Made by a program: the position numbers and the translations under genes
In this document: positions 1 to 64,000 of the stretch, piece after piece
Numbering within the stretch: the first letter of the stretch is position 1
Layout: every line of letters begins with the position of its first letter
DNA from: a virus
Lineage: Duplodnaviria; Caudoviricetes
IMG/VR virus record: IMGVR_UViG_3300033073_001332
Span: 128,001-192,000 of that record
DNA length: 64,000 nt
Direction: 5' to 3' (one strand)
Notes under the pieces: model-generated
The model's input: only the letters and a program-made list of their open reading frames with translations
The model's database searches: none
Told to the model about the DNA's origin: nothing

Positions 1-1
1 T

Positions 2-3000
2 GAAGACGAAAGAAAACCAAACTTCTTACAAAATCCGTGGGGACCTGAACAAGGTCAAAGTGTATTTGAAGTTGACCCGTATAGAAAATTAAAAAATTTA
101 GTAATACCACAAGGAAATTATTTAGATGAAAGTGATACTTTTGGTAGTGAGTTAGAGTTAGTTGGAGGAGTAAAAGAAACTGAATCGTATATTGGAAATA
201 CATATGCGACAGGTACAGGTGAATATGACCCAACAGTATTTAAATACCTTCAAACTAAAGGTTTACAACGACCTTATGCTAATTCAGATAACACATTTAT
301 ATTTTTACCATCTACATATACACCATATAGTATATTGTTAAGTGATAACCCAAGTGGTTCAGATGGGTCTTTGTCACAAGATTCTAGTTTAGCTGGTATT
401 GGTGCTAAACAATTAAATAAAGAATTCAAACATAGAGTTGCGTTAGAGTTAGTACAACAAACTTTGGGTCAAATAAATTTATTTAATTCAAATGTTAATC
501 CTGTAACTGGTGAGATTTCGGCAAAACCAAATACTGACCCATTCAATGCAATTGGATTGTTAACAGGTAATGTACCAATTATAGCTAGAAAATTTAATAT
601 TACGACACCTGATTTTTTATTTGGTCAAGGAATTAACTTTGCCGCTAAATTAGCAGGACTTTATTCCCCTTATTCTTATATACCGGGTGAGTATTTTGAT
701 TATCCTGACCCAATAGGTAATGGTCCTTATGAAAATCCATTATCATTAATTGGTGGTGCGATTGGTTCTTTATTTAGTGCATTACAACCTGCAAATCAAT
801 CATCATCGGAGTTATTAGTAGAATATACGTCAGTACCTACAAGAAAATTACTATATGACCAATTAAAATATAACTTATATAGACCAAACTATAAAATTGG
901 AAATAATCTTTTAGCCCCTCCAGGTTCTTTTTATATTGGTGAAAGAAAAAGTCATTTAACAGAATTAGTTTCACCAACACCTGAATTACCTTATGGAAGA
1001 GACGGTAAAACATCATCTATGGGTCCTGTTTTATCATACTCAAATATGGGTAAACTTTATGAAACGGACCAATTAAATGATACACAATTCGGTATAAATA
1101 GTAGAAACTTTTATAGTGCGGGAGCAACTAAAGATGGTGTAAAATGGATTGGTGGTAATGTTTTTGGAAGTTTCACATGGATAGGTAGTAAGAGCCCTGA
1201 CCAACCAAACTTCCCATCTGCCGGTAAATTACAAGGTAGAGGAGGTGAACAATTTGAAGATAATAGTGAGTTTACTTTTGGAAACCTTGTTGGGTATGAT
1301 AGCACCAAATCAACAAATACTGATTTTACACCTGGTTCATTATTAGATGTAACTCAAAAATTAATAGATGCGGGACAAAGAAGTTCTGTACCACTTGAAC
1401 ACGTTGGTAATGCTATAAACCAAGTATCTAAAGTTTTTAATGATGGATACCAAGAAATTACTAAAGGTTCGAGAGTAGTAAGATACACGACTAAAAATTC
1501 AGTAGGTGGTGGAGACATTAAGGGATTGGAATATTGTAGGATTTTTACTAAAGACAGACCATACTACACTTATGATGAATTACAAAAAACTGATGGTAAC
1601 ATTAGAAAGTTTACAAATTCAGTTTTAGATAATACTTGGAACGTAAACATTGCACCTGTTGATGGTTATAGTATAAAAGATGGTCGCGTAAAAAAATACA
1701 TGTTCTCTTTAGAAAACTTAGCTTGGAGAACGTCAAACAAAAAAGGGTATACTTATGATGATTTACCTGCGTGTGAAAGAGGACCAAACGGAGGTAGAAT
1801 TATGTGGTTTCCACCGTATGGTTTAAGTTTTGATGAAAGTATTAGTACAGGATGGCAAGATAATACGTTTTTAGGTAGAACCGAACCTATTTACACTTAT
1901 ACTAACACAACTAGAAAAGGTAACATATCTTTCAAGATTATTGTTGACCACCCTTCAATTTTAAATTTAATTGTAGATAGAGAGTTGGCCAACGTAGGTA
2001 ACAACGGAGAAATTACTCAAATAATAGATTCGTTTTTTGCGGGATGTACAAAATATGATTTGTGGGATTTAACAACAAAATTCCCGATGTTCACCCCTAA
2101 TGATGTATTTGAAACTCAAATATTAACAACAGAAGATATTGTTACCGTTGTTGAAGAACATAATTATAGTGTTATTGAAGAGGAAGTTGATATAGATAAT
2201 CAATATATTCCACCAACTCAAACACCACCATGTTTAGTTTACCACTATGATATTGGAGCTAACACCGATTTAAATTATACGTCTTGTACAGGTAACCAAG
2301 TTGTTTTAACATTATCAGCGGGAAGTCAAGGAGATATTTGTGTACAAAGAGGTACTACACCTCAAATTGTTACACCTGACCCAAGTAATAGTGTCACACC
2401 AACAGGTGATGCTTGTGAGAGTTCAACACCTGGACCTACACCATCGCCTTCACCGACACCGACACCGACACCACCACCAACGGAACCACCATTAAATACG
2501 ACTTTTCCTGAAATTGGATTCTATTTTGATAATAACTTCCCTGATGGAACAAATAATAATAATACAACCGTAACTCAAAATTTTGAACATTGGTATGAAT
2601 TATATGTGGGTTCTGAAAATGAATATGTTAATACGGGTAAAAGTGGTAAATATTCTGCGGCTCTTAATAAAATTTTAATTTATGGTGACCCTACGTATAA
2701 AGATTATACAAACTACGTTTTAAATGATTTACCAAATGATGCAAAAATTAAGTATTTAGATAGTTTTGTTGAAACTAGAAAAGAAAAAATATCAGAGTTT
2801 TTCTCGTACATAAAAAAGGAGTTTGGTGAGGCTAAAAAATTCATTGAAAAAATTGCACCTTTATTGGATGCGGGTGACACGATAACTTTTGATTTGATTG
2901 CAAGTGCATCGGCAGTTAATAATAATGCGTACAATGTTAATCTTTCTAAAAGAAGGTCAGATACGGTAAAGAAATGGATTTACGCACAAGTCTCCCCAAA

Positions 3001-5302
3001 TGGGACCACAATGCAAAAATATGCACAACAAGGTAAACTAAAAATAAATGAATCAACCGTTGGTGAAGACACAAGTCTCGCGGATGAACCATATAAATTT
3101 ATTAAGTGTAATAAAGACTTTGTTGATAAGTTGAAAGACGGAACGGTCTCTGTTAACGCAATGGCGTGTAGAAGAACAAAAATTTCAAATGTTCAGAGAA
3201 TTAAAAACGTATCTACAAATGAAAATTCTTCAAATAACGATGCGGGTGCGGCTGTAACAAATAATGGTGATTCTTCACAAACAGGACAAGAATTAACAGG
3301 ACAAGATTTTATAACAACAGGACCTGCGGGACAAGATTCTACGGGCACCGCTACAACTCAACCAAACGCATCTACATCTTCATTTGTGTCACAACAACCA
3401 GATTCCCAACCTTATACTAATAGTATTAACACAAGACCTCAGGATGTTCAAACTCAAACATTAGAAAAAAGAAGAGATTTAACAAAAAGATTAGCAAGAA
3501 AGTTGTTAACGGAATGTAATTATTTTGAATATATTAAACAAAATGAACCTATGGTTTATGATGGTATTAAGTCTAAAATAAAATATTTTCAACCAGCATT
3601 CCACTCTATTACACCTGAAGGTTTGAATTCTAGATTGGTTTTCTTACAACAATGTATGAGACCGGGAGATACTATCCCAACTATATCAGAGTCAAGTCAA
3701 GGTCAAGTAAAACTTTTATATAACGACGTCTCAAATAGTGCATTTGGAGCACCACCTATTTGTGTTTTAAGAATTGGTGATTTTTTCCATACTAAAATTG
3801 CAATAGACCAAATTACTTTAAAATATGATGAAGTACCGTTTGATTTAAACCCTGAAGGTATCGGTGTTCAACCTATGATTGCGGATGTTTCAATTTCGTT
3901 CTCATTTATCGGAGCACACGGATTAGCCGGACCTGTTGCTAAATTACAAAACGCATTGAGTTTCAATTATTATGGTAACACTGAAATGTATGATGAAAGA
4001 GCGGAAGCGACAGAACAATTAGATTTAAGTCAATACGATGCTCAAATCATATCACAAATTAAAGACGATTTAAATGTTGTGGATACTTCAGCTCCTGTAC
4101 CTGTTGTAAATAATGGTGGTAGTACTATTGGTATAACAAAAACAAACACGGTTGATTTAAATACCTCAGCAACTACAGGTACTATCGCTTATAAAGAAAT
4201 CATGGCTAAGTTAGTTGATGCAACAAAATCATACGCTGAAAAAACAACATCAACATTAGAAAAAATTAACCAAGATTATTTAATTGGAGGACTTCAAATA
4301 TTCACAAAGGATAGAATTTATACTGATGGGTTCTTCAATAGTTTAGGTGGTAATTTATCAAACACTGCTAATATTTTTGGTTATGCTAGTACAATACAAG
4401 ATAAATTAAACGATATTGCATCTAAAGCAAAGGAAGATATTGATAACGATTTATGTCCTCTGTTGGCTAATTTATATAATGAGAATTTAATAGATATTCA
4501 AATAAGAAAAGTTAAAAAACAACTTAAAACTGAGATTGACAATAGAAGAGATTTAATGACAAACGCATTACAAAACTTTTCAAATGAAATATCTACCAAC
4601 GAAATAGAGTTAATTAGTTTAATTGACAAAATTAATTTTATTTCTAATGGGCATGATGGATTTATTAAGAAAACTTTTTCTACCGTAGTTTATAATTTAT
4701 CGGGAACAACAAAAGTTACACCACCAACATTACCTGGAGTTATCGATACGTTACAGGAACTAGTCTTAGATTCATATTTAGTAAAAGATGACATGAATAC
4801 ATTTTATGGGAAACTTTCAGAATATTCTTTGATACCAACAGGTGACGATGTCTACAGTAGTAATAACACTCAAAACACATACTTACCAAGTAACAATCCG
4901 TGGGATAACAGATTTTTCATATTATTTGGTAAACCAATTATAGATAACCCAGATAAATTTATAGACGACTTAATTAATAAGGCTATTCCTAATGCGAACC
5001 AAGAAGATAAAAATAATTGGTTTTTATTCTTACTTACAAATGTAAAACAAACACCTAACGGATTACAAAATGTTTATTTAGCATCTATGGTTACGGTTAA
5101 TGGTAAAATTGAAAAATTCAGAACCGAATACTTTAATTCTATATTTACTAATTATTTACCTTATAATAAGGATAAAGAAAGATTGATGTGGTATCAATCA
5201 CAAGTACCTGCTAATTCTACCGATAGTAGAGATTTGTCAGACATATACAAATCAGTTAACAGCGGAGGTGATTACTTTAACTTAAAAAAGAAATTTAAAT
5301 AA
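2..5302 (+). CDS. Large baseplate/tail-tube-initiator-like structural protein with inserted PT-rich linker and OmpA-C-like peptidoglycan-binding domain (5' partial)
   Basis: The frame is open from base 2, upstream of the ORF-track start at 335. Tube-initiator-like motifs WFPPYGLSFDESISTGWQDNTFLGRTEPIYTYTNTTR and APPICVLRIGDFFHTKI..QPMIADVSISF; OmpA-like YNVNLSKRRSDTVKKWI..CRRTKI. Confidence 0.65.
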   Translation, partial: EDERKPNFLQNPWGPEQGQSVFEVDPYRKLKNLVIPQGNYLDESDTFGSELELVGGVKETESYIGNTYATGTGEYDPTVFKYLQTKGLQRPYANSDNTFIFLPSTYTPYSILLSDNPSGSDGSLSQDSSLAGIGAKQLNKEFKHRVALELVQQTLGQINLFNSNVNPVTGEISAKPNTDPFNAIGLLTGNVPIIARKFNITTPDFLFGQGINFAAKLAGLYSPYSYIPGEYFDYPDPIGNGPYENPLSLIGGAIGSLFSALQPANQSSSELLVEYTSVPTRKLLYDQLKYNLYRPNYKIGNNLLAPPGSFYIGERKSHLTELVSPTPELPYGRDGKTSSMGPVLSYSNMGKLYETDQLNDTQFGINSRNFYSAGATKDGVKWIGGNVFGSFTWIGSKSPDQPNFPSAGKLQGRGGEQFEDNSEFTFGNLVGYDSTKSTNTDFTPGSLLDVTQKLIDAGQRSSVPLEHVGNAINQVSKVFNDGYQEITKGSRVVRYTTKNSVGGGDIKGLEYCRIFTKDRPYYTYDELQKTDGNIRKFTNSVLDNTWNVNIAPVDGYSIKDGRVKKYMFSLENLAWRTSNKKGYTYDDLPACERGPNGGRIMWFPPYGLSFDESISTGWQDNTFLGRTEPIYTYTNTTRKGNISFKIIVDHPSILNLIVDRELANVGNNGEITQIIDSFFAGCTKYDLWDLTTKFPMFTPNDVFETQILTTEDIVTVVEEHNYSVIEEEVDIDNQYIPPTQTPPCLVYHYDIGANTDLNYTSCTGNQVVLTLSAGSQGDICVQRGTTPQIVTPDPSNSVTPTGDACESSTPGPTPSPSPTPTPTPPPTEPPLNTTFPEIGFYFDNNFPDGTNNNNTTVTQNFEHWYELYVGSENEYVNTGKSGKYSAALNKILIYGDPTYKDYTNYVLNDLPNDAKIKYLDSFVETRKEKISEFFSYIKKEFGEAKKFIEKIAPLLDAGDTITFDLIASASAVNNNAYNVNLSKRRSDTVKKWIYAQVSPNGTTMQKYAQQGKLKINESTVGEDTSLADEPYKFIKCNKDFVDKLKDGTVSVNAMACRRTKISNVQRIKNVSTNENSSNNDAGAAVTNNGDSSQTGQELTGQDFITTGPAGQDSTGTATTQPNASTSSFVSQQPDSQPYTNSINTRPQDVQTQTLEKRRDLTKRLARKLLTECNYFEYIKQNEPMVYDGIKSKIKYFQPAFHSITPEGLNSRLVFLQQCMRPGDTIPTISESSQGQVKLLYNDVSNSAFGAPPICVLRIGDFFHTKIAIDQITLKYDEVPFDLNPEGIGVQPMIADVSISFSFIGAHGLAGPVAKLQNALSFNYYGNTEMYDERAEATEQLDLSQYDAQIISQIKDDLNVVDTSAPVPVVNNGGSTIGITKTNTVDLNTSATTGTIAYKEIMAKLVDATKSYAEKTTSTLEKINQDYLIGGLQIFTKDRIYTDGFFNSLGGNLSNTANIFGYASTIQDKLNDIASKAKEDIDNDLCPLLANLYNENLIDIQIRKVKKQLKTEIDNRRDLMTNALQNFSNEISTNEIELISLIDKINFISNGHDGFIKKTFSTVVYNLSGTTKVTPPTLPGVIDTLQELVLDSYLVKDDMNTFYGKLSEYSLIPTGDDVYSSNNTQNTYLPSNNPWDNRFFILFGKPIIDNPDKFIDDLINKAIPNANQEDKNNWFLFLLTNVKQTPNGLQNVYLASMVTVNGKIEKFRTEYFNSIFTNYLPYNKDKERLMWYQSQVPANSTDSRDLSDIYKSVNSGGDYFNLKKKFK

Positions 5303-5619
5303 TGGATTACTACAATAGATATAAAGATTTTTTGATAAATGGTAAACAAACCGTTGTACCATTCCTTACTATACCCTCAAGGGTAACCGACCAACAATAT
5401 CTTTATAGAACAGGTAAAAGTCGTTTAGATAAAATTAGTTTTGAAAAATACGGAACACCTTATTTTGGTTGGTTAATATTAGCAGCTAACCCTATGTATG
5501 GTGGATTAGAACAAAATATTCCAGACGGGACGATTTTAATAATACCGTTCCCATTAACTGCAGCACTTCAAGACTACAAATCTTCTTTAGATACTCATAT
5601 ATTCTATTATGGCCGTTAG
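5302..5619 (+). CDS. Small baseplate protein, LysM/tail-X/gp53-like
   Basis: RLDKISFEKYGTPYFGWLILAANP..IPDGTILIIP; TAATG coupling to the upstream gene; sits between tube-initiator-like and hub-like genes. Confidence 0.7.
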   Translation: MDYYNRYKDFLINGKQTVVPFLTIPSRVTDQQYLYRTGKSRLDKISFEKYGTPYFGWLILAANPMYGGLEQNIPDGTILIIPFPLTAALQDYKSSLDTHIFYYGR

Positions 5620-8600
5620 ACAAAAACAAAATAAAAAAATTTATATTGAGACAGATTACGATAATATCGTTGTTGTAAACCCAAATGAAGTATACACTCC
5701 TGACGGTAATAAAGAAGAACGCTTAGTTGACCATGAAGATTTGGTGTATTATGCAAATTTAGAAACTTTTATAATCCCAAGAACCAAATTAGCGGTAGGT
5801 GAAAATTTTGACTCACCTGTTGTGAACACAACTATTGCAACCATGTTTGCTGGTGATGATGCATTAAAAGTTAACTTTTTAAAACCAAAAGGCAAAACAG
5901 AATTTGACACAAGTTGGTCTAATCAATTAACGGGTGAAGGTTCAAGACAAGGTATGGCATCAAACCAAACAACTGAAAGGGTTGTTAGTTTTGAAGGAAG
6001 ACAATCTTTTAGAAGGGGAGTTAAAAATAATGAAGACACCCAACTTTTAGGAATGAAATCTATAAAAGTGAACGTAAAAGGAACAGGTGTCCCTGAAGTC
6101 AATATTGAACTTGTTGACATTCAAGGTAGGTCGTTATTTGAGCAAGGTGAAAATTCATTATATTCTGCGTTTTTTAATTTTCCATACCCTTTATTTTATC
6201 TTACTCTTAAAGGTTATTATGGTAAGGCGGTTAGATATCGACTATCATTAATGTCTTTTAATGCGTCATTTGATGCGGATACTGGAAATTACAACATATC
6301 CTTAAAATTGATTGGTAAATTTACCGCTCTTTTATTTGATACTCCACTTTCATATGCTATTACGGCACCTAAAATGTATAACACACAAATTACGGTAACC
6401 GAACCTAATGGTAATAAAAGTTATTTTAACACATATAAAGGAAGACAAAAACTTAAAGAAGTCTATGACACGTATAAAAGAAAAGGATTACTACCTTCTG
6501 ACTTCCCCGTGTTATCTATTGAAGATTTTATTTACAGAGTTGAAAATTATAAAACAGGACTAAAAAATGATTTAACAAAACAAGAAGATTTTACAAAATT
6601 AAATGATTTGCAAGATTTTGCAGATAACTTAAATAAGTTAAAAACTGAGGTTTTTGAATATGCAATCAACCAATACTTGGATAGAAATAGTTACTATGTG
6701 GTAGGACAAGAAATTTATTATCCATTTAAAAAAGACATCACCTTCCAATCAAGAGAAGATTTTAAAACTAAAATTAAAGATAGAATACAAAAATACGTTT
6801 CGTATTTGAAAGAAAACGCATCTTTTGGTGAAGGTAAAGATGCTGAGTATCAAATTAACATCACAATAAAAAATGAAAAGGATGTTATAAGAAAATTAGA
6901 TTTTACAACTTGGTCAGATAATCAAGAAAATGTTAGAAACACCTATCAATCTAGATATAATAGACCATTAGCGTCTGACGACACACAAGGGTATGAAAAA
7001 TTTATAATCGATGAAAGAGCCACAGCTATTTTAGATACTAAGGTTTTAAATGAGAAGTTAGAGTGGGTTGAAGATACTCCCGATTATTTTGTTTTTGGTG
7101 ATAAAATTATTTCAGATGGAACCTATATTAAAAATTCATACTTAGATAAATTAGACACTATGTTTAGTAGTTTAGAAGCTAAACAAAAAATTATAGAAGA
7201 TAGGTTAACTAAGTTTTATGCACAACAACAATTAAAACAACCAACTAAAGGTGGAGGAGGTCTCGGATTTTCTCCAACTATTAGAAACATTTTTGCTATT
7301 ATTATGGCAGGTGCTGACGCGTTCTATAGATTGATGGAAGATAATCACCAAGAGGCTTGGAACGTTAGAACAGAAAAAGATAGATTACTTGCGGTAATAC
7401 CTGCAGAAAAAAACTTTTCAGTTGATGCGATAAAAAGTATTCAAAAATCTAGTGGTGAACTTAATGACGATAACGTAGTTTATCCATGGCCATTATATTT
7501 TACATTAGAAAAACAACAGAATGGTTCTGATTTGTATACTATACAATATCCTGGTGATGCTAAATTTATAAGACAAACTAAAGCATACGATTATAGAATT
7601 TGGCCTGAGGTTGGATTCACAGAAGCGTTTATCAAAGCATCTTTAGAAAAGGAAAAACCTGAATCAAATTATTCTTATGATAATCCTACAGACGTAACTA
7701 AATATGTTTCTTGTAATGCGTTAGAGTTCCCATTTAAAACCGCACCATATCAAGATTTAAATGCAATTAAAATATTCTATGAAATATTTGAAAGAACATA
7801 TTTGAGTTCTCACTATGGTAATTTACCTACACAACCAACAACTAAGAATCAAGTAGATAAATTTTATGGTGATATTGAAAGTTTAAACTTAAGTTTGATT
7901 GCTCCTGAAGATATTACACTTAATCAAAATCTTCGCAACTTTAAGTTTGATATGCAAAAACTTATTGACTACATGAAAAAAATATCAAATGATGGTCAAG
8001 GACAAAGTTGGCAAACATACATTAGGGATATTTTTACTACGGAGTATATTCAAAATTTATTAAAAAACATTAATGAAATATATTCAATCAATACATTAGA
8101 AAACAACTCTACTCAAGTATCTGCGGATTTACCTTTGATTACTAATATGAGGGAGTTTTTAAATGATACATCTACTTCTGCAAAAAATACTTTAGATACT
8201 TATCCATTTACTGATGTGGATTGGTTGAAGAAAAATATGTCAAACGGAGATAACATTGGCGCTTATGAAGATTTTAATAACACAACTAAAAGTTATGTTT
8301 ATTTAGAAAACAAAAAAACAATCGCAAGAACAGACTCTAAAGACAACAATACAAATTTAAAACTTTTTACAAGTAAAACGGTTTTTGAAAATGGAACTCA
8401 AGTGAGTTTTACTAATTCAAATAATCCTGATTTGTTGATAAACTCTTCAGGTACGTTGAAAGATTATTTCACAAATAGAAAAGAAAAAGATTTATACCTT
8501 ACAGAATCTTATGTTGACTACGGTTCAGATTATAGTGGTAATGTTAAAACATCATTTCAAACAACATCACTACTTAATACGCCTTATTTTATTAATGCGT

Positions 8601-11600
8601 TAACGACCGGTGTAAAAAACAGAAAAATTAATAAACCAAATCCATATACGGCATTAGGTTATTTGTTTTTAAATTCATTACCTCTCATCACAACGAAGGA
8701 AAAAATTAAAAATTTTAATGGGACCGTTGCGACCGATTTAGATTATTTAGCCGCGACCTTTAATAAGTTCTCCGCAATACATCAGGTCCCATATGCTTGG
8801 GTTTTAAAATATGGTTCAATTTGGCATAGATATAAAAACTATGTGAATAACAAAGTTGATATATTAGATGATGTTTGGAAAGATTTTGATTATAAAAATG
8901 CTTACGACCCTATAAGTGGTAATTCATATACACCATATACAATTTTAAATTATAGCGGTAACCCTCAACAAATCACATTACAAGGATTTAATTTTATTGG
9001 TACGTTCCCTAACATATCGGGAATAATGAATATTTTCAATACTGGATTTTACCCACAAGTTGTTAATTCAGTGGAATACTACCTTAATGGTAAAGATTTA
9101 TTCACAGGTTATACTGCCACTGATTTTTCAGATGTATATAAAAATAAAGGATTTAGAATAGGATTTACAAATAAGTCAGCATCTAATTTCCCTGACGTAG
9201 ATACACAAAGTGGATTTACAACTTCATTGATAAAAACAAATGCGTATGTCTATAGAGTTGATACCAGTACCCAAGCACCTGGTAAAAAAATAATAGCATA
9301 TCCATCTATGGGTGGAGTTCCTTTTGACCAAGCAATATACGAATGTCTTGATGAGAATAACAACATGACTAAAAATCTAGTTGACAACAATGCAATGTTT
9401 AATGGTACGGTTAGAACCTTATGGGGTGTATCTAATTTTGGTTACTTTGACACGACCCTAATTAAAAAACCAAAACCAACAGAATACATTAAAGTAATAA
9501 AGACAAACACAGACACTCAAAATGATTTTGATTTAACTAATAACCAATCAAGTTATTCGTCTATAGAGGAAATCTTTAATTTGTTCGATGTAGATTTGTT
9601 AGATAAAATGGAGGCTAAGTTTTTAACTTTCTGTAATCCAAACCCATCTGCAAATGATTTATTATTAAATGATGAGAATATAAAAACGACTTACACTAGT
9701 ACAGGTGGATTAACAAATGCTAATTTGAAATTATTGAAAAATCAAATTGGAAGTATATTCACTTTTAATACTTGGGGATTTGACGGAACCAACGAAGAAA
9801 ATGATAGTAATTCAATTATCGATGACCAAAAAAATTCAGTCTATACTTCCCTAAATGAATTTTTAAATTTTGACTGCGTTATTAAAATAGGTAACCCAAC
9901 ACAATTTGATAGAAAACTTTTTGATTCATTTAGTAATCTAACATTACTACAAACGGTAGATAAATTAGAATTTGATAGGTATAAATCCGGTCAACTACCT
10001 GGTGACACTTCACCGGTAACGTTAACAGAAAGTTTAAGTAATAATTCAGAAGCGTGGAAAGCGTTAAGAAAATATGTAGGGTTTTCATCTATTAGTGGAA
10101 TTGATTATCAAAATCAAGTTGATAGTGCATTTCCATCAGTAAGTGGGATTACAAACACATCTACACAATCCGTTGAGTTACAATTAATAGGAACGTTTTC
10201 ATCACCATTTCCCGTAAATTCAGGAACAACTGAAATCATCAATGTTCAAAAAACAGATGGAACGTACCAAGTCTTCAAAATAATCGGAGAAGCGAACCCA
10301 CAAGATATAGTAAATAAAGTTCAAACAATAAGTTTTTACCAACCATTTTCTAACATCGAAGATAGTACAAACATGGTCCCATCTTCTACGGTAAATAACT
10401 TTACAACGAACTATCAATATATTTCGACAATTCAAGATGTATCACCTGGTGAATATCAGATGGTTGTGACATACTTACCAAATTTGTTACAGATAACACC
10501 AATTAAATTAATTGCTTCTGTATCAACATATCCTGGTAATCAAACTACAACACCTTTTATTACCACACCTTTACAAATACCACAACCATTCCCAAATTCA
10601 GATAAATCATATGTGTCTGATTTCTTTTTTGATAATGATATAAGTTTCACAAAAGAAAACGTGGAAATTCTTTATCCTTTGATAAGACTCTATGTTGAAC
10701 AAAAAAGACAAGACAACGATTTTAACAAAACTAAATTTACTACATATATCAATGATTTCTTACTTGATAGATATAATCTTCAAGATAACATGGTCACTGA
10801 GATGTTTAGTAACTTAAATAAGATTTTAAAAAATATTGAAGTAGATATAGGTCTTCCTAAAACCGCTATGAATGGAGATGCAACAAAACTTTCAACATAC
10901 AACACATTAAAAGGTTTTAACGATAAATGGATTGCTGGTTCTGATTTAAAAACAAATACATTGTTTGAGGACTTTTTATTTATGGACAGGGCGAATAGCG
11001 ATTTAGGTGATAGTTTTATTTTGGATGTGGATAAAGTAGTTAGTAGACTTTCAATTGATACTAATCAAAACCAAAGTTTAATGTCCTTAATTAGTTCTAT
11101 TTTGGAGGATAATTATTTCATTTTCATGGCTATGCCGGCTTATATTAATTTTTACGGTATACAACAAGCGTTAAAAGATGGACAACCATTAAAAGATAGT
11201 GAGATAGGTAATAGTTTGTTTGGAACATATTTAGAAGTCGATTACACAAAATCAAGTCCTAAATTTTTATGTTTATATATTGGTAACCCTTCTGAATATC
11301 CAAAACCAAAAGAAAATACATTTAATAGATTTGGTGATGATAGTTTTGATTTAAGAGTACCTGACAATCCTTTAAGGGTATCAAACACTAATACAAATTA
11401 CTCTTTGAGTAATCGAGTTGTTGGTTTCGCGGTTGATTTTGGAATAAGAAATCAAAACATATTTAAAAGTTTAAGTTTAGATATGTCTGAAATGAAAAAC
11501 ACTTCAGAATCATTCCAAGTTTATGCTGATATGGGTAGTTCAGTTGCGGGTGATAAAGTTGGACAACAATCGCAATCACTTTATAGTATTTACAAGTCAA

Positions 11601-12562
11601 GGTCATATGCTTGCGGTGTATCATCTATGGGTAACGCAATGATACAACCAACTATGTATTTTATTTTAAGACACGTCCCAATGTTCTACGGACCTTATTG
11701 GATTACGGAAGTTAATCACAACGTTTCAGAAAGAGGGTTTGACACAGATTTCAAAGGGACAAGAATACCTAAGTACGCTTTACCAAAAATTGATAACTTA
11801 TTAGCGTCAGTTAATAAAGATGTATTAAGTAAAATCAAAGAGATTGCCTCTAAAGATAGAAAACCAAAATCACAAGAAAGAATTGATGAAGAAAAATTAT
11901 TAAGTACAAACCCTACTTTAACCACATTAGTTGGCTCTGATACTAAGTGTCAAGACAATATACCTAATGAATACAAATCAATTCCTTTTGAAGATTTAAT
12001 TCAGACAACGTTTACTACAGGTGATATATATCCTCGCATAAAACAAGCAACAACCGATACAAAAATGAGAGCGTTAATATGGGGTATAGCTCAAATAATG
12101 AGTGGAACGTCACAAAATAACGGAGTATATAATTGTATTAATAATAACCCTTTTGAAATTAACACAAACACAATACATAAAGGAAATCTTAATTCCTACA
12201 TAAAAAAACAATCATGTGTTCAAATATCAAATAATTCTGTAAGATTAGTCAAGTTTGACGATTTATCTGAGTCAATTAATTTCATGGTATCATTTATGAA
12301 TCAAGTAATAAACAATGTGGAACCACTTAAAGCATTAAATACAGACACCAACGAAGATAGAAGTTATGGTAAATCACTTTTCCAATTGGCGTACACTACT
12401 TGGTTAACACCATTAGCGTTTAGTAATGAACTTGATGCTGCAGGAATTAAACAAGCAACACTAAATGAATTTTCTGGTTCAAATGGTAGTGAAAAAGTTT
12501 ACAACATATTTGTTGAAGTTTTTACTCGAGCTTATGAGTATTTTAAACAAAACCCGAACTAG
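5609..12562 (+). CDS. Very large baseplate hub-like (gp27/VgrG-like) structural protein
   Basis: 2317 aa. N-terminal KSIKVNVKGTGVPEVNIELVDIQG and late MGNAMIQPTMYFILRHVPMFYGPYWITEVNHNVSERGFDTDFKGTR resemble hub-protein beta-barrel halves; synteny after the LysM-like gene. Confidence 0.55.
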   Translation: MAVRQKQNKKIYIETDYDNIVVVNPNEVYTPDGNKEERLVDHEDLVYYANLETFIIPRTKLAVGENFDSPVVNTTIATMFAGDDALKVNFLKPKGKTEFDTSWSNQLTGEGSRQGMASNQTTERVVSFEGRQSFRRGVKNNEDTQLLGMKSIKVNVKGTGVPEVNIELVDIQGRSLFEQGENSLYSAFFNFPYPLFYLTLKGYYGKAVRYRLSLMSFNASFDADTGNYNISLKLIGKFTALLFDTPLSYAITAPKMYNTQITVTEPNGNKSYFNTYKGRQKLKEVYDTYKRKGLLPSDFPVLSIEDFIYRVENYKTGLKNDLTKQEDFTKLNDLQDFADNLNKLKTEVFEYAINQYLDRNSYYVVGQEIYYPFKKDITFQSREDFKTKIKDRIQKYVSYLKENASFGEGKDAEYQINITIKNEKDVIRKLDFTTWSDNQENVRNTYQSRYNRPLASDDTQGYEKFIIDERATAILDTKVLNEKLEWVEDTPDYFVFGDKIISDGTYIKNSYLDKLDTMFSSLEAKQKIIEDRLTKFYAQQQLKQPTKGGGGLGFSPTIRNIFAIIMAGADAFYRLMEDNHQEAWNVRTEKDRLLAVIPAEKNFSVDAIKSIQKSSGELNDDNVVYPWPLYFTLEKQQNGSDLYTIQYPGDAKFIRQTKAYDYRIWPEVGFTEAFIKASLEKEKPESNYSYDNPTDVTKYVSCNALEFPFKTAPYQDLNAIKIFYEIFERTYLSSHYGNLPTQPTTKNQVDKFYGDIESLNLSLIAPEDITLNQNLRNFKFDMQKLIDYMKKISNDGQGQSWQTYIRDIFTTEYIQNLLKNINEIYSINTLENNSTQVSADLPLITNMREFLNDTSTSAKNTLDTYPFTDVDWLKKNMSNGDNIGAYEDFNNTTKSYVYLENKKTIARTDSKDNNTNLKLFTSKTVFENGTQVSFTNSNNPDLLINSSGTLKDYFTNRKEKDLYLTESYVDYGSDYSGNVKTSFQTTSLLNTPYFINALTTGVKNRKINKPNPYTALGYLFLNSLPLITTKEKIKNFNGTVATDLDYLAATFNKFSAIHQVPYAWVLKYGSIWHRYKNYVNNKVDILDDVWKDFDYKNAYDPISGNSYTPYTILNYSGNPQQITLQGFNFIGTFPNISGIMNIFNTGFYPQVVNSVEYYLNGKDLFTGYTATDFSDVYKNKGFRIGFTNKSASNFPDVDTQSGFTTSLIKTNAYVYRVDTSTQAPGKKIIAYPSMGGVPFDQAIYECLDENNNMTKNLVDNNAMFNGTVRTLWGVSNFGYFDTTLIKKPKPTEYIKVIKTNTDTQNDFDLTNNQSSYSSIEEIFNLFDVDLLDKMEAKFLTFCNPNPSANDLLLNDENIKTTYTSTGGLTNANLKLLKNQIGSIFTFNTWGFDGTNEENDSNSIIDDQKNSVYTSLNEFLNFDCVIKIGNPTQFDRKLFDSFSNLTLLQTVDKLEFDRYKSGQLPGDTSPVTLTESLSNNSEAWKALRKYVGFSSISGIDYQNQVDSAFPSVSGITNTSTQSVELQLIGTFSSPFPVNSGTTEIINVQKTDGTYQVFKIIGEANPQDIVNKVQTISFYQPFSNIEDSTNMVPSSTVNNFTTNYQYISTIQDVSPGEYQMVVTYLPNLLQITPIKLIASVSTYPGNQTTTPFITTPLQIPQPFPNSDKSYVSDFFFDNDISFTKENVEILYPLIRLYVEQKRQDNDFNKTKFTTYINDFLLDRYNLQDNMVTEMFSNLNKILKNIEVDIGLPKTAMNGDATKLSTYNTLKGFNDKWIAGSDLKTNTLFEDFLFMDRANSDLGDSFILDVDKVVSRLSIDTNQNQSLMSLISSILEDNYFIFMAMPAYINFYGIQQALKDGQPLKDSEIGNSLFGTYLEVDYTKSSPKFLCLYIGNPSEYPKPKENTFNRFGDDSFDLRVPDNPLRVSNTNTNYSLSNRVVGFAVDFGIRNQNIFKSLSLDMSEMKNTSESFQVYADMGSSVAGDKVGQQSQSLYSIYKSRSYACGVSSMGNAMIQPTMYFILRHVPMFYGPYWITEVNHNVSERGFDTDFKGTRIPKYALPKIDNLLASVNKDVLSKIKEIASKDRKPKSQERIDEEKLLSTNPTLTTLVGSDTKCQDNIPNEYKSIPFEDLIQTTFTTGDIYPRIKQATTDTKMRALIWGIAQIMSGTSQNNGVYNCINNNPFEINTNTIHKGNLNSYIKKQSCVQISNNSVRLVKFDDLSESINFMVSFMNQVINNVEPLKALNTDTNEDRSYGKSLFQLAYTTWLTPLAFSNELDAAGIKQATLNEFSGSNGSEKVYNIFVEVFTRAYEYFKQNPN

Positions 12563-12566
12563 GATA

Positions 12567-12574
12567 TATTTATA
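12567..12574 (+). promoter_or_regulatory. TATTTATA putative late promoter
   Basis: Recurrent intergenic motif, 13 nt upstream of ATG 12588. Confidence 0.55.
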
Positions 12575-12587
12575 TAATAAAAATATT

Positions 12588-12815
12588 ATGAATAATATGA
12601 AAGCACTATTAGATGATTATTTAAAAAAAGATACAAGAGTTACTCAAAAAGATGCCGGTAACGGATATCAAGAAGTTTGTGACTTAGATACAGGTGATTG
12701 TTATACTATCAGAATGAAAGATGGTTTAATTGAAAGAGTGGATAATACCATGAAAACAAATAGAACATTAAAAGTTGAAACACCACAAGGAGTTAAGACA
12801 TTATTAAACGGTTAA
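12588..12815 (+). CDS. Hypothetical protein (MNNMKALLDDYL..., 75 aa)
   Basis: ATG at 12588 follows the TATTTATA motif and avoids overlap with the upstream gene; contains CDLDTGDC. Confidence 0.65.
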   Translation: MNNMKALLDDYLKKDTRVTQKDAGNGYQEVCDLDTGDCYTIRMKDGLIERVDNTMKTNRTLKVETPQGVKTLLNG

Positions 12816-12825
12816 AAAATAACTA

Positions 12826-13506
12826 ATGAGCATAGAAAGAAAAATCTTAGAAGAATTAAAACGTTTTAATCAAATTAATTCTTACATCCTTAATGAGCAA
12901 CCGGAACCACCTGTTGGTGATTTACCACCGGCAACTGATGACGCGGCGGCACCAGCACCTGATGCTGCGACGACACCTGATGCAGCACCTACGGACACAG
13001 ATGCTCCTGATGCCGCGGCACCTGCACCTGAAGCAGGAGGTGAAACAATACCTGAACCTGTGGATATTGAAAATGACCCAGATGTAGAAGAAGTTGGTGC
13101 TGAAGAAAAAACTGAAGGTGATGAAGAATCTGAAGAAATTGATATTACAGACCTTGTAACTTCACAACAAGAAATTCAAGCAAAACAAGATGAGTTTATG
13201 GATGGTATGTTTTCTAAATTAGATGATTTAGCATCAAAATTAGAAAATATGGACCAAATCATGAATAAGATAAATGATTTAGAAAGTAAGTTCGAAAAAT
13301 ACAGAGCTAAAACACCTGAAGAAAAGTTAGAACTTAGAAGTTTAGATTCATACCCATATAACCAAAAACTTACAGACTTTTTTGATGACAAAAAAGATGA
13401 AATGGAAGAAACAGGAAAAAATGAATATGTCTTAACTTCAGACGAAGTTGAAAATTTTTCACCTAATGAAGTGAAAAAAACATTTAATATTTACGACAAC
13501 GAATAG
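12826..13506 (+). CDS. Acidic, Pro/Ala-rich coiled-coil protein; possible head scaffold/internal protein
   Basis: N-terminal ILEELKRFNQINSYILNEQ, PAPDAA low-complexity tract, C-terminal coiled coil. Confidence 0.45.
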   Translation: MSIERKILEELKRFNQINSYILNEQPEPPVGDLPPATDDAAAPAPDAATTPDAAPTDTDAPDAAAPAPEAGGETIPEPVDIENDPDVEEVGAEEKTEGDEESEEIDITDLVTSQQEIQAKQDEFMDGMFSKLDDLASKLENMDQIMNKINDLESKFEKYRAKTPEEKLELRSLDSYPYNQKLTDFFDDKKDEMEETGKNEYVLTSDEVENFSPNEVKKTFNIYDNE

Positions 13507-13547
13507 TAAAAAAATTCAAAATATACAATAGTATTTATACTAAAAAT

Positions 13548-13570
13548 AAGGGGAGTCATCCCCTTTTTTT
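13548..13570 (+). terminator. Rho-independent terminator
   Basis: AAGGGGA-gtca-TCCCCTT hairpin followed by a T run. Confidence 0.8.
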
Positions 13571-13571
13571 A

Positions 13572-13602
13572 TTTGACAAACTTGAATATTCACTTATATT
13601 TG
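13572..13602 (+). promoter_or_regulatory. Bacteroidota sigma-A-type promoter for the replication block
   Basis: TTTG(ACA) at 13572, 19-nt spacer, TATATTTG at 13595-13602, matching -33 TTTG / -7 TAnnTTTG. Confidence 0.7.
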
Positions 13603-13637
13603 TTATAGATAAAAGAGTAATAATTAAAAATTTATTT

Positions 13638-14492
13638 ATGGCAAATTCAGTATTAGATTCAGTACTTGCACAGTACGAAAAAAACGCGACCACCTCAAGT
13701 TCGCAAAGACAAAACATCTCACAAGAAGACAGATTGAAAAAGTATTTTTCAGCAATTCTTCAAAAGAATGAAAAATCCGCATCACGTAGAGTTCGTATCT
13801 TACCTACAAAAGATGGTTCATCACCATTTGTTGAAGTGTGGTATCATGAAATCCAAGTAAACGGACAATGGGTAAAGTTGTATGACCCTGACAAAAATGA
13901 CAACGAACGTTCACCATTGACTGAAGTTTATAATGAACTTATCTCAACGGGTAAAAAAGAAGATAAAGATTTAGCATCTCAATATCGTTCACGTTTATTT
14001 TACATTGTAAAAGTAATTGACCGTGACAACGAACAAGATGGTGTTAAGTTTTGGAGATTCAAACACAACTACAAACAGGAAGGTGTATTAGATAAAATCT
14101 TACCTATTTGGAAAGCTAAAGGTGATGTTACAGATGCTGAAAAAGGTCGTGATTTAATCATTGAACTTACAAAGGCAAAAACACCACAAGGAAAAGAGTA
14201 TACGGTTATTCAAACAATTATGTACGATGACCCACAACCACTTCACGAAGACAAAGAAATCATGGAAGGATGGTTACAAGATGAACTTACATGGAATGAT
14301 GTTTATTCAAAAAAACCTGTAGAATATTTAGAGGCAGTTGCAGTTGGAGAAACACCGATGTGGTCATCTGAACTTAAAAAGTATGTTTACGGTGAAGAGG
14401 CTGAAATTTCACTTGGAGGTTCAAAAAAAGAAACACCAGCGCCTGCTGACCCACAAGCGGACGAAGAGCCGGCAGAGGATTTACCATTCTAA
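13638..14492 (+). CDS. Single-stranded DNA-binding protein, T4 gp32-like
   Basis: RVRILP..PFVEVWYH, GRDLIIEL, acidic tail ending EDLPF; adjacent to RecA. Confidence 0.8.
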   Translation: MANSVLDSVLAQYEKNATTSSSQRQNISQEDRLKKYFSAILQKNEKSASRRVRILPTKDGSSPFVEVWYHEIQVNGQWVKLYDPDKNDNERSPLTEVYNELISTGKKEDKDLASQYRSRLFYIVKVIDRDNEQDGVKFWRFKHNYKQEGVLDKILPIWKAKGDVTDAEKGRDLIIELTKAKTPQGKEYTVIQTIMYDDPQPLHEDKEIMEGWLQDELTWNDVYSKKPVEYLEAVAVGETPMWSSELKKYVYGEEAEISLGGSKKETPAPADPQADEEPAEDLPF

Positions 14493-14499
14493 ATTAATT

Positions 14500-14541
14500 A
14501 AGCTTGGACATTTACTTAGACATAGTGTCCAAGCTTTTTTT
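14500..14541 (+). terminator. Hairpin/terminator after SSB
   Basis: AAGCTTGGACA..TGTCCAAGCTT 11-bp stem followed by a T run. Confidence 0.7.
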
Positions 14542-14563
14542 ATTAACTAATTAAAACAAAAAA

Positions 14564-14785
14564 ATGAAACCAATTATTGCAGAAAAATTGAAAGATGCTT
14601 TAATCAAAAAGTATGAAGCACAAATTGCAGATGCCGAAGCTCGTTTATATGTTTATTTTACAAACTCTGTTGGTATTGGAGAACATCCACAACACACAGA
14701 AGAAATGGACATTTTGGTTGGACAACTTACCGACGCAAAAGATAAGTTAGAAACCATTACAGAATTTAAATTATACGAATTGTAA
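14564..14785 (+). CDS. Hypothetical small helical protein
   Basis: 73 aa, A-rich leader, VGIGEHP motif, in operon with recA. Confidence 0.7.
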   Translation: MKPIIAEKLKDALIKKYEAQIADAEARLYVYFTNSVGIGEHPQHTEEMDILVGQLTDAKDKLETITEFKLYEL

Positions 14786-14786
14786 T

Positions 14787-15794
14787 ATGGCTATTAAGAA
14801 AAACGATTTCGGTTCATTAAAGAAAAAATTCTCCACATCGGCGAAGTATAAACCACAAAGATTTTTTGATTTGGGTTCTGACTTCTTGGATGCGGTTGGT
14901 TTACCAGGTCCTGCTATTGGACACCTTAATATGTTGTTAGGACACTCTGACACTGGAAAGACAACTGCTCTTGTTAAAACCGCAGTTGACGCTCAAAAGA
15001 AAGAGATTCTACCCGTGTTCATTATTACTGAACAGAAGTGGAGTTTCGAACACGCAAAGTTGATGGGATTCCAATGTGAAGAAGTTGTGGACGAAGAAAC
15101 AGGTGAACTTGATTGGGACGGGTTCTTTATCTTCAACAACAACTTTGAGTACATCGAACAAATTACAGACTACATCAATAGTTTGTTAGATGCACAAGAA
15201 AAAGGTGAATTAGATTATTCATTATGTTTCTTGTGGGATTCAGTTGGGTCTGTTCCTTGTAAGATGACTTATGAAGGTAAAGGTGGTAAACAACATAACG
15301 CAAGTGTTTTGGCTGACAAAATCGGTATGGGTATCAACCAAAGAATTTCAGGTTCACGTAAATCCGATTCTAAGTTTGAAAATACACTTATCATTGTAAA
15401 TCAGCCTTGGGTTGAATTACCTGATAACCCATTCGGTCAACCTAAAATCAAGGCAAAAGGTGGTGAGGCTATTTGGTTAAACTCATCATTGGTGTTCTTG
15501 TTCGGAAATCAAAAAGGTGCAGGTACAACTAAAATTACCGCAACCAAAGACAAACGAACGGTAAAGTTTGCCACAAGAACAAAAGTATCCGTTATGAAAA
15601 ACCACATCAACGGACTTGGGTTTGAGGATGGTAGAATTATTGTGACACCACATGGGTTCTTACCGGGTAAAGACACAGCAGAGGAGAAGGCTTCCGTAGA
15701 AAAGTATAAAAAAGAATATGCTGAGTATTGGAAGGAAATAATCGGAGTTGATGGTGACTTTGATTTGAAAGCAGAAAAGGAAGAAGTAGAGTAG
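14787..15794 (+). CDS. recA: RecA/UvsX-like recombinase
   Basis: Walker A GHSDTGKTT, Walker B FLWDSVG, IIVNQ, KGGEA, KNH. Confidence 0.9.
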   Translation: MAIKKNDFGSLKKKFSTSAKYKPQRFFDLGSDFLDAVGLPGPAIGHLNMLLGHSDTGKTTALVKTAVDAQKKEILPVFIITEQKWSFEHAKLMGFQCEEVVDEETGELDWDGFFIFNNNFEYIEQITDYINSLLDAQEKGELDYSLCFLWDSVGSVPCKMTYEGKGGKQHNASVLADKIGMGINQRISGSRKSDSKFENTLIIVNQPWVELPDNPFGQPKIKAKGGEAIWLNSSLVFLFGNQKGAGTTKITATKDKRTVKFATRTKVSVMKNHINGLGFEDGRIIVTPHGFLPGKDTAEEKASVEKYKKEYAEYWKEIIGVDGDFDLKAEKEEVE

Positions 15795-15815
15795 TAACAA
15801 TTAAAAAACAGAAAA

Positions 15816-16823
15816 GTGACAAAAACCTTATTGGTTGATGGGAACAATTTAATTAAAATTGGTTTTCATGGGGTGAAAGATTACTTTCACAACGGACAAC
15901 ATATCGGTGCTATTTGGCACTTTTTGAATACTTTAAGAAAGTTCTTAGAAGAAAACAACTATAACAAAGTTGTGGTATTTTGGGATAGTGACACAAACTC
16001 ATCACAGAGAAGGTTAATATACCCTAAATACAAATTGAATCGTAAGGGCCTTTCAAACGAGTACAAACAAGAATCATACGATGGACAAAAACAACGTGTC
16101 AAACAATATCTTGAGGAGATGTTTGTAAGACAAGTTGAAGTAGAGCATTCTGAGGCTGATGATTTAATCGCTTACTATTGTAAAATTTCCGAAGATGAGA
16201 ATAAAACTATATTCTCAAGTGATAGAGACCTTACACAGCTTATATCTGAAAAGGTTTCTATCTATTCACCATCCGCAAAAAGATATTATAAGAATGGGGA
16301 TACAATCAAAATGAGTGATTTTGAAGTTCCCCATTATAATGTCAAAACAATCAAAATTCTTACCGGTGATAGTTCGGACAATATCGATGGTATTTTCTAT
16401 TTAGGTGAAAAAACATTGTTTAAGTTTTTTCCCGAGATACTTGAAAAACCTGTCGATTATACCGACATTCTATCTAAGGGGGAAGAACTTCTTAAAGAAA
16501 ATAAAGACAATAAATCATTACAAAATCTTTTGTCAGGAAAAACAAAAGAAGGTATCTTTGGTGACGAGTATTATGAAATCAATAAAAAACTTATTGATTT
16601 GAGTAATCCTTTAATCACACAAGAAGGAATAGATTTAGTTGAGTCATACTACTCAGAATCATTAGACCCAGATGGGAGAGGTTACAAGAACCTTATTCGA
16701 ATGATGATGGAAGATGGTTTATTTAAATACCTACCTAAAGTAGATGATGGTTGGATTTATTTTTTGAAACCATTTTTAAAGTTAACAAGAAAAGAAAAGT
16801 CAAAATTCAAAAACAAAAAGTAA
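15816..16823 (+). CDS. 5'-3' exonuclease/flap endonuclease (PolI N-terminal / T4 RNase H-like)
   Basis: LLVDGNN, YPKYKLNR, EADDLIAY, SSDRDLTQL, LTGDSSDNIDG..GEKT; GTG start. Confidence 0.9.
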   Translation: MTKTLLVDGNNLIKIGFHGVKDYFHNGQHIGAIWHFLNTLRKFLEENNYNKVVVFWDSDTNSSQRRLIYPKYKLNRKGLSNEYKQESYDGQKQRVKQYLEEMFVRQVEVEHSEADDLIAYYCKISEDENKTIFSSDRDLTQLISEKVSIYSPSAKRYYKNGDTIKMSDFEVPHYNVKTIKILTGDSSDNIDGIFYLGEKTLFKFFPEILEKPVDYTDILSKGEELLKENKDNKSLQNLLSGKTKEGIFGDEYYEINKKLIDLSNPLITQEGIDLVESYYSESLDPDGRGYKNLIRMMMEDGLFKYLPKVDDGWIYFLKPFLKLTRKEKSKFKNKK

Positions 16824-16827
16824 AATT

Positions 16828-17280
16828 ATGAAAGAACAAAACGACGTAACAAAAGTTGAATTTCTTATCACACTAAATGACAATTTCGTGGTTCAGAGAT
16901 TTTTTAACGTTAAAGGGTATAACCCAAGAACCAAAAATAGTGTTGAGTTAATGAACTACATGTTTGGTTTAAGAGATGATTTGAAAACACAACTCCGTAA
17001 CAAATGTGCGGTTTATATGTTGGAAAATAGATTTCAAATCGAAGAGGATGCGAGTGTACTCGACACGTCAAATACAGATGGACCTGAAAGATTTAATATC
17101 ATTTTAAAAATAGGAAATGAGACAATTTGTCACTATGTGATTGACGCTAAATTATACCCACCAAAGGTAAGATATACGCTGGATGTAAGACCATCAATAA
17201 AAAACATATTGAAGAACCTTACTGACATTTTTTCAGCTAAAAATTTATCTTACAACTATATGAATTATTCGTTAGTCTAA
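16828..17280 (+). CDS. Hypothetical protein
   Basis: 150-aa ORF tightly packed between the exonuclease and helicase genes. Confidence 0.7.
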   Translation: MKEQNDVTKVEFLITLNDNFVVQRFFNVKGYNPRTKNSVELMNYMFGLRDDLKTQLRNKCAVYMLENRFQIEEDASVLDTSNTDGPERFNIILKIGNETICHYVIDAKLYPPKVRYTLDVRPSIKNILKNLTDIFSAKNLSYNYMNYSLV

Positions 17281-17320
17281 TCATATTTATCATATACAAC
17301 AATAAAAAAAATCAAAAAAT

Positions 17321-18709
17321 ATGTCAGATAAAAAAAGTTTTGGATACCTTGGGAACACATTTCAAATTCAATTATTGAATAACATTATATTATATAAAGA
17401 TTTCTCAAATTCCATTCTTGAAGTTATCGACCCACACTATTTTGACAACCAATATTTTAGAATTATTTGTCAAATGATTAAGGAATATTATTCCAAATAC
17501 GAACACACACCAACGTTTGATACTTTAGAACAATTAACAAAATCAGAGGTTTCATCACCAATGGCACAAAAAAGTATTTTGGACACTTTAGACCAAGTAA
17601 AAAACGTGTCAGATGAAGGTTCAATCTTTGTTCAAGAAAAATCACTAAAGTTCTGTAAACAACAGGAGTTACAAAAAGTAATGACTAAAGCTCAATCAAT
17701 TATCGATAAAGGTGATTTTGAAAGTTATGACCACCTTGAAGAAATGGTAAGAGGAGCATTACAAGTTGGTGAAGTGGATAAAGGAACCACAGATGTGTTT
17801 TTTAATTTGGATGAGGTATTGGATGACGACTATAGACACCCAATTCCAATTGGAATTCCTGGTATTGACAATCTTCTTCGTGGAGGTTTGGCAAAAGGAG
17901 AAATTGGTGTTATCTTAGCACCAACAGGTGTAGGTAAGTCTACCTTTACTACAAAAATCGCTAACCACGCATTTAACTTAGGGTATAATGTTTTACAAGT
18001 ATTTTTTGAGGACAACCCAAAAATTATACAAAGAAAACACATCACACTTTGGACAGGAATGCACCCTGACGATTTAACTGAAAACAGAGATGATGTAGTA
18101 GAAAAAGTTAGACACATTCAGTCAACTATGAAAAATAAGTTGATATTGAAAAAACTACCATCTGATACCGTGACAATGAACCAAATAAAAAACCAAATCA
18201 GAAAAATGATAGCCGAAGGAACAAAAATCGACGTTATCATTTTAGACTACATCGATTGTGTGGTTCCTGATAAAATGTTAGGTGATGAGTGGAAAAGTGA
18301 AGGTTCAGTAATGAGAGCATTTGAAGCCATGTGTCATGAGTTAGATATTGCTGGTTGGACTGCAACTCAAGGGAATAGAAACTCTATTTCATCTGAGGTG
18401 GTTACAACTGACCAAATGGGTGGGTCAATTAAAAAAGCACAAGTGGGTCACGTAATTATTACGGTTGCTAAAAGTTTACAACAAAAAGAAATGAATTTAG
18501 CAACTATAGCAATTACTAAATCAAGAATTGGAAAAGATGGGATTGTCTTTGAAAACTGCAAGTTTGATAATGCAATGTTAGATATTGACACAGAACAAAG
18601 TGTTACGTTCTTAGGATTAGAAGAACAAAAAGAAGAAAAAAATAGAAATAGAGTTCGAGAGCTTTTAGAAAAGAAAAAGCAAAAAGAACAACAATCACAA
18701 AATAATTAA
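17321..18709 (+). CDS. dnaB: Replicative DnaB-like (T4 gp41-like) helicase
   Basis: Walker [30 protein letters not shown]. Confidence 0.9.
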
Positions 18710-18722
18710 TTTAAATTTTATT

Positions 18723-19670
18723 ATGGAAAAAATATTAACAGAAAATCCTGGTCGGTTCGTCATCTTCCCAATTGAACACAATGATATTTGGGAATTTTAC
18801 AAACAACACCAAGCTGCATTTTGGACGGCAGAAGAAATTGACTTAACCAATGACATCAGAGATTGGGAATCGCTTACCGAAAATGAACAATATTTTGTTA
18901 AAAATGTTTTATCATTTTTTGCGGCGTCTGATGGTATTGTGAATGAGAATCTAGCAGAAAACTTCTATAGAGAAGTTCAGTATCCTGAAGCTAAATTCTT
19001 TTACGGAATGCAATTAGCGATGGAAAACATTCACTCACTTATGTATTCATTGTTGATAGATACATACATTAGTAATCCGAAAGAAAAAGACGAATGTTTC
19101 AATGCGATTGATAGGTTACCTGCGGTACAAAAGAAAGCTAAGTGGGCATTAGAATGGATTGAAAACGCATCATTCGCAGAAAGATTAGTTGCATTTGCTG
19201 CGGTTGAAGGTATATTCTTTTCAGGTTCATTCTGTTCAATTTTTTGGTTAAAGTCACGTGGAATAATGCAAGGGTTGTGTAATGCAAACTCACTTATCTT
19301 TAAAGATGAAAATCTACATTGTGATTTTGCAATTCACTTATTGAATAATCACGTAGAAAAAAGACCATCAGAAAAAAGAATAAAAGAAATTATTTTGTCA
19401 GCATTAGAAATTGAAAAGGAGTTCATTACAGAATCTTTACCTGTTTCCTTAATTGGGATGAACTCTAATTTAATGAAACAATATTTAGAGTTTGTTGTTG
19501 ATGGATTACTTGTAAAACTTGGATGTTCTAAAGAATTTAATGTTGAACAACCTTTCAAATTTATGGAACAAATCGCAGTTGAAACTAAAGGAAATTTCTT
19601 TGAATCAAGAACGGTTGAATACCAAAAGGCAAAGTTAAACGAAACCATAACATTCACAGACGATTTTTAA
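18723..19670 (+). CDS. nrdB: Ribonucleotide reductase class Ia beta subunit
   Basis: [50 protein letters not shown]. Confidence 0.95.
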
Positions 19671-19680
19671 ATTATAAACT

Positions 19681-22110
19681 ATGTCATTAAAAATTAATAA
19701 AAGAGGTGGGGAGACAGCATCATTTAACCCACAAAAAATTTACAATAGAGTAAAAAGAGCAGCTAAAAGTCTTAGCGTAAACTCCGATGAAATATTCATT
19801 AAAGTTATCACATCGGTACCAACTGAAGGTGAGATTACCACAAAAGAGTTAGATAAGTTAATTTATGAAATTGCCGCATCATATACCGGCAGTCATCACG
19901 ATTATTCAAGATTGGCGTCTTCAGTTGCGATTTCTTCATATCATAAAGAGACAAATGATAGTTTTTCACAAACAATGATGATGTTGTATGAAGACGGAGT
20001 CATTAATGAAAAATTAATTGAAACTATTAAAGAGTACGGTGAAGACACTATCGATGCAGTAATCAATCACGATAATGATTACAATTTTGATTATTTTGCT
20101 TGGCGTTCACTACAAGAAATGTACTTGTTAAAAAGACCAAACGGTCAAGTAGTTGAAAGACCACAACATATGTATATGAGAGTTGCGTTGTGGGTAACCG
20201 ATTCTTTTGAAGCTGCCGCTGAGTACTATAAATCATTATCCAGTCAACTTATATCAAAGGCAACTCCAATAATGATTAATGCAGGTACTAAAGTTCCTCA
20301 ATTAGCGTCTTGTGTTTTACATTATAATAATTCTGATTCGAGAGAAGGATTACTTGGAACACTTAATGATATATCGACTTTCTCATCTGACGCTGCTGGT
20401 ATAGGACTATCTATGTCTAATATTCGTAGTAAAGAAAGTAGAATTTCATCTTCAGGTGGTTATGCTGGTGGTTTGTTAAAATACTTAAAAATTGTTAACG
20501 AATCCTTACGTTATTTTAACCAACAAGGGAGAAGACCAGGAAGTGCTGCAATTTATATTGAACCATGGCATAAAGATATTTTTGATTTATTAGATATTAA
20601 AAAGAATACGGGGGCTGAAGAACTTAGAGCACGTGATTTGTTTACTGCGATATGGATACCAGACAATTTCATGAGAGCGGTTAAAAACAACTCAAGTTGG
20701 TATTTGTTCTGTCCTAATGATATTGTTAAAGCAGGTCTTAAACCATTACAAGAATGTTATGGTGAAGAGTATGAAGAAATGTACAATAGAGCCGTTCAAA
20801 TGGGATTAGGTAAAAAAGTTTCAGCTCAAACAATTTGGACCAAAATTATCGAATCTCAAGTTGAGACAGGAGTTCCTTATCTATGTTCTAAAGATAGTGC
20901 TAACAAAAAGACAAATCACCAAAATATCGGTGTCATCAAACAATCAAACTTATGTAATGAGATTTACCAATATACTGATGAAGAGACCACAGCGATATGT
21001 ACTTTATCGTCTATGGTTCTTAAAAACTTTGTAGAAAGTGGTAAGTTTAATTTTGAATTACTTTTTACTGAAGTTAGAAAAGTTGTAAGAGCACTTAATA
21101 AAGTTGTAGACATCAATAACTACTCAACGGAAAAAGGTAGAAAAGGTGGATTAGAACAAAGAGCAATTGCTATCGGTACACAAGGTTTAGCCGACGTATT
21201 TTATTTAATGGATTACATTTTTACTTCTGAAGAAGCAAAAAAATTAAATAAAGACATCTTTGAAACTATCTATTACGCAGCGGTATTTGAAAGTAACCAA
21301 TTGTGTAAAGAAGGTAAGTACCAACCATATAAGTTCTTTAAAGACTCACCTATGTCAAAAGGTATTTTCCAATATGATATGTGGGGACTAAATGAAGGAA
21401 ACCTTTCAGGAATGTGGGATTGGGACAAATTAAAAGAAAACGTAAAAGAATATGGTATTTGTAATTCCTTATTTACCGCACAAATGCCTGTGGCATCATC
21501 AGCTAAAATTACAGGTTCATTTGAAATGACAGAACCAGCACACTCAGCATTATTTAATCGTCGTGTTGTTGGTGGTGAAATTATGATTGTAAACAAATAT
21601 CTAATTAATGACTTTGAGAAGATAGGTATTTGGTGTGAAGATTTGAAAAATGAAATTATATTAAATGAAGGTTCCATTCAAAATATAAATTTCAATAACT
21701 ACTTAGATAGTGAAGATAAAAACTATAATAAGAAAGTTAAAAGAATTGAACACCTCATCCCTAAATACAAAACTATTTGGGAAATTTCACAAAAACAATT
21801 AATCGATATGGCGGCAGATAGAGCCCCATTCATCGACCAATCACAATCCATGAATATCTATATGGGTAACCCAACTCTATCAAAGATTACTTCATCCCAC
21901 TTCCACGCATGGGAAAAAGGATTAAAAACTCTTTGTTATTATGTTAGAACTAAAGCGATTTCAACGGGAGCTAAACACTTGGCGTTAGATATCTCTAAGA
22001 AAGAAAAACCTAAAACTAACATTGAGACACCAACCGTAGATTATTCATATATGAATTTACCACCAAAACCCGATAATTCAGATTTCGATTGTTTTGGTTG
22101 TTCTTCTTAA
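19681..22110 (+). CDS. nrdA: Ribonucleotide reductase class Ia alpha subunit with ATP cone
   Basis: N-terminal ATP cone, QLASC, SNLCNEI, MPVASS, DQSQSMN, KTLCYY, C-terminal CFGC. Confidence 0.95.
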   Translation: MSLKINKRGGETASFNPQKIYNRVKRAAKSLSVNSDEIFIKVITSVPTEGEITTKELDKLIYEIAASYTGSHHDYSRLASSVAISSYHKETNDSFSQTMMMLYEDGVINEKLIETIKEYGEDTIDAVINHDNDYNFDYFAWRSLQEMYLLKRPNGQVVERPQHMYMRVALWVTDSFEAAAEYYKSLSSQLISKATPIMINAGTKVPQLASCVLHYNNSDSREGLLGTLNDISTFSSDAAGIGLSMSNIRSKESRISSSGGYAGGLLKYLKIVNESLRYFNQQGRRPGSAAIYIEPWHKDIFDLLDIKKNTGAEELRARDLFTAIWIPDNFMRAVKNNSSWYLFCPNDIVKAGLKPLQECYGEEYEEMYNRAVQMGLGKKVSAQTIWTKIIESQVETGVPYLCSKDSANKKTNHQNIGVIKQSNLCNEIYQYTDEETTAICTLSSMVLKNFVESGKFNFELLFTEVRKVVRALNKVVDINNYSTEKGRKGGLEQRAIAIGTQGLADVFYLMDYIFTSEEAKKLNKDIFETIYYAAVFESNQLCKEGKYQPYKFFKDSPMSKGIFQYDMWGLNEGNLSGMWDWDKLKENVKEYGICNSLFTAQMPVASSAKITGSFEMTEPAHSALFNRRVVGGEIMIVNKYLINDFEKIGIWCEDLKNEIILNEGSIQNINFNNYLDSEDKNYNKKVKRIEHLIPKYKTIWEISQKQLIDMAADRAPFIDQSQSMNIYMGNPTLSKITSSHFHAWEKGLKTLCYYVRTKAISTGAKHLALDISKKEKPKTNIETPTVDYSYMNLPPKPDNSDFDCFGCSS

Positions 22111-22120
22111 TCACGACACT

Positions 22121-22147
22121 AATCCCGACACTATGTCGGGATTTTTT
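22121..22147 (+). terminator. Rho-independent terminator after nrdA
   Basis: AATCCCGACA-cta-TGTCGGGATT hairpin followed by a T run. Confidence 0.8.
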
Positions 22148-22157
22148 ATTTAATAAC

Positions 22158-22190
22158 TATTTATTGAAAATATCACGATACTATATTTAT
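22158..22190 (+). promoter_or_regulatory. Two TATTTAT putative late promoters for the baseplate wedge operon
   Basis: TATTTAT at 22158-22164 and 22184-22190; ATG at 22196. Confidence 0.55.
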
Positions 22191-22195
22191 CTAAT

Positions 22196-22660
22196 ATGGC
22201 AAACGGAATAACATATGGTATACATTTCCCATTTTTACAAAGTGATAAGGGAAATTATTTAAGGTTGACTGAAACGACTGATGAAGAAATCAGAACCGAC
22301 TTGGTACATTTGTTAATGACAAGGAGAGGAACAAGATATTTTTTACCCGATTTTGGAACTAGATTATATGAATATATTTTTGAACCATTAGATGGTGCTA
22401 CGTTTGAAGAAATCAGAAGTGAAATACAAGAACAGGTTGATAAGTATATTCCTAATCTAACTATTAATAGTATTACGGTGGAACCTTATACTGAAAGTGG
22501 TGATGTTGCAGGTCAACTAGACTATGAATTGTTAGGTCAAGCAAGTATATACCGTATACCGGGAGCAAATACCGCTGAATACAGCGCAAAAATAAAAATT
22601 GACTACACAAATGACGCTAGAGCTTTTGGTAGTAGACAATTCGTGATAATCAACATATAA
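22196..22660 (+). CDS. Baseplate wedge protein, gp25/GPW-like
   Basis: LLMTRRGTRYFLPDFGTRLYEYIFEP matches the gp25 family pattern. Confidence 0.85.
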   Translation: MANGITYGIHFPFLQSDKGNYLRLTETTDEEIRTDLVHLLMTRRGTRYFLPDFGTRLYEYIFEPLDGATFEEIRSEIQEQVDKYIPNLTINSITVEPYTESGDVAGQLDYELLGQASIYRIPGANTAEYSAKIKIDYTNDARAFGSRQFVIINI

Positions 22661-22661
22661 A

Positions 22662-24500
22662 ATGGCAAACAACAAAATTAACTATACGGACAGGGACTTT
22701 GAGGCGATAAGAACTGGTTTAATAAATTATACTAAACAATATTATCCCGAGTTAATTCAAAACTTCAACGACGCATCCGTGTTTTCAGTTTTGATGGATT
22801 TAAATGCTGCGGTTGCCGATAACTTACATTATCACATAGATAGAAGTATACAAGAAACGGTATTACAATATGCACAACAAAAGTCCTCAATTTATAATAT
22901 TGCAAGGACTTATGGATTAAAAATACCAGGATATAGACCTTCAGTTGCGGTTGTAGATATTTCAATTACGGTTCCACCTTTGGGTGACGCTGAAGATTAT
23001 CGTTACTTAGGAATTTTAAGAGCGGGGTCACAATTTAATGGTGGAGGAACTACTTTTGAAACCGTATACGACATTGACTTCTCAACTCAATATAACCAAG
23101 AAGGTGCTGTGAATAGAACAAAAGTTCCAACTTTTGATGCGAACAACAAGATTATTAATTATGTAATTACAAAAAGAGAAGTTGTAGTTAACGGTACAAC
23201 TAAAGTATTCAAAAGAGTAATTAACGCATCTGACGTTGTCCCATTCTTTAATTTCTTTTTACCTGAAAGAAATGTATTAGGTGTAAATGCGATTATCCAA
23301 CGAGATGGAACTAGTTATCCAAACGTTCCAAATTACGGAGAATTTACAACTGCTGCAGGTAAATGGTATGAAGTTGATGCTTTGGCTGAAGACACCGTTT
23401 TCATTGAAGACCCAACAAAACCTGTTGATAATGCAGGTATAAAAGTTGGTAAGTACATTAAAACGGAAAACAGATTTATTACTGAATACACACCAGAAGG
23501 TTTCTTAAAAATACAATTTGGGGGAGGAACAACAACACCTAATATACAACTAGCAAACTTTGCAAAACAAGGAATAAATTTAGATTTAGCAAATTACCAA
23601 AACAATATTGGATTAGGTTTAACGGTACAACCAAACACAACAATATTTGTTCAATATAGAACTGGTGGTGGTTTGGCGTCTAATGTTGGTGTTGGTGTAA
23701 TTAATCAAGTTGGTACTATTGATTTTGCAGTCAATGGTCCATCTGATTCAATTAACTCTAACGTATTAAATTCATTAGTAGTAAACAACGTTACTGCCGC
23801 TATCGGAGGTGCTAATCCACCATCGACTGAAGAAGTGAGAAACATGGTTGCGTTTAATTTTGCTGCACAAAAAAGAGCGGTTACGGTTAACGATTATAAG
23901 TCGTTGATTGATACGATGCCTGGAAAATTTGGAGCACCTGCAAAAGTGGCAATTACAGAAAATAATAACAAAATCACAATTCAAATCCTTTCTTACGACG
24001 GAAGTGGAAAATTAACTCAAACCGTTTCCAATAACTTAAAAACAAATTTAGCAACATACCTTTCTAAGTTCAGGATGATTAATGACTACATTAGTATTGA
24101 TGTTGCTAAAGTAGTTGACTTGGCTTTCGATATATATGTTGTTATTGAATCTAATGTTAATCAAGGACAAGTTATTACTGAAGTAATTAACCAAGTTTCA
24201 AATTACATGGCTCCTGAAAATAGAGAAATGGGTCAAAATGTTAACGTATCAGACGTAAGGAGATTGATACAAAATACCGCAGGTGTAATAAGTTTAAGTA
24301 AATTACAAGTATTCAATAAAGTTGGAGGTCAATATTCAACATCTGAAACATCACAAAGATATATTGACAAGACAACAAGAGAAATAGAATTAATTGACGA
24401 TAATATATTTGCAGAACCAACGCAAATATATCAAGTAAGGTTTGACAATAAAGACATTAGAGTGTTTGTAAAAAATCTTACATCAGTAGATTTCACATAA
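22662..24500 (+). CDS. Baseplate wedge protein, T4 gp6/baseplate J-like
   Basis: YTDRDFEAIR..QNFND, IQFGGG, YRTGGG..SN, AAIGGAN, QKRAVTVNDY. Confidence 0.85.
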   Translation: MANNKINYTDRDFEAIRTGLINYTKQYYPELIQNFNDASVFSVLMDLNAAVADNLHYHIDRSIQETVLQYAQQKSSIYNIARTYGLKIPGYRPSVAVVDISITVPPLGDAEDYRYLGILRAGSQFNGGGTTFETVYDIDFSTQYNQEGAVNRTKVPTFDANNKIINYVITKREVVVNGTTKVFKRVINASDVVPFFNFFLPERNVLGVNAIIQRDGTSYPNVPNYGEFTTAAGKWYEVDALAEDTVFIEDPTKPVDNAGIKVGKYIKTENRFITEYTPEGFLKIQFGGGTTTPNIQLANFAKQGINLDLANYQNNIGLGLTVQPNTTIFVQYRTGGGLASNVGVGVINQVGTIDFAVNGPSDSINSNVLNSLVVNNVTAAIGGANPPSTEEVRNMVAFNFAAQKRAVTVNDYKSLIDTMPGKFGAPAKVAITENNNKITIQILSYDGSGKLTQTVSNNLKTNLATYLSKFRMINDYISIDVAKVVDLAFDIYVVIESNVNQGQVITEVINQVSNYMAPENREMGQNVNVSDVRRLIQNTAGVISLSKLQVFNKVGGQYSTSETSQRYIDKTTREIELIDDNIFAEPTQIYQVRFDNKDIRVFVKNLTSVDFT

Positions 24501-24574
24501 GATTATTTATTTCCCAATTGTCTTACCTATTTTTTGTAAAATGGGCAAAATAACTATTTATTTTTAAAAGACGA

Positions 24575-27500
24575 ATGACCAAAAGTTATAGGATAAGAAC
24601 ACAACCAGGAACAGACAAAAACATAAGAGTTAATATCAATCAAGATTTTGACTTTTTGGAAATTCTTTCACTAAAATTAAGACAAGAGGATGTTTATACT
24701 CGTTTTTGTGCTGACTATGGTGTTGTTACAGGTAGAGTCGTTGTAAACGGAGGATATGGGGTCCCAAATGCTAATGTATCAATATTTGTTCCTTTAGATA
24801 GTGTTGATGAAAATGACCCCGTCATTTCTACACTTTATCCTTATAGAAATGTAGACCAAAAAAATGAAGATGGTTATAGATATAATCTATTACCGTATAG
24901 ACAAGAATATGCGGGACACACGCCAACAGGAACATTTCCCGATAAAGAAGATATTTTAACAAGAACTGAAGTATTAGAAGTATATGAGAAATACTACAAG
25001 TATACCGTAAAAACAAATGAAAGTGGTGACTTTATGATTATTGGAGCACCTCTTGGTATGCAAACTCTAACTTTAGATTTAGACCTTTCAAACATTGGTT
25101 GTTTTTCATTAAGACCTGCTGATTTGATAAGAGCGGGACTTGCAACACCTGAACAATTTAATGGAGACCAATTTAAATCATCTACAGATTTAAGTTCATT
25201 ACCACAATTGGTTAACATCAGACAAGACATTGAAGTAACATCTTTTTGGGGAGAAAATGAAATTTGTAATATTGGTATCACAAGAGCTGACTTTGACCTT
25301 CGTGATTTTGGAATTGAAATTAAACCTCATGCTGTTTTCATGGGGTCATTATTTTCATCCGCAGATGAAGATTACTTAAAGACAAATTGCAAACCAGGAA
25401 AAGACACAGGTAAATTATGTGATTTAGTTAGTGCTCCTGGTTCTATATTAGCTGTTAGACAAACAATTGATTACGATACTAGTGGTAGACCTATACTTGA
25501 AAGATATAACCTACCTGATGGTGGTAAGGTAATTGACGATGAAGGGACATGGTTAGTTGAAGTCCCTATGAATTTGGATTACGTCACAACCAATGAATTT
25601 GGAGAACAAGTACTATCCAATGACCCTAATGTTGGTATACCTACAAAAGGTAAATACCGTTTTAGAATTCAATATCAAAATGAGTCAGGAATGGAGAACT
25701 CTATTATGAGGGGTGATTATTTAGTTCCTAACGTAAAAGAATGGGGATGGTCATTAAATAATGACGATGAACCAACTGATTTGAATGCTCAACTTTATTC
25801 ATATGCGTTTAGTTTAGACTGGAATGATTATGGTGACGATACCACAACCATCGGTCAACAAATGATACAAGAGGCTATTGATTGTGAAGATAGGTTCTAC
25901 GAATTCAATTACAACAAGGTTTATACTATTTCTAATTTTATTGATAGATGGAAATGGGGGTCAAATAGATTAAAACATTTAGGTATAAAAGATATTACAG
26001 ATAGAACCTGTACCAATACGGTTAATAAATTTCCTGTAAACGATGGAGTTAGAAATTTTGACTTTTTGGTTTTTGTAATGAATTTGTTAATAACAATTTT
26101 GACACCAACATTTGTTAGTTTAATTACAATCTTACATGTATTGGCTCTTCTTTATCCTGTACTACGTGTTGTTATTAATGTTTTATTATGGTTAATTAAC
26201 GGGTTAATTTATAGTATATGTGTTGTGGTGGCTGCATTATCACCTAAACTTAAAAAAGAAGATTGTAAAAAACAAAATATTCAACCACTAAGTAAGGATA
26301 ATCCGTTCAAGAGAATATCACTTCCAATGATGTCATATCCTGATTGTGAAGCATGTCCTTGTGAAGATGTGGCACTTCCTGAAGATACCACAGGGTTTCA
26401 ACAAACTGCTACCGTAGTTATTTCATCTAATAACTTTAGTCCACTATCTAACTTAAACTCAATTGCTTCGTTTAGTTCATACAATAGTATTTTTGCATCT
26501 AACTCGGGTAATGCTGAAAGTTTTAATAATGGAATACGACAAGCATATGCGGGATACCAATTCCAATCACTTGGAAATAATTTTGATAAATTAATAAAAA
26601 CTCCAGTCACACAATGGCCAGGTCAAGGTGGTATAACAAGAACAGGTTATGATGTTCAGTTGGCTCAGTCTATGAACTTAGCAAACGTTAGACAAAGATA
26701 TTTTGATGGAGAAAACCATATTAGAACAACGGTAAGAAACATTAACCCATCTACAAATTTAGTTGACCCGTCAACAACTTTCGATGATAGTGTTTTAATT
26801 TTGTTATGTGACCCAGGAACAATTACTAATTTAACACCGGCTCAACTTTTAAGTTTTACAGATTTAACAACAATTAATGACCCTAACATTTCAGGACTAT
26901 CAACACCTAATCAGTTTAATACCAATAATGTAACAGGTTCAACACCATACAACCCAACGGCTTTAGTTAATAAACAAATTAATTGGATTGGTACAGGTGG
27001 TACGGTTCAAAATGGTGTTTTAAAATTAAGTATAACTGAAAACGGAAAAGAATATAAATTTAAAGCGGGTGTGGAATATTTCCAATACTTGACAGGTGGT
27101 ACAATACAACAATATTCAGGAATAACAAATACGACAGGTGGATTATTAAACAAATATCTATTCCAAAAAACACAAGCATATCAATACGGTGGGGTTGCCA
27201 ATATTGCACCACAAACTGATTACATTTACCCAATTAAATTTTTAGATGGATTCCAAGATTTAGAAATAGTAATCATATCAAGAGGTGTTGACCCATACAC
27301 AGAAAAACAAAATATTAGATATGACCTATCTAGATTGTTTGGTTATTCGTTTGGTTCAGGACCGATAATTGAAGGTAGTTACTATCTTAACGTACCAATC
27401 AAACCAAACACAGGACCAGCAACAAGTTTTTCATTCTATCCCTGGTATACGTCTTATGTTACTCCAGAAACACATAAGGTAAACGATAATACAAATACAT

Positions 27501-29452
27501 CACTATACCACCAACCTTATGGGTTTACCGTAGATAATACAAAATTTAGTTCATTTACTAATAACTCTTTGTATTACTATAACTCAACAGATAAAAGCCA
27601 AGCAATATCATTTAAAGCATTCAATTTTGACGTTAGAAACTTAGCATATTTTACAAATAACACGGGAACTATAGATAATAGTTCAGTAAACAATATATGC
27701 TTCCAATACAATCTAACGGCATCGACCGTAACTAGTCAAGGTAATATTGAAGGTGGTACAATTATAACATCTAATGTTCCTCAATCAGGCACCTTTGACC
27801 CTGTACAAAATACTTCACTGGAGGTAAGAGCAATGTCACCGGCTTATCACTTACAACAATTTACTAATGTCACTATGACAAATAATAATAGATTAGTTTT
27901 TAGGTCCGATAGGTTACCAACATCAACTTCAGTTCAAGTAAGTGGTAATTCTTCATATTCATTACATCTAAATGATAACTTTTCTATTTATTTGGTTGAT
28001 GAAGAAGGTAATGGAGTTGTTGCACCATTTGTATCATTACAGGCAACTGACACTACTAACAACTTAGCGGATTTAACTGGTGATACTGCTAATGGCATTA
28101 CTGATGCTGTTATACGTTCACTACAATGTGAAAATTTAACACTTCTTGAATGTTATAGTGGTAGTGGTACAAGTTTCGGAGTAGATGAACCGTGTGATGC
28201 TAATTTGGATAACAAAAGAGTAATGGGTGGATGTTATTATTTTGTCGATAAACCTTTGATAGTTTCAATACCTAAAGACATAAAATACTTTATAGAATGG
28301 AAAGCAAGGTTTAGAATGATGTTTGCTGCATGTAGGGGCGTATTCTCACAAGTTTTCCAAAATAATTGGGTTAATGGGACTTTATATATGTTCTCTTTTA
28401 AAAAGAAAACCATATTCAACGTTACAGGACAACCAAAAAAATATCAATTCTGTGGTAGTTATGATAGTTCATTTAGACCAGGACAAGGACCTATTTTTTA
28501 TACTGAAGGAACAACTAATTCATTATTTTATAGGTCAACACCATATAATGGAACAAACTTTATCGGACAAATCCCACAAAGTAAAACTCCACTTACTAAC
28601 CTTTCCCCTGTAAGTTTCAAAGGTATTAACACTAGAAACATATTTTTCCCAACAACCATAATGGATTTGGGACCAAGAGACCAATTTACAAAAGAAATAT
28701 GTACTAATCCACAATTTGAAGGTTACATGTTAGAAACAATGAAATCCACATCATATAATGATACATCAGACTTACTTCAATTATTTATCATTTCAAGATT
28801 GATTAATACGAACTTTTTAGGTCAGATGTTAGGGGTTGGTGACGCATCAATTAATCGAATGTTCTCAAGAAGTGAAGACAGAATTGATGGTGATATTGCA
28901 CAATTATTTAGTATTAACTCAGAATATGGTGTTGAAGGTTTCAGTGATGATGTATATGATGATGATACATTATATGTTGCCGGTTCAGGTGATGCGTTGG
29001 TTGGAGTATTCTTCACAGGTAATACCGAAAATAGAATAAAATTAACACCAGGTATAACAACTTTCTCACCAACACTTAGCAACTATTATGGTTATCCTAA
29101 AACTCAAGAAGTTCCATTTTATTTATGGAAATTAGCGTCAACAAATACAATTTTTGGTGATGATAAAAACGATTGGTCAACAGGGTTACAAGGTTCAGGA
29201 TTTTATAAACAAAAATACCAAACCATGAGTTTCTACCAAGCACCTTTCTCCAACTACTTCAATAGTACGAATTATGGTAAGAAGGGTTACATTTATAATA
29301 GTAATAGTAATGGGTATAGTGCTTCATTCCCTCCGGGTCAAAATAATAGTTTCGTAGTTGGTGCCCCATATCATTTCTATTTTGGTTTAGGAAAAGGTAA
29401 GACAGCAATCAACAGATACATAACAAAATATATTTTGAATCAAGATGTCTAA
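24575..29452 (+). CDS. Large virion structural protein with an internal hydrophobic segment
   Basis: 1625 aa; N-terminal GRVVVNGGYGVPNANVSIF / TNESGDFMIIG prealbumin-like sandwich; TATTTAT at 24555; in the baseplate operon. Confidence 0.55.
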   Translation: MTKSYRIRTQPGTDKNIRVNINQDFDFLEILSLKLRQEDVYTRFCADYGVVTGRVVVNGGYGVPNANVSIFVPLDSVDENDPVISTLYPYRNVDQKNEDGYRYNLLPYRQEYAGHTPTGTFPDKEDILTRTEVLEVYEKYYKYTVKTNESGDFMIIGAPLGMQTLTLDLDLSNIGCFSLRPADLIRAGLATPEQFNGDQFKSSTDLSSLPQLVNIRQDIEVTSFWGENEICNIGITRADFDLRDFGIEIKPHAVFMGSLFSSADEDYLKTNCKPGKDTGKLCDLVSAPGSILAVRQTIDYDTSGRPILERYNLPDGGKVIDDEGTWLVEVPMNLDYVTTNEFGEQVLSNDPNVGIPTKGKYRFRIQYQNESGMENSIMRGDYLVPNVKEWGWSLNNDDEPTDLNAQLYSYAFSLDWNDYGDDTTTIGQQMIQEAIDCEDRFYEFNYNKVYTISNFIDRWKWGSNRLKHLGIKDITDRTCTNTVNKFPVNDGVRNFDFLVFVMNLLITILTPTFVSLITILHVLALLYPVLRVVINVLLWLINGLIYSICVVVAALSPKLKKEDCKKQNIQPLSKDNPFKRISLPMMSYPDCEACPCEDVALPEDTTGFQQTATVVISSNNFSPLSNLNSIASFSSYNSIFASNSGNAESFNNGIRQAYAGYQFQSLGNNFDKLIKTPVTQWPGQGGITRTGYDVQLAQSMNLANVRQRYFDGENHIRTTVRNINPSTNLVDPSTTFDDSVLILLCDPGTITNLTPAQLLSFTDLTTINDPNISGLSTPNQFNTNNVTGSTPYNPTALVNKQINWIGTGGTVQNGVLKLSITENGKEYKFKAGVEYFQYLTGGTIQQYSGITNTTGGLLNKYLFQKTQAYQYGGVANIAPQTDYIYPIKFLDGFQDLEIVIISRGVDPYTEKQNIRYDLSRLFGYSFGSGPIIEGSYYLNVPIKPNTGPATSFSFYPWYTSYVTPETHKVNDNTNTSLYHQPYGFTVDNTKFSSFTNNSLYYYNSTDKSQAISFKAFNFDVRNLAYFTNNTGTIDNSSVNNICFQYNLTASTVTSQGNIEGGTIITSNVPQSGTFDPVQNTSLEVRAMSPAYHLQQFTNVTMTNNNRLVFRSDRLPTSTSVQVSGNSSYSLHLNDNFSIYLVDEEGNGVVAPFVSLQATDTTNNLADLTGDTANGITDAVIRSLQCENLTLLECYSGSGTSFGVDEPCDANLDNKRVMGGCYYFVDKPLIVSIPKDIKYFIEWKARFRMMFAACRGVFSQVFQNNWVNGTLYMFSFKKKTIFNVTGQPKKYQFCGSYDSSFRPGQGPIFYTEGTTNSLFYRSTPYNGTNFIGQIPQSKTPLTNLSPVSFKGINTRNIFFPTTIMDLGPRDQFTKEICTNPQFEGYMLETMKSTSYNDTSDLLQLFIISRLINTNFLGQMLGVGDASINRMFSRSEDRIDGDIAQLFSINSEYGVEGFSDDVYDDDTLYVAGSGDALVGVFFTGNTENRIKLTPGITTFSPTLSNYYGYPKTQEVPFYLWKLASTNTIFGDDKNDWSTGLQGSGFYKQKYQTMSFYQAPFSNYFNSTNYGKKGYIYNSNSNGYSASFPPGQNNSFVVGAPYHFYFGLGKGKTAINRYITKYILNQDV

Positions 29453-31196
29453 TGAAAATGAAATAAGAATTGTTTTGGGTTCTCAGCAATTTGCTGGTAA
29501 CACGGATAAAGACATTTGGATACAACCACCATTAATTGGTGATAGAAGAACTATGGTTGAAGGTGATAGGTCATTGACACTTAACCTTGCAGACCAATTT
29601 AATACAGAAAGACAAGAAAGTAATACTTTTAGAATTTCAGGTAAAATAACAAACATATTTAATAATACGGTTTCAGGTAAAACAACATATACACCATATA
29701 GAAACATTCTTTATTATACAAATGCGATTGCAAATGCAACACTAAACACACCACCAAACCCTAATGTGCCATGGGAAGGATACCCTCAGTTTGATGAGTT
29801 TACATTTGTTAGATATTCTGCAGTTACGGGACATAGAAATTATATATCAAAAAGTGCTAGTTCATACAATTGGATGTTATATTTAACTTATCCATTCAGT
29901 AGTGATACTACACAACCAATGTCTTACAAAAGTGAGGATTTTAATGTATCCATCAATTTTACATCAGGTGACGGGATTCCTTTTGTTATTAAACCTGGTG
30001 AAATAAACGGTAAGAAGGTTGTATATTTTTATTGTGGTATAAATCATAATTTATCCGTTGGACAATGGATTGAAATAAACATACCATCGTTACCAAATGG
30101 GTTCGGAGGTAAAAAACTATTTGAAGTTTTTAGTTTGGGGGATGGTAACTATAGGTCACAAGATACGGTATTTAGTATTTTTGATTTAAAATTCCCACAA
30201 AATGAAACAACGGTAGGTAAAGTAGGAACATTCAAAAGAATATCTAATATTGTTAATAGTGCTGAGACTAAATCAATATATTATATAAGATTACACAAAG
30301 TAGTTGCAACCCATTCTGATTTTAATATCACCCAAGCTGGTTTTGAAAACATACCATTCAGTACTAAAAGTAAGGTTGAATATTCTGCACTTACACCTAA
30401 TGGAGAACAAAGAGTTTCCGTTAAAGAAGGTTCAAAAACATTTAGTTTTGTTTTGAACAAAGACATTGTGATTGAAGAATATAAAGATAATAACGGAAAA
30501 CCTATCACCGAGTTGTTTTTAACAACAATACAAAGAGGTTATATGGGTTGGTTTAATCCACCTGTGATGAATACATCGGGCAATCTGGTGGGTATTGATG
30601 TTGGTTGGGGGTTTAATTTTCTAAAAAACTCAGTAGACCCCTGGTGGAATCACTCATCATTAAGTAACAAAGATAATATAGTGTTAGGTTCTTACGAACA
30701 ACCACAAGGTAGTGGTCAGTACTTCTATTATAATGATTTTATACCAACAGGAACCACATTAAAAGGTGATTTTTGTGAATACAATTTTGTTGAACAACAA
30801 GAATACGTACTTTCAAAAATGTATCATAAATACTCATTTAATAGTTCATATTTTTCAGACAATTCGGCTTTGAATTTACCAAGTGGATATGTTTATGAAC
30901 CACACCACCCAATCACTATAAGAATTTTTAGTAATTATTTAGAGTACGGTACGAAGTCAAATACAGACAATATACCAACTTATGCGTGGTTTTCAGAATA
31001 TGAACAGAATTTTGTTTGGAGAGATTTATATTCCTATGGATTTATTGATGCTGAAGGTTTAGGGGTTGATTACCCATTCACAAATGGAGCGCACTATCCA
31101 TTTAAAAATGTTTTGTTTTTACAAAAACCAGTTCAAAGAACAAATCAAATTACTACAACCATCATAAACCAACCAACAAACGACGATTGTGAATAA
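29445..31196 (+). CDS. Hypothetical structural protein
   Basis: 583 aa, overlaps both neighbours, beta-rich composition. Confidence 0.55.
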   Translation: MSNENEIRIVLGSQQFAGNTDKDIWIQPPLIGDRRTMVEGDRSLTLNLADQFNTERQESNTFRISGKITNIFNNTVSGKTTYTPYRNILYYTNAIANATLNTPPNPNVPWEGYPQFDEFTFVRYSAVTGHRNYISKSASSYNWMLYLTYPFSSDTTQPMSYKSEDFNVSINFTSGDGIPFVIKPGEINGKKVVYFYCGINHNLSVGQWIEINIPSLPNGFGGKKLFEVFSLGDGNYRSQDTVFSIFDLKFPQNETTVGKVGTFKRISNIVNSAETKSIYYIRLHKVVATHSDFNITQAGFENIPFSTKSKVEYSALTPNGEQRVSVKEGSKTFSFVLNKDIVIEEYKDNNGKPITELFLTTIQRGYMGWFNPPVMNTSGNLVGIDVGWGFNFLKNSVDPWWNHSSLSNKDNIVLGSYEQPQGSGQYFYYNDFIPTGTTLKGDFCEYNFVEQQEYVLSKMYHKYSFNSSYFSDNSALNLPSGYVYEPHHPITIRIFSNYLEYGTKSNTDNIPTYAWFSEYEQNFVWRDLYSYGFIDAEGLGVDYPFTNGAHYPFKNVLFLQKPVQRTNQITTTIINQPTNDDCE

Positions 31197-32034
31197 TAAC
31201 TATTATAGGGTTACATTAAACCCAAACGATACTGAAATTAATATCCCTATTGAAATAAGTTTCGACATGGAAGGTAGGGAACAAGGAGTTGAACAATTTG
31301 AAACAAATGCGGTTCAAAGTTTAATTAATGGTATTGAAGATTTTGAAATAGGTAGATTTGCACATGCCGCTTGGGACAATGATGTTGATAAAACCGAAAT
31401 AAATTACATCTTTAATTTTTTCAACCCTAATTTACCTACAACTTTTATTACTAACCCACCATCAATTGGAAATTGGTTAGATGATTATGAATATGCAACA
31501 TTCACTAACTCAGAGATTTATTACTTCTCAAATTCATTTAAAGGGTCATTCTTTAAGTTAGACTTTTACGATAGTAAAATACAAGAGAGTCAAAAAATTC
31601 TTTTTAGTGTGATATTACCAACCCAACAAGGATTAAAAGAACCGGGTACTATTGGACCAGCCTTGAACCCTACTACGGTCATGGTTAAAAAACCAAAATA
31701 TGTTTTAGATTATACAGGTGCAGATAAAGAAGGGTTCTTCTTTTATTGGTTAAAAAACCAAACCTACATTAACCAAAGCGTTTTTTACATGTCTTGCAAG
31801 TTTTTCAATGCAAAGAAAGGACAATTTGTAAGAATGATTAATGAACCACAATCAGGTTTTGTCGGTCAAACTAAGTTTAATTTTGATAAAGAAAAATATT
31901 TCTATTACAAAGTTGTGATGGATAACAATAGTTATGAATATAAGGTCTATAGAGAATCTCCATCACAAGTTAGAGTCGGTGTAGGTCAAACAGCTAATAC
32001 AGCTATAACTTGGTATGAATATGTTAACCCATAA
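31189..32034 (+). CDS. Hypothetical structural protein
   Basis: 281 aa, coupled to its neighbours. Confidence 0.55.
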   Translation: MNNNYYRVTLNPNDTEINIPIEISFDMEGREQGVEQFETNAVQSLINGIEDFEIGRFAHAAWDNDVDKTEINYIFNFFNPNLPTTFITNPPSIGNWLDDYEYATFTNSEIYYFSNSFKGSFFKLDFYDSKIQESQKILFSVILPTQQGLKEPGTIGPALNPTTVMVKKPKYVLDYTGADKEGFFFYWLKNQTYINQSVFYMSCKFFNAKKGQFVRMINEPQSGFVGQTKFNFDKEKYFYYKVVMDNNSYEYKVYRESPSQVRVGVGQTANTAITWYEYVNP

Positions 32035-33176
32035 TGGAGTCAGAAAAATTTAGTTTACGTATATCCCCCGAAGTATTGTCTACCGATATATTCGCGTTAG
32101 TTTATACCGCAAAAACATATTACGATTTACCATCAAACGGGGTACCAACTAACAACACACCATTTACTGCAACTACACAAAATTTTTCACTTTATTCTGG
32201 TATGACAGAAATTTTAAGTGGAGGAACAAATGGTACATCACTTTTGACGGGTCTTACTATACCTGTAATGTTTACTCAAACATATAACGATATTGGTTAC
32301 TATTCAGAATTTGATGGATTAATCGCTCAAAAAGATATTATAACCAACTTTTTGGTTTCAGGTGATAGTTTATTAAACTTATTTTCAGTCACATTATTTA
32401 ATACGTCAGGTGATTATACCACAAGTTATTTGGATTTCACAACATTTAGTGTTGATTGGAATGATGGTTCGGCAATACAACCATTAACAGGAACACAACA
32501 AAATCACATATACCAAAACCCTGGCAATTATGTTATTACATTATCGGGTGCAAATCCTTGGGGTGTTACGACGATTTCAAAACCAATAACTATTCCATTT
32601 ATGAATGCCGGTGTTCCTAATCCAAATGGGACAATAACATTCACACCAAGTGGAGGTAGTTGGAATGGAGTTCAACTTACTCTAAATTATATCTTACCAT
32701 TAGATGCTAACAATAATTTATCTTATCAGTCATCATCTAATTGGACTCAAACTCCTTTTATTGTTTCAGGATACACTAAATCTAAAATACAAGACTTAAG
32801 AAGATATGGTCCTAATCCATTTACGGTTGGATATGTTTTTACTAAAAACAACCAATTTTATGGTAAAATAGATTCAATTAATAATGGTATTACTGGTTAT
32901 ACAATTGAAAATATCAACTACTACGATTTACCTGATGGAAAAACATTCTATGTTGTAAGTAGTAATGGATTAACTCCAAATGATTTAGACCCAACAATAA
33001 TTACTAAAAACGAACAACTATTAGATTTTGTAATGGCACCACAAATACAAACCGACATTTATGTTGAAAGAGGTAAATATAGTGCGTTCGAAGCTATTGA
33101 AAGATTAGGTGAAGTTGATAACATGGGAGACTTGGAAAGATACGGGTATGGTTTTTTCAAAATTAATATCACATAA
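32034..33176 (+). CDS. PKD-domain-containing structural protein
   Basis: VDWNDGS..HIYQNPGNYVITLSGANPWG matches the PKD pattern. Confidence 0.65.
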   Translation: MESEKFSLRISPEVLSTDIFALVYTAKTYYDLPSNGVPTNNTPFTATTQNFSLYSGMTEILSGGTNGTSLLTGLTIPVMFTQTYNDIGYYSEFDGLIAQKDIITNFLVSGDSLLNLFSVTLFNTSGDYTTSYLDFTTFSVDWNDGSAIQPLTGTQQNHIYQNPGNYVITLSGANPWGVTTISKPITIPFMNAGVPNPNGTITFTPSGGSWNGVQLTLNYILPLDANNNLSYQSSSNWTQTPFIVSGYTKSKIQDLRRYGPNPFTVGYVFTKNNQFYGKIDSINNGITGYTIENINYYDLPDGKTFYVVSSNGLTPNDLDPTIITKNEQLLDFVMAPQIQTDIYVERGKYSAFEAIERLGEVDNMGDLERYGYGFFKINIT

Positions 33177-33208
33177 AAAATACAGATAAACTATTTATTA
33201 AATAAAAA

Positions 33209-34117
33209 ATGGCATTAGGAACATATGGTATTGTAAGACCTTCGGATGTATCACCAGCAGATGTTGATATCATATTACACTACACACCAAGTAGAGATGT
33301 TACGGATAATTTTCTTCTTAAAAAATTAAACTCACAAAGTGTTTTAACACCGTATTATCATAATTCAGATACAGGTGGTAATGCAGGTGTTGAAGTTTTA
33401 GGTGGATTATACAACTTAAAATTACCTGCTAGTGAATTTAATAAAAAAGGAATTTACACATTATACATTAAACCTGCCGAAATTAGAACAACAATTAACG
33501 ATTGTGGGGTGTTATCGGCATTACCAAATGTTAAAGGTATTATTATCAACTTGAATGATGTACCATCACAATTTAGAAATAAATTCACAAATCAAGGTCT
33601 TGTTGGATTTAGAGTGGAATACTTAAATTCTGATGGTAGTAAAATACCTAATTTTTATAGAATAGTAACATCATCATTCTTTTGCGAACCAGTAACAACT
33701 GAACAAATTAATTCATCACAAAAGACAATAAGATATCGTTATGTTGATGGTGGAAGTGATTTAGTATTTTGTACGTTATCACCTTCATCCTCACCTACTA
33801 ACAAACCAACCGCAACTCCATTCATTGGACAACCAAACCAAAAAATCATTGTAACAAATACTTTTTTCAATCCAATCACTATTGATATCCAAATGGCTGA
33901 CTACGATTTAGATACAATTGCAATCGCTCTTTATGGTAATCAAAGTAAGAGTATGGAGGACGGAATTTACACTCTTTACGATAGTAATAACAATATCTAT
34001 AAACAATATAACTTATTTGAGGTTAGAGATAACTTTAACGAGTTACTTTATGAAGTTAGACAAGACAGAGGTTCTAATATAGACTTCAGTAAAAACTTTA
34101 CAAATATTATTACTTAA
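33209..34117 (+). CDS. Hypothetical structural protein
   Basis: 302 aa; TATTTAT at 33192-33198. Confidence 0.55.
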   Translation: MALGTYGIVRPSDVSPADVDIILHYTPSRDVTDNFLLKKLNSQSVLTPYYHNSDTGGNAGVEVLGGLYNLKLPASEFNKKGIYTLYIKPAEIRTTINDCGVLSALPNVKGIIINLNDVPSQFRNKFTNQGLVGFRVEYLNSDGSKIPNFYRIVTSSFFCEPVTTEQINSSQKTIRYRYVDGGSDLVFCTLSPSSSPTNKPTATPFIGQPNQKIIVTNTFFNPITIDIQMADYDLDTIAIALYGNQSKSMEDGIYTLYDSNNNIYKQYNLFEVRDNFNELLYEVRQDRGSNIDFSKNFTNIIT

Positions 34118-37100
34118 TGGCGAATAAGATTTTCTTTCCACCTATTGGTACTAATACTTTCGCAGATAATCTTGTCGGAGTTCAGATTACTGATGCTGGT
34201 GGGTTAACACAAGGAAACTTCCAATTTACCACAGCAATATACGAAAAGTCAAATCGTAACTTTGATACTGGTGTATTTTCAAGTCCATATACTTTAGAAA
34301 ATATTAACGTAAATAGTATTGAAGAAGCAAGAAGAATTATTGAAAAAAACTTTAAAGTTTATCCTAATTATGATTTATCTGAGATAACAAGTTTTTCATT
34401 ATATGGTTCGTTAGCTAAAAGACTTTCGGCATCTGCAATTAAAATAATTAACAACTTCCCAGCGGCAATTGAAATAATTGCTTTACACCAATCAGGTCTC
34501 TTCACTGGAAGTACTGCATATAACATTACTTATAATTCAATAAACGATGAGACCACTTTTGATATGGACTCAGCGTTATTTAGAAATCCATTTGGTGTTG
34601 ATTTCTCGGTGAATGCTAAAAGAAATATTGAAGTACAACCATTTCCTGTTCATCCAATAAGAGCGTTAACGACTGAGTTTGAAAACTATTCTATGTTCTT
34701 TGAAGATTTGGACAAAGAATTTCAACTAACATTTTTTGAACCAACACAAAGCTTAAGTGGTGGAACCGTAAGTGTTTCAGTAAGAGGGGACATGTTTAGT
34801 GGTACGACTGCAACAACAAGAAGTTTAATTTTAAAACCAACAAAGAGTAAAACTTTAGAAATATTTGGAGATGCGTTTGATGAGGTTGAAAAGTTTTTAC
34901 TTAATCAAAATAGTTTACCAAAATACACTTCAGTATTCTCTTATCCTGAATACGATGGGACTACAGGTAAATACACATTATACAACAAGAGTATTACTTG
35001 GCCTATTAATAAGTTTTGGAATTTAGATATTACAAGTTCTGCGTTCAATCAATATTTGGATGATTTACAATTAGTTGCCGAAAGACTTGATGAATATAAA
35101 ACAAACTTAATCAGTAGATTTTTAATTACAGGAGCATTCAAAGAATTTGATACGGATGACCAAAAAATTGAAAAAGTATTACAAATCTATGGTAGAAGTT
35201 TTGATGAGGTTAAAAAATTCATAGACAGCTTAGCATACATGAATTCTGTTAACTACCAAGTAGGTAACGACATACCATCACAATTATTATTCAATTTAGC
35301 ACAAACTTTAGGTATTAACCCTAACATATCACCAATAACAAATGAAGGGTTCTTAGATTCAGTATTTAGTTCTAAATCACAACAAGTTTACGAGGGACAG
35401 GCAAATACTTTAACACCAACTGAACTTAATTATCAATACTATAGAAATTTGATATTAAATTCAGCTTACATGTACAAAACAAAAGGAACAAGACGTTCAC
35501 TTGAGTACGTGATGAGGTTTATTGGGGCACCTGAAGCGTTAATGGAATTTAACGAAATAATTTATGTTGCTGACACTAAAATAAACGTAGATAAATTTAC
35601 TGAACAATATGCAACCATTTCAGGTGGTACCAAATATGTAACGGCACCTATTTTGGATTCTGCAAATATCTTTAGTATTCAAGGTAAAACGTACACAGGT
35701 TATACAAGTAGTGGTAGAATTAAATTAGTTAACACGACGTTAGATGATTACGGTATTGATAGTGATGGATACCCTAAAAGTCCGGCACAGACAGATTCTA
35801 ATTTCTTTCAAAAAGGTGCAGGTTGGTTTGAACAAACACCGAAACATAGGTCAGCTCAAATTGCAGATAATGAAAACTCATCATTAAGTGGGTCAAATCC
35901 TTATCTTATAACAAAATTACAACCTTTTAATTTTGGTCAAGATTATATGAATAGTCTTAGACAATTCCCTGATATGAACGTCGGGTATACTCTAAGACGT
36001 GTTTCTGATAATCAAAAGTCTTGGGTTGTTAATGATGTTGGAACAAGAAAAAATAACGATAATTTCAATGGAGTTGATTATTCAGTATCAAATGACAAGT
36101 TAGTTATTAACTCCAAGAATATGGAACTCTACATGAATATGGGTCAAGGTATTACATATGATATATGGGATATGTCAGTAAAATACGATTACCCTATTCC
36201 TAATTCAGGTTTAACGGCACCTTATCCATATCCTGGAAATATTGATTGGACACACATCGACCCAAAACCAAAACAAAAAACTTTCTTTGAGTTTGCTCAA
36301 AGTTTCTATAACAACTTTATTAATGTAAGAAATAGACAAACAATAAGTGATGGTAAAACGGGAGGATACCCAACATTACAATCTGTTTTTTGGAATTACT
36401 TACAATCTGAACAGACGGTAGGGATTCCATCCAATAATTTCTCTTACCAAAAAATGATTGACTACACCTTAGGTTTAGGTGATTATTGGCAACGTTTATT
36501 AGAGCAAGTAGTTCCTGGTACTTCATTGTGGTTAACAGGACAAAAAATGGAAAACTCAATATTCCATAGACAAAAATATGTTTGGAGAAGACAAAGAGGT
36601 TGTCAGATTATTCCTGTGGCTTGTATTCCATGTAAGTATATGGGACAACCATTTGCGTACGATTGTATTGACCAAACATTACAATGTACTCTTGACGGAA
36701 CACCTGCTCAAATTCTACAATCACTATTGGCTAATTTATTATCACAAAGTGGATTAACTCAAAATATGTGTGATACAAATAGTATTGTATCTGAATGGTT
36801 TGTTGATTGTAGATTAGATAATCAAATACTTGTTCAAGAACAATTTTATACGGGTTATGGAATAAATGATTACCCATCCCAAACACAATTAATAAATGCA
36901 ATAGATACATACTTAGTTGGGTTATATAATTACGGATTAAATTATTACTTTGCTGGTAATACCTTGATTGTAAGTAACTCGTCTTGTTATGATAATTTCT
37001 CAACAAGTACTTTATATTTAAACATAGGTTTGAATATTGATATTAATTGTACTCCACCATTAGTTACTCCAACTCCTACGCCGACCCCAACTCCTACACC

Positions 37101-37473
37101 AACACCAACTCCAATCTATACTGAGGTTAGTATGTATTTTGGTGCACCTGTAGCGTCACCATCTACGGTAACATTTGTATACAGAATTAATGGTGGTGCA
37201 TGGATTAACATTAGTAATCAGGCGGTAGGAAACAAACCATCTACATTCCAAAACTACCAACCTTATGGTACTTCTACGGTTGTTGGTGATGTAATTGAAA
37301 TGGGAGTATTGAATTCTGGTGGATTTAATATAAGATTTGGTACGGGTAATAATAGTGGTACATACACAGGATACTGTGGAATTAGTTCATACTATACTTA
37401 TACTGTAGTAAGCGGTGTAAATAGTATTTACATAAACATCCAAGACACTGGTAGTGGATACGTAATATGTTAA
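34117..37473 (+). CDS. Baseplate wedge protein (tail protein I/gp7-like) with C-terminal (TP)8 linker
   Basis: LAQTLG and YMYKTKGTRRSLEYVMRFIG (KGT motif); Cys-rich C-terminal part. Confidence 0.65.
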   Translation: MANKIFFPPIGTNTFADNLVGVQITDAGGLTQGNFQFTTAIYEKSNRNFDTGVFSSPYTLENINVNSIEEARRIIEKNFKVYPNYDLSEITSFSLYGSLAKRLSASAIKIINNFPAAIEIIALHQSGLFTGSTAYNITYNSINDETTFDMDSALFRNPFGVDFSVNAKRNIEVQPFPVHPIRALTTEFENYSMFFEDLDKEFQLTFFEPTQSLSGGTVSVSVRGDMFSGTTATTRSLILKPTKSKTLEIFGDAFDEVEKFLLNQNSLPKYTSVFSYPEYDGTTGKYTLYNKSITWPINKFWNLDITSSAFNQYLDDLQLVAERLDEYKTNLISRFLITGAFKEFDTDDQKIEKVLQIYGRSFDEVKKFIDSLAYMNSVNYQVGNDIPSQLLFNLAQTLGINPNISPITNEGFLDSVFSSKSQQVYEGQANTLTPTELNYQYYRNLILNSAYMYKTKGTRRSLEYVMRFIGAPEALMEFNEIIYVADTKINVDKFTEQYATISGGTKYVTAPILDSANIFSIQGKTYTGYTSSGRIKLVNTTLDDYGIDSDGYPKSPAQTDSNFFQKGAGWFEQTPKHRSAQIADNENSSLSGSNPYLITKLQPFNFGQDYMNSLRQFPDMNVGYTLRRVSDNQKSWVVNDVGTRKNNDNFNGVDYSVSNDKLVINSKNMELYMNMGQGITYDIWDMSVKYDYPIPNSGLTAPYPYPGNIDWTHIDPKPKQKTFFEFAQSFYNNFINVRNRQTISDGKTGGYPTLQSVFWNYLQSEQTVGIPSNNFSYQKMIDYTLGLGDYWQRLLEQVVPGTSLWLTGQKMENSIFHRQKYVWRRQRGCQIIPVACIPCKYMGQPFAYDCIDQTLQCTLDGTPAQILQSLLANLLSQSGLTQNMCDTNSIVSEWFVDCRLDNQILVQEQFYTGYGINDYPSQTQLINAIDTYLVGLYNYGLNYYFAGNTLIVSNSSCYDNFSTSTLYLNIGLNIDINCTPPLVTPTPTPTPTPTPTPTPIYTEVSMYFGAPVASPSTVTFVYRINGGAWINISNQAVGNKPSTFQNYQPYGTSTVVGDVIEMGVLNSGGFNIRFGTGNNSGTYTGYCGISSYYTYTVVSGVNSIYINIQDTGSGYVIC
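37066..37113 (+). repeat. (Thr-Pro)8 coding repeat
   Basis: ACN-CCN tandem with mixed synonymous codons. Confidence 0.9.
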
Positions 37474-37481
37474 GATAAAAA

Positions 37482-40400
37482 ATGGCTTGTGTTTCAGGTT
37501 TAACAAATGGTGTTTATAGTTATATTGATTGTTGTGGTAATACTCAAACGGGTGTTTCCGTAGGTCAAAGTATTTGTTTAGATGAAACACTTACAGGGAC
37601 ATCTTTTGGTGTGTACATTGCAACAGGACAAACATGTACTGAGAATTGTAATCAAGGACCTTTAGATGTTAGTTTTTCAGTAACGGGAGTTTGTTCAGCA
37701 GCAACAGGTACCATTACATTTTACCCAACGGGTGGAATTTCACCTTATACTATCGATAATACGTTTGACCCATCAATAAGTGCTCAAACGGGAACTACAC
37801 AAATAACTTTCTCAGGTTTATCAGGAGGAACTTACGTCTTCAGATTGAATGATAGTCAAGGTATTCAAAACAATGAACTTTTTATAAACGTCACAATAAG
37901 TGGATGTTTTGATGCTAAAATATATAATACAAGTGGAACTACTTGTGGGTTAGATAATGGTTATTTTGAAGTAAGTGCAGCAACCTCAGGTTCACCATAT
38001 ACGATACTTCTTTACAAAGATGGTGTTTATGATTCTACGGTCGGGGCTGCAACTCTACCACAACCTTTTAGTAATTTAGCGAGTGGTATATATTACGCTA
38101 TTGTTGTTGATAATGCTTTAGCAACTGCATATACCGAAAACACCGTAATAAGTGCAACAACCGCAGTAGATTTTGGATTTTGGAAAGTTGATACTTCTAA
38201 TTGTGATTTGAATTGGGGTAAGTTAGCAGTAACCGGCATGACAGGTACAGGACCATACACTTACTTATGGGATAATGGACAAACAACTCAAATCATTACA
38301 GGTCTTACTCAAGGGACTTATAGTTGTACGGTAACAGATAGTTTAGGGTGTCAAACAACAAAAAGTGAAACTATTGGAGTAGCACAACCTTTAGGTTTAG
38401 CTTTTCAAACGGCAGTCCAACCAAGTTGTTTTCAAAATGATGGTTCATTAACTTTCACCGTAACAGGTGGAACACTACCGTTTTATTATTCAGCAACCAC
38501 AGGTTTAGTTGGTTATACGTTAGATAACGAATTTACAATCTCAGGGTTAAGTGCTGGAAATTACGATGTATTAGTAAGGGATGCGAGTTATTGTCAAACA
38601 ATAGTTAGTGGTAACTTATTAACACCAGGAAGTTTTGACCTTGTTGGTGTCTCTGTTACGAACCCGGTTTGTAATATAAATGGAGGGTCTATTCAAATTA
38701 ATATTGGAGGAGCTAACCAATCTTACAATTATACTTTATCGGGTCAAACTTCAGGGAGTGTTCAATCAAACGTAAGTCAAAGTCAAACATATACTTTTAG
38801 TAATTTAGTTACTGACAACTATTTGATAACAATTTCAGGTAGCGGAAGTAGTTGTGTTTACCGACAAGAAGTAAGTGTCACCTCAACACCTAAATTTAGT
38901 ATAAGTGCAACTACAACAGGTTCAACTTGTGGTCAATTAAATGGAACTGCGGTCATTCAAGTAAGTACGGGTTACACATCACCTTTAGATTATATCTTAA
39001 GTAATGGTGATACATTAATCGATTCACCATTATCTGCAATTACATATACAGACTTAGCCGCGGGTTCTTACACAATAAGTGTTACTGATGCTGATGGTTG
39101 TGTAGTGACAACAGGATTTACAATATCGACTGGTGGTAGTTTAGTTACGGGATTATCTACTACAAATTGTAATGGAACAAATAATGGAACGGCAACGGTA
39201 AACATTTATGATGGTTCACCACCATTCACATATAGTTGGTCAAATGGTCAAACAGGGTCAACTGCAACAAACTTAAGTGGAGGGACATATGATGTAACAA
39301 TAACAGACGCATCAGGATGTACCCAAACACAAAACTTTACAATAACATGTATTGGTAATTTGATTACATCTTATCAAACTTTCAATTTATGTACAAACAC
39401 CTTTACGACAACATCAAGTAATCAAAGAGGTTTAATTGAAATGTTGAATGAAGGTTATTTAGATATTACGTCGGGTTATACGGGATGTTCATTTAATTCG
39501 GCTGAACTTACTTGTGAAGTTGAAATAAATGGAACAGCCTATACACAAACATTCTATACAGCAACAACTTTAAATGATGTTCCACAAGATACTTTATGGC
39601 AAACAACAATTGAGGATATCTTATCGGGAATACCACAGATTCAAAGTTATGAGGTTAATCTATTAAATAATACGCTAACAATATATTCAAATTGTGATGG
39701 GGATGAAGACCCATTATCAGATGCTGATTTTAGTTTAAGTTTGAGTATTGTTTATGATGTTACATGTACAGGAACTTTATACCCTGCACCTCCAGCACCT
39801 CCTGTAACATACGAAGCATTATATACATCAACATCATTTGCTAATGTTAGTAGTAGTATTTGGCCGATATCTGGTGTAGAATCTGGAACTATATCATATT
39901 CAGGGGCACCTAATGAAATTCTCACAATGAGAGTGACATTACCAAATCTGATTAATTTTTCAGGAGGAACGTCAATAAACGGTATTAATTACAATGAGTA
40001 TAGTGCTAGTACATTTACCGCATCAACAAATAGTTCAGGGGTCGGGACTTTAACATTAATATCTAGTGCCACAACACACACCAATGTTTACGGACAAAAA
40101 ATTCATTATTTAGAAATATTAAATTCAAGTTCAGGTTCCACTATTGGACCACCGGGAAATGGTTCTTCATGGTTAAGATGGAGATATACTAACCCAATTT
40201 CTGGTAGTCAAAATTTAATTGGAGGTAATACCATTTCTGCAACAACAAGTGGTGATGCGTGTAACAACATAACTTATGATACATCATATAGAATAATTAA
40301 TACTGGTTTAACTATTAATACTGGCTCTACCGTATACTCAGGAACAACAGGCGCTATTTTAGTAAATGGAAACAATAAGTGGATTTCTGTTTATTATCCG

Positions 40401-40508
40401 GCTGCTCCAAGTGGTCTTGGGTATTATTCAGGATTCACGTATGGTACTAAATACGTAATTCAAGTTGATGCTTCAGGGGTGATAACAAATGTACAAATCT
40501 GCCCATAA
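37482..40508 (+). CDS. SprB-repeat adhesin-like virion protein
   Basis: Multiple units such as GTGPYTYLWDNGQTT..GLTQGTYSCTVTDSLGC and GSPPFTYSWSNG..NLSGGTYDVTITDASGC. Confidence 0.75.
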   Translation: MACVSGLTNGVYSYIDCCGNTQTGVSVGQSICLDETLTGTSFGVYIATGQTCTENCNQGPLDVSFSVTGVCSAATGTITFYPTGGISPYTIDNTFDPSISAQTGTTQITFSGLSGGTYVFRLNDSQGIQNNELFINVTISGCFDAKIYNTSGTTCGLDNGYFEVSAATSGSPYTILLYKDGVYDSTVGAATLPQPFSNLASGIYYAIVVDNALATAYTENTVISATTAVDFGFWKVDTSNCDLNWGKLAVTGMTGTGPYTYLWDNGQTTQIITGLTQGTYSCTVTDSLGCQTTKSETIGVAQPLGLAFQTAVQPSCFQNDGSLTFTVTGGTLPFYYSATTGLVGYTLDNEFTISGLSAGNYDVLVRDASYCQTIVSGNLLTPGSFDLVGVSVTNPVCNINGGSIQINIGGANQSYNYTLSGQTSGSVQSNVSQSQTYTFSNLVTDNYLITISGSGSSCVYRQEVSVTSTPKFSISATTTGSTCGQLNGTAVIQVSTGYTSPLDYILSNGDTLIDSPLSAITYTDLAAGSYTISVTDADGCVVTTGFTISTGGSLVTGLSTTNCNGTNNGTATVNIYDGSPPFTYSWSNGQTGSTATNLSGGTYDVTITDASGCTQTQNFTITCIGNLITSYQTFNLCTNTFTTTSSNQRGLIEMLNEGYLDITSGYTGCSFNSAELTCEVEINGTAYTQTFYTATTLNDVPQDTLWQTTIEDILSGIPQIQSYEVNLLNNTLTIYSNCDGDEDPLSDADFSLSLSIVYDVTCTGTLYPAPPAPPVTYEALYTSTSFANVSSSIWPISGVESGTISYSGAPNEILTMRVTLPNLINFSGGTSINGINYNEYSASTFTASTNSSGVGTLTLISSATTHTNVYGQKIHYLEILNSSSGSTIGPPGNGSSWLRWRYTNPISGSQNLIGGNTISATTSGDACNNITYDTSYRIINTGLTINTGSTVYSGTTGAILVNGNNKWISVYYPAAPSGLGYYSGFTYGTKYVIQVDASGVITNVQICP

Positions 40509-40795
40509 TGCCATCACAACTAATTATATCGGGGGAGACAGGAGGTACACCTCCTTATCAGTTCTATGTATGTGACCAATACATGAATAATTGTTTTTTG
40601 TTAGGTTCAACAGGTACAACATATACTCTTAATTCATTTTTTTCATCGGCACAAGTTTTACTAATCAAATTAGTTGATAGTACTGGGTGTTTAATTTTTA
40701 AATACGTTTATTGTCCTAACGACACGTTCTTTATATTAACTGAGACAGCACTCATAATAACCACAGAAAGTGGGGATAGTTTAGTTTGGATATAA
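40508..40795 (+). CDS. Small single-module structural/adapter protein
   Basis: GGTPPYQFYVCD..C..IKLVDSTGC; C-terminal ILTETALIITTESGD. Confidence 0.65.
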   Translation: MPSQLIISGETGGTPPYQFYVCDQYMNNCFLLGSTGTTYTLNSFFSSAQVLLIKLVDSTGCLIFKYVYCPNDTFFILTETALIITTESGDSLVWI

Positions 40796-41080
40796 ATGTT
40801 AATTGAAGTAACAGGAGTAACAAGTGGAACAAGTCCGTACAACATTTATGTGTGCGACTCAAACAACATCGCATGTTTTTTTATTACTGCGGTTACCTCA
40901 TTTTCACCTTCAGTAGTAATAAATACAGATAATTTTTTTCCAAACGCACCTGCGGTTTATCTTAAAATTTTAGATGGCACTTTATGTGAGAAATTATATT
41001 TATTAGAATGTGGAGTTTATAGTTTCCAAGATGGGAATGTGTTTATTTTCATGGATGGTAACATTAATGTGTTCCAATAA
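40796..41080 (+). CDS. Small single-module structural/adapter protein, paralog of the upstream gene
   Basis: SGTSPYNIYVCD..C..LKILDGTLC; C-terminal FQDGNVFIFMDGN. Confidence 0.65.
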   Translation: MLIEVTGVTSGTSPYNIYVCDSNNIACFFITAVTSFSPSVVINTDNFFPNAPAVYLKILDGTLCEKLYLLECGVYSFQDGNVFIFMDGNINVFQ

Positions 41081-41107
41081 TTATTTCTACAATATTTATA
41101 AAGTGAT

Positions 41108-44100
41108 ATGCCAACTTATAATAGACTAACCGATAGGTCTTTAGCGACCGGAGTAACACTAAATGATTTAATTCATATAGTAATAACGGGTGATACGTCA
41201 CAAAACGCCGCGGGTTCATCATATAAAGCAACAATTCGACAATTAGCAAATGCAATTACTGGGGCGACAGGAACTGCAGGTACTGCCGGTACATCTGGAA
41301 CAAACGGAACTTCAGGTACTAGTGGTATTGGAACAAACGGAACTTCAGGTACTAGTGGTATTGGAACAAACGGAACTTCAGGTACTAGTGGTGTTGGTAC
41401 TAACGGAACTTCAGGTACTAGTGGTGTTGGTACTAACGGAACGTCAGGGACTAATGGGACAAACGGAACGTCAGGAACTAATGGTACTAGTGGTATTTCA
41501 TTTATTTGGAGAGGTAATTGGGACAATTTAATTAATTATGATTTGAATGACGTTGTGTACTATAATGGTAGTTCATACATAAATGTAGACGTTTCTCACG
41601 ATAATCAAGGTATGACTCCACCTTCATCCGGTATATGGGAATTAATGGTCGAAAGTGGTACATCAGGAACAAGTGGTGCTAGTGGAACTAGTGGGAGCTC
41701 AGGACTAAACGGAACATCGGGCACGAATGGTACAAGTGGAAGTAGCGGTTCATCAGGTTTATCGGGAACAAACGGTACTAGTGGGACTGATGGGTCTTCA
41801 GGGATGTCTGGTATTGACGGAGCGTTAAGCGCTAGATGGTTATTTGGGTCAACATACACACCACCTACATCACCTGTAGTGGCGAATGGATATTTTTATA
41901 CTGATAATGTAAATTTAAATACTATAACTGAATTTTATATTGCGGTCGTAGGTGAAAATACCGTTGATTATACAACCATGTTTATAAAATTAGCGGCTAG
42001 CGCTTCAATTATTGCAACAATTACTGATGTTACAAATAATTCAATTCTTGGTAGTTGGGATATTCAATCAATTACAAATCAAGGGTTATCATACTCTTTT
42101 GTAACTAATAATACATTAGCCTCTAATGGAACACTAACACCTGGTTCATCTTATTCTATAAGTTTTTCTATTGTAGGTGGTAGTGGTTCTTCAGGTAGTT
42201 CTGGTTCAAGTGGAACAAGTGGTTCTTCAGGTAGTTCTGGAACTTCAGGTTCAAGTGGTTCAAGTGGAAGCTCAGGACTAAATGGAACATCAGGTTCTTC
42301 AGGTTTATCAGGGACAAATGGAAGTTCAGGTTCAAGTGGAACAAGTGGTTCTTCAGGTAGTTCTGGAACTTCAGGTTCAAGTGGTTCAAGTGGAACATCA
42401 GGTTCATCAGGAACAGGGTTTAATGCGGTCCAAACACCTGCTGTTACAAGAGTTTTAACATCTGATGGAACAACAACAGGTGCAATTGCACAATCAGGAT
42501 TAACATATAACGGCAGTCAATTAACTGTTAGCGGTTTAACCTATACGAGCGGAATTACATCTATTAGTGGAATCATATTCAAACAAGTAACAATTAATAG
42601 TTCTTATACTGCAACGACTCAAGACTACATGATTGATGTAACAGGAGGAACATTCACCGTATCACTACCAACTGCGGTAGGACAACAAGGTAGGTTATAT
42701 GTAATTAAAAACAATGGTGGGGGTGCAGTTACGGTAGACCCGTTTGGGAGCGAAACAATTGATGGGAAACCTTTTGTAATATTAGGTGAAACAAACTCAA
42801 TTCAAATAGCAAGTAATGGTACAGAATGGGTGGCATTAGGGTATAACATATCAACGGTAAACTCATCAACGGGTGTATTTGAATTTTCAGGTTTAACTAT
42901 AGCGTCACCAACCACATTTACCGTTGCCCCCGTTAAGGGTTGGATTGTGGATGATACAAGTAATCCATTATCACCACAACTTTATTATGTGTCATATAGT
43001 GGTGGAACACATACTGCGAGTTACGTAACAACAAATACGGGAACTTGGATTTATTTAACAAGTGGAGGGACAATATCCCAACAACCTACCGCGTTAACAG
43101 ATATTCAAAGAAGACAAAATATATTTTTAGGTAAATTAGGTCATGCAAATAAAACAAGTATCATTAATGCGTTTAGCCAACCTGATTTTGTTTTATCACC
43201 TTTGGCACAACTTCGTGATGTGTTCGACCCAATTAGTTTAATTAATGAGGGGGTTCAGACATCAGCAAATGGCACAAATTTATCATTTAATACAAGTGCG
43301 GGATATCTTCACGGATTGGGTATTAATTTTGCAAATGATACATTAAACCCTAATACATTATATATATCAGGGACATCACCATGTACTTTTCAATATAGAA
43401 CACAAACAGGAGGAACATCATCAAACGTCACACTTATAGACCCTACAAAATATGATGTTGGAGGTGTAATTACAAGTTTATCAGGAACTAAAGCAACCAA
43501 TCAAAGAATTTATTTAGTACAAAATGGGGTGTTTAGGGTTCAATATGGACAGACCCAATACTCAACATTAGCACAGGCAGTTGCAGGTATCGCAACTGAA
43601 CAATATGTAGAATTTGTTAACTTTCAAACAAATGGTATTTTAATCGGTGTATTATCAGTTTTAAGTTCGGCAACGGATTTATCAGACTCAAGTAAAGCGT
43701 TATTTTTTAACGTATCGAAATTTGGTGACGCAACAGGTGCTGCCGGAGGAACTCCAACAACAAATTTACAACAAGCATATAATAACTCATCAGAACCTGA
43801 AATAATCATTAATTCAACATTAGGTGCATTATCAATTAAAAATGGTAGTGGTAATCCGGACATCACTACAAATATATTTGAAGGTGTCGACTCAACAAAT
43901 AATGTAACATCTTATATAACTGCAAGGGGCGATGTAACCGGGTCTAGGTTTACTACCACTGGTATAATTAGTGGAGGTTCGGTAACGTCACCAACCATAT
44001 CAGCAACTACATTATCCGCAAATACAATTTCATCACCTACAATATCTGCAACTACTTTATCTGCAAATACAATTTCATCACCAACAATAACATCACCAAC

Positions 44101-44569
44101 AATATCGGCAACCACACTTTCAGCAACAACAATAGTTTTAAATGGGTCTAATATAACATCATCTTGGACATCATACACACCTATTTGGTCATCAAATGGT
44201 ACCCAACCTGTCTTAGGTAATGGTTCACTTACAGGAGCATACAAAGTTATTGGTAAAACATGTTTTGTACGTGCAAGATTAGCACTTGGAACAACATCAA
44301 CAGGTGGTAGTGGACATTGGTTATTTAGTTTACCTTTTTCTGCTTCTACTTCAGATGGTATACAATTCCCATGCTCAATGCTTGATAACGGAAATGCGTG
44401 GTATGAGGGGACAGTTAATGGAACATATGCTGGACTTACTGATAAAACTGCAATCATAGCTAAATCTAGTGGAACAACAAGCTCATCAGAAGCAGTAACT
44501 GCAACTATGCCATTCGTATGGGGAGCTGCGGATAGTCTACAATTTAATGGTTCATACGAAATTGCTTAA
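41108..44569 (+). CDS. Tail fibre with collagen-like Gly-X-Y (GTS/GSS/GTN) tracts
   Basis: Three G-X-Y tracts, WRGNW..Y..NDVVYYNGSSY module, TVSLPTAVG..GRLYVIKN module, C-terminal WTSYTP..GAYKVIGKTCFV tip domain; TATTTATA at 41093. Confidence 0.8.
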   Translation: MPTYNRLTDRSLATGVTLNDLIHIVITGDTSQNAAGSSYKATIRQLANAITGATGTAGTAGTSGTNGTSGTSGIGTNGTSGTSGIGTNGTSGTSGVGTNGTSGTSGVGTNGTSGTNGTNGTSGTNGTSGISFIWRGNWDNLINYDLNDVVYYNGSSYINVDVSHDNQGMTPPSSGIWELMVESGTSGTSGASGTSGSSGLNGTSGTNGTSGSSGSSGLSGTNGTSGTDGSSGMSGIDGALSARWLFGSTYTPPTSPVVANGYFYTDNVNLNTITEFYIAVVGENTVDYTTMFIKLAASASIIATITDVTNNSILGSWDIQSITNQGLSYSFVTNNTLASNGTLTPGSSYSISFSIVGGSGSSGSSGSSGTSGSSGSSGTSGSSGSSGSSGLNGTSGSSGLSGTNGSSGSSGTSGSSGSSGTSGSSGSSGTSGSSGTGFNAVQTPAVTRVLTSDGTTTGAIAQSGLTYNGSQLTVSGLTYTSGITSISGIIFKQVTINSSYTATTQDYMIDVTGGTFTVSLPTAVGQQGRLYVIKNNGGGAVTVDPFGSETIDGKPFVILGETNSIQIASNGTEWVALGYNISTVNSSTGVFEFSGLTIASPTTFTVAPVKGWIVDDTSNPLSPQLYYVSYSGGTHTASYVTTNTGTWIYLTSGGTISQQPTALTDIQRRQNIFLGKLGHANKTSIINAFSQPDFVLSPLAQLRDVFDPISLINEGVQTSANGTNLSFNTSAGYLHGLGINFANDTLNPNTLYISGTSPCTFQYRTQTGGTSSNVTLIDPTKYDVGGVITSLSGTKATNQRIYLVQNGVFRVQYGQTQYSTLAQAVAGIATEQYVEFVNFQTNGILIGVLSVLSSATDLSDSSKALFFNVSKFGDATGAAGGTPTTNLQQAYNNSSEPEIIINSTLGALSIKNGSGNPDITTNIFEGVDSTNNVTSYITARGDVTGSRFTTTGIISGGSVTSPTISATTLSANTISSPTISATTLSANTISSPTITSPTISATTLSATTIVLNGSNITSSWTSYTPIWSSNGTQPVLGNGSLTGAYKVIGKTCFVRARLALGTTSTGGSGHWLFSLPFSASTSDGIQFPCSMLDNGNAWYEGTVNGTYAGLTDKTAIIAKSSGTTSSSEAVTATMPFVWGAADSLQFNGSYEIA
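41297..41428 (+). repeat. 33-bp tandem repeat x4 encoding GTNGTSGTSG(I/V)
   Basis: Units start at 41297, 41330, 41363 and 41396 and are near-identical in DNA. Confidence 0.9.
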
Positions 44570-44616
44570 TCATTTATTTACGTAACAAATTTCATATCTT
44601 CTAAAAAAAGAAGAGA

Positions 44617-45816
44617 ATGAAAATATTTGTTCAAATTGCATCTTATCGTGACCCCGAACTTTTACCAACCATCAGAGATTGTATCCATAAAGCAAAGTAT
44701 CCTGAAAATTTAACATTTGGAATTTGTTGGCAACATGATGAAACCGAATCGATGGAAGAATTTGCAAATGACGAAAGATTTAAAATCTTAGACTATCATT
44801 GGAGTTGGAGTAAAGGTCTTTGTTGGGCTCGTTCTGAAATTCAAAAACTATGGAATGGTGAAGAGTATACGATGCAATTAGATTCACATCACAGATTTTT
44901 ACAAGATTGGGATGTTGAATTAATTGAAATGATGAAACTTACAGGTTCAGAAAAACCAATCATCACAACATATGCCGGAATGTACCGACCAAGTGATAAT
45001 CAATTATTGAATATTGAACCATACAAAATGGTGGCATCTAATTTCACACCAGGAGGAACAATTCTTTTTAGACCACACGTTATTGAAAATTGGCAAACTT
45101 TAGATAAACCAATCCCTGCAAGATTTGTAAGCGGACACTTCTTTTTTACTATTGGAAAACATTGTGAGGAATACAAGTATGACCCCAATTTATATTTTGC
45201 CGGTGATGAAATCAGTTTATCCATTAGGTCATTTACTTTAGGTTATGATTTATTTCACCCTTATAAGACGGTTATTTGGCATGAATACACAAGAGAAGGT
45301 AGGACAAAACATTGGACAGACTTCAACGATGAAAACAAAAACAAAGGTGTTGTTGAAAAGCCTTGGTGGATTATGGATAATGAATCCAAAAGAAGATTAA
45401 GGCACATGTTACAAGAGGAAGATAATAATATTGACCTTGAAGAATACGGATTAGGTAATGTAAGAACACATAGTGATTATGAACTTTATGCTGGTATTAA
45501 TTTTAAAGAAAGAGTTTTACATGAAAACACTATAAAAGGAATAGACCCACCTGTTAATGATAATAGTGATTGGTATTTAAAAACTAAAAACACATATAAT
45601 TTAGAACTTGATATTCCTTTTACTGAAAACTTTAAATTCATTTATATTGGTATTGAAGACGATAATGGAAATGTGATACATCGACAAGATTTAACGTCAT
45701 ACACCCCCAAGATTAAAGTTAAAATTGAAAGTTTTTCTAAACCACATAAGTGGGTATATTGGGTTAACAACATAAACGATGAATGGGTAAATAGACAAGA
45801 TATTTTATTTTTATAA
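44617..45816 (+). CDS. GT60-like (Gnt1/Gnt2-type, Pfam GlcNAc) glycosyltransferase
   Basis: IFVQIASYRDPEL..TI, GLCWAR, YTMQLDSHHRF..WD (DSH motif), YDPNLYFAGDEISLSIRSFTLGYDLFHP, WHEY. Confidence 0.8.
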   Translation: MKIFVQIASYRDPELLPTIRDCIHKAKYPENLTFGICWQHDETESMEEFANDERFKILDYHWSWSKGLCWARSEIQKLWNGEEYTMQLDSHHRFLQDWDVELIEMMKLTGSEKPIITTYAGMYRPSDNQLLNIEPYKMVASNFTPGGTILFRPHVIENWQTLDKPIPARFVSGHFFFTIGKHCEEYKYDPNLYFAGDEISLSIRSFTLGYDLFHPYKTVIWHEYTREGRTKHWTDFNDENKNKGVVEKPWWIMDNESKRRLRHMLQEEDNNIDLEEYGLGNVRTHSDYELYAGINFKERVLHENTIKGIDPPVNDNSDWYLKTKNTYNLELDIPFTENFKFIYIGIEDDNGNVIHRQDLTSYTPKIKVKIESFSKPHKWVYWVNNINDEWVNRQDILFL

Positions 45817-45873
45817 ACCAAAGGGTAATAAAATAGATTTTTGATTATTTATATAATAAAGTTTCACACTTAA

Positions 45874-47472
45874 ATGGCTAATGTAATTTTTAGTAGTTGT
45901 TGTTATAACCTCGTATATAGTGCCACGAGTTTTTTTGGTACAAGTACGGTAGGTACGGTTCACAGCGTTAGCGGTGATACAAACATGCCTGATGGTTGTT
46001 ATACAATTATGTCATCAGGTACGGGTACCTTAATTACTTTTGATGGTTCTTCTACGGTCGCTTCAGGGTGTACAAGTTTACAATGCATTGATTGTTGCTC
46101 AAGTACTTTATGTATTAGTGTACCAACTACATTATATAGTGGATATAGTGGAAACTACACGGTTCAAGGAGGACATAACTCATACCCATATTGGACAGGA
46201 GGAACATCAAGTATAGGATACTTACATTATAACGGAACTTATTGGTGTTTAAGTAATTCTTTAAGTGGTTCTTGTATATTCTTTGGGTCAAACCCAACAT
46301 TTTCAGTATGTCCTGATTTAGATGAAACGGTAATGACAACAGGTGCTTGTGTTCCAACACCAACACCATATGACCCGTGTTCTGTTTTGGATTTTGATGT
46401 TTTGTTGGAATGCAATATCCCAACTCCAACACCTACACCGACCCCAACTCCTACACCTACACCAACCCCAACGCCAACTCCAACAGCAAATATTTGTAGT
46501 GCATTTACGGCTAATATAACATATCAAACCGCAACACCTACACCAACTCCAACACCGACACCCACACCAACCCCAACACCGACGGTTACACCTTCGGCAG
46601 ATACGGTTACGTTTGTGGTTGATAATGGGAACTTTGTCTGTGCTACGGTTAAAGAATTGGTTGATTGTTATACGGGAACTAAATATTATGTTTCAGGACC
46701 ATTGTTATTAACAGGTTCTACTGCAACAACTATCACAACAACAGGAACAACAATCTATGGTGTGATAAATAATGATATAAGATGTGCAACATATACACAA
46801 AATGTTAATGGAAGTGCAAATGCATCAATTCAATATATAATTTCAGCATATACTGGTTATTGTTCGGTTTCTTGTGTTACTCCAACACCTACTCCAACTC
46901 CTACTCCAACACCAACTCCAACTCCTACACCAACACCAACTCCGACTCCAACTTACGCAGCTGGAACCGTGTTTGTATTTACATCTTGTACTTCTAATAG
47001 TATGATAACACAAACATCATACCCGCCAACTAACCTTACTATTGGTAATGTATTAAAAACTTTATCAGGTGATTGTTATAGTTATGTTGGAAACTATGTG
47101 GGATATGTTGCTCCGTCAGGATATGTGGTTGCAAATATAAATCAATTTACTGCAACTACAGCCACGACATACACTGATTGCGTTGATTGTTTAACCGTGA
47201 CTGCAGCCACTACATCGTATAACACATGGAAAGGAAGTTTTGGATTTGCCTTGAATTGTCCTGTTTGTCAAATAACTGACTTTGGTAGAAAAAATACTTT
47301 CTACACATCTAATCTAATATCTGAAATTACTACAGGTGTCTACATCTTTAGTGATTCAGGATTAACTAAACCGGTAACTGAAGATTACCTACAATACGGA
47401 AACTTTATTTATAGAGTCGATGTAAGTGGTAAATTAACACAATACTGTACCGTAAACGGAAATTGTAAATAA
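45874..47472 (+). CDS. Cys-rich, mucin-like Pro-Thr repeat virion protein
   Basis: Three long PT tracts separating Cys-rich beta domains; TATTTATA at 45846. Confidence 0.7.
46420..46953 (+). repeat. Three Pro-Thr coding repeat tracts (46420-46485, ~46534-46593, 46879-46953)
   Basis: About (PT)11, (TP)8 and (TP)12, with varied synonymous codons. Confidence 0.9.
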
Positions 47473-48410
47473 TGGCTATAAATGTAACCGTAAGTTCAAT
47501 AGTATCAGGGACATCACCATATAATGTATGGGTATGTGATAGTTGTGACATTGGTGCGACTTGCCAATACATAGACTCATTTTCAACAAGTGCATACACA
47601 TTTACTCTACCAACAATTTATGAAAGTTACTCAACATATTATGTTAAAGTAATTGATTCAAATGGTTGTAGTTATTGTATGTCTCCTGATTTAATTGGTT
47701 GTAATATTTTTGTTGGTTATTGGGATGGAAACAATTATTACAAATATAATGTAATGAGTGATATTGAAGAAGGACCATTATCATTAGTAATTACACCAAC
47801 CGTAGACAATAGTCCGATGGCGAATACCGACGATAAGATATGGTTCTTATCGTCAACAGGTGCCACTGAATTAGATATTACTATTGACCCATTTACTAAC
47901 ACATATAGTAGAGAAATAGCAATCAATTTAGATGTGAACAAAGAAATATTTGCTATTGATAATAATAACTTATTAGTACTGGCTACAAACACAGGGACAT
48001 CAACAACTCATGTTTATAGTGCTAACATTACTGGTACAACGGCATCTACAACAAATCTTATTCAGATTGTAGGTTCCCTTTCAGGTGAACCCTTTATTAG
48101 GGATATGAAACTATCAACCGAAGATAAATTAATTGTTATTGGTACAAAAACGGGAACAACTTATTTACAACAATATGATTACGTTTCAGGAGGTACTTTA
48201 GAAGTTGAAATAAACTTATCAGGAATAACTAACGTAGGTTCATTGGTAGAAACGAACGACCAATTTTATATTTTAAACAATTCAAATGAAGTTTATCAGA
48301 TAAATTTAACGGCACCATATTTAATAACGTTTGTAAAAACATCAACAACACCAATAGGTTTTGGAAGGTCTTCACAAAAATATGGATGTATAACACAAAA
48401 ATTCACATAA
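47472..48410 (+). CDS. Structural protein: N-terminal adapter module plus beta-propeller-like domain
   Basis: SGTSPYNVWVCD..YVKVIDSNGC is shared with the 40508 and 40796 genes; repeating beta-strand C-terminal region. Confidence 0.55.
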   Translation: MAINVTVSSIVSGTSPYNVWVCDSCDIGATCQYIDSFSTSAYTFTLPTIYESYSTYYVKVIDSNGCSYCMSPDLIGCNIFVGYWDGNNYYKYNVMSDIEEGPLSLVITPTVDNSPMANTDDKIWFLSSTGATELDITIDPFTNTYSREIAINLDVNKEIFAIDNNNLLVLATNTGTSTTHVYSANITGTTASTTNLIQIVGSLSGEPFIRDMKLSTEDKLIVIGTKTGTTYLQQYDYVSGGTLEVEINLSGITNVGSLVETNDQFYILNNSNEVYQINLTAPYLITFVKTSTTPIGFGRSSQKYGCITQKFT

Positions 48411-48411
48411 A

Positions 48412-50010
48412 ATGGGTCAATTAAGTGGTAATAGTTGTAATATAATAACCCTTTTTCCTTTGGGATTAGAATGTAATAGTGTTAATTCGTCAACACCACA
48501 AACAACAAATGGTTTGATTTCGTTATATATTACAGGTGGAACACCACCTTATAATGTTACATGGAATAATGGTCAACAAGGAACATTATTAACAAATCTT
48601 GGACCTGGTGATTATACAGCAACCGTAGTTGATTTTTATGGTGATTTTACAGGAACAACAACATGTACGGTTGGGTATGATAGTTTCTATTTAGAAGAGT
48701 TTGAAGATTGTTCTAATTCTGGAAGTTACATATATTATTTAGCTGACTTATATAACCCATTCAGTGCGTCTTCTGTTTACAGATTAACAACACAGACAGG
48801 TTGTTGGACAAGTAGTGGAACTACATTACACACAGGTCAAACATATTATGATTATTTTGCTGTGAGTTCGGCAGGACCTTACACAGGTTGTACAGAGTGT
48901 TTACCACCGGTTACACCTACACCAATCATACCAAGTGGATTATGTTTAACACAAACCGTTAACTCAACACCTACATTAATTAATTTCTACTCAGCAGGGA
49001 CACTTAATGGTATGATGAGTTGGACTAGTGTAACACCAAGTTATAAAATATATTATAGTTCAGGAACAACAAAATGGATGTTGAGTGGATGGACAAATGG
49101 TTCAGTATTCAAACAATCACCAACATCACCACCAACAGGAAGTTGGACCGTAACAGGACCAAGTGCGTTTACAACAACAATTACGGTATTATCTGGTAAT
49201 TGTTCTTCAGCACCATTGAAAGTTAAAGTAAATTCTACAAACCCAATATGTGCAAATCAAACAAATGGGTCTATGATTTTAACAGGAAGTGGAGGAGTCC
49301 CTACCTACACCTACTCATTGAATGGCGTTAATTACCAATCATCAAACATCTTCTCAAGTTTAGGTGTCGGTACATATACGGTATATATTAAAGATTCGGT
49401 TGGTAACGTATATTCAACAACCCAAACTTTAGTACCACAACAAAGTGTACAAAATTATGTGGTTAGTTTGAATCTTAACGAACAAACTCCACAATCATTT
49501 GGTAACGCAACAAGTAAAACAACAAACTGGTCAATATCGGTTTCACCGGCGTTACCTACAGGAACAACGGTAAACATGACACTCACATTCAACGTTAATT
49601 ATACCGCAAATACAAATACATCAACGATTGTTCCTACAATAACAAATTCAATAACTTCCACAACTTCTCCAAATGCGGTTGTAACACAAACAAGTGTAAG
49701 TACAACGACAGGTACAAGTACGGCAAGACCAAGTTGTACTAATGGATTCACTAGAACAAGTGCATATACTGAAACATATAGTGTACAATTAACAAATAAT
49801 GGTTCGGCGAATGGTACGATTGTTCAATATGTGAACACTCCTTGTGTTGCTACAGGTTGTGTATTAAATGGATTTATAGTTGATAGTGTTTCTATACAAA
49901 ACATTTCAATTACACCATCACTTTGTAGAAGTATTAATAAAAATGTTACACCACAGAAAACACAACTTAATAAAACAGGTAATTTATGTCCTGCGGCGAG
50001 TGGAGCGTAA
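48412..50010 (+). CDS. SprB-repeat-containing virion protein
   Basis: TGGTPPYNVTWNNG..NLGPGDYTATVVD and SGGVPTYTYSLNG..LGVGTYTVYIKDSVG. Confidence 0.7.
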   Translation: MGQLSGNSCNIITLFPLGLECNSVNSSTPQTTNGLISLYITGGTPPYNVTWNNGQQGTLLTNLGPGDYTATVVDFYGDFTGTTTCTVGYDSFYLEEFEDCSNSGSYIYYLADLYNPFSASSVYRLTTQTGCWTSSGTTLHTGQTYYDYFAVSSAGPYTGCTECLPPVTPTPIIPSGLCLTQTVNSTPTLINFYSAGTLNGMMSWTSVTPSYKIYYSSGTTKWMLSGWTNGSVFKQSPTSPPTGSWTVTGPSAFTTTITVLSGNCSSAPLKVKVNSTNPICANQTNGSMILTGSGGVPTYTYSLNGVNYQSSNIFSSLGVGTYTVYIKDSVGNVYSTTQTLVPQQSVQNYVVSLNLNEQTPQSFGNATSKTTNWSISVSPALPTGTTVNMTLTFNVNYTANTNTSTIVPTITNSITSTTSPNAVVTQTSVSTTTGTSTARPSCTNGFTRTSAYTETYSVQLTNNGSANGTIVQYVNTPCVATGCVLNGFIVDSVSIQNISITPSLCRSINKNVTPQKTQLNKTGNLCPAASGA

Positions 50011-50040
50011 TAAAAAAATAAAAAAAGATATTTATAAAAT

Positions 50041-52248
50041 ATGTCATACATAATTAAAGATACCGCAGCATTAATTAACACATTGGTAACCGATGCTGGA
50101 AGAAAAAAAATATCACAAGGTAAATTTGATATTTCATACTTCCAAGTTGGTGATAGTGAAGTTTGCTACAATTGTGTAAACAATTTAGACCCGGTTAATT
50201 TAAATGTATTGATGCCACAATATAATACACAAAACTTAGCTCCCGCTCCACAAAAAAATAGAATGGAAATAAAGTATCCAATTTATTTGGATTCAACATC
50301 GGGAAGCACATATGGAGTACCATTTGATGCGTCATATATAGATAGTGTTTACAATAGTGCAGCACCAAGAGGATTCTTTAACCCAAGTACTGGTACACCT
50401 TATAATTATAGTGCATATACTACATCAGCATATACAATCAATCCTAATTTTGTTGCTCAAAATAGTAGTATCACTTCAGGGACTACTTTAACAATATCAG
50501 GCACATCATTGGCTCCTTCAGTATCGGGAACCGTAACACCGGGAATGTTTATGACATTATTTACTAATGGACAAATATCACCAGTACAAAATGCGGGACC
50601 ACTATTCACCTATTTAGTTGTTGGTGTGACAGGAAACACGGCAACAGGAGGAACCGTTACGATACAAGTAGATAGACAACTACCAAATTTAGGGGTGATG
50701 GGATTGACAGGAACATCACAAACTTTATTCTACCCAAGTGGTATGACCGTGTTATATGATACGGTAACACCGGCACCTTACTGGGAAAATGATGTTATTA
50801 ACTTTGAAACGAATTGTGACGTATCCGCAAGAAATGTTAATATATGGAATATGAATATTCCGTGGACGGAATCACCAGCAGGATTGTTCAGTAACACAAA
50901 CCAAGATTTTAACTTATTTAAATCAACGGGATATACAGGGTCAAAAGAATATTTTGGATATGGTACAAACTCAGGTCAAATTGATACTGACTCGACTTAC
51001 TATTACAACTCATTTGCTGAAAAAATTAATCTATCCCCGTCCGACCAAAAATCAATTGCGATTGTTCACTACACAAATCAGGCTATTGATAATTTTTATG
51101 GTGAAAAATTCGCACAAGAAGAATATGACCCTAACGACCCTGGAGGTACAGGTCAAGCAAGAAACTTTAGAATTACAATTCCATGGCTAATGTGGCATAA
51201 GAATTCAGGTGCAACGGTAGGACAAGAATTTTATACTGACCCATCAGGATTTACAAGTCTTAATTTATTTGAACCACATTATATTGAGTCTAAAAAAGAC
51301 CCTAATTTTAATGACCCTGGTTTAAGATATTATCACCTTTGGGATACTAACCCAAATACTAATGGATACCCTAACAGAGTAGGTAAAGTATTTCCTGATT
51401 ATAAAATGATTATTTTTGACGACGATGAAATAGTTGCGGCGTTAAATTATAAATCAAATAGGTCTTGGACATTACCGGCTCCAAAATTAGGTTTGATAAC
51501 ACCTAACACTTTTGGTGGAGTATTAGGAGGAACCACAGGTTTATTAACAGGTAATTCAGAAACTTTATTCTTAACTTACATATTCACTAATACAGGTTTC
51601 ACCAATTCACTACATTGTAACTATTATACAACAATAACAGGGAATGACCAAAGCTTATTACCAGGAGCATCAGATATAATCGTAAGATTTGGAAATGAAT
51701 TCCCATTCTTAAGAAATACATATACATCACCAAGTGGGTTTACAGCTAATGGTATCAAACTTATTGCACAAAAAGTATCAAGTGGAACTACAAGACCATC
51801 CGCAACGGCTTGGAAAGAAATTAATGTAATTTCACAACTATCAGCAACTACGGTCGGCGGTTATTTAACACAATCTGGAATGACAGGAACCACAATCCAA
51901 TTAACTAAATCTATGTATGACACAGCACCCACATATAGATTAGATAACTACATCAACTTACCATCTGTTGGTGATAGTGGATTAACCCTTAATTTCGGCG
52001 GTGAATACTTCTTCTTTGGTAATATTCAAACAGATATTCAAGCAACAATCTATGTTATGAATTTCTTATGTAACTTAGGTCAAACACAATTCTTCGATTC
52101 ATCTAACCCAACATGGACTGGTTCCAATCCATATGTAACTGAAGTTGGACTTTACAATGCAGATAAAGAACTTATGGTTATATCGAAGATACAATCACCT
52201 GAGAAACGTCAGGGAATACAACAGTATCCGATTAAGTTAGATTTTTAA
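50041..52248 (+). CDS. Tail-collar/baseplate fibre-attachment-like protein
   Basis: N-terminal VTDAGRKKISQGKFDISYFQVGDSE and C-terminal YVTEVGLYNADKELMVISK; TATTTATA at 50029. Confidence 0.55.
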   Translation: MSYIIKDTAALINTLVTDAGRKKISQGKFDISYFQVGDSEVCYNCVNNLDPVNLNVLMPQYNTQNLAPAPQKNRMEIKYPIYLDSTSGSTYGVPFDASYIDSVYNSAAPRGFFNPSTGTPYNYSAYTTSAYTINPNFVAQNSSITSGTTLTISGTSLAPSVSGTVTPGMFMTLFTNGQISPVQNAGPLFTYLVVGVTGNTATGGTVTIQVDRQLPNLGVMGLTGTSQTLFYPSGMTVLYDTVTPAPYWENDVINFETNCDVSARNVNIWNMNIPWTESPAGLFSNTNQDFNLFKSTGYTGSKEYFGYGTNSGQIDTDSTYYYNSFAEKINLSPSDQKSIAIVHYTNQAIDNFYGEKFAQEEYDPNDPGGTGQARNFRITIPWLMWHKNSGATVGQEFYTDPSGFTSLNLFEPHYIESKKDPNFNDPGLRYYHLWDTNPNTNGYPNRVGKVFPDYKMIIFDDDEIVAALNYKSNRSWTLPAPKLGLITPNTFGGVLGGTTGLLTGNSETLFLTYIFTNTGFTNSLHCNYYTTITGNDQSLLPGASDIIVRFGNEFPFLRNTYTSPSGFTANGIKLIAQKVSSGTTRPSATAWKEINVISQLSATTVGGYLTQSGMTGTTIQLTKSMYDTAPTYRLDNYINLPSVGDSGLTLNFGGEYFFFGNIQTDIQATIYVMNFLCNLGQTQFFDSSNPTWTGSNPYVTEVGLYNADKELMVISKIQSPEKRQGIQQYPIKLDF

Positions 52249-52254
52249 TCTTTT

Positions 52255-52860
52255 ATGAGCGAAAAACATGATTTAAAGAACTCACCGAAAGTTCTTGGAT
52301 TAGACATTTCCACCAAAACTATTGGGTGGAGTTTGTTTGATATCCAAACACAAGAATTGTTAGAATTAACACACTTTTCACCTGTTATTAAACCTAAACC
52401 TGAAGATAAAATCGAAGAATTGATTTTAAAGGTAGTTGGGTTTGAAGAAAAATTAAGAGGGTATCAAAATTTAGGGATTGCTAAAGTTGTTATCGAAGAA
52501 CCATTATTGAACTCAAATAATGTTTGGACGGTTGGAACCCTATTGAGATACAACTCAATGATTACAAAATCAATCTATGATATTTTAGGAATTGTGCCAA
52601 ACTACATTTCAACATATAACTCAAGAAAATTTGCTTGGCCAGACTTGATTCAAAAAAATGACAAGGATAAATATGTTTTATTTGGAGGACTACCAAAAGA
52701 TATCGATAAAAAAGAACTCATTTGGAAACGAGTATCTACAAAGGAACCACAAATCACTTGGCACTACACCAAAAACAATACTTTGAAAAAAGAATGTTTT
52801 GATATGGCCGACTCTTATACTTGTGTTCTTGGTTATATGAAAGAACAAAAGATTTGGTAA
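52255..52860 (+). CDS. ruvC: RuvC-like Holliday junction resolvase
   Basis: VLGLDISTKTIGW, VVIEEP, DMADS acidic catalytic set. Confidence 0.8.
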   Translation: MSEKHDLKNSPKVLGLDISTKTIGWSLFDIQTQELLELTHFSPVIKPKPEDKIEELILKVVGFEEKLRGYQNLGIAKVVIEEPLLNSNNVWTVGTLLRYNSMITKSIYDILGIVPNYISTYNSRKFAWPDLIQKNDKDKYVLFGGLPKDIDKKELIWKRVSTKEPQITWHYTKNNTLKKECFDMADSYTCVLGYMKEQKIW

Positions 52861-52899
52861 CTTTTTAGTATATTAATGTATTTATAATAAAAAAATATT

Positions 52900-53355
52900 A
52901 TGAAGAAAGTAATAAGATTGACTGAAACCGAATTAACTAATATAGTTAAAAGAATTGTCAATGAAAGCACAAATATGGCTGCGGAAGTTGCTATAGAAAA
53001 TTGTGACGAAAACGACGATATGGCGATGGAAAGATGTGTTGACAATTTGTTTGCAGATATGACCGAAGAAGATGCTGAAAACTACATTATGGAATTATCA
53101 AGAAGAAAACCAAAATGGTTAAGAAAATTAGCTCGATGGTTTAGAAAAACAGGTAGAAAAATCAAAAGAGAAGTTAGAAGAATGGATAAGAAAGATAAAG
53201 TTTCGGCTGTAGGTGGTTTAGTTACATTTGCGGTATTAGGAACTTTATTTATGAAACATGTTAGAGAAATTACTGACAAGATACATGATACGATTGGAAC
53301 ACAAAATAGTTTCAATGAAACAGACATGAGACGCATACTTAAAAGAATTATTTAA
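52900..53355 (+). CDS. Hypothetical protein, putative head-packaged, one hydrophobic helix
   Basis: MKKVIRLTETELTNIVKRIVNE leader, basic amphipathic segment, AVGGLVTFAVLGTLFM; has its own TATTTATA (52879) and terminator. Confidence 0.6.
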   Translation: MKKVIRLTETELTNIVKRIVNESTNMAAEVAIENCDENDDMAMERCVDNLFADMTEEDAENYIMELSRRKPKWLRKLARWFRKTGRKIKREVRRMDKKDKVSAVGGLVTFAVLGTLFMKHVREITDKIHDTIGTQNSFNETDMRRILKRII

Positions 53356-53360
53356 TAATC

Positions 53361-53388
53361 AAAACCCACCATCAAAGGTGGGTTTTTT
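53361..53388 (+). terminator. Rho-independent terminator
   Basis: AAAACCCACC-atcaaa-GGTGGGTTTT followed by TT. Confidence 0.85.
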
Positions 53389-53393
53389 GTTAA

Positions 53394-53423
53394 TTGACAT
53401 TCCCCTTATTATTCTTATCTTTT
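53394..53423 (+). promoter_or_regulatory. Sigma70-family-type promoter for the primase operon
   Basis: TTGACA at 53394, 16 nt, TATCTTTT at 53416; GTG start 5 nt downstream. Confidence 0.55.
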
Positions 53424-53427
53424 AGGG

Positions 53428-54345
53428 GTGGAAGCGGAAGAACTAATCATAGACCTTATTACTAATATTTTTGGGGAACCAAAAATGGTAAATGAAATCA
53501 GAGGACAAATATCTGTTGATTGTCCCGTCTGCTCATATGAAATAAAAGGTAGAGATAAACCTGATGGTAAAGGTAACCTTGAAATTAATTACCAACAACA
53601 CGTTTATAAGTGTTGGGCATGTGCTGAAACACACGGAACTCACGGACATTTAGGTAAATTAATAGATAAGTATGGTGGGAAAAAAGATAAGAAAATCTAC
53701 AAGTTAATTAGACCTGATGAGTTTGAAAAGAAAGAAAAAGTTTATAAAAAACTAGAACTTCCAAAAGAATATAAAAAGTTTGATGAGATACATCCTCTAC
53801 ATATACCAAGAAAAGAAGCGTTAAACTATCTTAAAAAAAGAGGTATAACGGATGAGATAATTGAAAAATACCAAATTGGTATTTGTTTGGAAGGCGAATA
53901 TGCTGGAAGAATTATTGTCCCATCATTTAACAAGAAAGGAGAACTAAACTTTTTTGTATCAAGGTCTTGGAACCCACGAAGTAAATTGAAATACAAAAAT
54001 CCCGAAGCATCAAAAGACTTTCTAATCTTCAACGAGAGTTTGATTGATTGGAAAAAAGACATATACCTTGTTGAAGGTGTATTTGATAGTTTCTTTTTAG
54101 ATAACTCAATATGTTTGTTAGGTAAATTTTTAACAGACAACCTGTGGGAAAAATTATACTCAAAGGCAAAAAAGAATATTATAGTTTGTTTGGATGGTGA
54201 TGCTTACACGGATGCCAAAAACTTGTATGATAAATTAAATGGTGGTACACTTTATAATAGAGTAAAGTTGGTAAAACTACCAAAAGATAAAGATGTATGT
54301 GACCTTAAAGGTGACATCGAAAAATATTACGTAGAATTCAAATGA
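53428..54345 (+). CDS. dnaG: DNA primase (Zn finger + TOPRIM)
   Basis: CPVC..CWAC, YLKKRGI, RIIVP, KYKNP, LVEGVFD, CLDGDA, KDVCD. Confidence 0.88.
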   Translation: MEAEELIIDLITNIFGEPKMVNEIRGQISVDCPVCSYEIKGRDKPDGKGNLEINYQQHVYKCWACAETHGTHGHLGKLIDKYGGKKDKKIYKLIRPDEFEKKEKVYKKLELPKEYKKFDEIHPLHIPRKEALNYLKKRGITDEIIEKYQIGICLEGEYAGRIIVPSFNKKGELNFFVSRSWNPRSKLKYKNPEASKDFLIFNESLIDWKKDIYLVEGVFDSFFLDNSICLLGKFLTDNLWEKLYSKAKKNIIVCLDGDAYTDAKNLYDKLNGGTLYNRVKLVKLPKDKDVCDLKGDIEKYYVEFK

Positions 54346-55211
54346 TAGATTTAATAGAAGTTGCAAAGGAAATAAGAGAAATCATAACACAAAAACAAGA
54401 AGAATTTCAATTAACGTTTGAAGAGGATAAGCATAGGTATACTATGTTAGACGTCAATGGTGAAGTAAGAGACGATTTCCCATCTGTATCAAAAGTAATG
54501 AAGTTGTTTTATGATGAGTTTCCGACAGAAGAAGCCGCAAGAAAGAAAGCAAAAGGTGACCCATATTTGATGCACACTTATTTAGAAGAGTGGAAACAAA
54601 GTGGACTGATATCAACAAATATGGGAAGTAGAGTTCACTATGAACTTGAATTAGAGACCATAAACAAATTTAAGTTAGATAAAGAAGTTCGACAACCACT
54701 TTTTGAATGTGATTTGGGACTTATAATGAAAGGTGATAGAATGATTAAAGGTGGTAAGAAGTTTTTATCACTTATGGAAGAAAGAGGTGCGGTGTTACTT
54801 GATACTGAGATTGTCTTAGGTCATCCTGAACTTGGATACACAGGACAACCCGATAAGGTATGGTTAATGTTTAATAAATTGAAAACCGGATTTGGGATTG
54901 TTATTACCGATTGGAAAACAAACAAAGAAAAAAACATGGAGGTTAATGACTACACAAAACCAATGAAAAAACCATTTGAAAACCTTCCTAACAACGCTCT
55001 CGGTCACTATAATACCCAATTACCTTTTTATGGTAAACTACTCTTAAAAATGTTGGAAGGTACTAAATACGAAAACGTACCTTTACTTGGAGGGGTAATT
55101 GTTCACTTAACAGAAGACACAGAGTTCAAAGAGTACCGTATACCAAGAGATGTGGTTGATACGATATTAAAAATGGATATGAGTCAGTATTTGACTAAAT
55201 TGAATAAATAA
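54342..55211 (+). CDS. PD-(D/E)XK exonuclease
   Basis: SVSKV, GSRVH, GQPDKVW, ITDWKT, HYNTQLPFY. Confidence 0.8.
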   Translation: MIDLIEVAKEIREIITQKQEEFQLTFEEDKHRYTMLDVNGEVRDDFPSVSKVMKLFYDEFPTEEAARKKAKGDPYLMHTYLEEWKQSGLISTNMGSRVHYELELETINKFKLDKEVRQPLFECDLGLIMKGDRMIKGGKKFLSLMEERGAVLLDTEIVLGHPELGYTGQPDKVWLMFNKLKTGFGIVITDWKTNKEKNMEVNDYTKPMKKPFENLPNNALGHYNTQLPFYGKLLLKMLEGTKYENVPLLGGVIVHLTEDTEFKEYRIPRDVVDTILKMDMSQYLTKLNK

Positions 55212-55224
55212 ATTATATTATAAC

Positions 55225-55317
55225 ATGGAAACTACAATCACACCTACTTGGTACACAACTACAAGTTGGGACCAAGAATTACCATTCAAAATAAAAATAA
55301 ATTATATCATAAAATGA
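55225..55317 (+). CDS. 30-aa small protein METTITPTWYTTTSWDQELPFKIKINYIIK (not in ORF track)
   Basis: Follows TTGACT-N17-TATATT; its stop overlaps the next start (ATGA). Confidence 0.5.
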   Translation: METTITPTWYTTTSWDQELPFKIKINYIIK

Positions 55318-55532
55318 GCGACGAAATTATACAACCAAGAATTAACTTGAAAGAACAACCAACCATTGTATGTGGTGATTGCGGAGGATTGTTCTTCAAA
55401 GAAGTTACTATGTTAAAAAAAGTATCTAAAATTTTAACAGGTGGGTCTGAAGACACAATCGTACCATTTCCGACGTACATGTGTAATAAATGCGGTCACG
55501 TTAATGAAGAATTTCAATTATTTGATAACTAA
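55314..55532 (+). CDS. Small zinc-ribbon protein
   Basis: ATG at 55314; CGDC...CNKC. Confidence 0.7.
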   Translation: MSDEIIQPRINLKEQPTIVCGDCGGLFFKEVTMLKKVSKILTGGSEDTIVPFPTYMCNKCGHVNEEFQLFDN

Positions 55533-55678
55533 TGGAATTAGGTAAAATGACTATAAGCGAAGCGTACCCATACTTAAAGAGTATTGCATTGGCCTATGGT
55601 CTAAAATTAAACAGAGCAAAAGATTTCAAGTTTGCTAGAATAGTTTTAGCAAACCTTTATTGTAGAGAATTAGTATGA
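55532..55678 (+). CDS. 48-aa small protein MELGKMTISEAYPYLKSIAL... (not in ORF track)
   Basis: TAATG overlap upstream and ATGA overlap downstream; fills the gap exactly. Confidence 0.65.
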   Translation: MELGKMTISEAYPYLKSIALAYGLKLNRAKDFKFARIVLANLYCRELV

Positions 55679-56454
55679 TTAAAAAACTTATACACTTTTC
55701 AGATTTACACATCCGTCTATTCAAAGACCACGACTTGTATAAATCTATTTTAGAAGAAGCCATTAACCAATGGAGAGAAATAAACCCGGATAGAATTATT
55801 TTTACCGGTGACCTTGTTCATTCAAAAAATCAAATGACACCCGAACTTATTGAGATTGTTGCTTGGATTTTAACCGAATGTTCATTTATTGCTAAAACCA
55901 TTATTATACCTGGTAACCACGACTTTTTGGTAAACAATACCGAAAGATTAGATGCACTTACTCCTATTATTAATTCTTTGAGGAATGAGGATATTGTGTA
56001 CTACCGAGATAGAGGTGTGTATGAGGATGAGAACATCAGTTGGTGCGTTTACTCACAATATCAAGGAAACATTCCACCTGACATTACTGAATCAAAAGGA
56101 AAAAGAATTGGATTGTTTCACGGACCAATTCAAGGAATGAAAACAGATTTAGGTTTTGACTTTGGTGAGGAGGCGTATGATGTTGAAAAGTTTGATGGTC
56201 TTGAAGCTGTTTTATGTGGAGATATTCACAAACGTCAGGAGTTCAAATTCAAAACAGGTAAAGGATATATGATTGGTAGTCCAATCCAACAAAATATAGG
56301 TGAGAGTATCCAAAGACATGGATATGGAATCTATGATGTTGAAACAAAACAATATGACTATGTTGATTTGTTTAACCCAAAACCTTTTTTGAAGTTTTCC
56401 ATAAAGTCTTTTGAAGATATTGAAAATGGAACAGAAAAACTCCAAAACTTTTAA
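55675..56454 (+). CDS. sbcD: Mre11/SbcD (T4 gp47-like) nuclease, catalytic domain
   Basis: FSDLH, TGDLVH, PGNHD, FHG, GDIHK, GS..QQN.GE. Confidence 0.85.
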   Translation: MIKKLIHFSDLHIRLFKDHDLYKSILEEAINQWREINPDRIIFTGDLVHSKNQMTPELIEIVAWILTECSFIAKTIIIPGNHDFLVNNTERLDALTPIINSLRNEDIVYYRDRGVYEDENISWCVYSQYQGNIPPDITESKGKRIGLFHGPIQGMKTDLGFDFGEEAYDVEKFDGLEAVLCGDIHKRQEFKFKTGKGYMIGSPIQQNIGESIQRHGYGIYDVETKQYDYVDLFNPKPFLKFSIKSFEDIENGTEKLQNF

Positions 56455-57109
56455 TGATAAAATAATGCAGACGGTGTCTGCATATTGTTCGGCAAATAAT
56501 ATTGATAATGTTGATGATTTTATCTACAAATGTTTCAGACAAGGTTTTGATATTGAAAAGTATGGTTTTTTAGGAAAAACACTTAATGAAGGTGAAAAAG
56601 AAGTAATAAAGGAGGTAATTGTGGAAAAACGGGTAGAAGTTCCCGTTGAAGTAATTAAGGAAATAGAAAAAATAGTTGAGGTTCCTGTTGAAGTAGTCAA
56701 AGAAATACCGGTAGAAAAAATTGTGATTCAAGAGGTAATTAAAGAAGTTCCTGTTGAAAGGGTTATTGAAAAAGAAATCTATATGACCGACGACACTCAA
56801 GTAAATGAGTTGTTGTTAAAAATACAACAGATGGAACAAGAAATTTATAATAAAACTACCGAAATCGATACAATTAGACAAGAATTTTCCACTAAAACAC
56901 AAGAAATGGAAAATAATTTCCAAAATACGGACAACAACAAACTTCAAATGTTACAACAGACTATCACAAATTTAAATGTTGAGATAAGAGAGTTGAAAAC
57001 AAAAAACAAAGAATTAGAAAATAAATTGTTAGAACAACCAAAGGAAAGTGATTTCACACGAGCACGTTTTCATGGAAGTTCTAACCTAAACGATGGATTA
57101 TATAAATAA
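56426..57109 (+). CDS. Protein with VEVPVE/alveolin-like repeats and coiled coil
   Basis: EKRVEVPVEVIKEIEKIVEVPVEVVKEIPVEK..EVPVERVIEKE; ATG at 56426. Confidence 0.7.
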   Translation: MEQKNSKTFNDKIMQTVSAYCSANNIDNVDDFIYKCFRQGFDIEKYGFLGKTLNEGEKEVIKEVIVEKRVEVPVEVIKEIEKIVEVPVEVVKEIPVEKIVIQEVIKEVPVERVIEKEIYMTDDTQVNELLLKIQQMEQEIYNKTTEIDTIRQEFSTKTQEMENNFQNTDNNKLQMLQQTITNLNVEIRELKTKNKELENKLLEQPKESDFTRARFHGSSNLNDGLYK

Positions 57110-57111
57110 CT

Positions 57112-57459
57112 ATGAATCTTTTAATGTGGGCTTTCGTCGCCTATGGAATGACGACAATTTTAGTGTATGGTTCGATATTTAACGGACTAAGAACTGGTAT
57201 TCATAAATGGGGTAATAACAAATACGCACCTTTCAACTTTTTAGGTAAGTTTTTATCGGGTCTTATTTCTTGTATGTTATGTACAGGAACATGGGTAGGG
57301 TTCTTCTTATCTTTAGCTTACTTCTCACCAAATGTAGAATATGTTGGACTAAATAAAATTTTATCCGTATTCTTTGATGGTATGTTAAGTGCTGGTTTTG
57401 TATGGGCAATTAACGGAATCGTTGAATGGTTTGAAGAAAATAGACCAAATAATAAATAA
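57112..57459 (+). CDS. Membrane protein with CxxC, DUF1360-like
   Basis: Three hydrophobic helices; LISCMLCTGTWVG. Confidence 0.65.
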   Translation: MNLLMWAFVAYGMTTILVYGSIFNGLRTGIHKWGNNKYAPFNFLGKFLSGLISCMLCTGTWVGFFLSLAYFSPNVEYVGLNKILSVFFDGMLSAGFVWAINGIVEWFEENRPNNK

Positions 57460-57476
57460 CAATTAATAATATAACA

Positions 57477-57722
57477 ATGGGTAAAGCAGCAAAAGCACAC
57501 AGAGAAAAAGTTTTGAAAAGAAACCGTAGAATGCAACATGAGAAAAACAAAATCTCAAAAGAATGGAATGAAGCCATGAAAGAACAAATGGATAAATTGA
57601 AAGAGGAGTTTGCAAAAATGTCAGCAGAAACTGAAAACAACATAACAACAGAAACAACAGATGAAGTTGAAGAAACTACCGTGGAAGAACAACAATCAAC
57701 TGAACCTGTTTCAGCCAACTAA
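57477..57722 (+). CDS. Hypothetical protein, basic N-terminus and acidic C-terminus
   Basis: 81 aa, A-rich leader. Confidence 0.65.
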   Translation: MGKAAKAHREKVLKRNRRMQHEKNKISKEWNEAMKEQMDKLKEEFAKMSAETENNITTETTDEVEETTVEEQQSTEPVSAN

Positions 57723-57741
57723 AACATACAATTACGATATA

Positions 57742-60072
57742 ATGAATAAAGACCTTGATTTTTCAAAGTTTAATAACCCTTCTATTCAAGTAGTTTGGGA
57801 AGACTTACCTGAAAACTTTACACAAGACAAAATAAAGTCGGTTAAACATTACTTTTCCAAAAAGTACAATACGACCAATGTAAACGTTTTAACGAAGGCA
57901 AAAGTCACCAACACAGAAGAGAACCAAAGTATCGATGTGTCGATGAATATCACCGATACAAACTACCAGTTGGGGTTAATTAAACAATATTTGGAAACAA
58001 AAGGTTATAATGACCACTTGGAGTCAGTCTTATCTATTAACCGTATGGTTGAAAATAAGATTGCAGAAAAACAAGAAGAAACAGCTCAGTTCAAAAAGTG
58101 GTACATTAAAAACATCGAGTTCTCAAATTTCCTTTCTTATGGTGAAAACCAAAGATTGGATTTTGAGAAACTTAATGGTATTGTGGTTGTAGAATCAGAC
58201 CCACCAAACTTTGGAGGTAAAACCGTATTATCAGTTGACTTATTAATGTTCTTGTTCTTTAACGAAACAACAAAGACAACAAAAGCTGAAGAGATATTCA
58301 ATCGTTTTAGCGATAAGAATAAAGTTCATGTCAAAGGTGAAGTGCAAATCGATGGTGAAGATTATATCATAGTAAGAACTATCGAAAGAAAGTTATCTAA
58401 AAAAGGTGAGTGGAATGTAAAAACTGAATTGGACTTCTTCAAAAAGTTGTCTGATGGTAGTCTACAAAACTTTACTGGTGAACAAAGAAGAGAAACAGAA
58501 GCGTTCATCAAGTCATCAATCGGAACAAAAGAAGACTTCTTAATGACCATTCTTACAACGGCATCAAACCTTGAAGAGTTGTTGGAAGCAAAACCAACTG
58601 CTAGAGGTCAGGTTCTTTCAAGATTTATGGGATTGGAGTTTTTGAAAACAAAAGAGGAGATTGCAAAAGAAATCTATTCTGAATTTTCAAAATCCAAGAT
58701 GTCAAACATCTACTCTTCACAACAATTAAAAGATGATATTGAAACTCACGAAAATTCAATCAAAACTAATTTAGAACAGATTGAAGAAAGTAAGAAGGAG
58801 TTATTGAATGTAGAAGAATCAATTCAAAAAGGTAAAACTTATCGTGATGATATGTTAAAGAAAAAACATACAAACATTGACCACGAGATTAGTTTATTAA
58901 ATCCAACAAAGACACAAGAAGAAATCAACACAATTGATTTTGAAAAGAAAGGTTTGATTTCTAAAATCAACGAATTAAAAGTTGTTGAGCCAAGTGAATT
59001 TTATAATGAAGAAACTCATGATAAAATTAAAGAAGAAATCAATGAACTTTACAAAGAGATAGTTAAGATTGATACTGAAATATCATCAATCAACAAATTG
59101 AAGTCATCTGTTGAAGGTGGAATCAAATGTGAACATTGTGGTATTGAGTTAATGAACGCAGCAATTACGAATGCTAAGATTGCTGAACTTGATGGATATA
59201 TCCGTCACAAACAGACAAATGAAGCAGCAATGACGGTTTTATCCCGCACAGAAGAAGGTTTTGTTCAGTTGAAAAAAGAGTTTGATGAGTATGAAAAAAA
59301 CAAACTAATCAAAGAAAAGTATGAAGTTAGTATTGAAAGTTGTGATTTGAAAATTACTTCTTTGAAAGATAAAATCAAAAGGTGGGAGGAAATCCAAGAC
59401 AAAATCAAAGAAAACCAAAGTATTGATTCAATGTTAATCAAAGCTGATTTGAGATTGGATGAACTTGATAATCAAAAAAATAGAATCAATACCCTTATTT
59501 CTAATAATGAGTTTACCATTAAGTCTTTAGAGGAAAAGATTGAAAACAACAAAAAAACTATCATCAAAATCCAAGAAGAGGAAGAGAAAGAAAAAATTTA
59601 TAAGATATACTTAGAACTTTTCGGTAAGAACGGTATTTCTAAAATCATAATGAAAACTATGATGCCTCTTATCAATTCAGAACTCCAACGATTGATGGAA
59701 GATAGTTCATACTTTAAATTGGAAATAAGAATTTCGGACAAAAACGAAGTTGAGTTTGTCATGATTGATAATGGAACTGGTGTTGAAAAACTGATGGTTT
59801 CTGGTTCGGGTTATGAGCGTAGTATTGCGGCACTTGCATTACGTTCAGTATTAAGTAAGATATGTAGTTTACCAAAACCAAACGTGATTGTATTCGATGA
59901 GATATTTGGCAAAATTAGTAATGACAACTTGGAAATGGTTTCCGAATTCTTTATCAAAATCAAAGAATATTTTGACAAGATTTTCGTTATAACTCACTCA
60001 CCACTTGTTTCTCAATGGGCTGATTGTGTTGTGAAAATAAAAAAAGAAAATAATGTGTCAAAAGTTTTGTAA
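57742..60072 (+). CDS. sbcC: Rad50/SbcC (T4 gp46-like) ATPase with N-terminal extension
   Basis: NFLSYG, Walker A NFGGKT, coiled coil, zinc hook CEHC, SGYE signature, VIVFDE, VITH; likely ATG at 57742. Confidence 0.88.
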   Translation: MNKDLDFSKFNNPSIQVVWEDLPENFTQDKIKSVKHYFSKKYNTTNVNVLTKAKVTNTEENQSIDVSMNITDTNYQLGLIKQYLETKGYNDHLESVLSINRMVENKIAEKQEETAQFKKWYIKNIEFSNFLSYGENQRLDFEKLNGIVVVESDPPNFGGKTVLSVDLLMFLFFNETTKTTKAEEIFNRFSDKNKVHVKGEVQIDGEDYIIVRTIERKLSKKGEWNVKTELDFFKKLSDGSLQNFTGEQRRETEAFIKSSIGTKEDFLMTILTTASNLEELLEAKPTARGQVLSRFMGLEFLKTKEEIAKEIYSEFSKSKMSNIYSSQQLKDDIETHENSIKTNLEQIEESKKELLNVEESIQKGKTYRDDMLKKKHTNIDHEISLLNPTKTQEEINTIDFEKKGLISKINELKVVEPSEFYNEETHDKIKEEINELYKEIVKIDTEISSINKLKSSVEGGIKCEHCGIELMNAAITNAKIAELDGYIRHKQTNEAAMTVLSRTEEGFVQLKKEFDEYEKNKLIKEKYEVSIESCDLKITSLKDKIKRWEEIQDKIKENQSIDSMLIKADLRLDELDNQKNRINTLISNNEFTIKSLEEKIENNKKTIIKIQEEEEKEKIYKIYLELFGKNGISKIIMKTMMPLINSELQRLMEDSSYFKLEIRISDKNEVEFVMIDNGTGVEKLMVSGSGYERSIAALALRSVLSKICSLPKPNVIVFDEIFGKISNDNLEMVSEFFIKIKEYFDKIFVITHSPLVSQWADCVVKIKKENNVSKVL

Positions 60073-60111
60073 AAACAATTAATTTTTGTATATTAGCAGT
60101 AAATTGTTAAT

Positions 60112-60636
60112 ATGAACCTAAATTATTCAAAAAAGGGTGTAACATTTGCACCCTTTTCTACGTATACCATGTCAGATGGTACGATGGTTGCGGCATATCA
60201 AGGAAGTCGTGGAGACAACCCCGACCTTGATTTTATCGTCAAGTATAAAGAACAATCAAAACGCTTACGAACACCAAGTCACACTCACTGGATTACAGAC
60301 CTATTGGTTAAATGTGAATATAATAAAGAACTTGTTGGTACGTTTGTAAAAAAAGTATTATCTTTGTACGACAGAACAAATCCATTTAGTAGTGTTGAAG
60401 AAAGAAACAATTACAAACTAAAGTTCTACCAAGAAGAACTATCTGAGTTTGAATTGTTAAATAATCACGGATACTATAAAATGGACGTATTGGTTGCATT
60501 TATCGAACTATTTACCATCTGCGAAAAACAAACAAAAGATGCCTATATGTTCAAAACACTACTTGGTTTAGTGTTAGAATATTGTGAAGGAAAAAAGGAT
60601 TTTTACCAAATCGTGTCATATTCAAAACGTGTTTAA
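60112..60636 (+). CDS. Hypothetical protein
   Basis: 174 aa; preceded by TTGTAA-N16-TATATT (60067-60094). Confidence 0.7.
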   Translation: MNLNYSKKGVTFAPFSTYTMSDGTMVAAYQGSRGDNPDLDFIVKYKEQSKRLRTPSHTHWITDLLVKCEYNKELVGTFVKKVLSLYDRTNPFSSVEERNNYKLKFYQEELSEFELLNNHGYYKMDVLVAFIELFTICEKQTKDAYMFKTLLGLVLEYCEGKKDFYQIVSYSKRV

Positions 60637-60666
60637 AAGATATTTATGAGAAAGAAAAAAGAAAAA

Positions 60667-61248
60667 ATGGAGTCACTAGATAAGAGATATATGTTGTTTA
60701 TTTTTGGTGATTTCACAGAGATGGAAAATTTTATTGATGAGATTTCATACCAACTTATTACGGTAGTATCAAGTCAATTTTTGAAATTCAATTATGGTGA
60801 GTTTGGAATGGTTTTACATTTTAGAACCAAAGAGACATTTACTGAATTGAAGGACTATATTGACATGTGTTTAGATGGACAAGTGGAGCAATACTTTTTG
60901 ATGGAAGCAACAGAAAACGTGGACATTAAAATGGACCGAAAATTGAAGAAAGATTTTTTGAATATTGATGGAGTAAAAAAAGAAAACAAGAACAAAAAAG
61001 TAGATGTAGAAAAATTGAGTGAAGAAAAAGAGAAAAGAATAGGTAATATCATGGAATTTATTTTACCTTTGTCGGAAGAAAACTTTCAGTTTCCGATGAC
61101 GTTTAAAAGACCTGAGTCACCTAAACCAACAGTGGACCAAATTTTAGATAAAATATCAGAGAAAGGAATAGAGTCATTAACAAAAGAAGAGAAACAAATA
61201 TTAGACAATTATGGCAAGAGAGAAAATGGAGGAAACCAAATCAACTAA
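60667..61248 (+). CDS. Hypothetical protein with C-terminal DUF6576-like helical hairpin
   Basis: VDQILDKISEKGIESLTKEEKQIL; start placed at 60667 because TATTTAT overlaps ATG 60646. Confidence 0.6.
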   Translation: MESLDKRYMLFIFGDFTEMENFIDEISYQLITVVSSQFLKFNYGEFGMVLHFRTKETFTELKDYIDMCLDGQVEQYFLMEATENVDIKMDRKLKKDFLNIDGVKKENKNKKVDVEKLSEEKEKRIGNIMEFILPLSEENFQFPMTFKRPESPKPTVDQILDKISEKGIESLTKEEKQILDNYGKRENGGNQIN

Positions 61249-62026
61249 TCCCCTTAATCAGGATGAAATTCAAATTTACCTTAAAGACATTCGTAAACTA
61301 AAAGTGATGACTCCTGAAAGGGAGAAACTTTTGGCAGAACGAATCTCCTCAACGGATTGTACCGACAGAGAAAAAGAAGCAATTCAAAAAGAAATGCTTG
61401 AAGGTAATTTACGTTTTGTTATTACGGTGGCAAAACAATATCAAAATCAAGGAATTGATTTATCAGACTTAATTGCTGAAGGAAACTACGGTTTAATGAA
61501 AGCAATCAAAAACTTTGATTGGAGTAAAAACAATCGATTTATATCATATGCGGTATGGTGGATTAAACAATCTATTCTACAAACTCTTAACGACAATTCT
61601 CGTACAATTCGTCTCCCAGTTAATGTCGTACAAGAGATGCAAAAAGAAAAACGGGAGAATGAAAAAACAAACAAGGAATTATCTGGTAAATTCGCATCAC
61701 TACCTCGAATGATTGACCTTGATATGCACATCAACGAAGATGGTGACACTTTAATTGACATCATCAAAAATGAGAACGTTGATGCACCTGATGAAATATT
61801 TGACACCAAAGATGTGTTGAAACAAAAGATGTTGGAAATCATGTCAGTATTGGATGAACGTGAAAAAGTAATTATTGAAGATTACTACGGTATCACAGGT
61901 ACTCCTCGTACATTAGAAGACATTGGTTCTGATTTTTCTTTAACAAAAGAACGTGTTCGTCAGATTAAAGAAAAGGCACTTCGTAAACTTCGTAACGAAT
62001 GTTCAGATTTATTTGAATATTTATGA
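61226..62026 (+). CDS. rpoD: RNA polymerase sigma-70 factor, RpoD-like (Bacteroidota type, no region 1.1)
   Basis: YLKDI, NLRFVITVAKQYQ, DLIAEGNYGL, FISYAVWWIKQSI, TIRLP, TLEDIG..LTKERVRQIKEKALRKLR; alternative start at 61211. Confidence 0.9.
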   Translation: MEETKSTNPLNQDEIQIYLKDIRKLKVMTPEREKLLAERISSTDCTDREKEAIQKEMLEGNLRFVITVAKQYQNQGIDLSDLIAEGNYGLMKAIKNFDWSKNNRFISYAVWWIKQSILQTLNDNSRTIRLPVNVVQEMQKEKRENEKTNKELSGKFASLPRMIDLDMHINEDGDTLIDIIKNENVDAPDEIFDTKDVLKQKMLEIMSVLDEREKVIIEDYYGITGTPRTLEDIGSDFSLTKERVRQIKEKALRKLRNECSDLFEYL

Positions 62027-62033
62027 TAAAATA

Positions 62034-62065
62034 TTTGGCAGATGTCAGATTTCGTATTATCTTTG
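62034..62065 (+). promoter_or_regulatory. Bacteroidota sigma-A-type promoter with no downstream ORF
   Basis: TTTG at 62034, 20-nt spacer, TATCTTTG at 62058-62065. Confidence 0.7.
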
Positions 62066-62069
62066 TATA

Positions 62070-62210
62070 ACAAACGATGAGGGTTAAATAATCACTGATG
62101 ATATCTAAGTGATTGGTTAAGTAGAAGTGATTCAGGGCTGAAGAATCCTGAGTTGGTAGAAAGATGGAACACCATTAAGATACTAAGGTTCTACCCTACT
62201 TAATCAACCC
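62070..62210 (+). ncRNA. Candidate structured non-coding RNA (unassigned family)
   Basis: Six nested helices folded by hand; G-U pairs favour the + strand; has its own promoter. Confidence 0.6.
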
Positions 62211-62577
62211 AAATTGTTGGTTGAGGTCTACCCTCACTATCTTTTCTTATTACCGTTTTTGTCATCAGGGTAAAATTATACGGGTCCTCCTCAATTAGTT
62301 TTAAAGGTATAAATAGATTATCGTTTTTATATCTTACTATAAAAACATCATTATCTGTCAATTCACCCGTAACAATTTTAGTTGTTATTTCATCAATCGC
62401 CTTACCAATAAGTAAAGTAATATCTCCCTTTGAAACGTTTCTTTGTTTTTGTCTTTTTCCTGTGTGGTCATAATCATCTGACCTTAAATCGAAATTTATG
62501 AATATTTGAGACTTCATCTGAGTGATGCGTCTTTCAAGTAATAAATGTTTCCTAATAGATTCTCTTAATAATGACAT
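62200..62577 (-). CDS. Hypothetical protein, possible RelE/BECR-fold RNase-like domain
   Basis: Only credible minus-strand gene; TATTTATA on the minus strand at 62582-62589; HTGKRQKQRNVS..I and C-terminal KTVIRK. Confidence 0.6.
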   Translation of the reverse strand: MSLLRESIRKHLLLERRITQMKSQIFINFDLRSDDYDHTGKRQKQRNVSKGDITLLIGKAIDEITTKIVTGELTDNDVFIVRYKNDNLFIPLKLIEEDPYNFTLMTKTVIRKDSEGRPQPTIWVD

Positions 62578-62625
62578 ATTGTATAAATATTGATTAAAAC
62601 TATTTATTAGTTATAGTTTTATATT

Positions 62626-63810
62626 ATGAAAGATAAATTATTACCCTGGTTTCTATTATTTTGCGCACTCGGTCTGTCAGGAACCGCAGCCTACTATAGT
62701 GTTGTAGGTCTATCTGTTGTGTTTGTTGGAGTGGCATTACCGGTAATTGTCATGGGTTCCTTTTTAGAAATATCCAAACTTGCAATTGCGACATACTTAC
62801 ATGATAAGTGGAAAGAAACTTATGGGGTCTTAAAAATATATATGACAATTGCTTTGGTGACCTTGTCTTTAATAACCTCACTTGGTATCTATGGGTTATT
62901 GAGTACAGGGTTTTCTTCTAATATTGCAAAACTTGAAATCGGACAGAAGGAAGTAAAAAATATTGAAGTAAAAAAACAAAGGTTTGAAGAAATCAAAGGA
63001 GAATACCAAAAAGAAAAACAAACATTAGATAAAGACATCTCAAAGTTAAGAGATGCGTTATCAAGTAATACCACAACTCAAAGTGTTGATAGACAAACAG
63101 GTCAGTTAGTTACAAGAGCAAATAATGCAAACAGAAAGTCATTTGAAACTCAATTGACGATGGCAATTGAAAATCGTGATAAGATGTCTTTGAAAATAGA
63201 TGCGTTGAATGATAGTATCACAAACTTGGACATTGAAATATTAGATAAAGAATCTGCTGAAATTTCAGGTAATGAACTTGGAACCATTAAATACATAAGT
63301 GAACTTACTGGTTGGGGTGTTAAAAAAACGGCAAACATATTCATTCTTATTTTGATATTTGTTTTTGACCCTCTTGCAATCACTTTGGTAATTGCAACAA
63401 ACCAAGCATTCAAAGCGAATAAAAAAGAAGAGGAGACCCCCCAAGTTACCCCACAAGTCACCCCCCAAGTTACCCCCCAAGTCGAAGAAATAGTTGATAT
63501 ACCACAGGAAGATGAACCAAAAAATGAAGAAGTTGTTGTTCCTGAAAATTTATTGACTTTTGGAGAAAATTTTGAATGGGATTTAAACGGTATTACGGAA
63601 GAAGAAGAACCCATAGTTGAAGAGATAATTGAAGAAGAAGAACCTATAGTAGAAGAAATCGTTGAAGAAGAACCTATTGAAGAGATAATTGAAGAACAAC
63701 CAATTAAAGAGGAAGAACCCGTTATAGATGAAGAACCTAAACAATTAAGAAGATTATCTTATTCAAATCGAAGTGCAAATGGAAATAATGTACGAATTAA
63801 CAGATTTTAA
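62626..63810 (+). CDS. Multi-pass membrane protein with coiled coil and acidic repeat tail
   Basis: Three N-terminal TM segments, coiled coil, FILILIFVFDPLAITLVIA TM, (TPQV)3 and EEEEPIVEEI repeats; TATTTAT at 62601. Confidence 0.75.
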   Translation: MKDKLLPWFLLFCALGLSGTAAYYSVVGLSVVFVGVALPVIVMGSFLEISKLAIATYLHDKWKETYGVLKIYMTIALVTLSLITSLGIYGLLSTGFSSNIAKLEIGQKEVKNIEVKKQRFEEIKGEYQKEKQTLDKDISKLRDALSSNTTTQSVDRQTGQLVTRANNANRKSFETQLTMAIENRDKMSLKIDALNDSITNLDIEILDKESAEISGNELGTIKYISELTGWGVKKTANIFILILIFVFDPLAITLVIATNQAFKANKKEEETPQVTPQVTPQVTPQVEEIVDIPQEDEPKNEEVVVPENLLTFGENFEWDLNGITEEEEPIVEEIIEEEEPIVEEIVEEEPIEEIIEEQPIKEEEPVIDEEPKQLRRLSYSNRSANGNNVRINRF

Positions 63811-64000
63811 CCCTATTGGTGTTAGTCAAAAGAAAACACAAATAGTTCTTACCGACACAAAACGTGACGTTAAAAATTATATTCAGTCATTACGTTATAG
63901 ATACAATAAAAAAAACCCATATCTTCCACATTACGTCATATCCAAAAAAGGCGACATTTATAAGATAATGGAACCAAATATGTATTCAAATTATTTGGAA
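63779..64000 (+). CDS. Amidase_2-like (N-acetylmuramoyl-L-alanine amidase fold) protein, 3' partial
   Basis: Manual translation MEIMYELTDF..KKTQIVLTDT..PHYVISKKGDIYKI; open to the window end. Confidence 0.55.
   Translation, partial: MEIMYELTDFNPIGVSQKKTQIVLTDTKRDVKNYIQSLRYRYNKKNPYLPHYVISKKGDIYKIMEPNMYSNYLE

What the first reader, a model, noticed from the sequence alone, without database searches (positions are those of the whole stretch)
44617..47472. Candidate phage-encoded mucin-type O-glycosylation system for virion proteins (GT60-like enzyme plus Pro-Thr acceptor tracts)
Seen: the only recognisable enzyme in a ~30-kb structural cluster (22.2-52.2 kb) is a GT60-like glycosyltransferase (ASYRD, DSH and F-x-G-D-E motifs). 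It sits between a Ser/Thr-rich fibre and a protein with three long PT tracts. Further PT tracts occur in baseplate proteins (~2426-2491, 37066-37113). The tracts use mixed synonymous codons, which suggests selection on the peptide rather than recent slippage. Established: GT60 enzymes in protists add alpha-GlcNAc to Thr of mucin-like domains (Dictyostelium Gnt2, trypanosome OGNTs) or to hydroxyproline of Skp1 (Gnt1). Inference: the phage glycosylates its own tail appendages, giving stiff, protease-resistant stalks, or glycans that glycan-foraging Bacteroidota would bind.
Basis: partly seen in the sequence, partly recalled or inferred. Interest (0 to 1): 0.85.

Follow-up and report, generated by a model that had tools for sequence, protein, structure and literature searches.

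The report
Phage mucin-type sugar enzyme beside Pro-Thr linkers
An uncultured freshwater jumbo phage encodes, inside its tail-fibre genes, a soluble relative of the enzymes that start mucin-type sugar chains, and in many phages and some bacteria such enzymes sit next to proteins with long Pro-Thr tracts, so it probably sugar-coats those linkers, though no sugar has been measured.

Summary
ORF 44617-45816 is an intact GT60/PF11397 glycosyltransferase (E 2.7e-67) with an invariant DxH motif. Its confident model is closest to animal polypeptide GalNAc-transferases (Z 19.5-23.4, against 16.8 or less for other GT-A enzymes). It lies between a collagen-like fibre and a 532-aa protein with three (PT)n tracts.

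New evidence here:
- PT-tract genes are enriched among the enzyme's nearest neighbours across 16 dereplicated viral contexts (p 0.0016-0.015).
- In three of four related 220-310 kb genomes that have perfect (PT)5 tracts, every such tract lies within about 8 kb of the enzyme gene.
- Of 120 viral loci chosen only for a (PT)8 tract, 9 carry a GT60-like gene, against 0 of 118 collagen-like control loci.
- The tracts are 92% conserved where the rest of the protein is 51% conserved.
- In relatives the same slot holds different glycosyltransferase sets.

No prolyl hydroxylase gene was found, so Thr is the likelier acceptor than hydroxyproline. The genome has at least 10 further glycosyltransferase domains elsewhere.

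The modification itself is untested, and some relatives separate the enzyme and the tracts by 8-60 kb. This scan has already reached the same reading on at least 10 other genomes. Phage virion glycosylation is known, so this is a new variant.

The parts
44617..45816 (+). GT60-like (PF11397) soluble GT-A glycosyltransferase, 399 aa: catalytic domain about 1-300 plus a C-terminal beta-sandwich at 325-397
   Evidence: Pfam E 2.7e-67. PHROG 24687 E 1.6e-103. AF2 pLDDT 95. The top ~50 Foldseek PDB hits listed are all ppGalNAc-Ts. VIA Z 19.5-23.4 against 16.8 or less for other GT-A enzymes. DxH (D89, H91) and H222 are invariant.
45874..47472 (+). 532-aa Cys-rich 'beads-on-a-string' protein: four small beta domains joined by three (PT)n linkers. 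Proposed main acceptor.
   Evidence: Tracts found. In 36 orthologues the tracts keep position and length, with 92% identity against 51% for the rest of the protein. AF2 gives beta domains with disordered linkers. No Pfam, PHROG or PDB fold match.
46420..46485 (+). PT tract 1, 22 residues
46534..46581 (+). PT tract 2, 16 residues
46879..46950 (+). PT tract 3, 24 residues
41108..44569 (+). Collagen-like (Gly-Thr/Ser-Ser/Asn triplet) tail fibre, 1153 aa, directly upstream. Alternative acceptor.
   Evidence: PF01391 E 7e-20 and tail-fibre PHROGs.
34117..37473 (+). 1118-aa tail-module protein with one (PT)8 tract at 37066-37113
   Evidence: The tract is present in only some orthologues.
2426..2491 (+). 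Imperfect P/T/S-rich tract in the large ORF that ends at 5302
22662..24500 (+). Baseplate wedge subunit, marking the start of the tail-appendage module (context)
   Evidence: phrog_219 E 9e-22.
37482..40508 (+). SprB-repeat protein, 1008 aa, of the appendage module (context). Orthologues in relatives carry PT tracts.
   Evidence: PF13573.
48412..50010 (+). SprB-repeat protein, 532 aa (context)
   Evidence: PF13573 E 6.5e-10.

Best explanation
The 399-aa protein is a soluble, metal-dependent, retaining GT-A enzyme of family GT60. It is made late, together with the tail-appendage proteins. In the host cytoplasm it would transfer a HexNAc from a UDP-sugar onto threonines of the (PT)n linkers, before the proteins are assembled. 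The sugar is most likely alpha-GlcNAc, by family precedent. The acceptors would be the neighbouring 532-aa protein, which has 31 Thr in its three tracts, and probably the other PT-bearing tail proteins. The first sugar may then be extended by the phage's many other glycosyltransferases. The result would be mucin-like, extended, glycan-coated spacers on the virion surface.

Shown: family membership, fold, motifs, gene order, conservation of the tracts, and the statistical enzyme-tract association.

Inferred: the acceptor, the sugar, the timing and the benefit.
For: Enzyme class.
- PF11397 at E 2.7e-67.
- Invariant DxH and a later His. GT60 and GT27 share DxH and polypeptide Ser/Thr O-glycosylation (PMC7185993).
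- The model (pLDDT 95) matches ppGalNAc-Ts first.
- A T. cruzi pp-alpha-GlcNAc-transferase activity puts alpha-GlcNAc on Thr of a Thr/Pro peptide with Mn2+, and the GT60 gene TcOGNT-2 encodes such an activity (PMC3769586).

Placement. In about 55 syntenic phage loci the enzyme sits directly before the PT protein, or with one to four further genes (HtrL_YibB, DUF3431 and unassigned ORFs) in between.

Independent contexts. Unrelated PT-tract proteins sit next to the enzyme in L029, L030, L031, L055, L064, L069, L072 and in the complete genomes G001 and G003.

Statistics.
- 5 of 59 near genes carry PT tracts against 3 of 205 far genes (Fisher p 0.015).
- 5 of 16 contexts are positive against 5.7% expected (p 0.0016).
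- In three of the four genomes that have perfect (PT)5 tracts, all of them lie within about 8 kb of the enzyme gene.

Reverse test. 9 of 120 (PT)8-selected viral loci hold a GT60-like gene. Seven of these lie outside this phage family, and most share only 24-38% identity with each other (two pairs reach 49% and 84%). None of 118 collagen-repeat loci holds one (p 0.0018 and 0.007).

Bacteria. Of 80 loci, 21 have a PT tract within 10 kb, and 16 of those are within 2.5 kb.

Peptide-level selection. Tracts are 92% identical against 51% for the rest of the protein, their length is fixed, and their codons are scrambled.

Precedent. Phage XacN1 carries a 37% homologue, and two PAS-stained virion bands were reported (PMC5852040).
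Against: - No biochemical or mass-spectrometry data exist for any phage or prokaryotic GT60 member.
- The association is not universal. In G009, G010 and G011 the enzyme and the (PT)4 tracts are 8-60 kb apart. G008 (88% complete) has one short tract but no enzyme.
- About half of the non-syntenic viral loci and 59 of 80 bacterial loci have no PT tract within 10 kb.
- L113 keeps the enzyme but has lost tract 3. L097, L098 and L106 keep PT tracts where a GT29-like gene replaces GT60.
- (PT)n is a common rigid linker, and its conservation could reflect spacer geometry alone.
- That the 532-aa protein is in the virion rests on synteny only.
Confidence: 0.6

Rival explanations
1. The enzyme glycosylates other virion proteins, either the collagen-like Gly-Thr-Ser fibre directly upstream or Ser/Thr-Gly-x-Thr motifs on outer proteins. 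It lies near PT tracts only because both sit in fibre modules.
For: The collagen-like fibre ends 47 bp before the enzyme gene. In about 20 relatives a collagen-like ORF is the gene directly upstream. Earlier notes of this scan report an enriched S/T-G-x-T motif on virion proteins of this genome (not tested here).
Against: None of 118 collagen-repeat viral loci carries a GT60-like gene, against 9 of 120 PT loci. The upstream gene varies between relatives while the PT protein is constant. Unrelated contexts pair the enzyme with PT proteins that lack Gly-X-Y repeats.
Confidence: 0.15
2. The enzyme acts on a non-protein acceptor, such as host envelope glycans or lipids (superinfection exclusion, receptor masking) or phage DNA.
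For: Jumbo-phage glycosyltransferase clusters have been read as surface-polysaccharide modifiers (PMC7824862). Phage glycosyltransferases that hypermodify DNA are known (cited in PMC12619734). In XacN1 the homologue lies next to a carbamoyltransferase, 5-8 kb from the DNA polymerase gene.
Against: The fold is nearest polypeptide transferases, not DNA or lipid-linked enzymes. The model shows no membrane segment. No thymidylate-synthase-type hydroxymethylase was found in 219.5 kb. The gene is embedded in, and co-oriented with, the tail genes, and the PT association is specific.
Confidence: 0.1
3. The PT tracts are plain rigid spacers and are not glycosylated. The enzyme modifies a host or phage protein unrelated to them, and the neighbourhood signal reflects shared mobility of fibre-module cassettes.
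For: (PT)n linkers are widespread without any dedicated enzyme. Tracts persist where GT60 is missing from the slot (L097, L098, L106) and in G008 and G012, where no GT60 was found.
Against: The association is significant in both directions and recurs with glycosyltransferases only 24-38% identical, and in bacteria. The slot beside the PT protein always holds some glycosyltransferase, even when GT60 is absent.
Confidence: 0.1

Closest known systems
Protist polypeptide alpha-GlcNAc-transferases, CAZy GT60 (Dictyostelium DdGnt2, T. cruzi TcOGNT-2)
   Same: Same Pfam family (PF11397), GT-A fold and DxH motif. Their acceptors are Thr in Thr/Pro-rich mucin-like domains. They lack the ricin lectin domain of GT27 (PMC8724618, PMC3769586, PMC7185993).
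   Different: The protist enzymes are Golgi type II membrane proteins. The phage enzyme is soluble, would act in a bacterial cytoplasm, and carries an extra C-terminal beta-sandwich. Its activity and sugar are untested.
Gnt1 of Dictyostelium and Toxoplasma (cytoplasmic Skp1 hydroxyproline GlcNAc-transferase, GT60)
   Same: A soluble cytoplasmic GT60 enzyme.
   Different: Gnt1 needs a prolyl 4-hydroxylase and one specific Hyp on Skp1. No P4H domain was found in the contig, and the candidate acceptors are repetitive tracts.
Animal polypeptide GalNAc-transferases (GT27), initiators of mucin-type O-glycosylation
   Same: They are the best structural match (Z 19.5-23.4, about 270 residues aligned, rmsd about 3.2 A). 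They share the DxH motif. From my own knowledge, they prefer Pro-flanked Thr.
   Different: Only 12-17% identity. The phage enzyme has no ricin-type lectin domain, is not in the secretory pathway, and its donor is unknown.
Mycobacteriophage virion glycosylation (Freeman et al. 2023, cited in PMC12619734)
   Same: Phage-encoded glycosyltransferases are proposed to decorate the phage's own virion proteins.
   Different: Different glycosyltransferase families. The acceptors there are C-termini of capsid and tail-tube subunits. Here they would be internal PT linkers of fibre-module proteins. That system is experimentally shown; this one is not.
Xanthomonas jumbo phage XacN1 ORF334
   Same: A 37% identical full-length homologue. 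Two PAS-positive virion proteins were reported, and the authors proposed that phage glycosyltransferases make them (PMC5852040). XacN1 has (PT)4+ matches inside the coordinates of five genes, among them the 3313-aa ORF325, which follows the baseplate wedge genes about 9 kb from ORF334.
   Different: The gene is not adjacent to a PT protein. It is flanked by a carbamoyltransferase and a GT9-like gene. The glycoproteins were not identified.
Chlorovirus PBCV-1 capsid glycosylation
   Same: Virus-encoded cytoplasmic glycosylation of structural proteins.
   Different: A eukaryotic virus with atypical N-linked glycans and other glycosyltransferase families.

Membership tests
CAZy GT60 / Pfam PF11397 | Sequence match above the curated threshold | tested here: met
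   228 bits against a cut-off of 21, E 2.7e-67.
CAZy GT60 / Pfam PF11397 | GT-A fold with DxH in place of DxD | tested here: met
   D89-S90-H91 with D and H invariant in 52 sequences. GT-A model at pLDDT 95. The motif rule comes from PMC7185993.
CAZy GT60 / Pfam PF11397 | C-terminal His as third metal ligand | tested here: inconclusive
   H222 is invariant, but its role was not checked by superposition on a metal-bound structure.
CAZy GT60 / Pfam PF11397 | Sister relation to GT27 polypeptide transferases | tested here: met
   The top ~50 Foldseek hits listed and 29 VIA entries at Z 19.5-23.4 are ppGalNAc-Ts. The next family is at Z 16.8.
CAZy GT60 / Pfam PF11397 | Retaining transfer of alpha-GlcNAc from UDP-GlcNAc to a polypeptide Thr or Hyp | not testable with these tools
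   Needs an enzyme assay or mass spectrometry.
Golgi pp-alpha-GlcNAcT subgroup (DdGnt2, TcOGNT-2) | Type II membrane anchor and lumenal action | tested here: not met
   The protein starts directly with strand beta-1 (MKIFVQIASYRD), and the model shows no hydrophobic segment.
Gnt1 / Skp1 hydroxyproline pathway | Partner prolyl 4-hydroxylase | tested here: not met
   PF13640 and PF03171 were not found in the 219.5-kb contig. The contig is only 75% complete.
Mucin-type O-glycosylation system | Dense Pro/Thr tandem acceptor domains | tested here: met
   Three (PT)8-12 tracts in the adjacent protein, with further tracts nearby.
Mucin-type O-glycosylation system | Elongating glycosyltransferases | tested here: inconclusive
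   None is adjacent in the window. At least 10 glycosyltransferase domains lie elsewhere in the genome. GT8-like, GT25, GT2, GT11, HtrL, Glf and FkbM genes lie adjacent in relatives. No link to this enzyme's product has been shown.
Phage virion glycosylation (mycobacteriophage type) | Phage glycosyltransferase within or next to structural genes | tested here: met
Phage virion glycosylation (mycobacteriophage type) | Glycan demonstrated on virion proteins | not testable with these tools
   Uncultured phage. The only data are PAS staining in the distant relative XacN1 (PMC5852040).
Phage DNA glycosylation | Hydroxymethyl-pyrimidine-forming enzyme in the genome | tested here: not met
   PF00303 is absent from 219.5 kb. 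TET/JBP-type oxygenases were not searched.

The most novel reading that the evidence does not exclude
Prokaryotes and their phages have a widespread cytoplasmic, mucin-type O-glycosylation pathway started by soluble GT60 enzymes on (PT)n linkers. In freshwater jumbo phages, the slot beside the PT-linker tail protein would be a swap site for glycan cassettes. Relatives carry GT60 alone, GT60 plus a 265-aa gene, a divergent GT60 plus HtrL, a five-gene set, or a GT29-like gene. Tail appendages would then carry exchangeable 'glycotypes' that shape host recognition or evasion of host defences.
Probability: 0.3. Interest if true: 0.8.

Novelty: new variant of a known kind. Interest (0 to 1): 0.6.

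Why it matters
Protein glycosylation of phage particles has been shown experimentally only recently, and in few systems. If GT60 enzymes really load sugars onto Pro-Thr linkers, three things follow.
- A common sequence feature of phage tail proteins and of some bacterial surface proteins would be a glycosylation site rather than a passive spacer.
- Mucin-type initiation, so far characterised only in eukaryotes although GT60 genes are catalogued in prokaryotes, would have a prokaryotic cytoplasmic counterpart.
- The variable cassette next to the acceptor gene would point to glycan diversification of phage appendages.

The idea is directly testable with a two-gene co-expression, and in the cultured phage XacN1.

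Tried and rejected
- PDB by sequence: no relative of the enzyme.
- NCBIfam: nothing for the enzyme, and only low-complexity noise for the PT protein.
- The PT protein has no Pfam or PHROG hit. The Atlas returns only unnamed viral clusters. No fold match was found (Foldseek E 1.8 or worse, VIA Z 4.2 or less). Its virion role therefore stays inferred.
- PHROGs on PT proteins of other loci were mostly 'unknown function'.
- No prolyl hydroxylase and no thymidylate-synthase-type enzyme in the contig.
- Literature: 'GT60' plus 'phage' gave nothing relevant, and 'PF11397' gave one algal paper.
- Co-loss test (does loss of GT60 go with loss of PT tracts?) was ambiguous. L097, L098 and L106 lack GT60 in the slot and show somewhat degenerate tracts, but their contigs are about 10% complete. 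L113 keeps GT60 and lost tract 3.
- The megablast search of the region against cultured phages found only a trivial repeat match.
- The promoter and terminator scan showed nothing above shuffled expectation.
- Rejected: recent slippage as the origin of the tracts (scrambled codons).
- Rejected: the collagen-like fibre as the general partner of GT60 (0 of 118 loci).
Full report
**Setting.** The window is bases 128001-192000 of a 219.5-kb IMG/VR viral contig, estimated 75% complete. It is a low-GC (about 33%) jumbo phage. ORFs at 14-22 kb are replication and nucleotide genes. A baseplate wedge subunit starts the appendage module at 22662. From there to 52.2 kb all long ORFs are on the + strand. 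They include SprB-repeat proteins, a collagen-like tail fibre and several unassignable large proteins.

**Observation.** ORF 44617-45816 (399 aa) matches Pfam PF11397 'GlcNAc' at E 2.7e-67 and phrog_24687 at E 1.6e-103. The quoted motifs are present. D89, H91, G196, E198 and H222 are invariant in an alignment with 51 representatives at 35-49% identity. ORF 45874-47472 carries (PT)n tracts at residues 183-204, 221-236 and 336-359. ORF 34117-37473 has one at 984-999. The stretch near 2426-2491 is a looser P/T/S tract. Codons within the tracts are mixed, with third-position identity at a 6-nt lag of 0.29-0.36. The upstream 'Ser/Thr-rich fibre' is a collagen-like Gly-X-Y fibre (PF01391, E 7e-20).

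**The enzyme.** No solved structure is related by sequence. An AlphaFold2 model from the 52-sequence alignment is confident (pLDDT 95, pTM 0.87). It shows a GT-A domain at about 1-300 and a C-terminal beta-sandwich at 325-397. It has no N-terminal anchor.
- The ~50 best Foldseek hits listed from the PDB are all polypeptide GalNAc-transferases (E down to 5e-12).
- VIA-align gives these enzymes Z 19.5-23.4 (about 270 residues, rmsd about 3.2 A). Other GT-A enzymes reach 16.8 at most.
- This fits the published sister relation of GT60 and GT27, their shared DxH motif and their shared polypeptide Ser/Thr O-glycosylation. It also fits the statement that GT60 occurs in prokaryotes and protists (PMC7185993; PMC8724618).
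- A T. cruzi pp-alpha-GlcNAc-transferase activity adds alpha-GlcNAc to Thr of KPPTTTTTTTTKPP with Mn2+, and the GT60 gene TcOGNT-2 encodes such an activity (PMC3769586).
- In BFVD the nearest viral models are already labelled 'Glycosyltransferase, GlcNAc' in uncultured Caudovirales, Megaviridae and Pandoravirus.
- The family is large: 4374 cluster representatives at E 0.001 or better. Full-length homologues at 37-67% identity occur in Verrucomicrobia, Acidobacteria, Alphaproteobacteria and Saprospiraceae.
- Among cultured phages, only Xanthomonas and Stenotrophomonas jumbo phages have it, at 35-38% identity.

**Association with PT tracts, forward direction.** Of the 74 viral loci found with the enzyme as query, 40 share the window's gene order. 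These are joined by further syntenic loci found with the conserved 735-aa downstream protein. In the shared order the enzyme directly precedes the PT protein, or one to four further genes (HtrL_YibB, DUF3431 and unassigned ORFs) lie in between.
- In loci with unrelated neighbours, different PT-tract proteins again lie next to the enzyme: L029, L030, L031, L055, L064, L069 and L072, and close by in L051 and L068.
- In a distant sublineage with complete 309-321 kb genomes, the PT-protein orthologue has no enzyme beside it. The genome still carries the enzyme elsewhere, again directly downstream of other PT-tract proteins.
- I used one representative per neighbourhood cluster, chosen blind to PT content. 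This happened to pick the atypical L011 for the big cluster. PT genes were 5 of 59 among the four nearest neighbours and 3 of 205 among the rest (Fisher p 0.015). Five of 16 contexts were positive against 5.7% expected (p 0.0016).
- Genome-wide, perfect (PT)5 tracts lie only within about 8 kb of the enzyme gene in G000, G003 and G006. G007's single tract lies in the 22-kb locus that also holds the enzyme gene. G001 has none. There were no hits in reversed-pattern controls.

**Association, reverse direction with a control.** I scanned viral contigs for a (PT)8 DNA pattern and got 120 loci (1.14 Mb). Nine contain a GT60-like gene. Seven are outside this phage family; most share only 24-38% identity with each other and with the window enzyme, though two pairs are closer (L294/L342 84%, L323/L328 49%). 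A matched scan for collagen-like (GGN7)x12 repeats gave 118 loci (1.04 Mb) with none. Fisher p is 0.0018, or 0.007 without the two related loci. This argues that the partner is the PT tract, not fibres in general, and it weakens the collagen-fibre rival. In 80 bacterial loci, 21 have a PT tract within 10 kb, and 16 of those are within 2.5 kb.

**The acceptor candidate.** In 36 orthologues at 52-89% identity, the three tracts keep their positions and lengths (21-24, 15-16 and about 24 residues). They are 92% identical to the window protein, while the rest of the protein is 51% identical. Together with the scrambled codons, this shows selection on the peptide. The model shows four small beta domains with disordered linkers. 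No family or fold match was found. The protein has 28 Cys, most of them invariant.

**A variable glyco-slot.** At the same position relatives carry one of the following:
- the enzyme alone (this window);
- the enzyme plus a 265-aa gene with no Pfam hit;
- a 38-47% divergent GT60 plus an HtrL_YibB-family gene;
- GT60 plus DUF3431, two unassigned genes and HtrL;
- no GT60, but a GT29-like gene on the opposite strand.

Elsewhere GT60 heads cassettes with GT8-like, GT25, GT2, GT11, FkbM methyltransferase and UDP-galactopyranose mutase genes.

**Rest of the genome.** Outside the window there is a minus-strand glycan island at genome 90.7-100.4 kb. It holds an aminotransferase, a cytidylyltransferase, an MptE/Maf-like protein, STELLO, a carbamoyltransferase, GT11, GT10, GT2 and GT2_5+GT4. 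There is a GT2/GT1 pair near 80 kb and a 1527-aa multi-glycosyltransferase protein at 40-45 kb. No prolyl hydroxylase (PF13640, PF03171) and no thymidylate-synthase-type enzyme was found.

**Counter-evidence.**
- In G009, G010 and G011 the enzyme and the (PT)4 tracts are 8-60 kb apart. G008 (88% complete) has one short tract and no enzyme. G012 (42% complete) has six tracts and no enzyme found.
- L113 has the enzyme but lost tract 3.
- Most bacterial homologues have no nearby PT tract.
- XacN1's homologue is flanked by a carbamoyltransferase and a GT9-like gene. A 3313-aa protein whose coordinates contain a (PT)4+ match follows the baseplate genes about 9 kb away.

**Prior knowledge.** Virion glycosylation by phage enzymes is established for mycobacteriophages (Freeman 2023, cited in PMC12619734). 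The XacN1 authors saw two PAS-stained virion proteins and suggested that the phage glycosyltransferases make them (PMC5852040). I found no paper linking GT60 to PT tracts in phages. Earlier AI notes of this scan reached the same reading on at least 10 other genomes, and noted the glycan island and a TibC-like enzyme in this genome. I treated them as leads and re-tested the bacterial association and the island myself.

**Verdict.** The enzyme class and a specific, recurrent, two-way association with PT tracts are shown. Transfer to Thr of the linkers, the sugar and the benefit remain inferred (confidence 0.6). It is a new variant of a known kind.

Noticed in passing
L092:2807-4839, L121:2262-6443, L097:5222-5806, L004:10001-11991 (relatives of window 44617-45816): The slot before the PT protein holds different glycosyltransferase sets in related phages: GT60 alone, GT60 plus a 265-aa gene, a divergent GT60 plus HtrL_YibB, a five-gene set with DUF3431, or a GT29-like gene without GT60. 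This looks like cassette swapping.
   Followed up: partly
window 45874-47472: The PT protein has 28 cysteines, more than 20 of them invariant across 36 orthologues. That is unusual for a protein made in a bacterial cytoplasm and suggests disulfides or metal sites.
   Followed up: no
window 40508-40795, 40796-41080, 47472-47750: Two tandem ORFs of about 95 aa and the N-terminus of the 312-aa ORF share a small module (...SGTSPY..VCD...), each just before a fibre-like gene. In relatives the 312-aa ORF is split into a 93-99-aa ORF plus a fibre gene. An earlier scan note reads such pairs as adaptor-fibre docking units.
   Followed up: no
G000:C1:90694-100442 (L085), 79648-81526 (L086), 40177-44760 (L087), outside the window: A large glycan gene island, a GT2/GT1 pair and a 1527-aa multi-glycosyltransferase protein (GT25, GT1, GT9 and FkbM domains). 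The phage encodes at least 10 glycosyltransferase domains beyond GT60.
   Followed up: partly
L064:7057-9900, L067:4702-7661: In other phages GT60 is followed by an FkbM methyltransferase and a UDP-galactopyranose mutase. That implies galactofuranose in the glycan, as on T. cruzi alpha-GlcNAc-Thr mucins (PMC3769586).
   Followed up: no
L219:7385-9650 (MAG, Saprospiraceae): In a Bacteroidota bacterial genome, two ORFs with 13 PT tracts end about 350 bp upstream of a GT60 homologue. This is a bacterial counterpart of the phage arrangement.
   Followed up: no
AP018399.1 (XacN1) 212808, 274816, 275986, 124964, 131178, 132266: The cultured phage with PAS-positive virion proteins has (PT)4+ pattern matches inside the coordinates of ORF325 (3313 aa, after the baseplate wedge genes), ORF384, ORF232, ORF236 and ORF237; the reading frame was not checked. 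These are candidate identities for its glycoproteins.
   Followed up: partly
window 41173-41859 minus strand and 41250-41531 plus strand: The 84-117-aa ORFs overlapping the collagen-like repeat region are alternative-frame readings of the repeat (VPLVPDVP..., LQVLVVLEQTE...). They are not genes.
   Followed up: no
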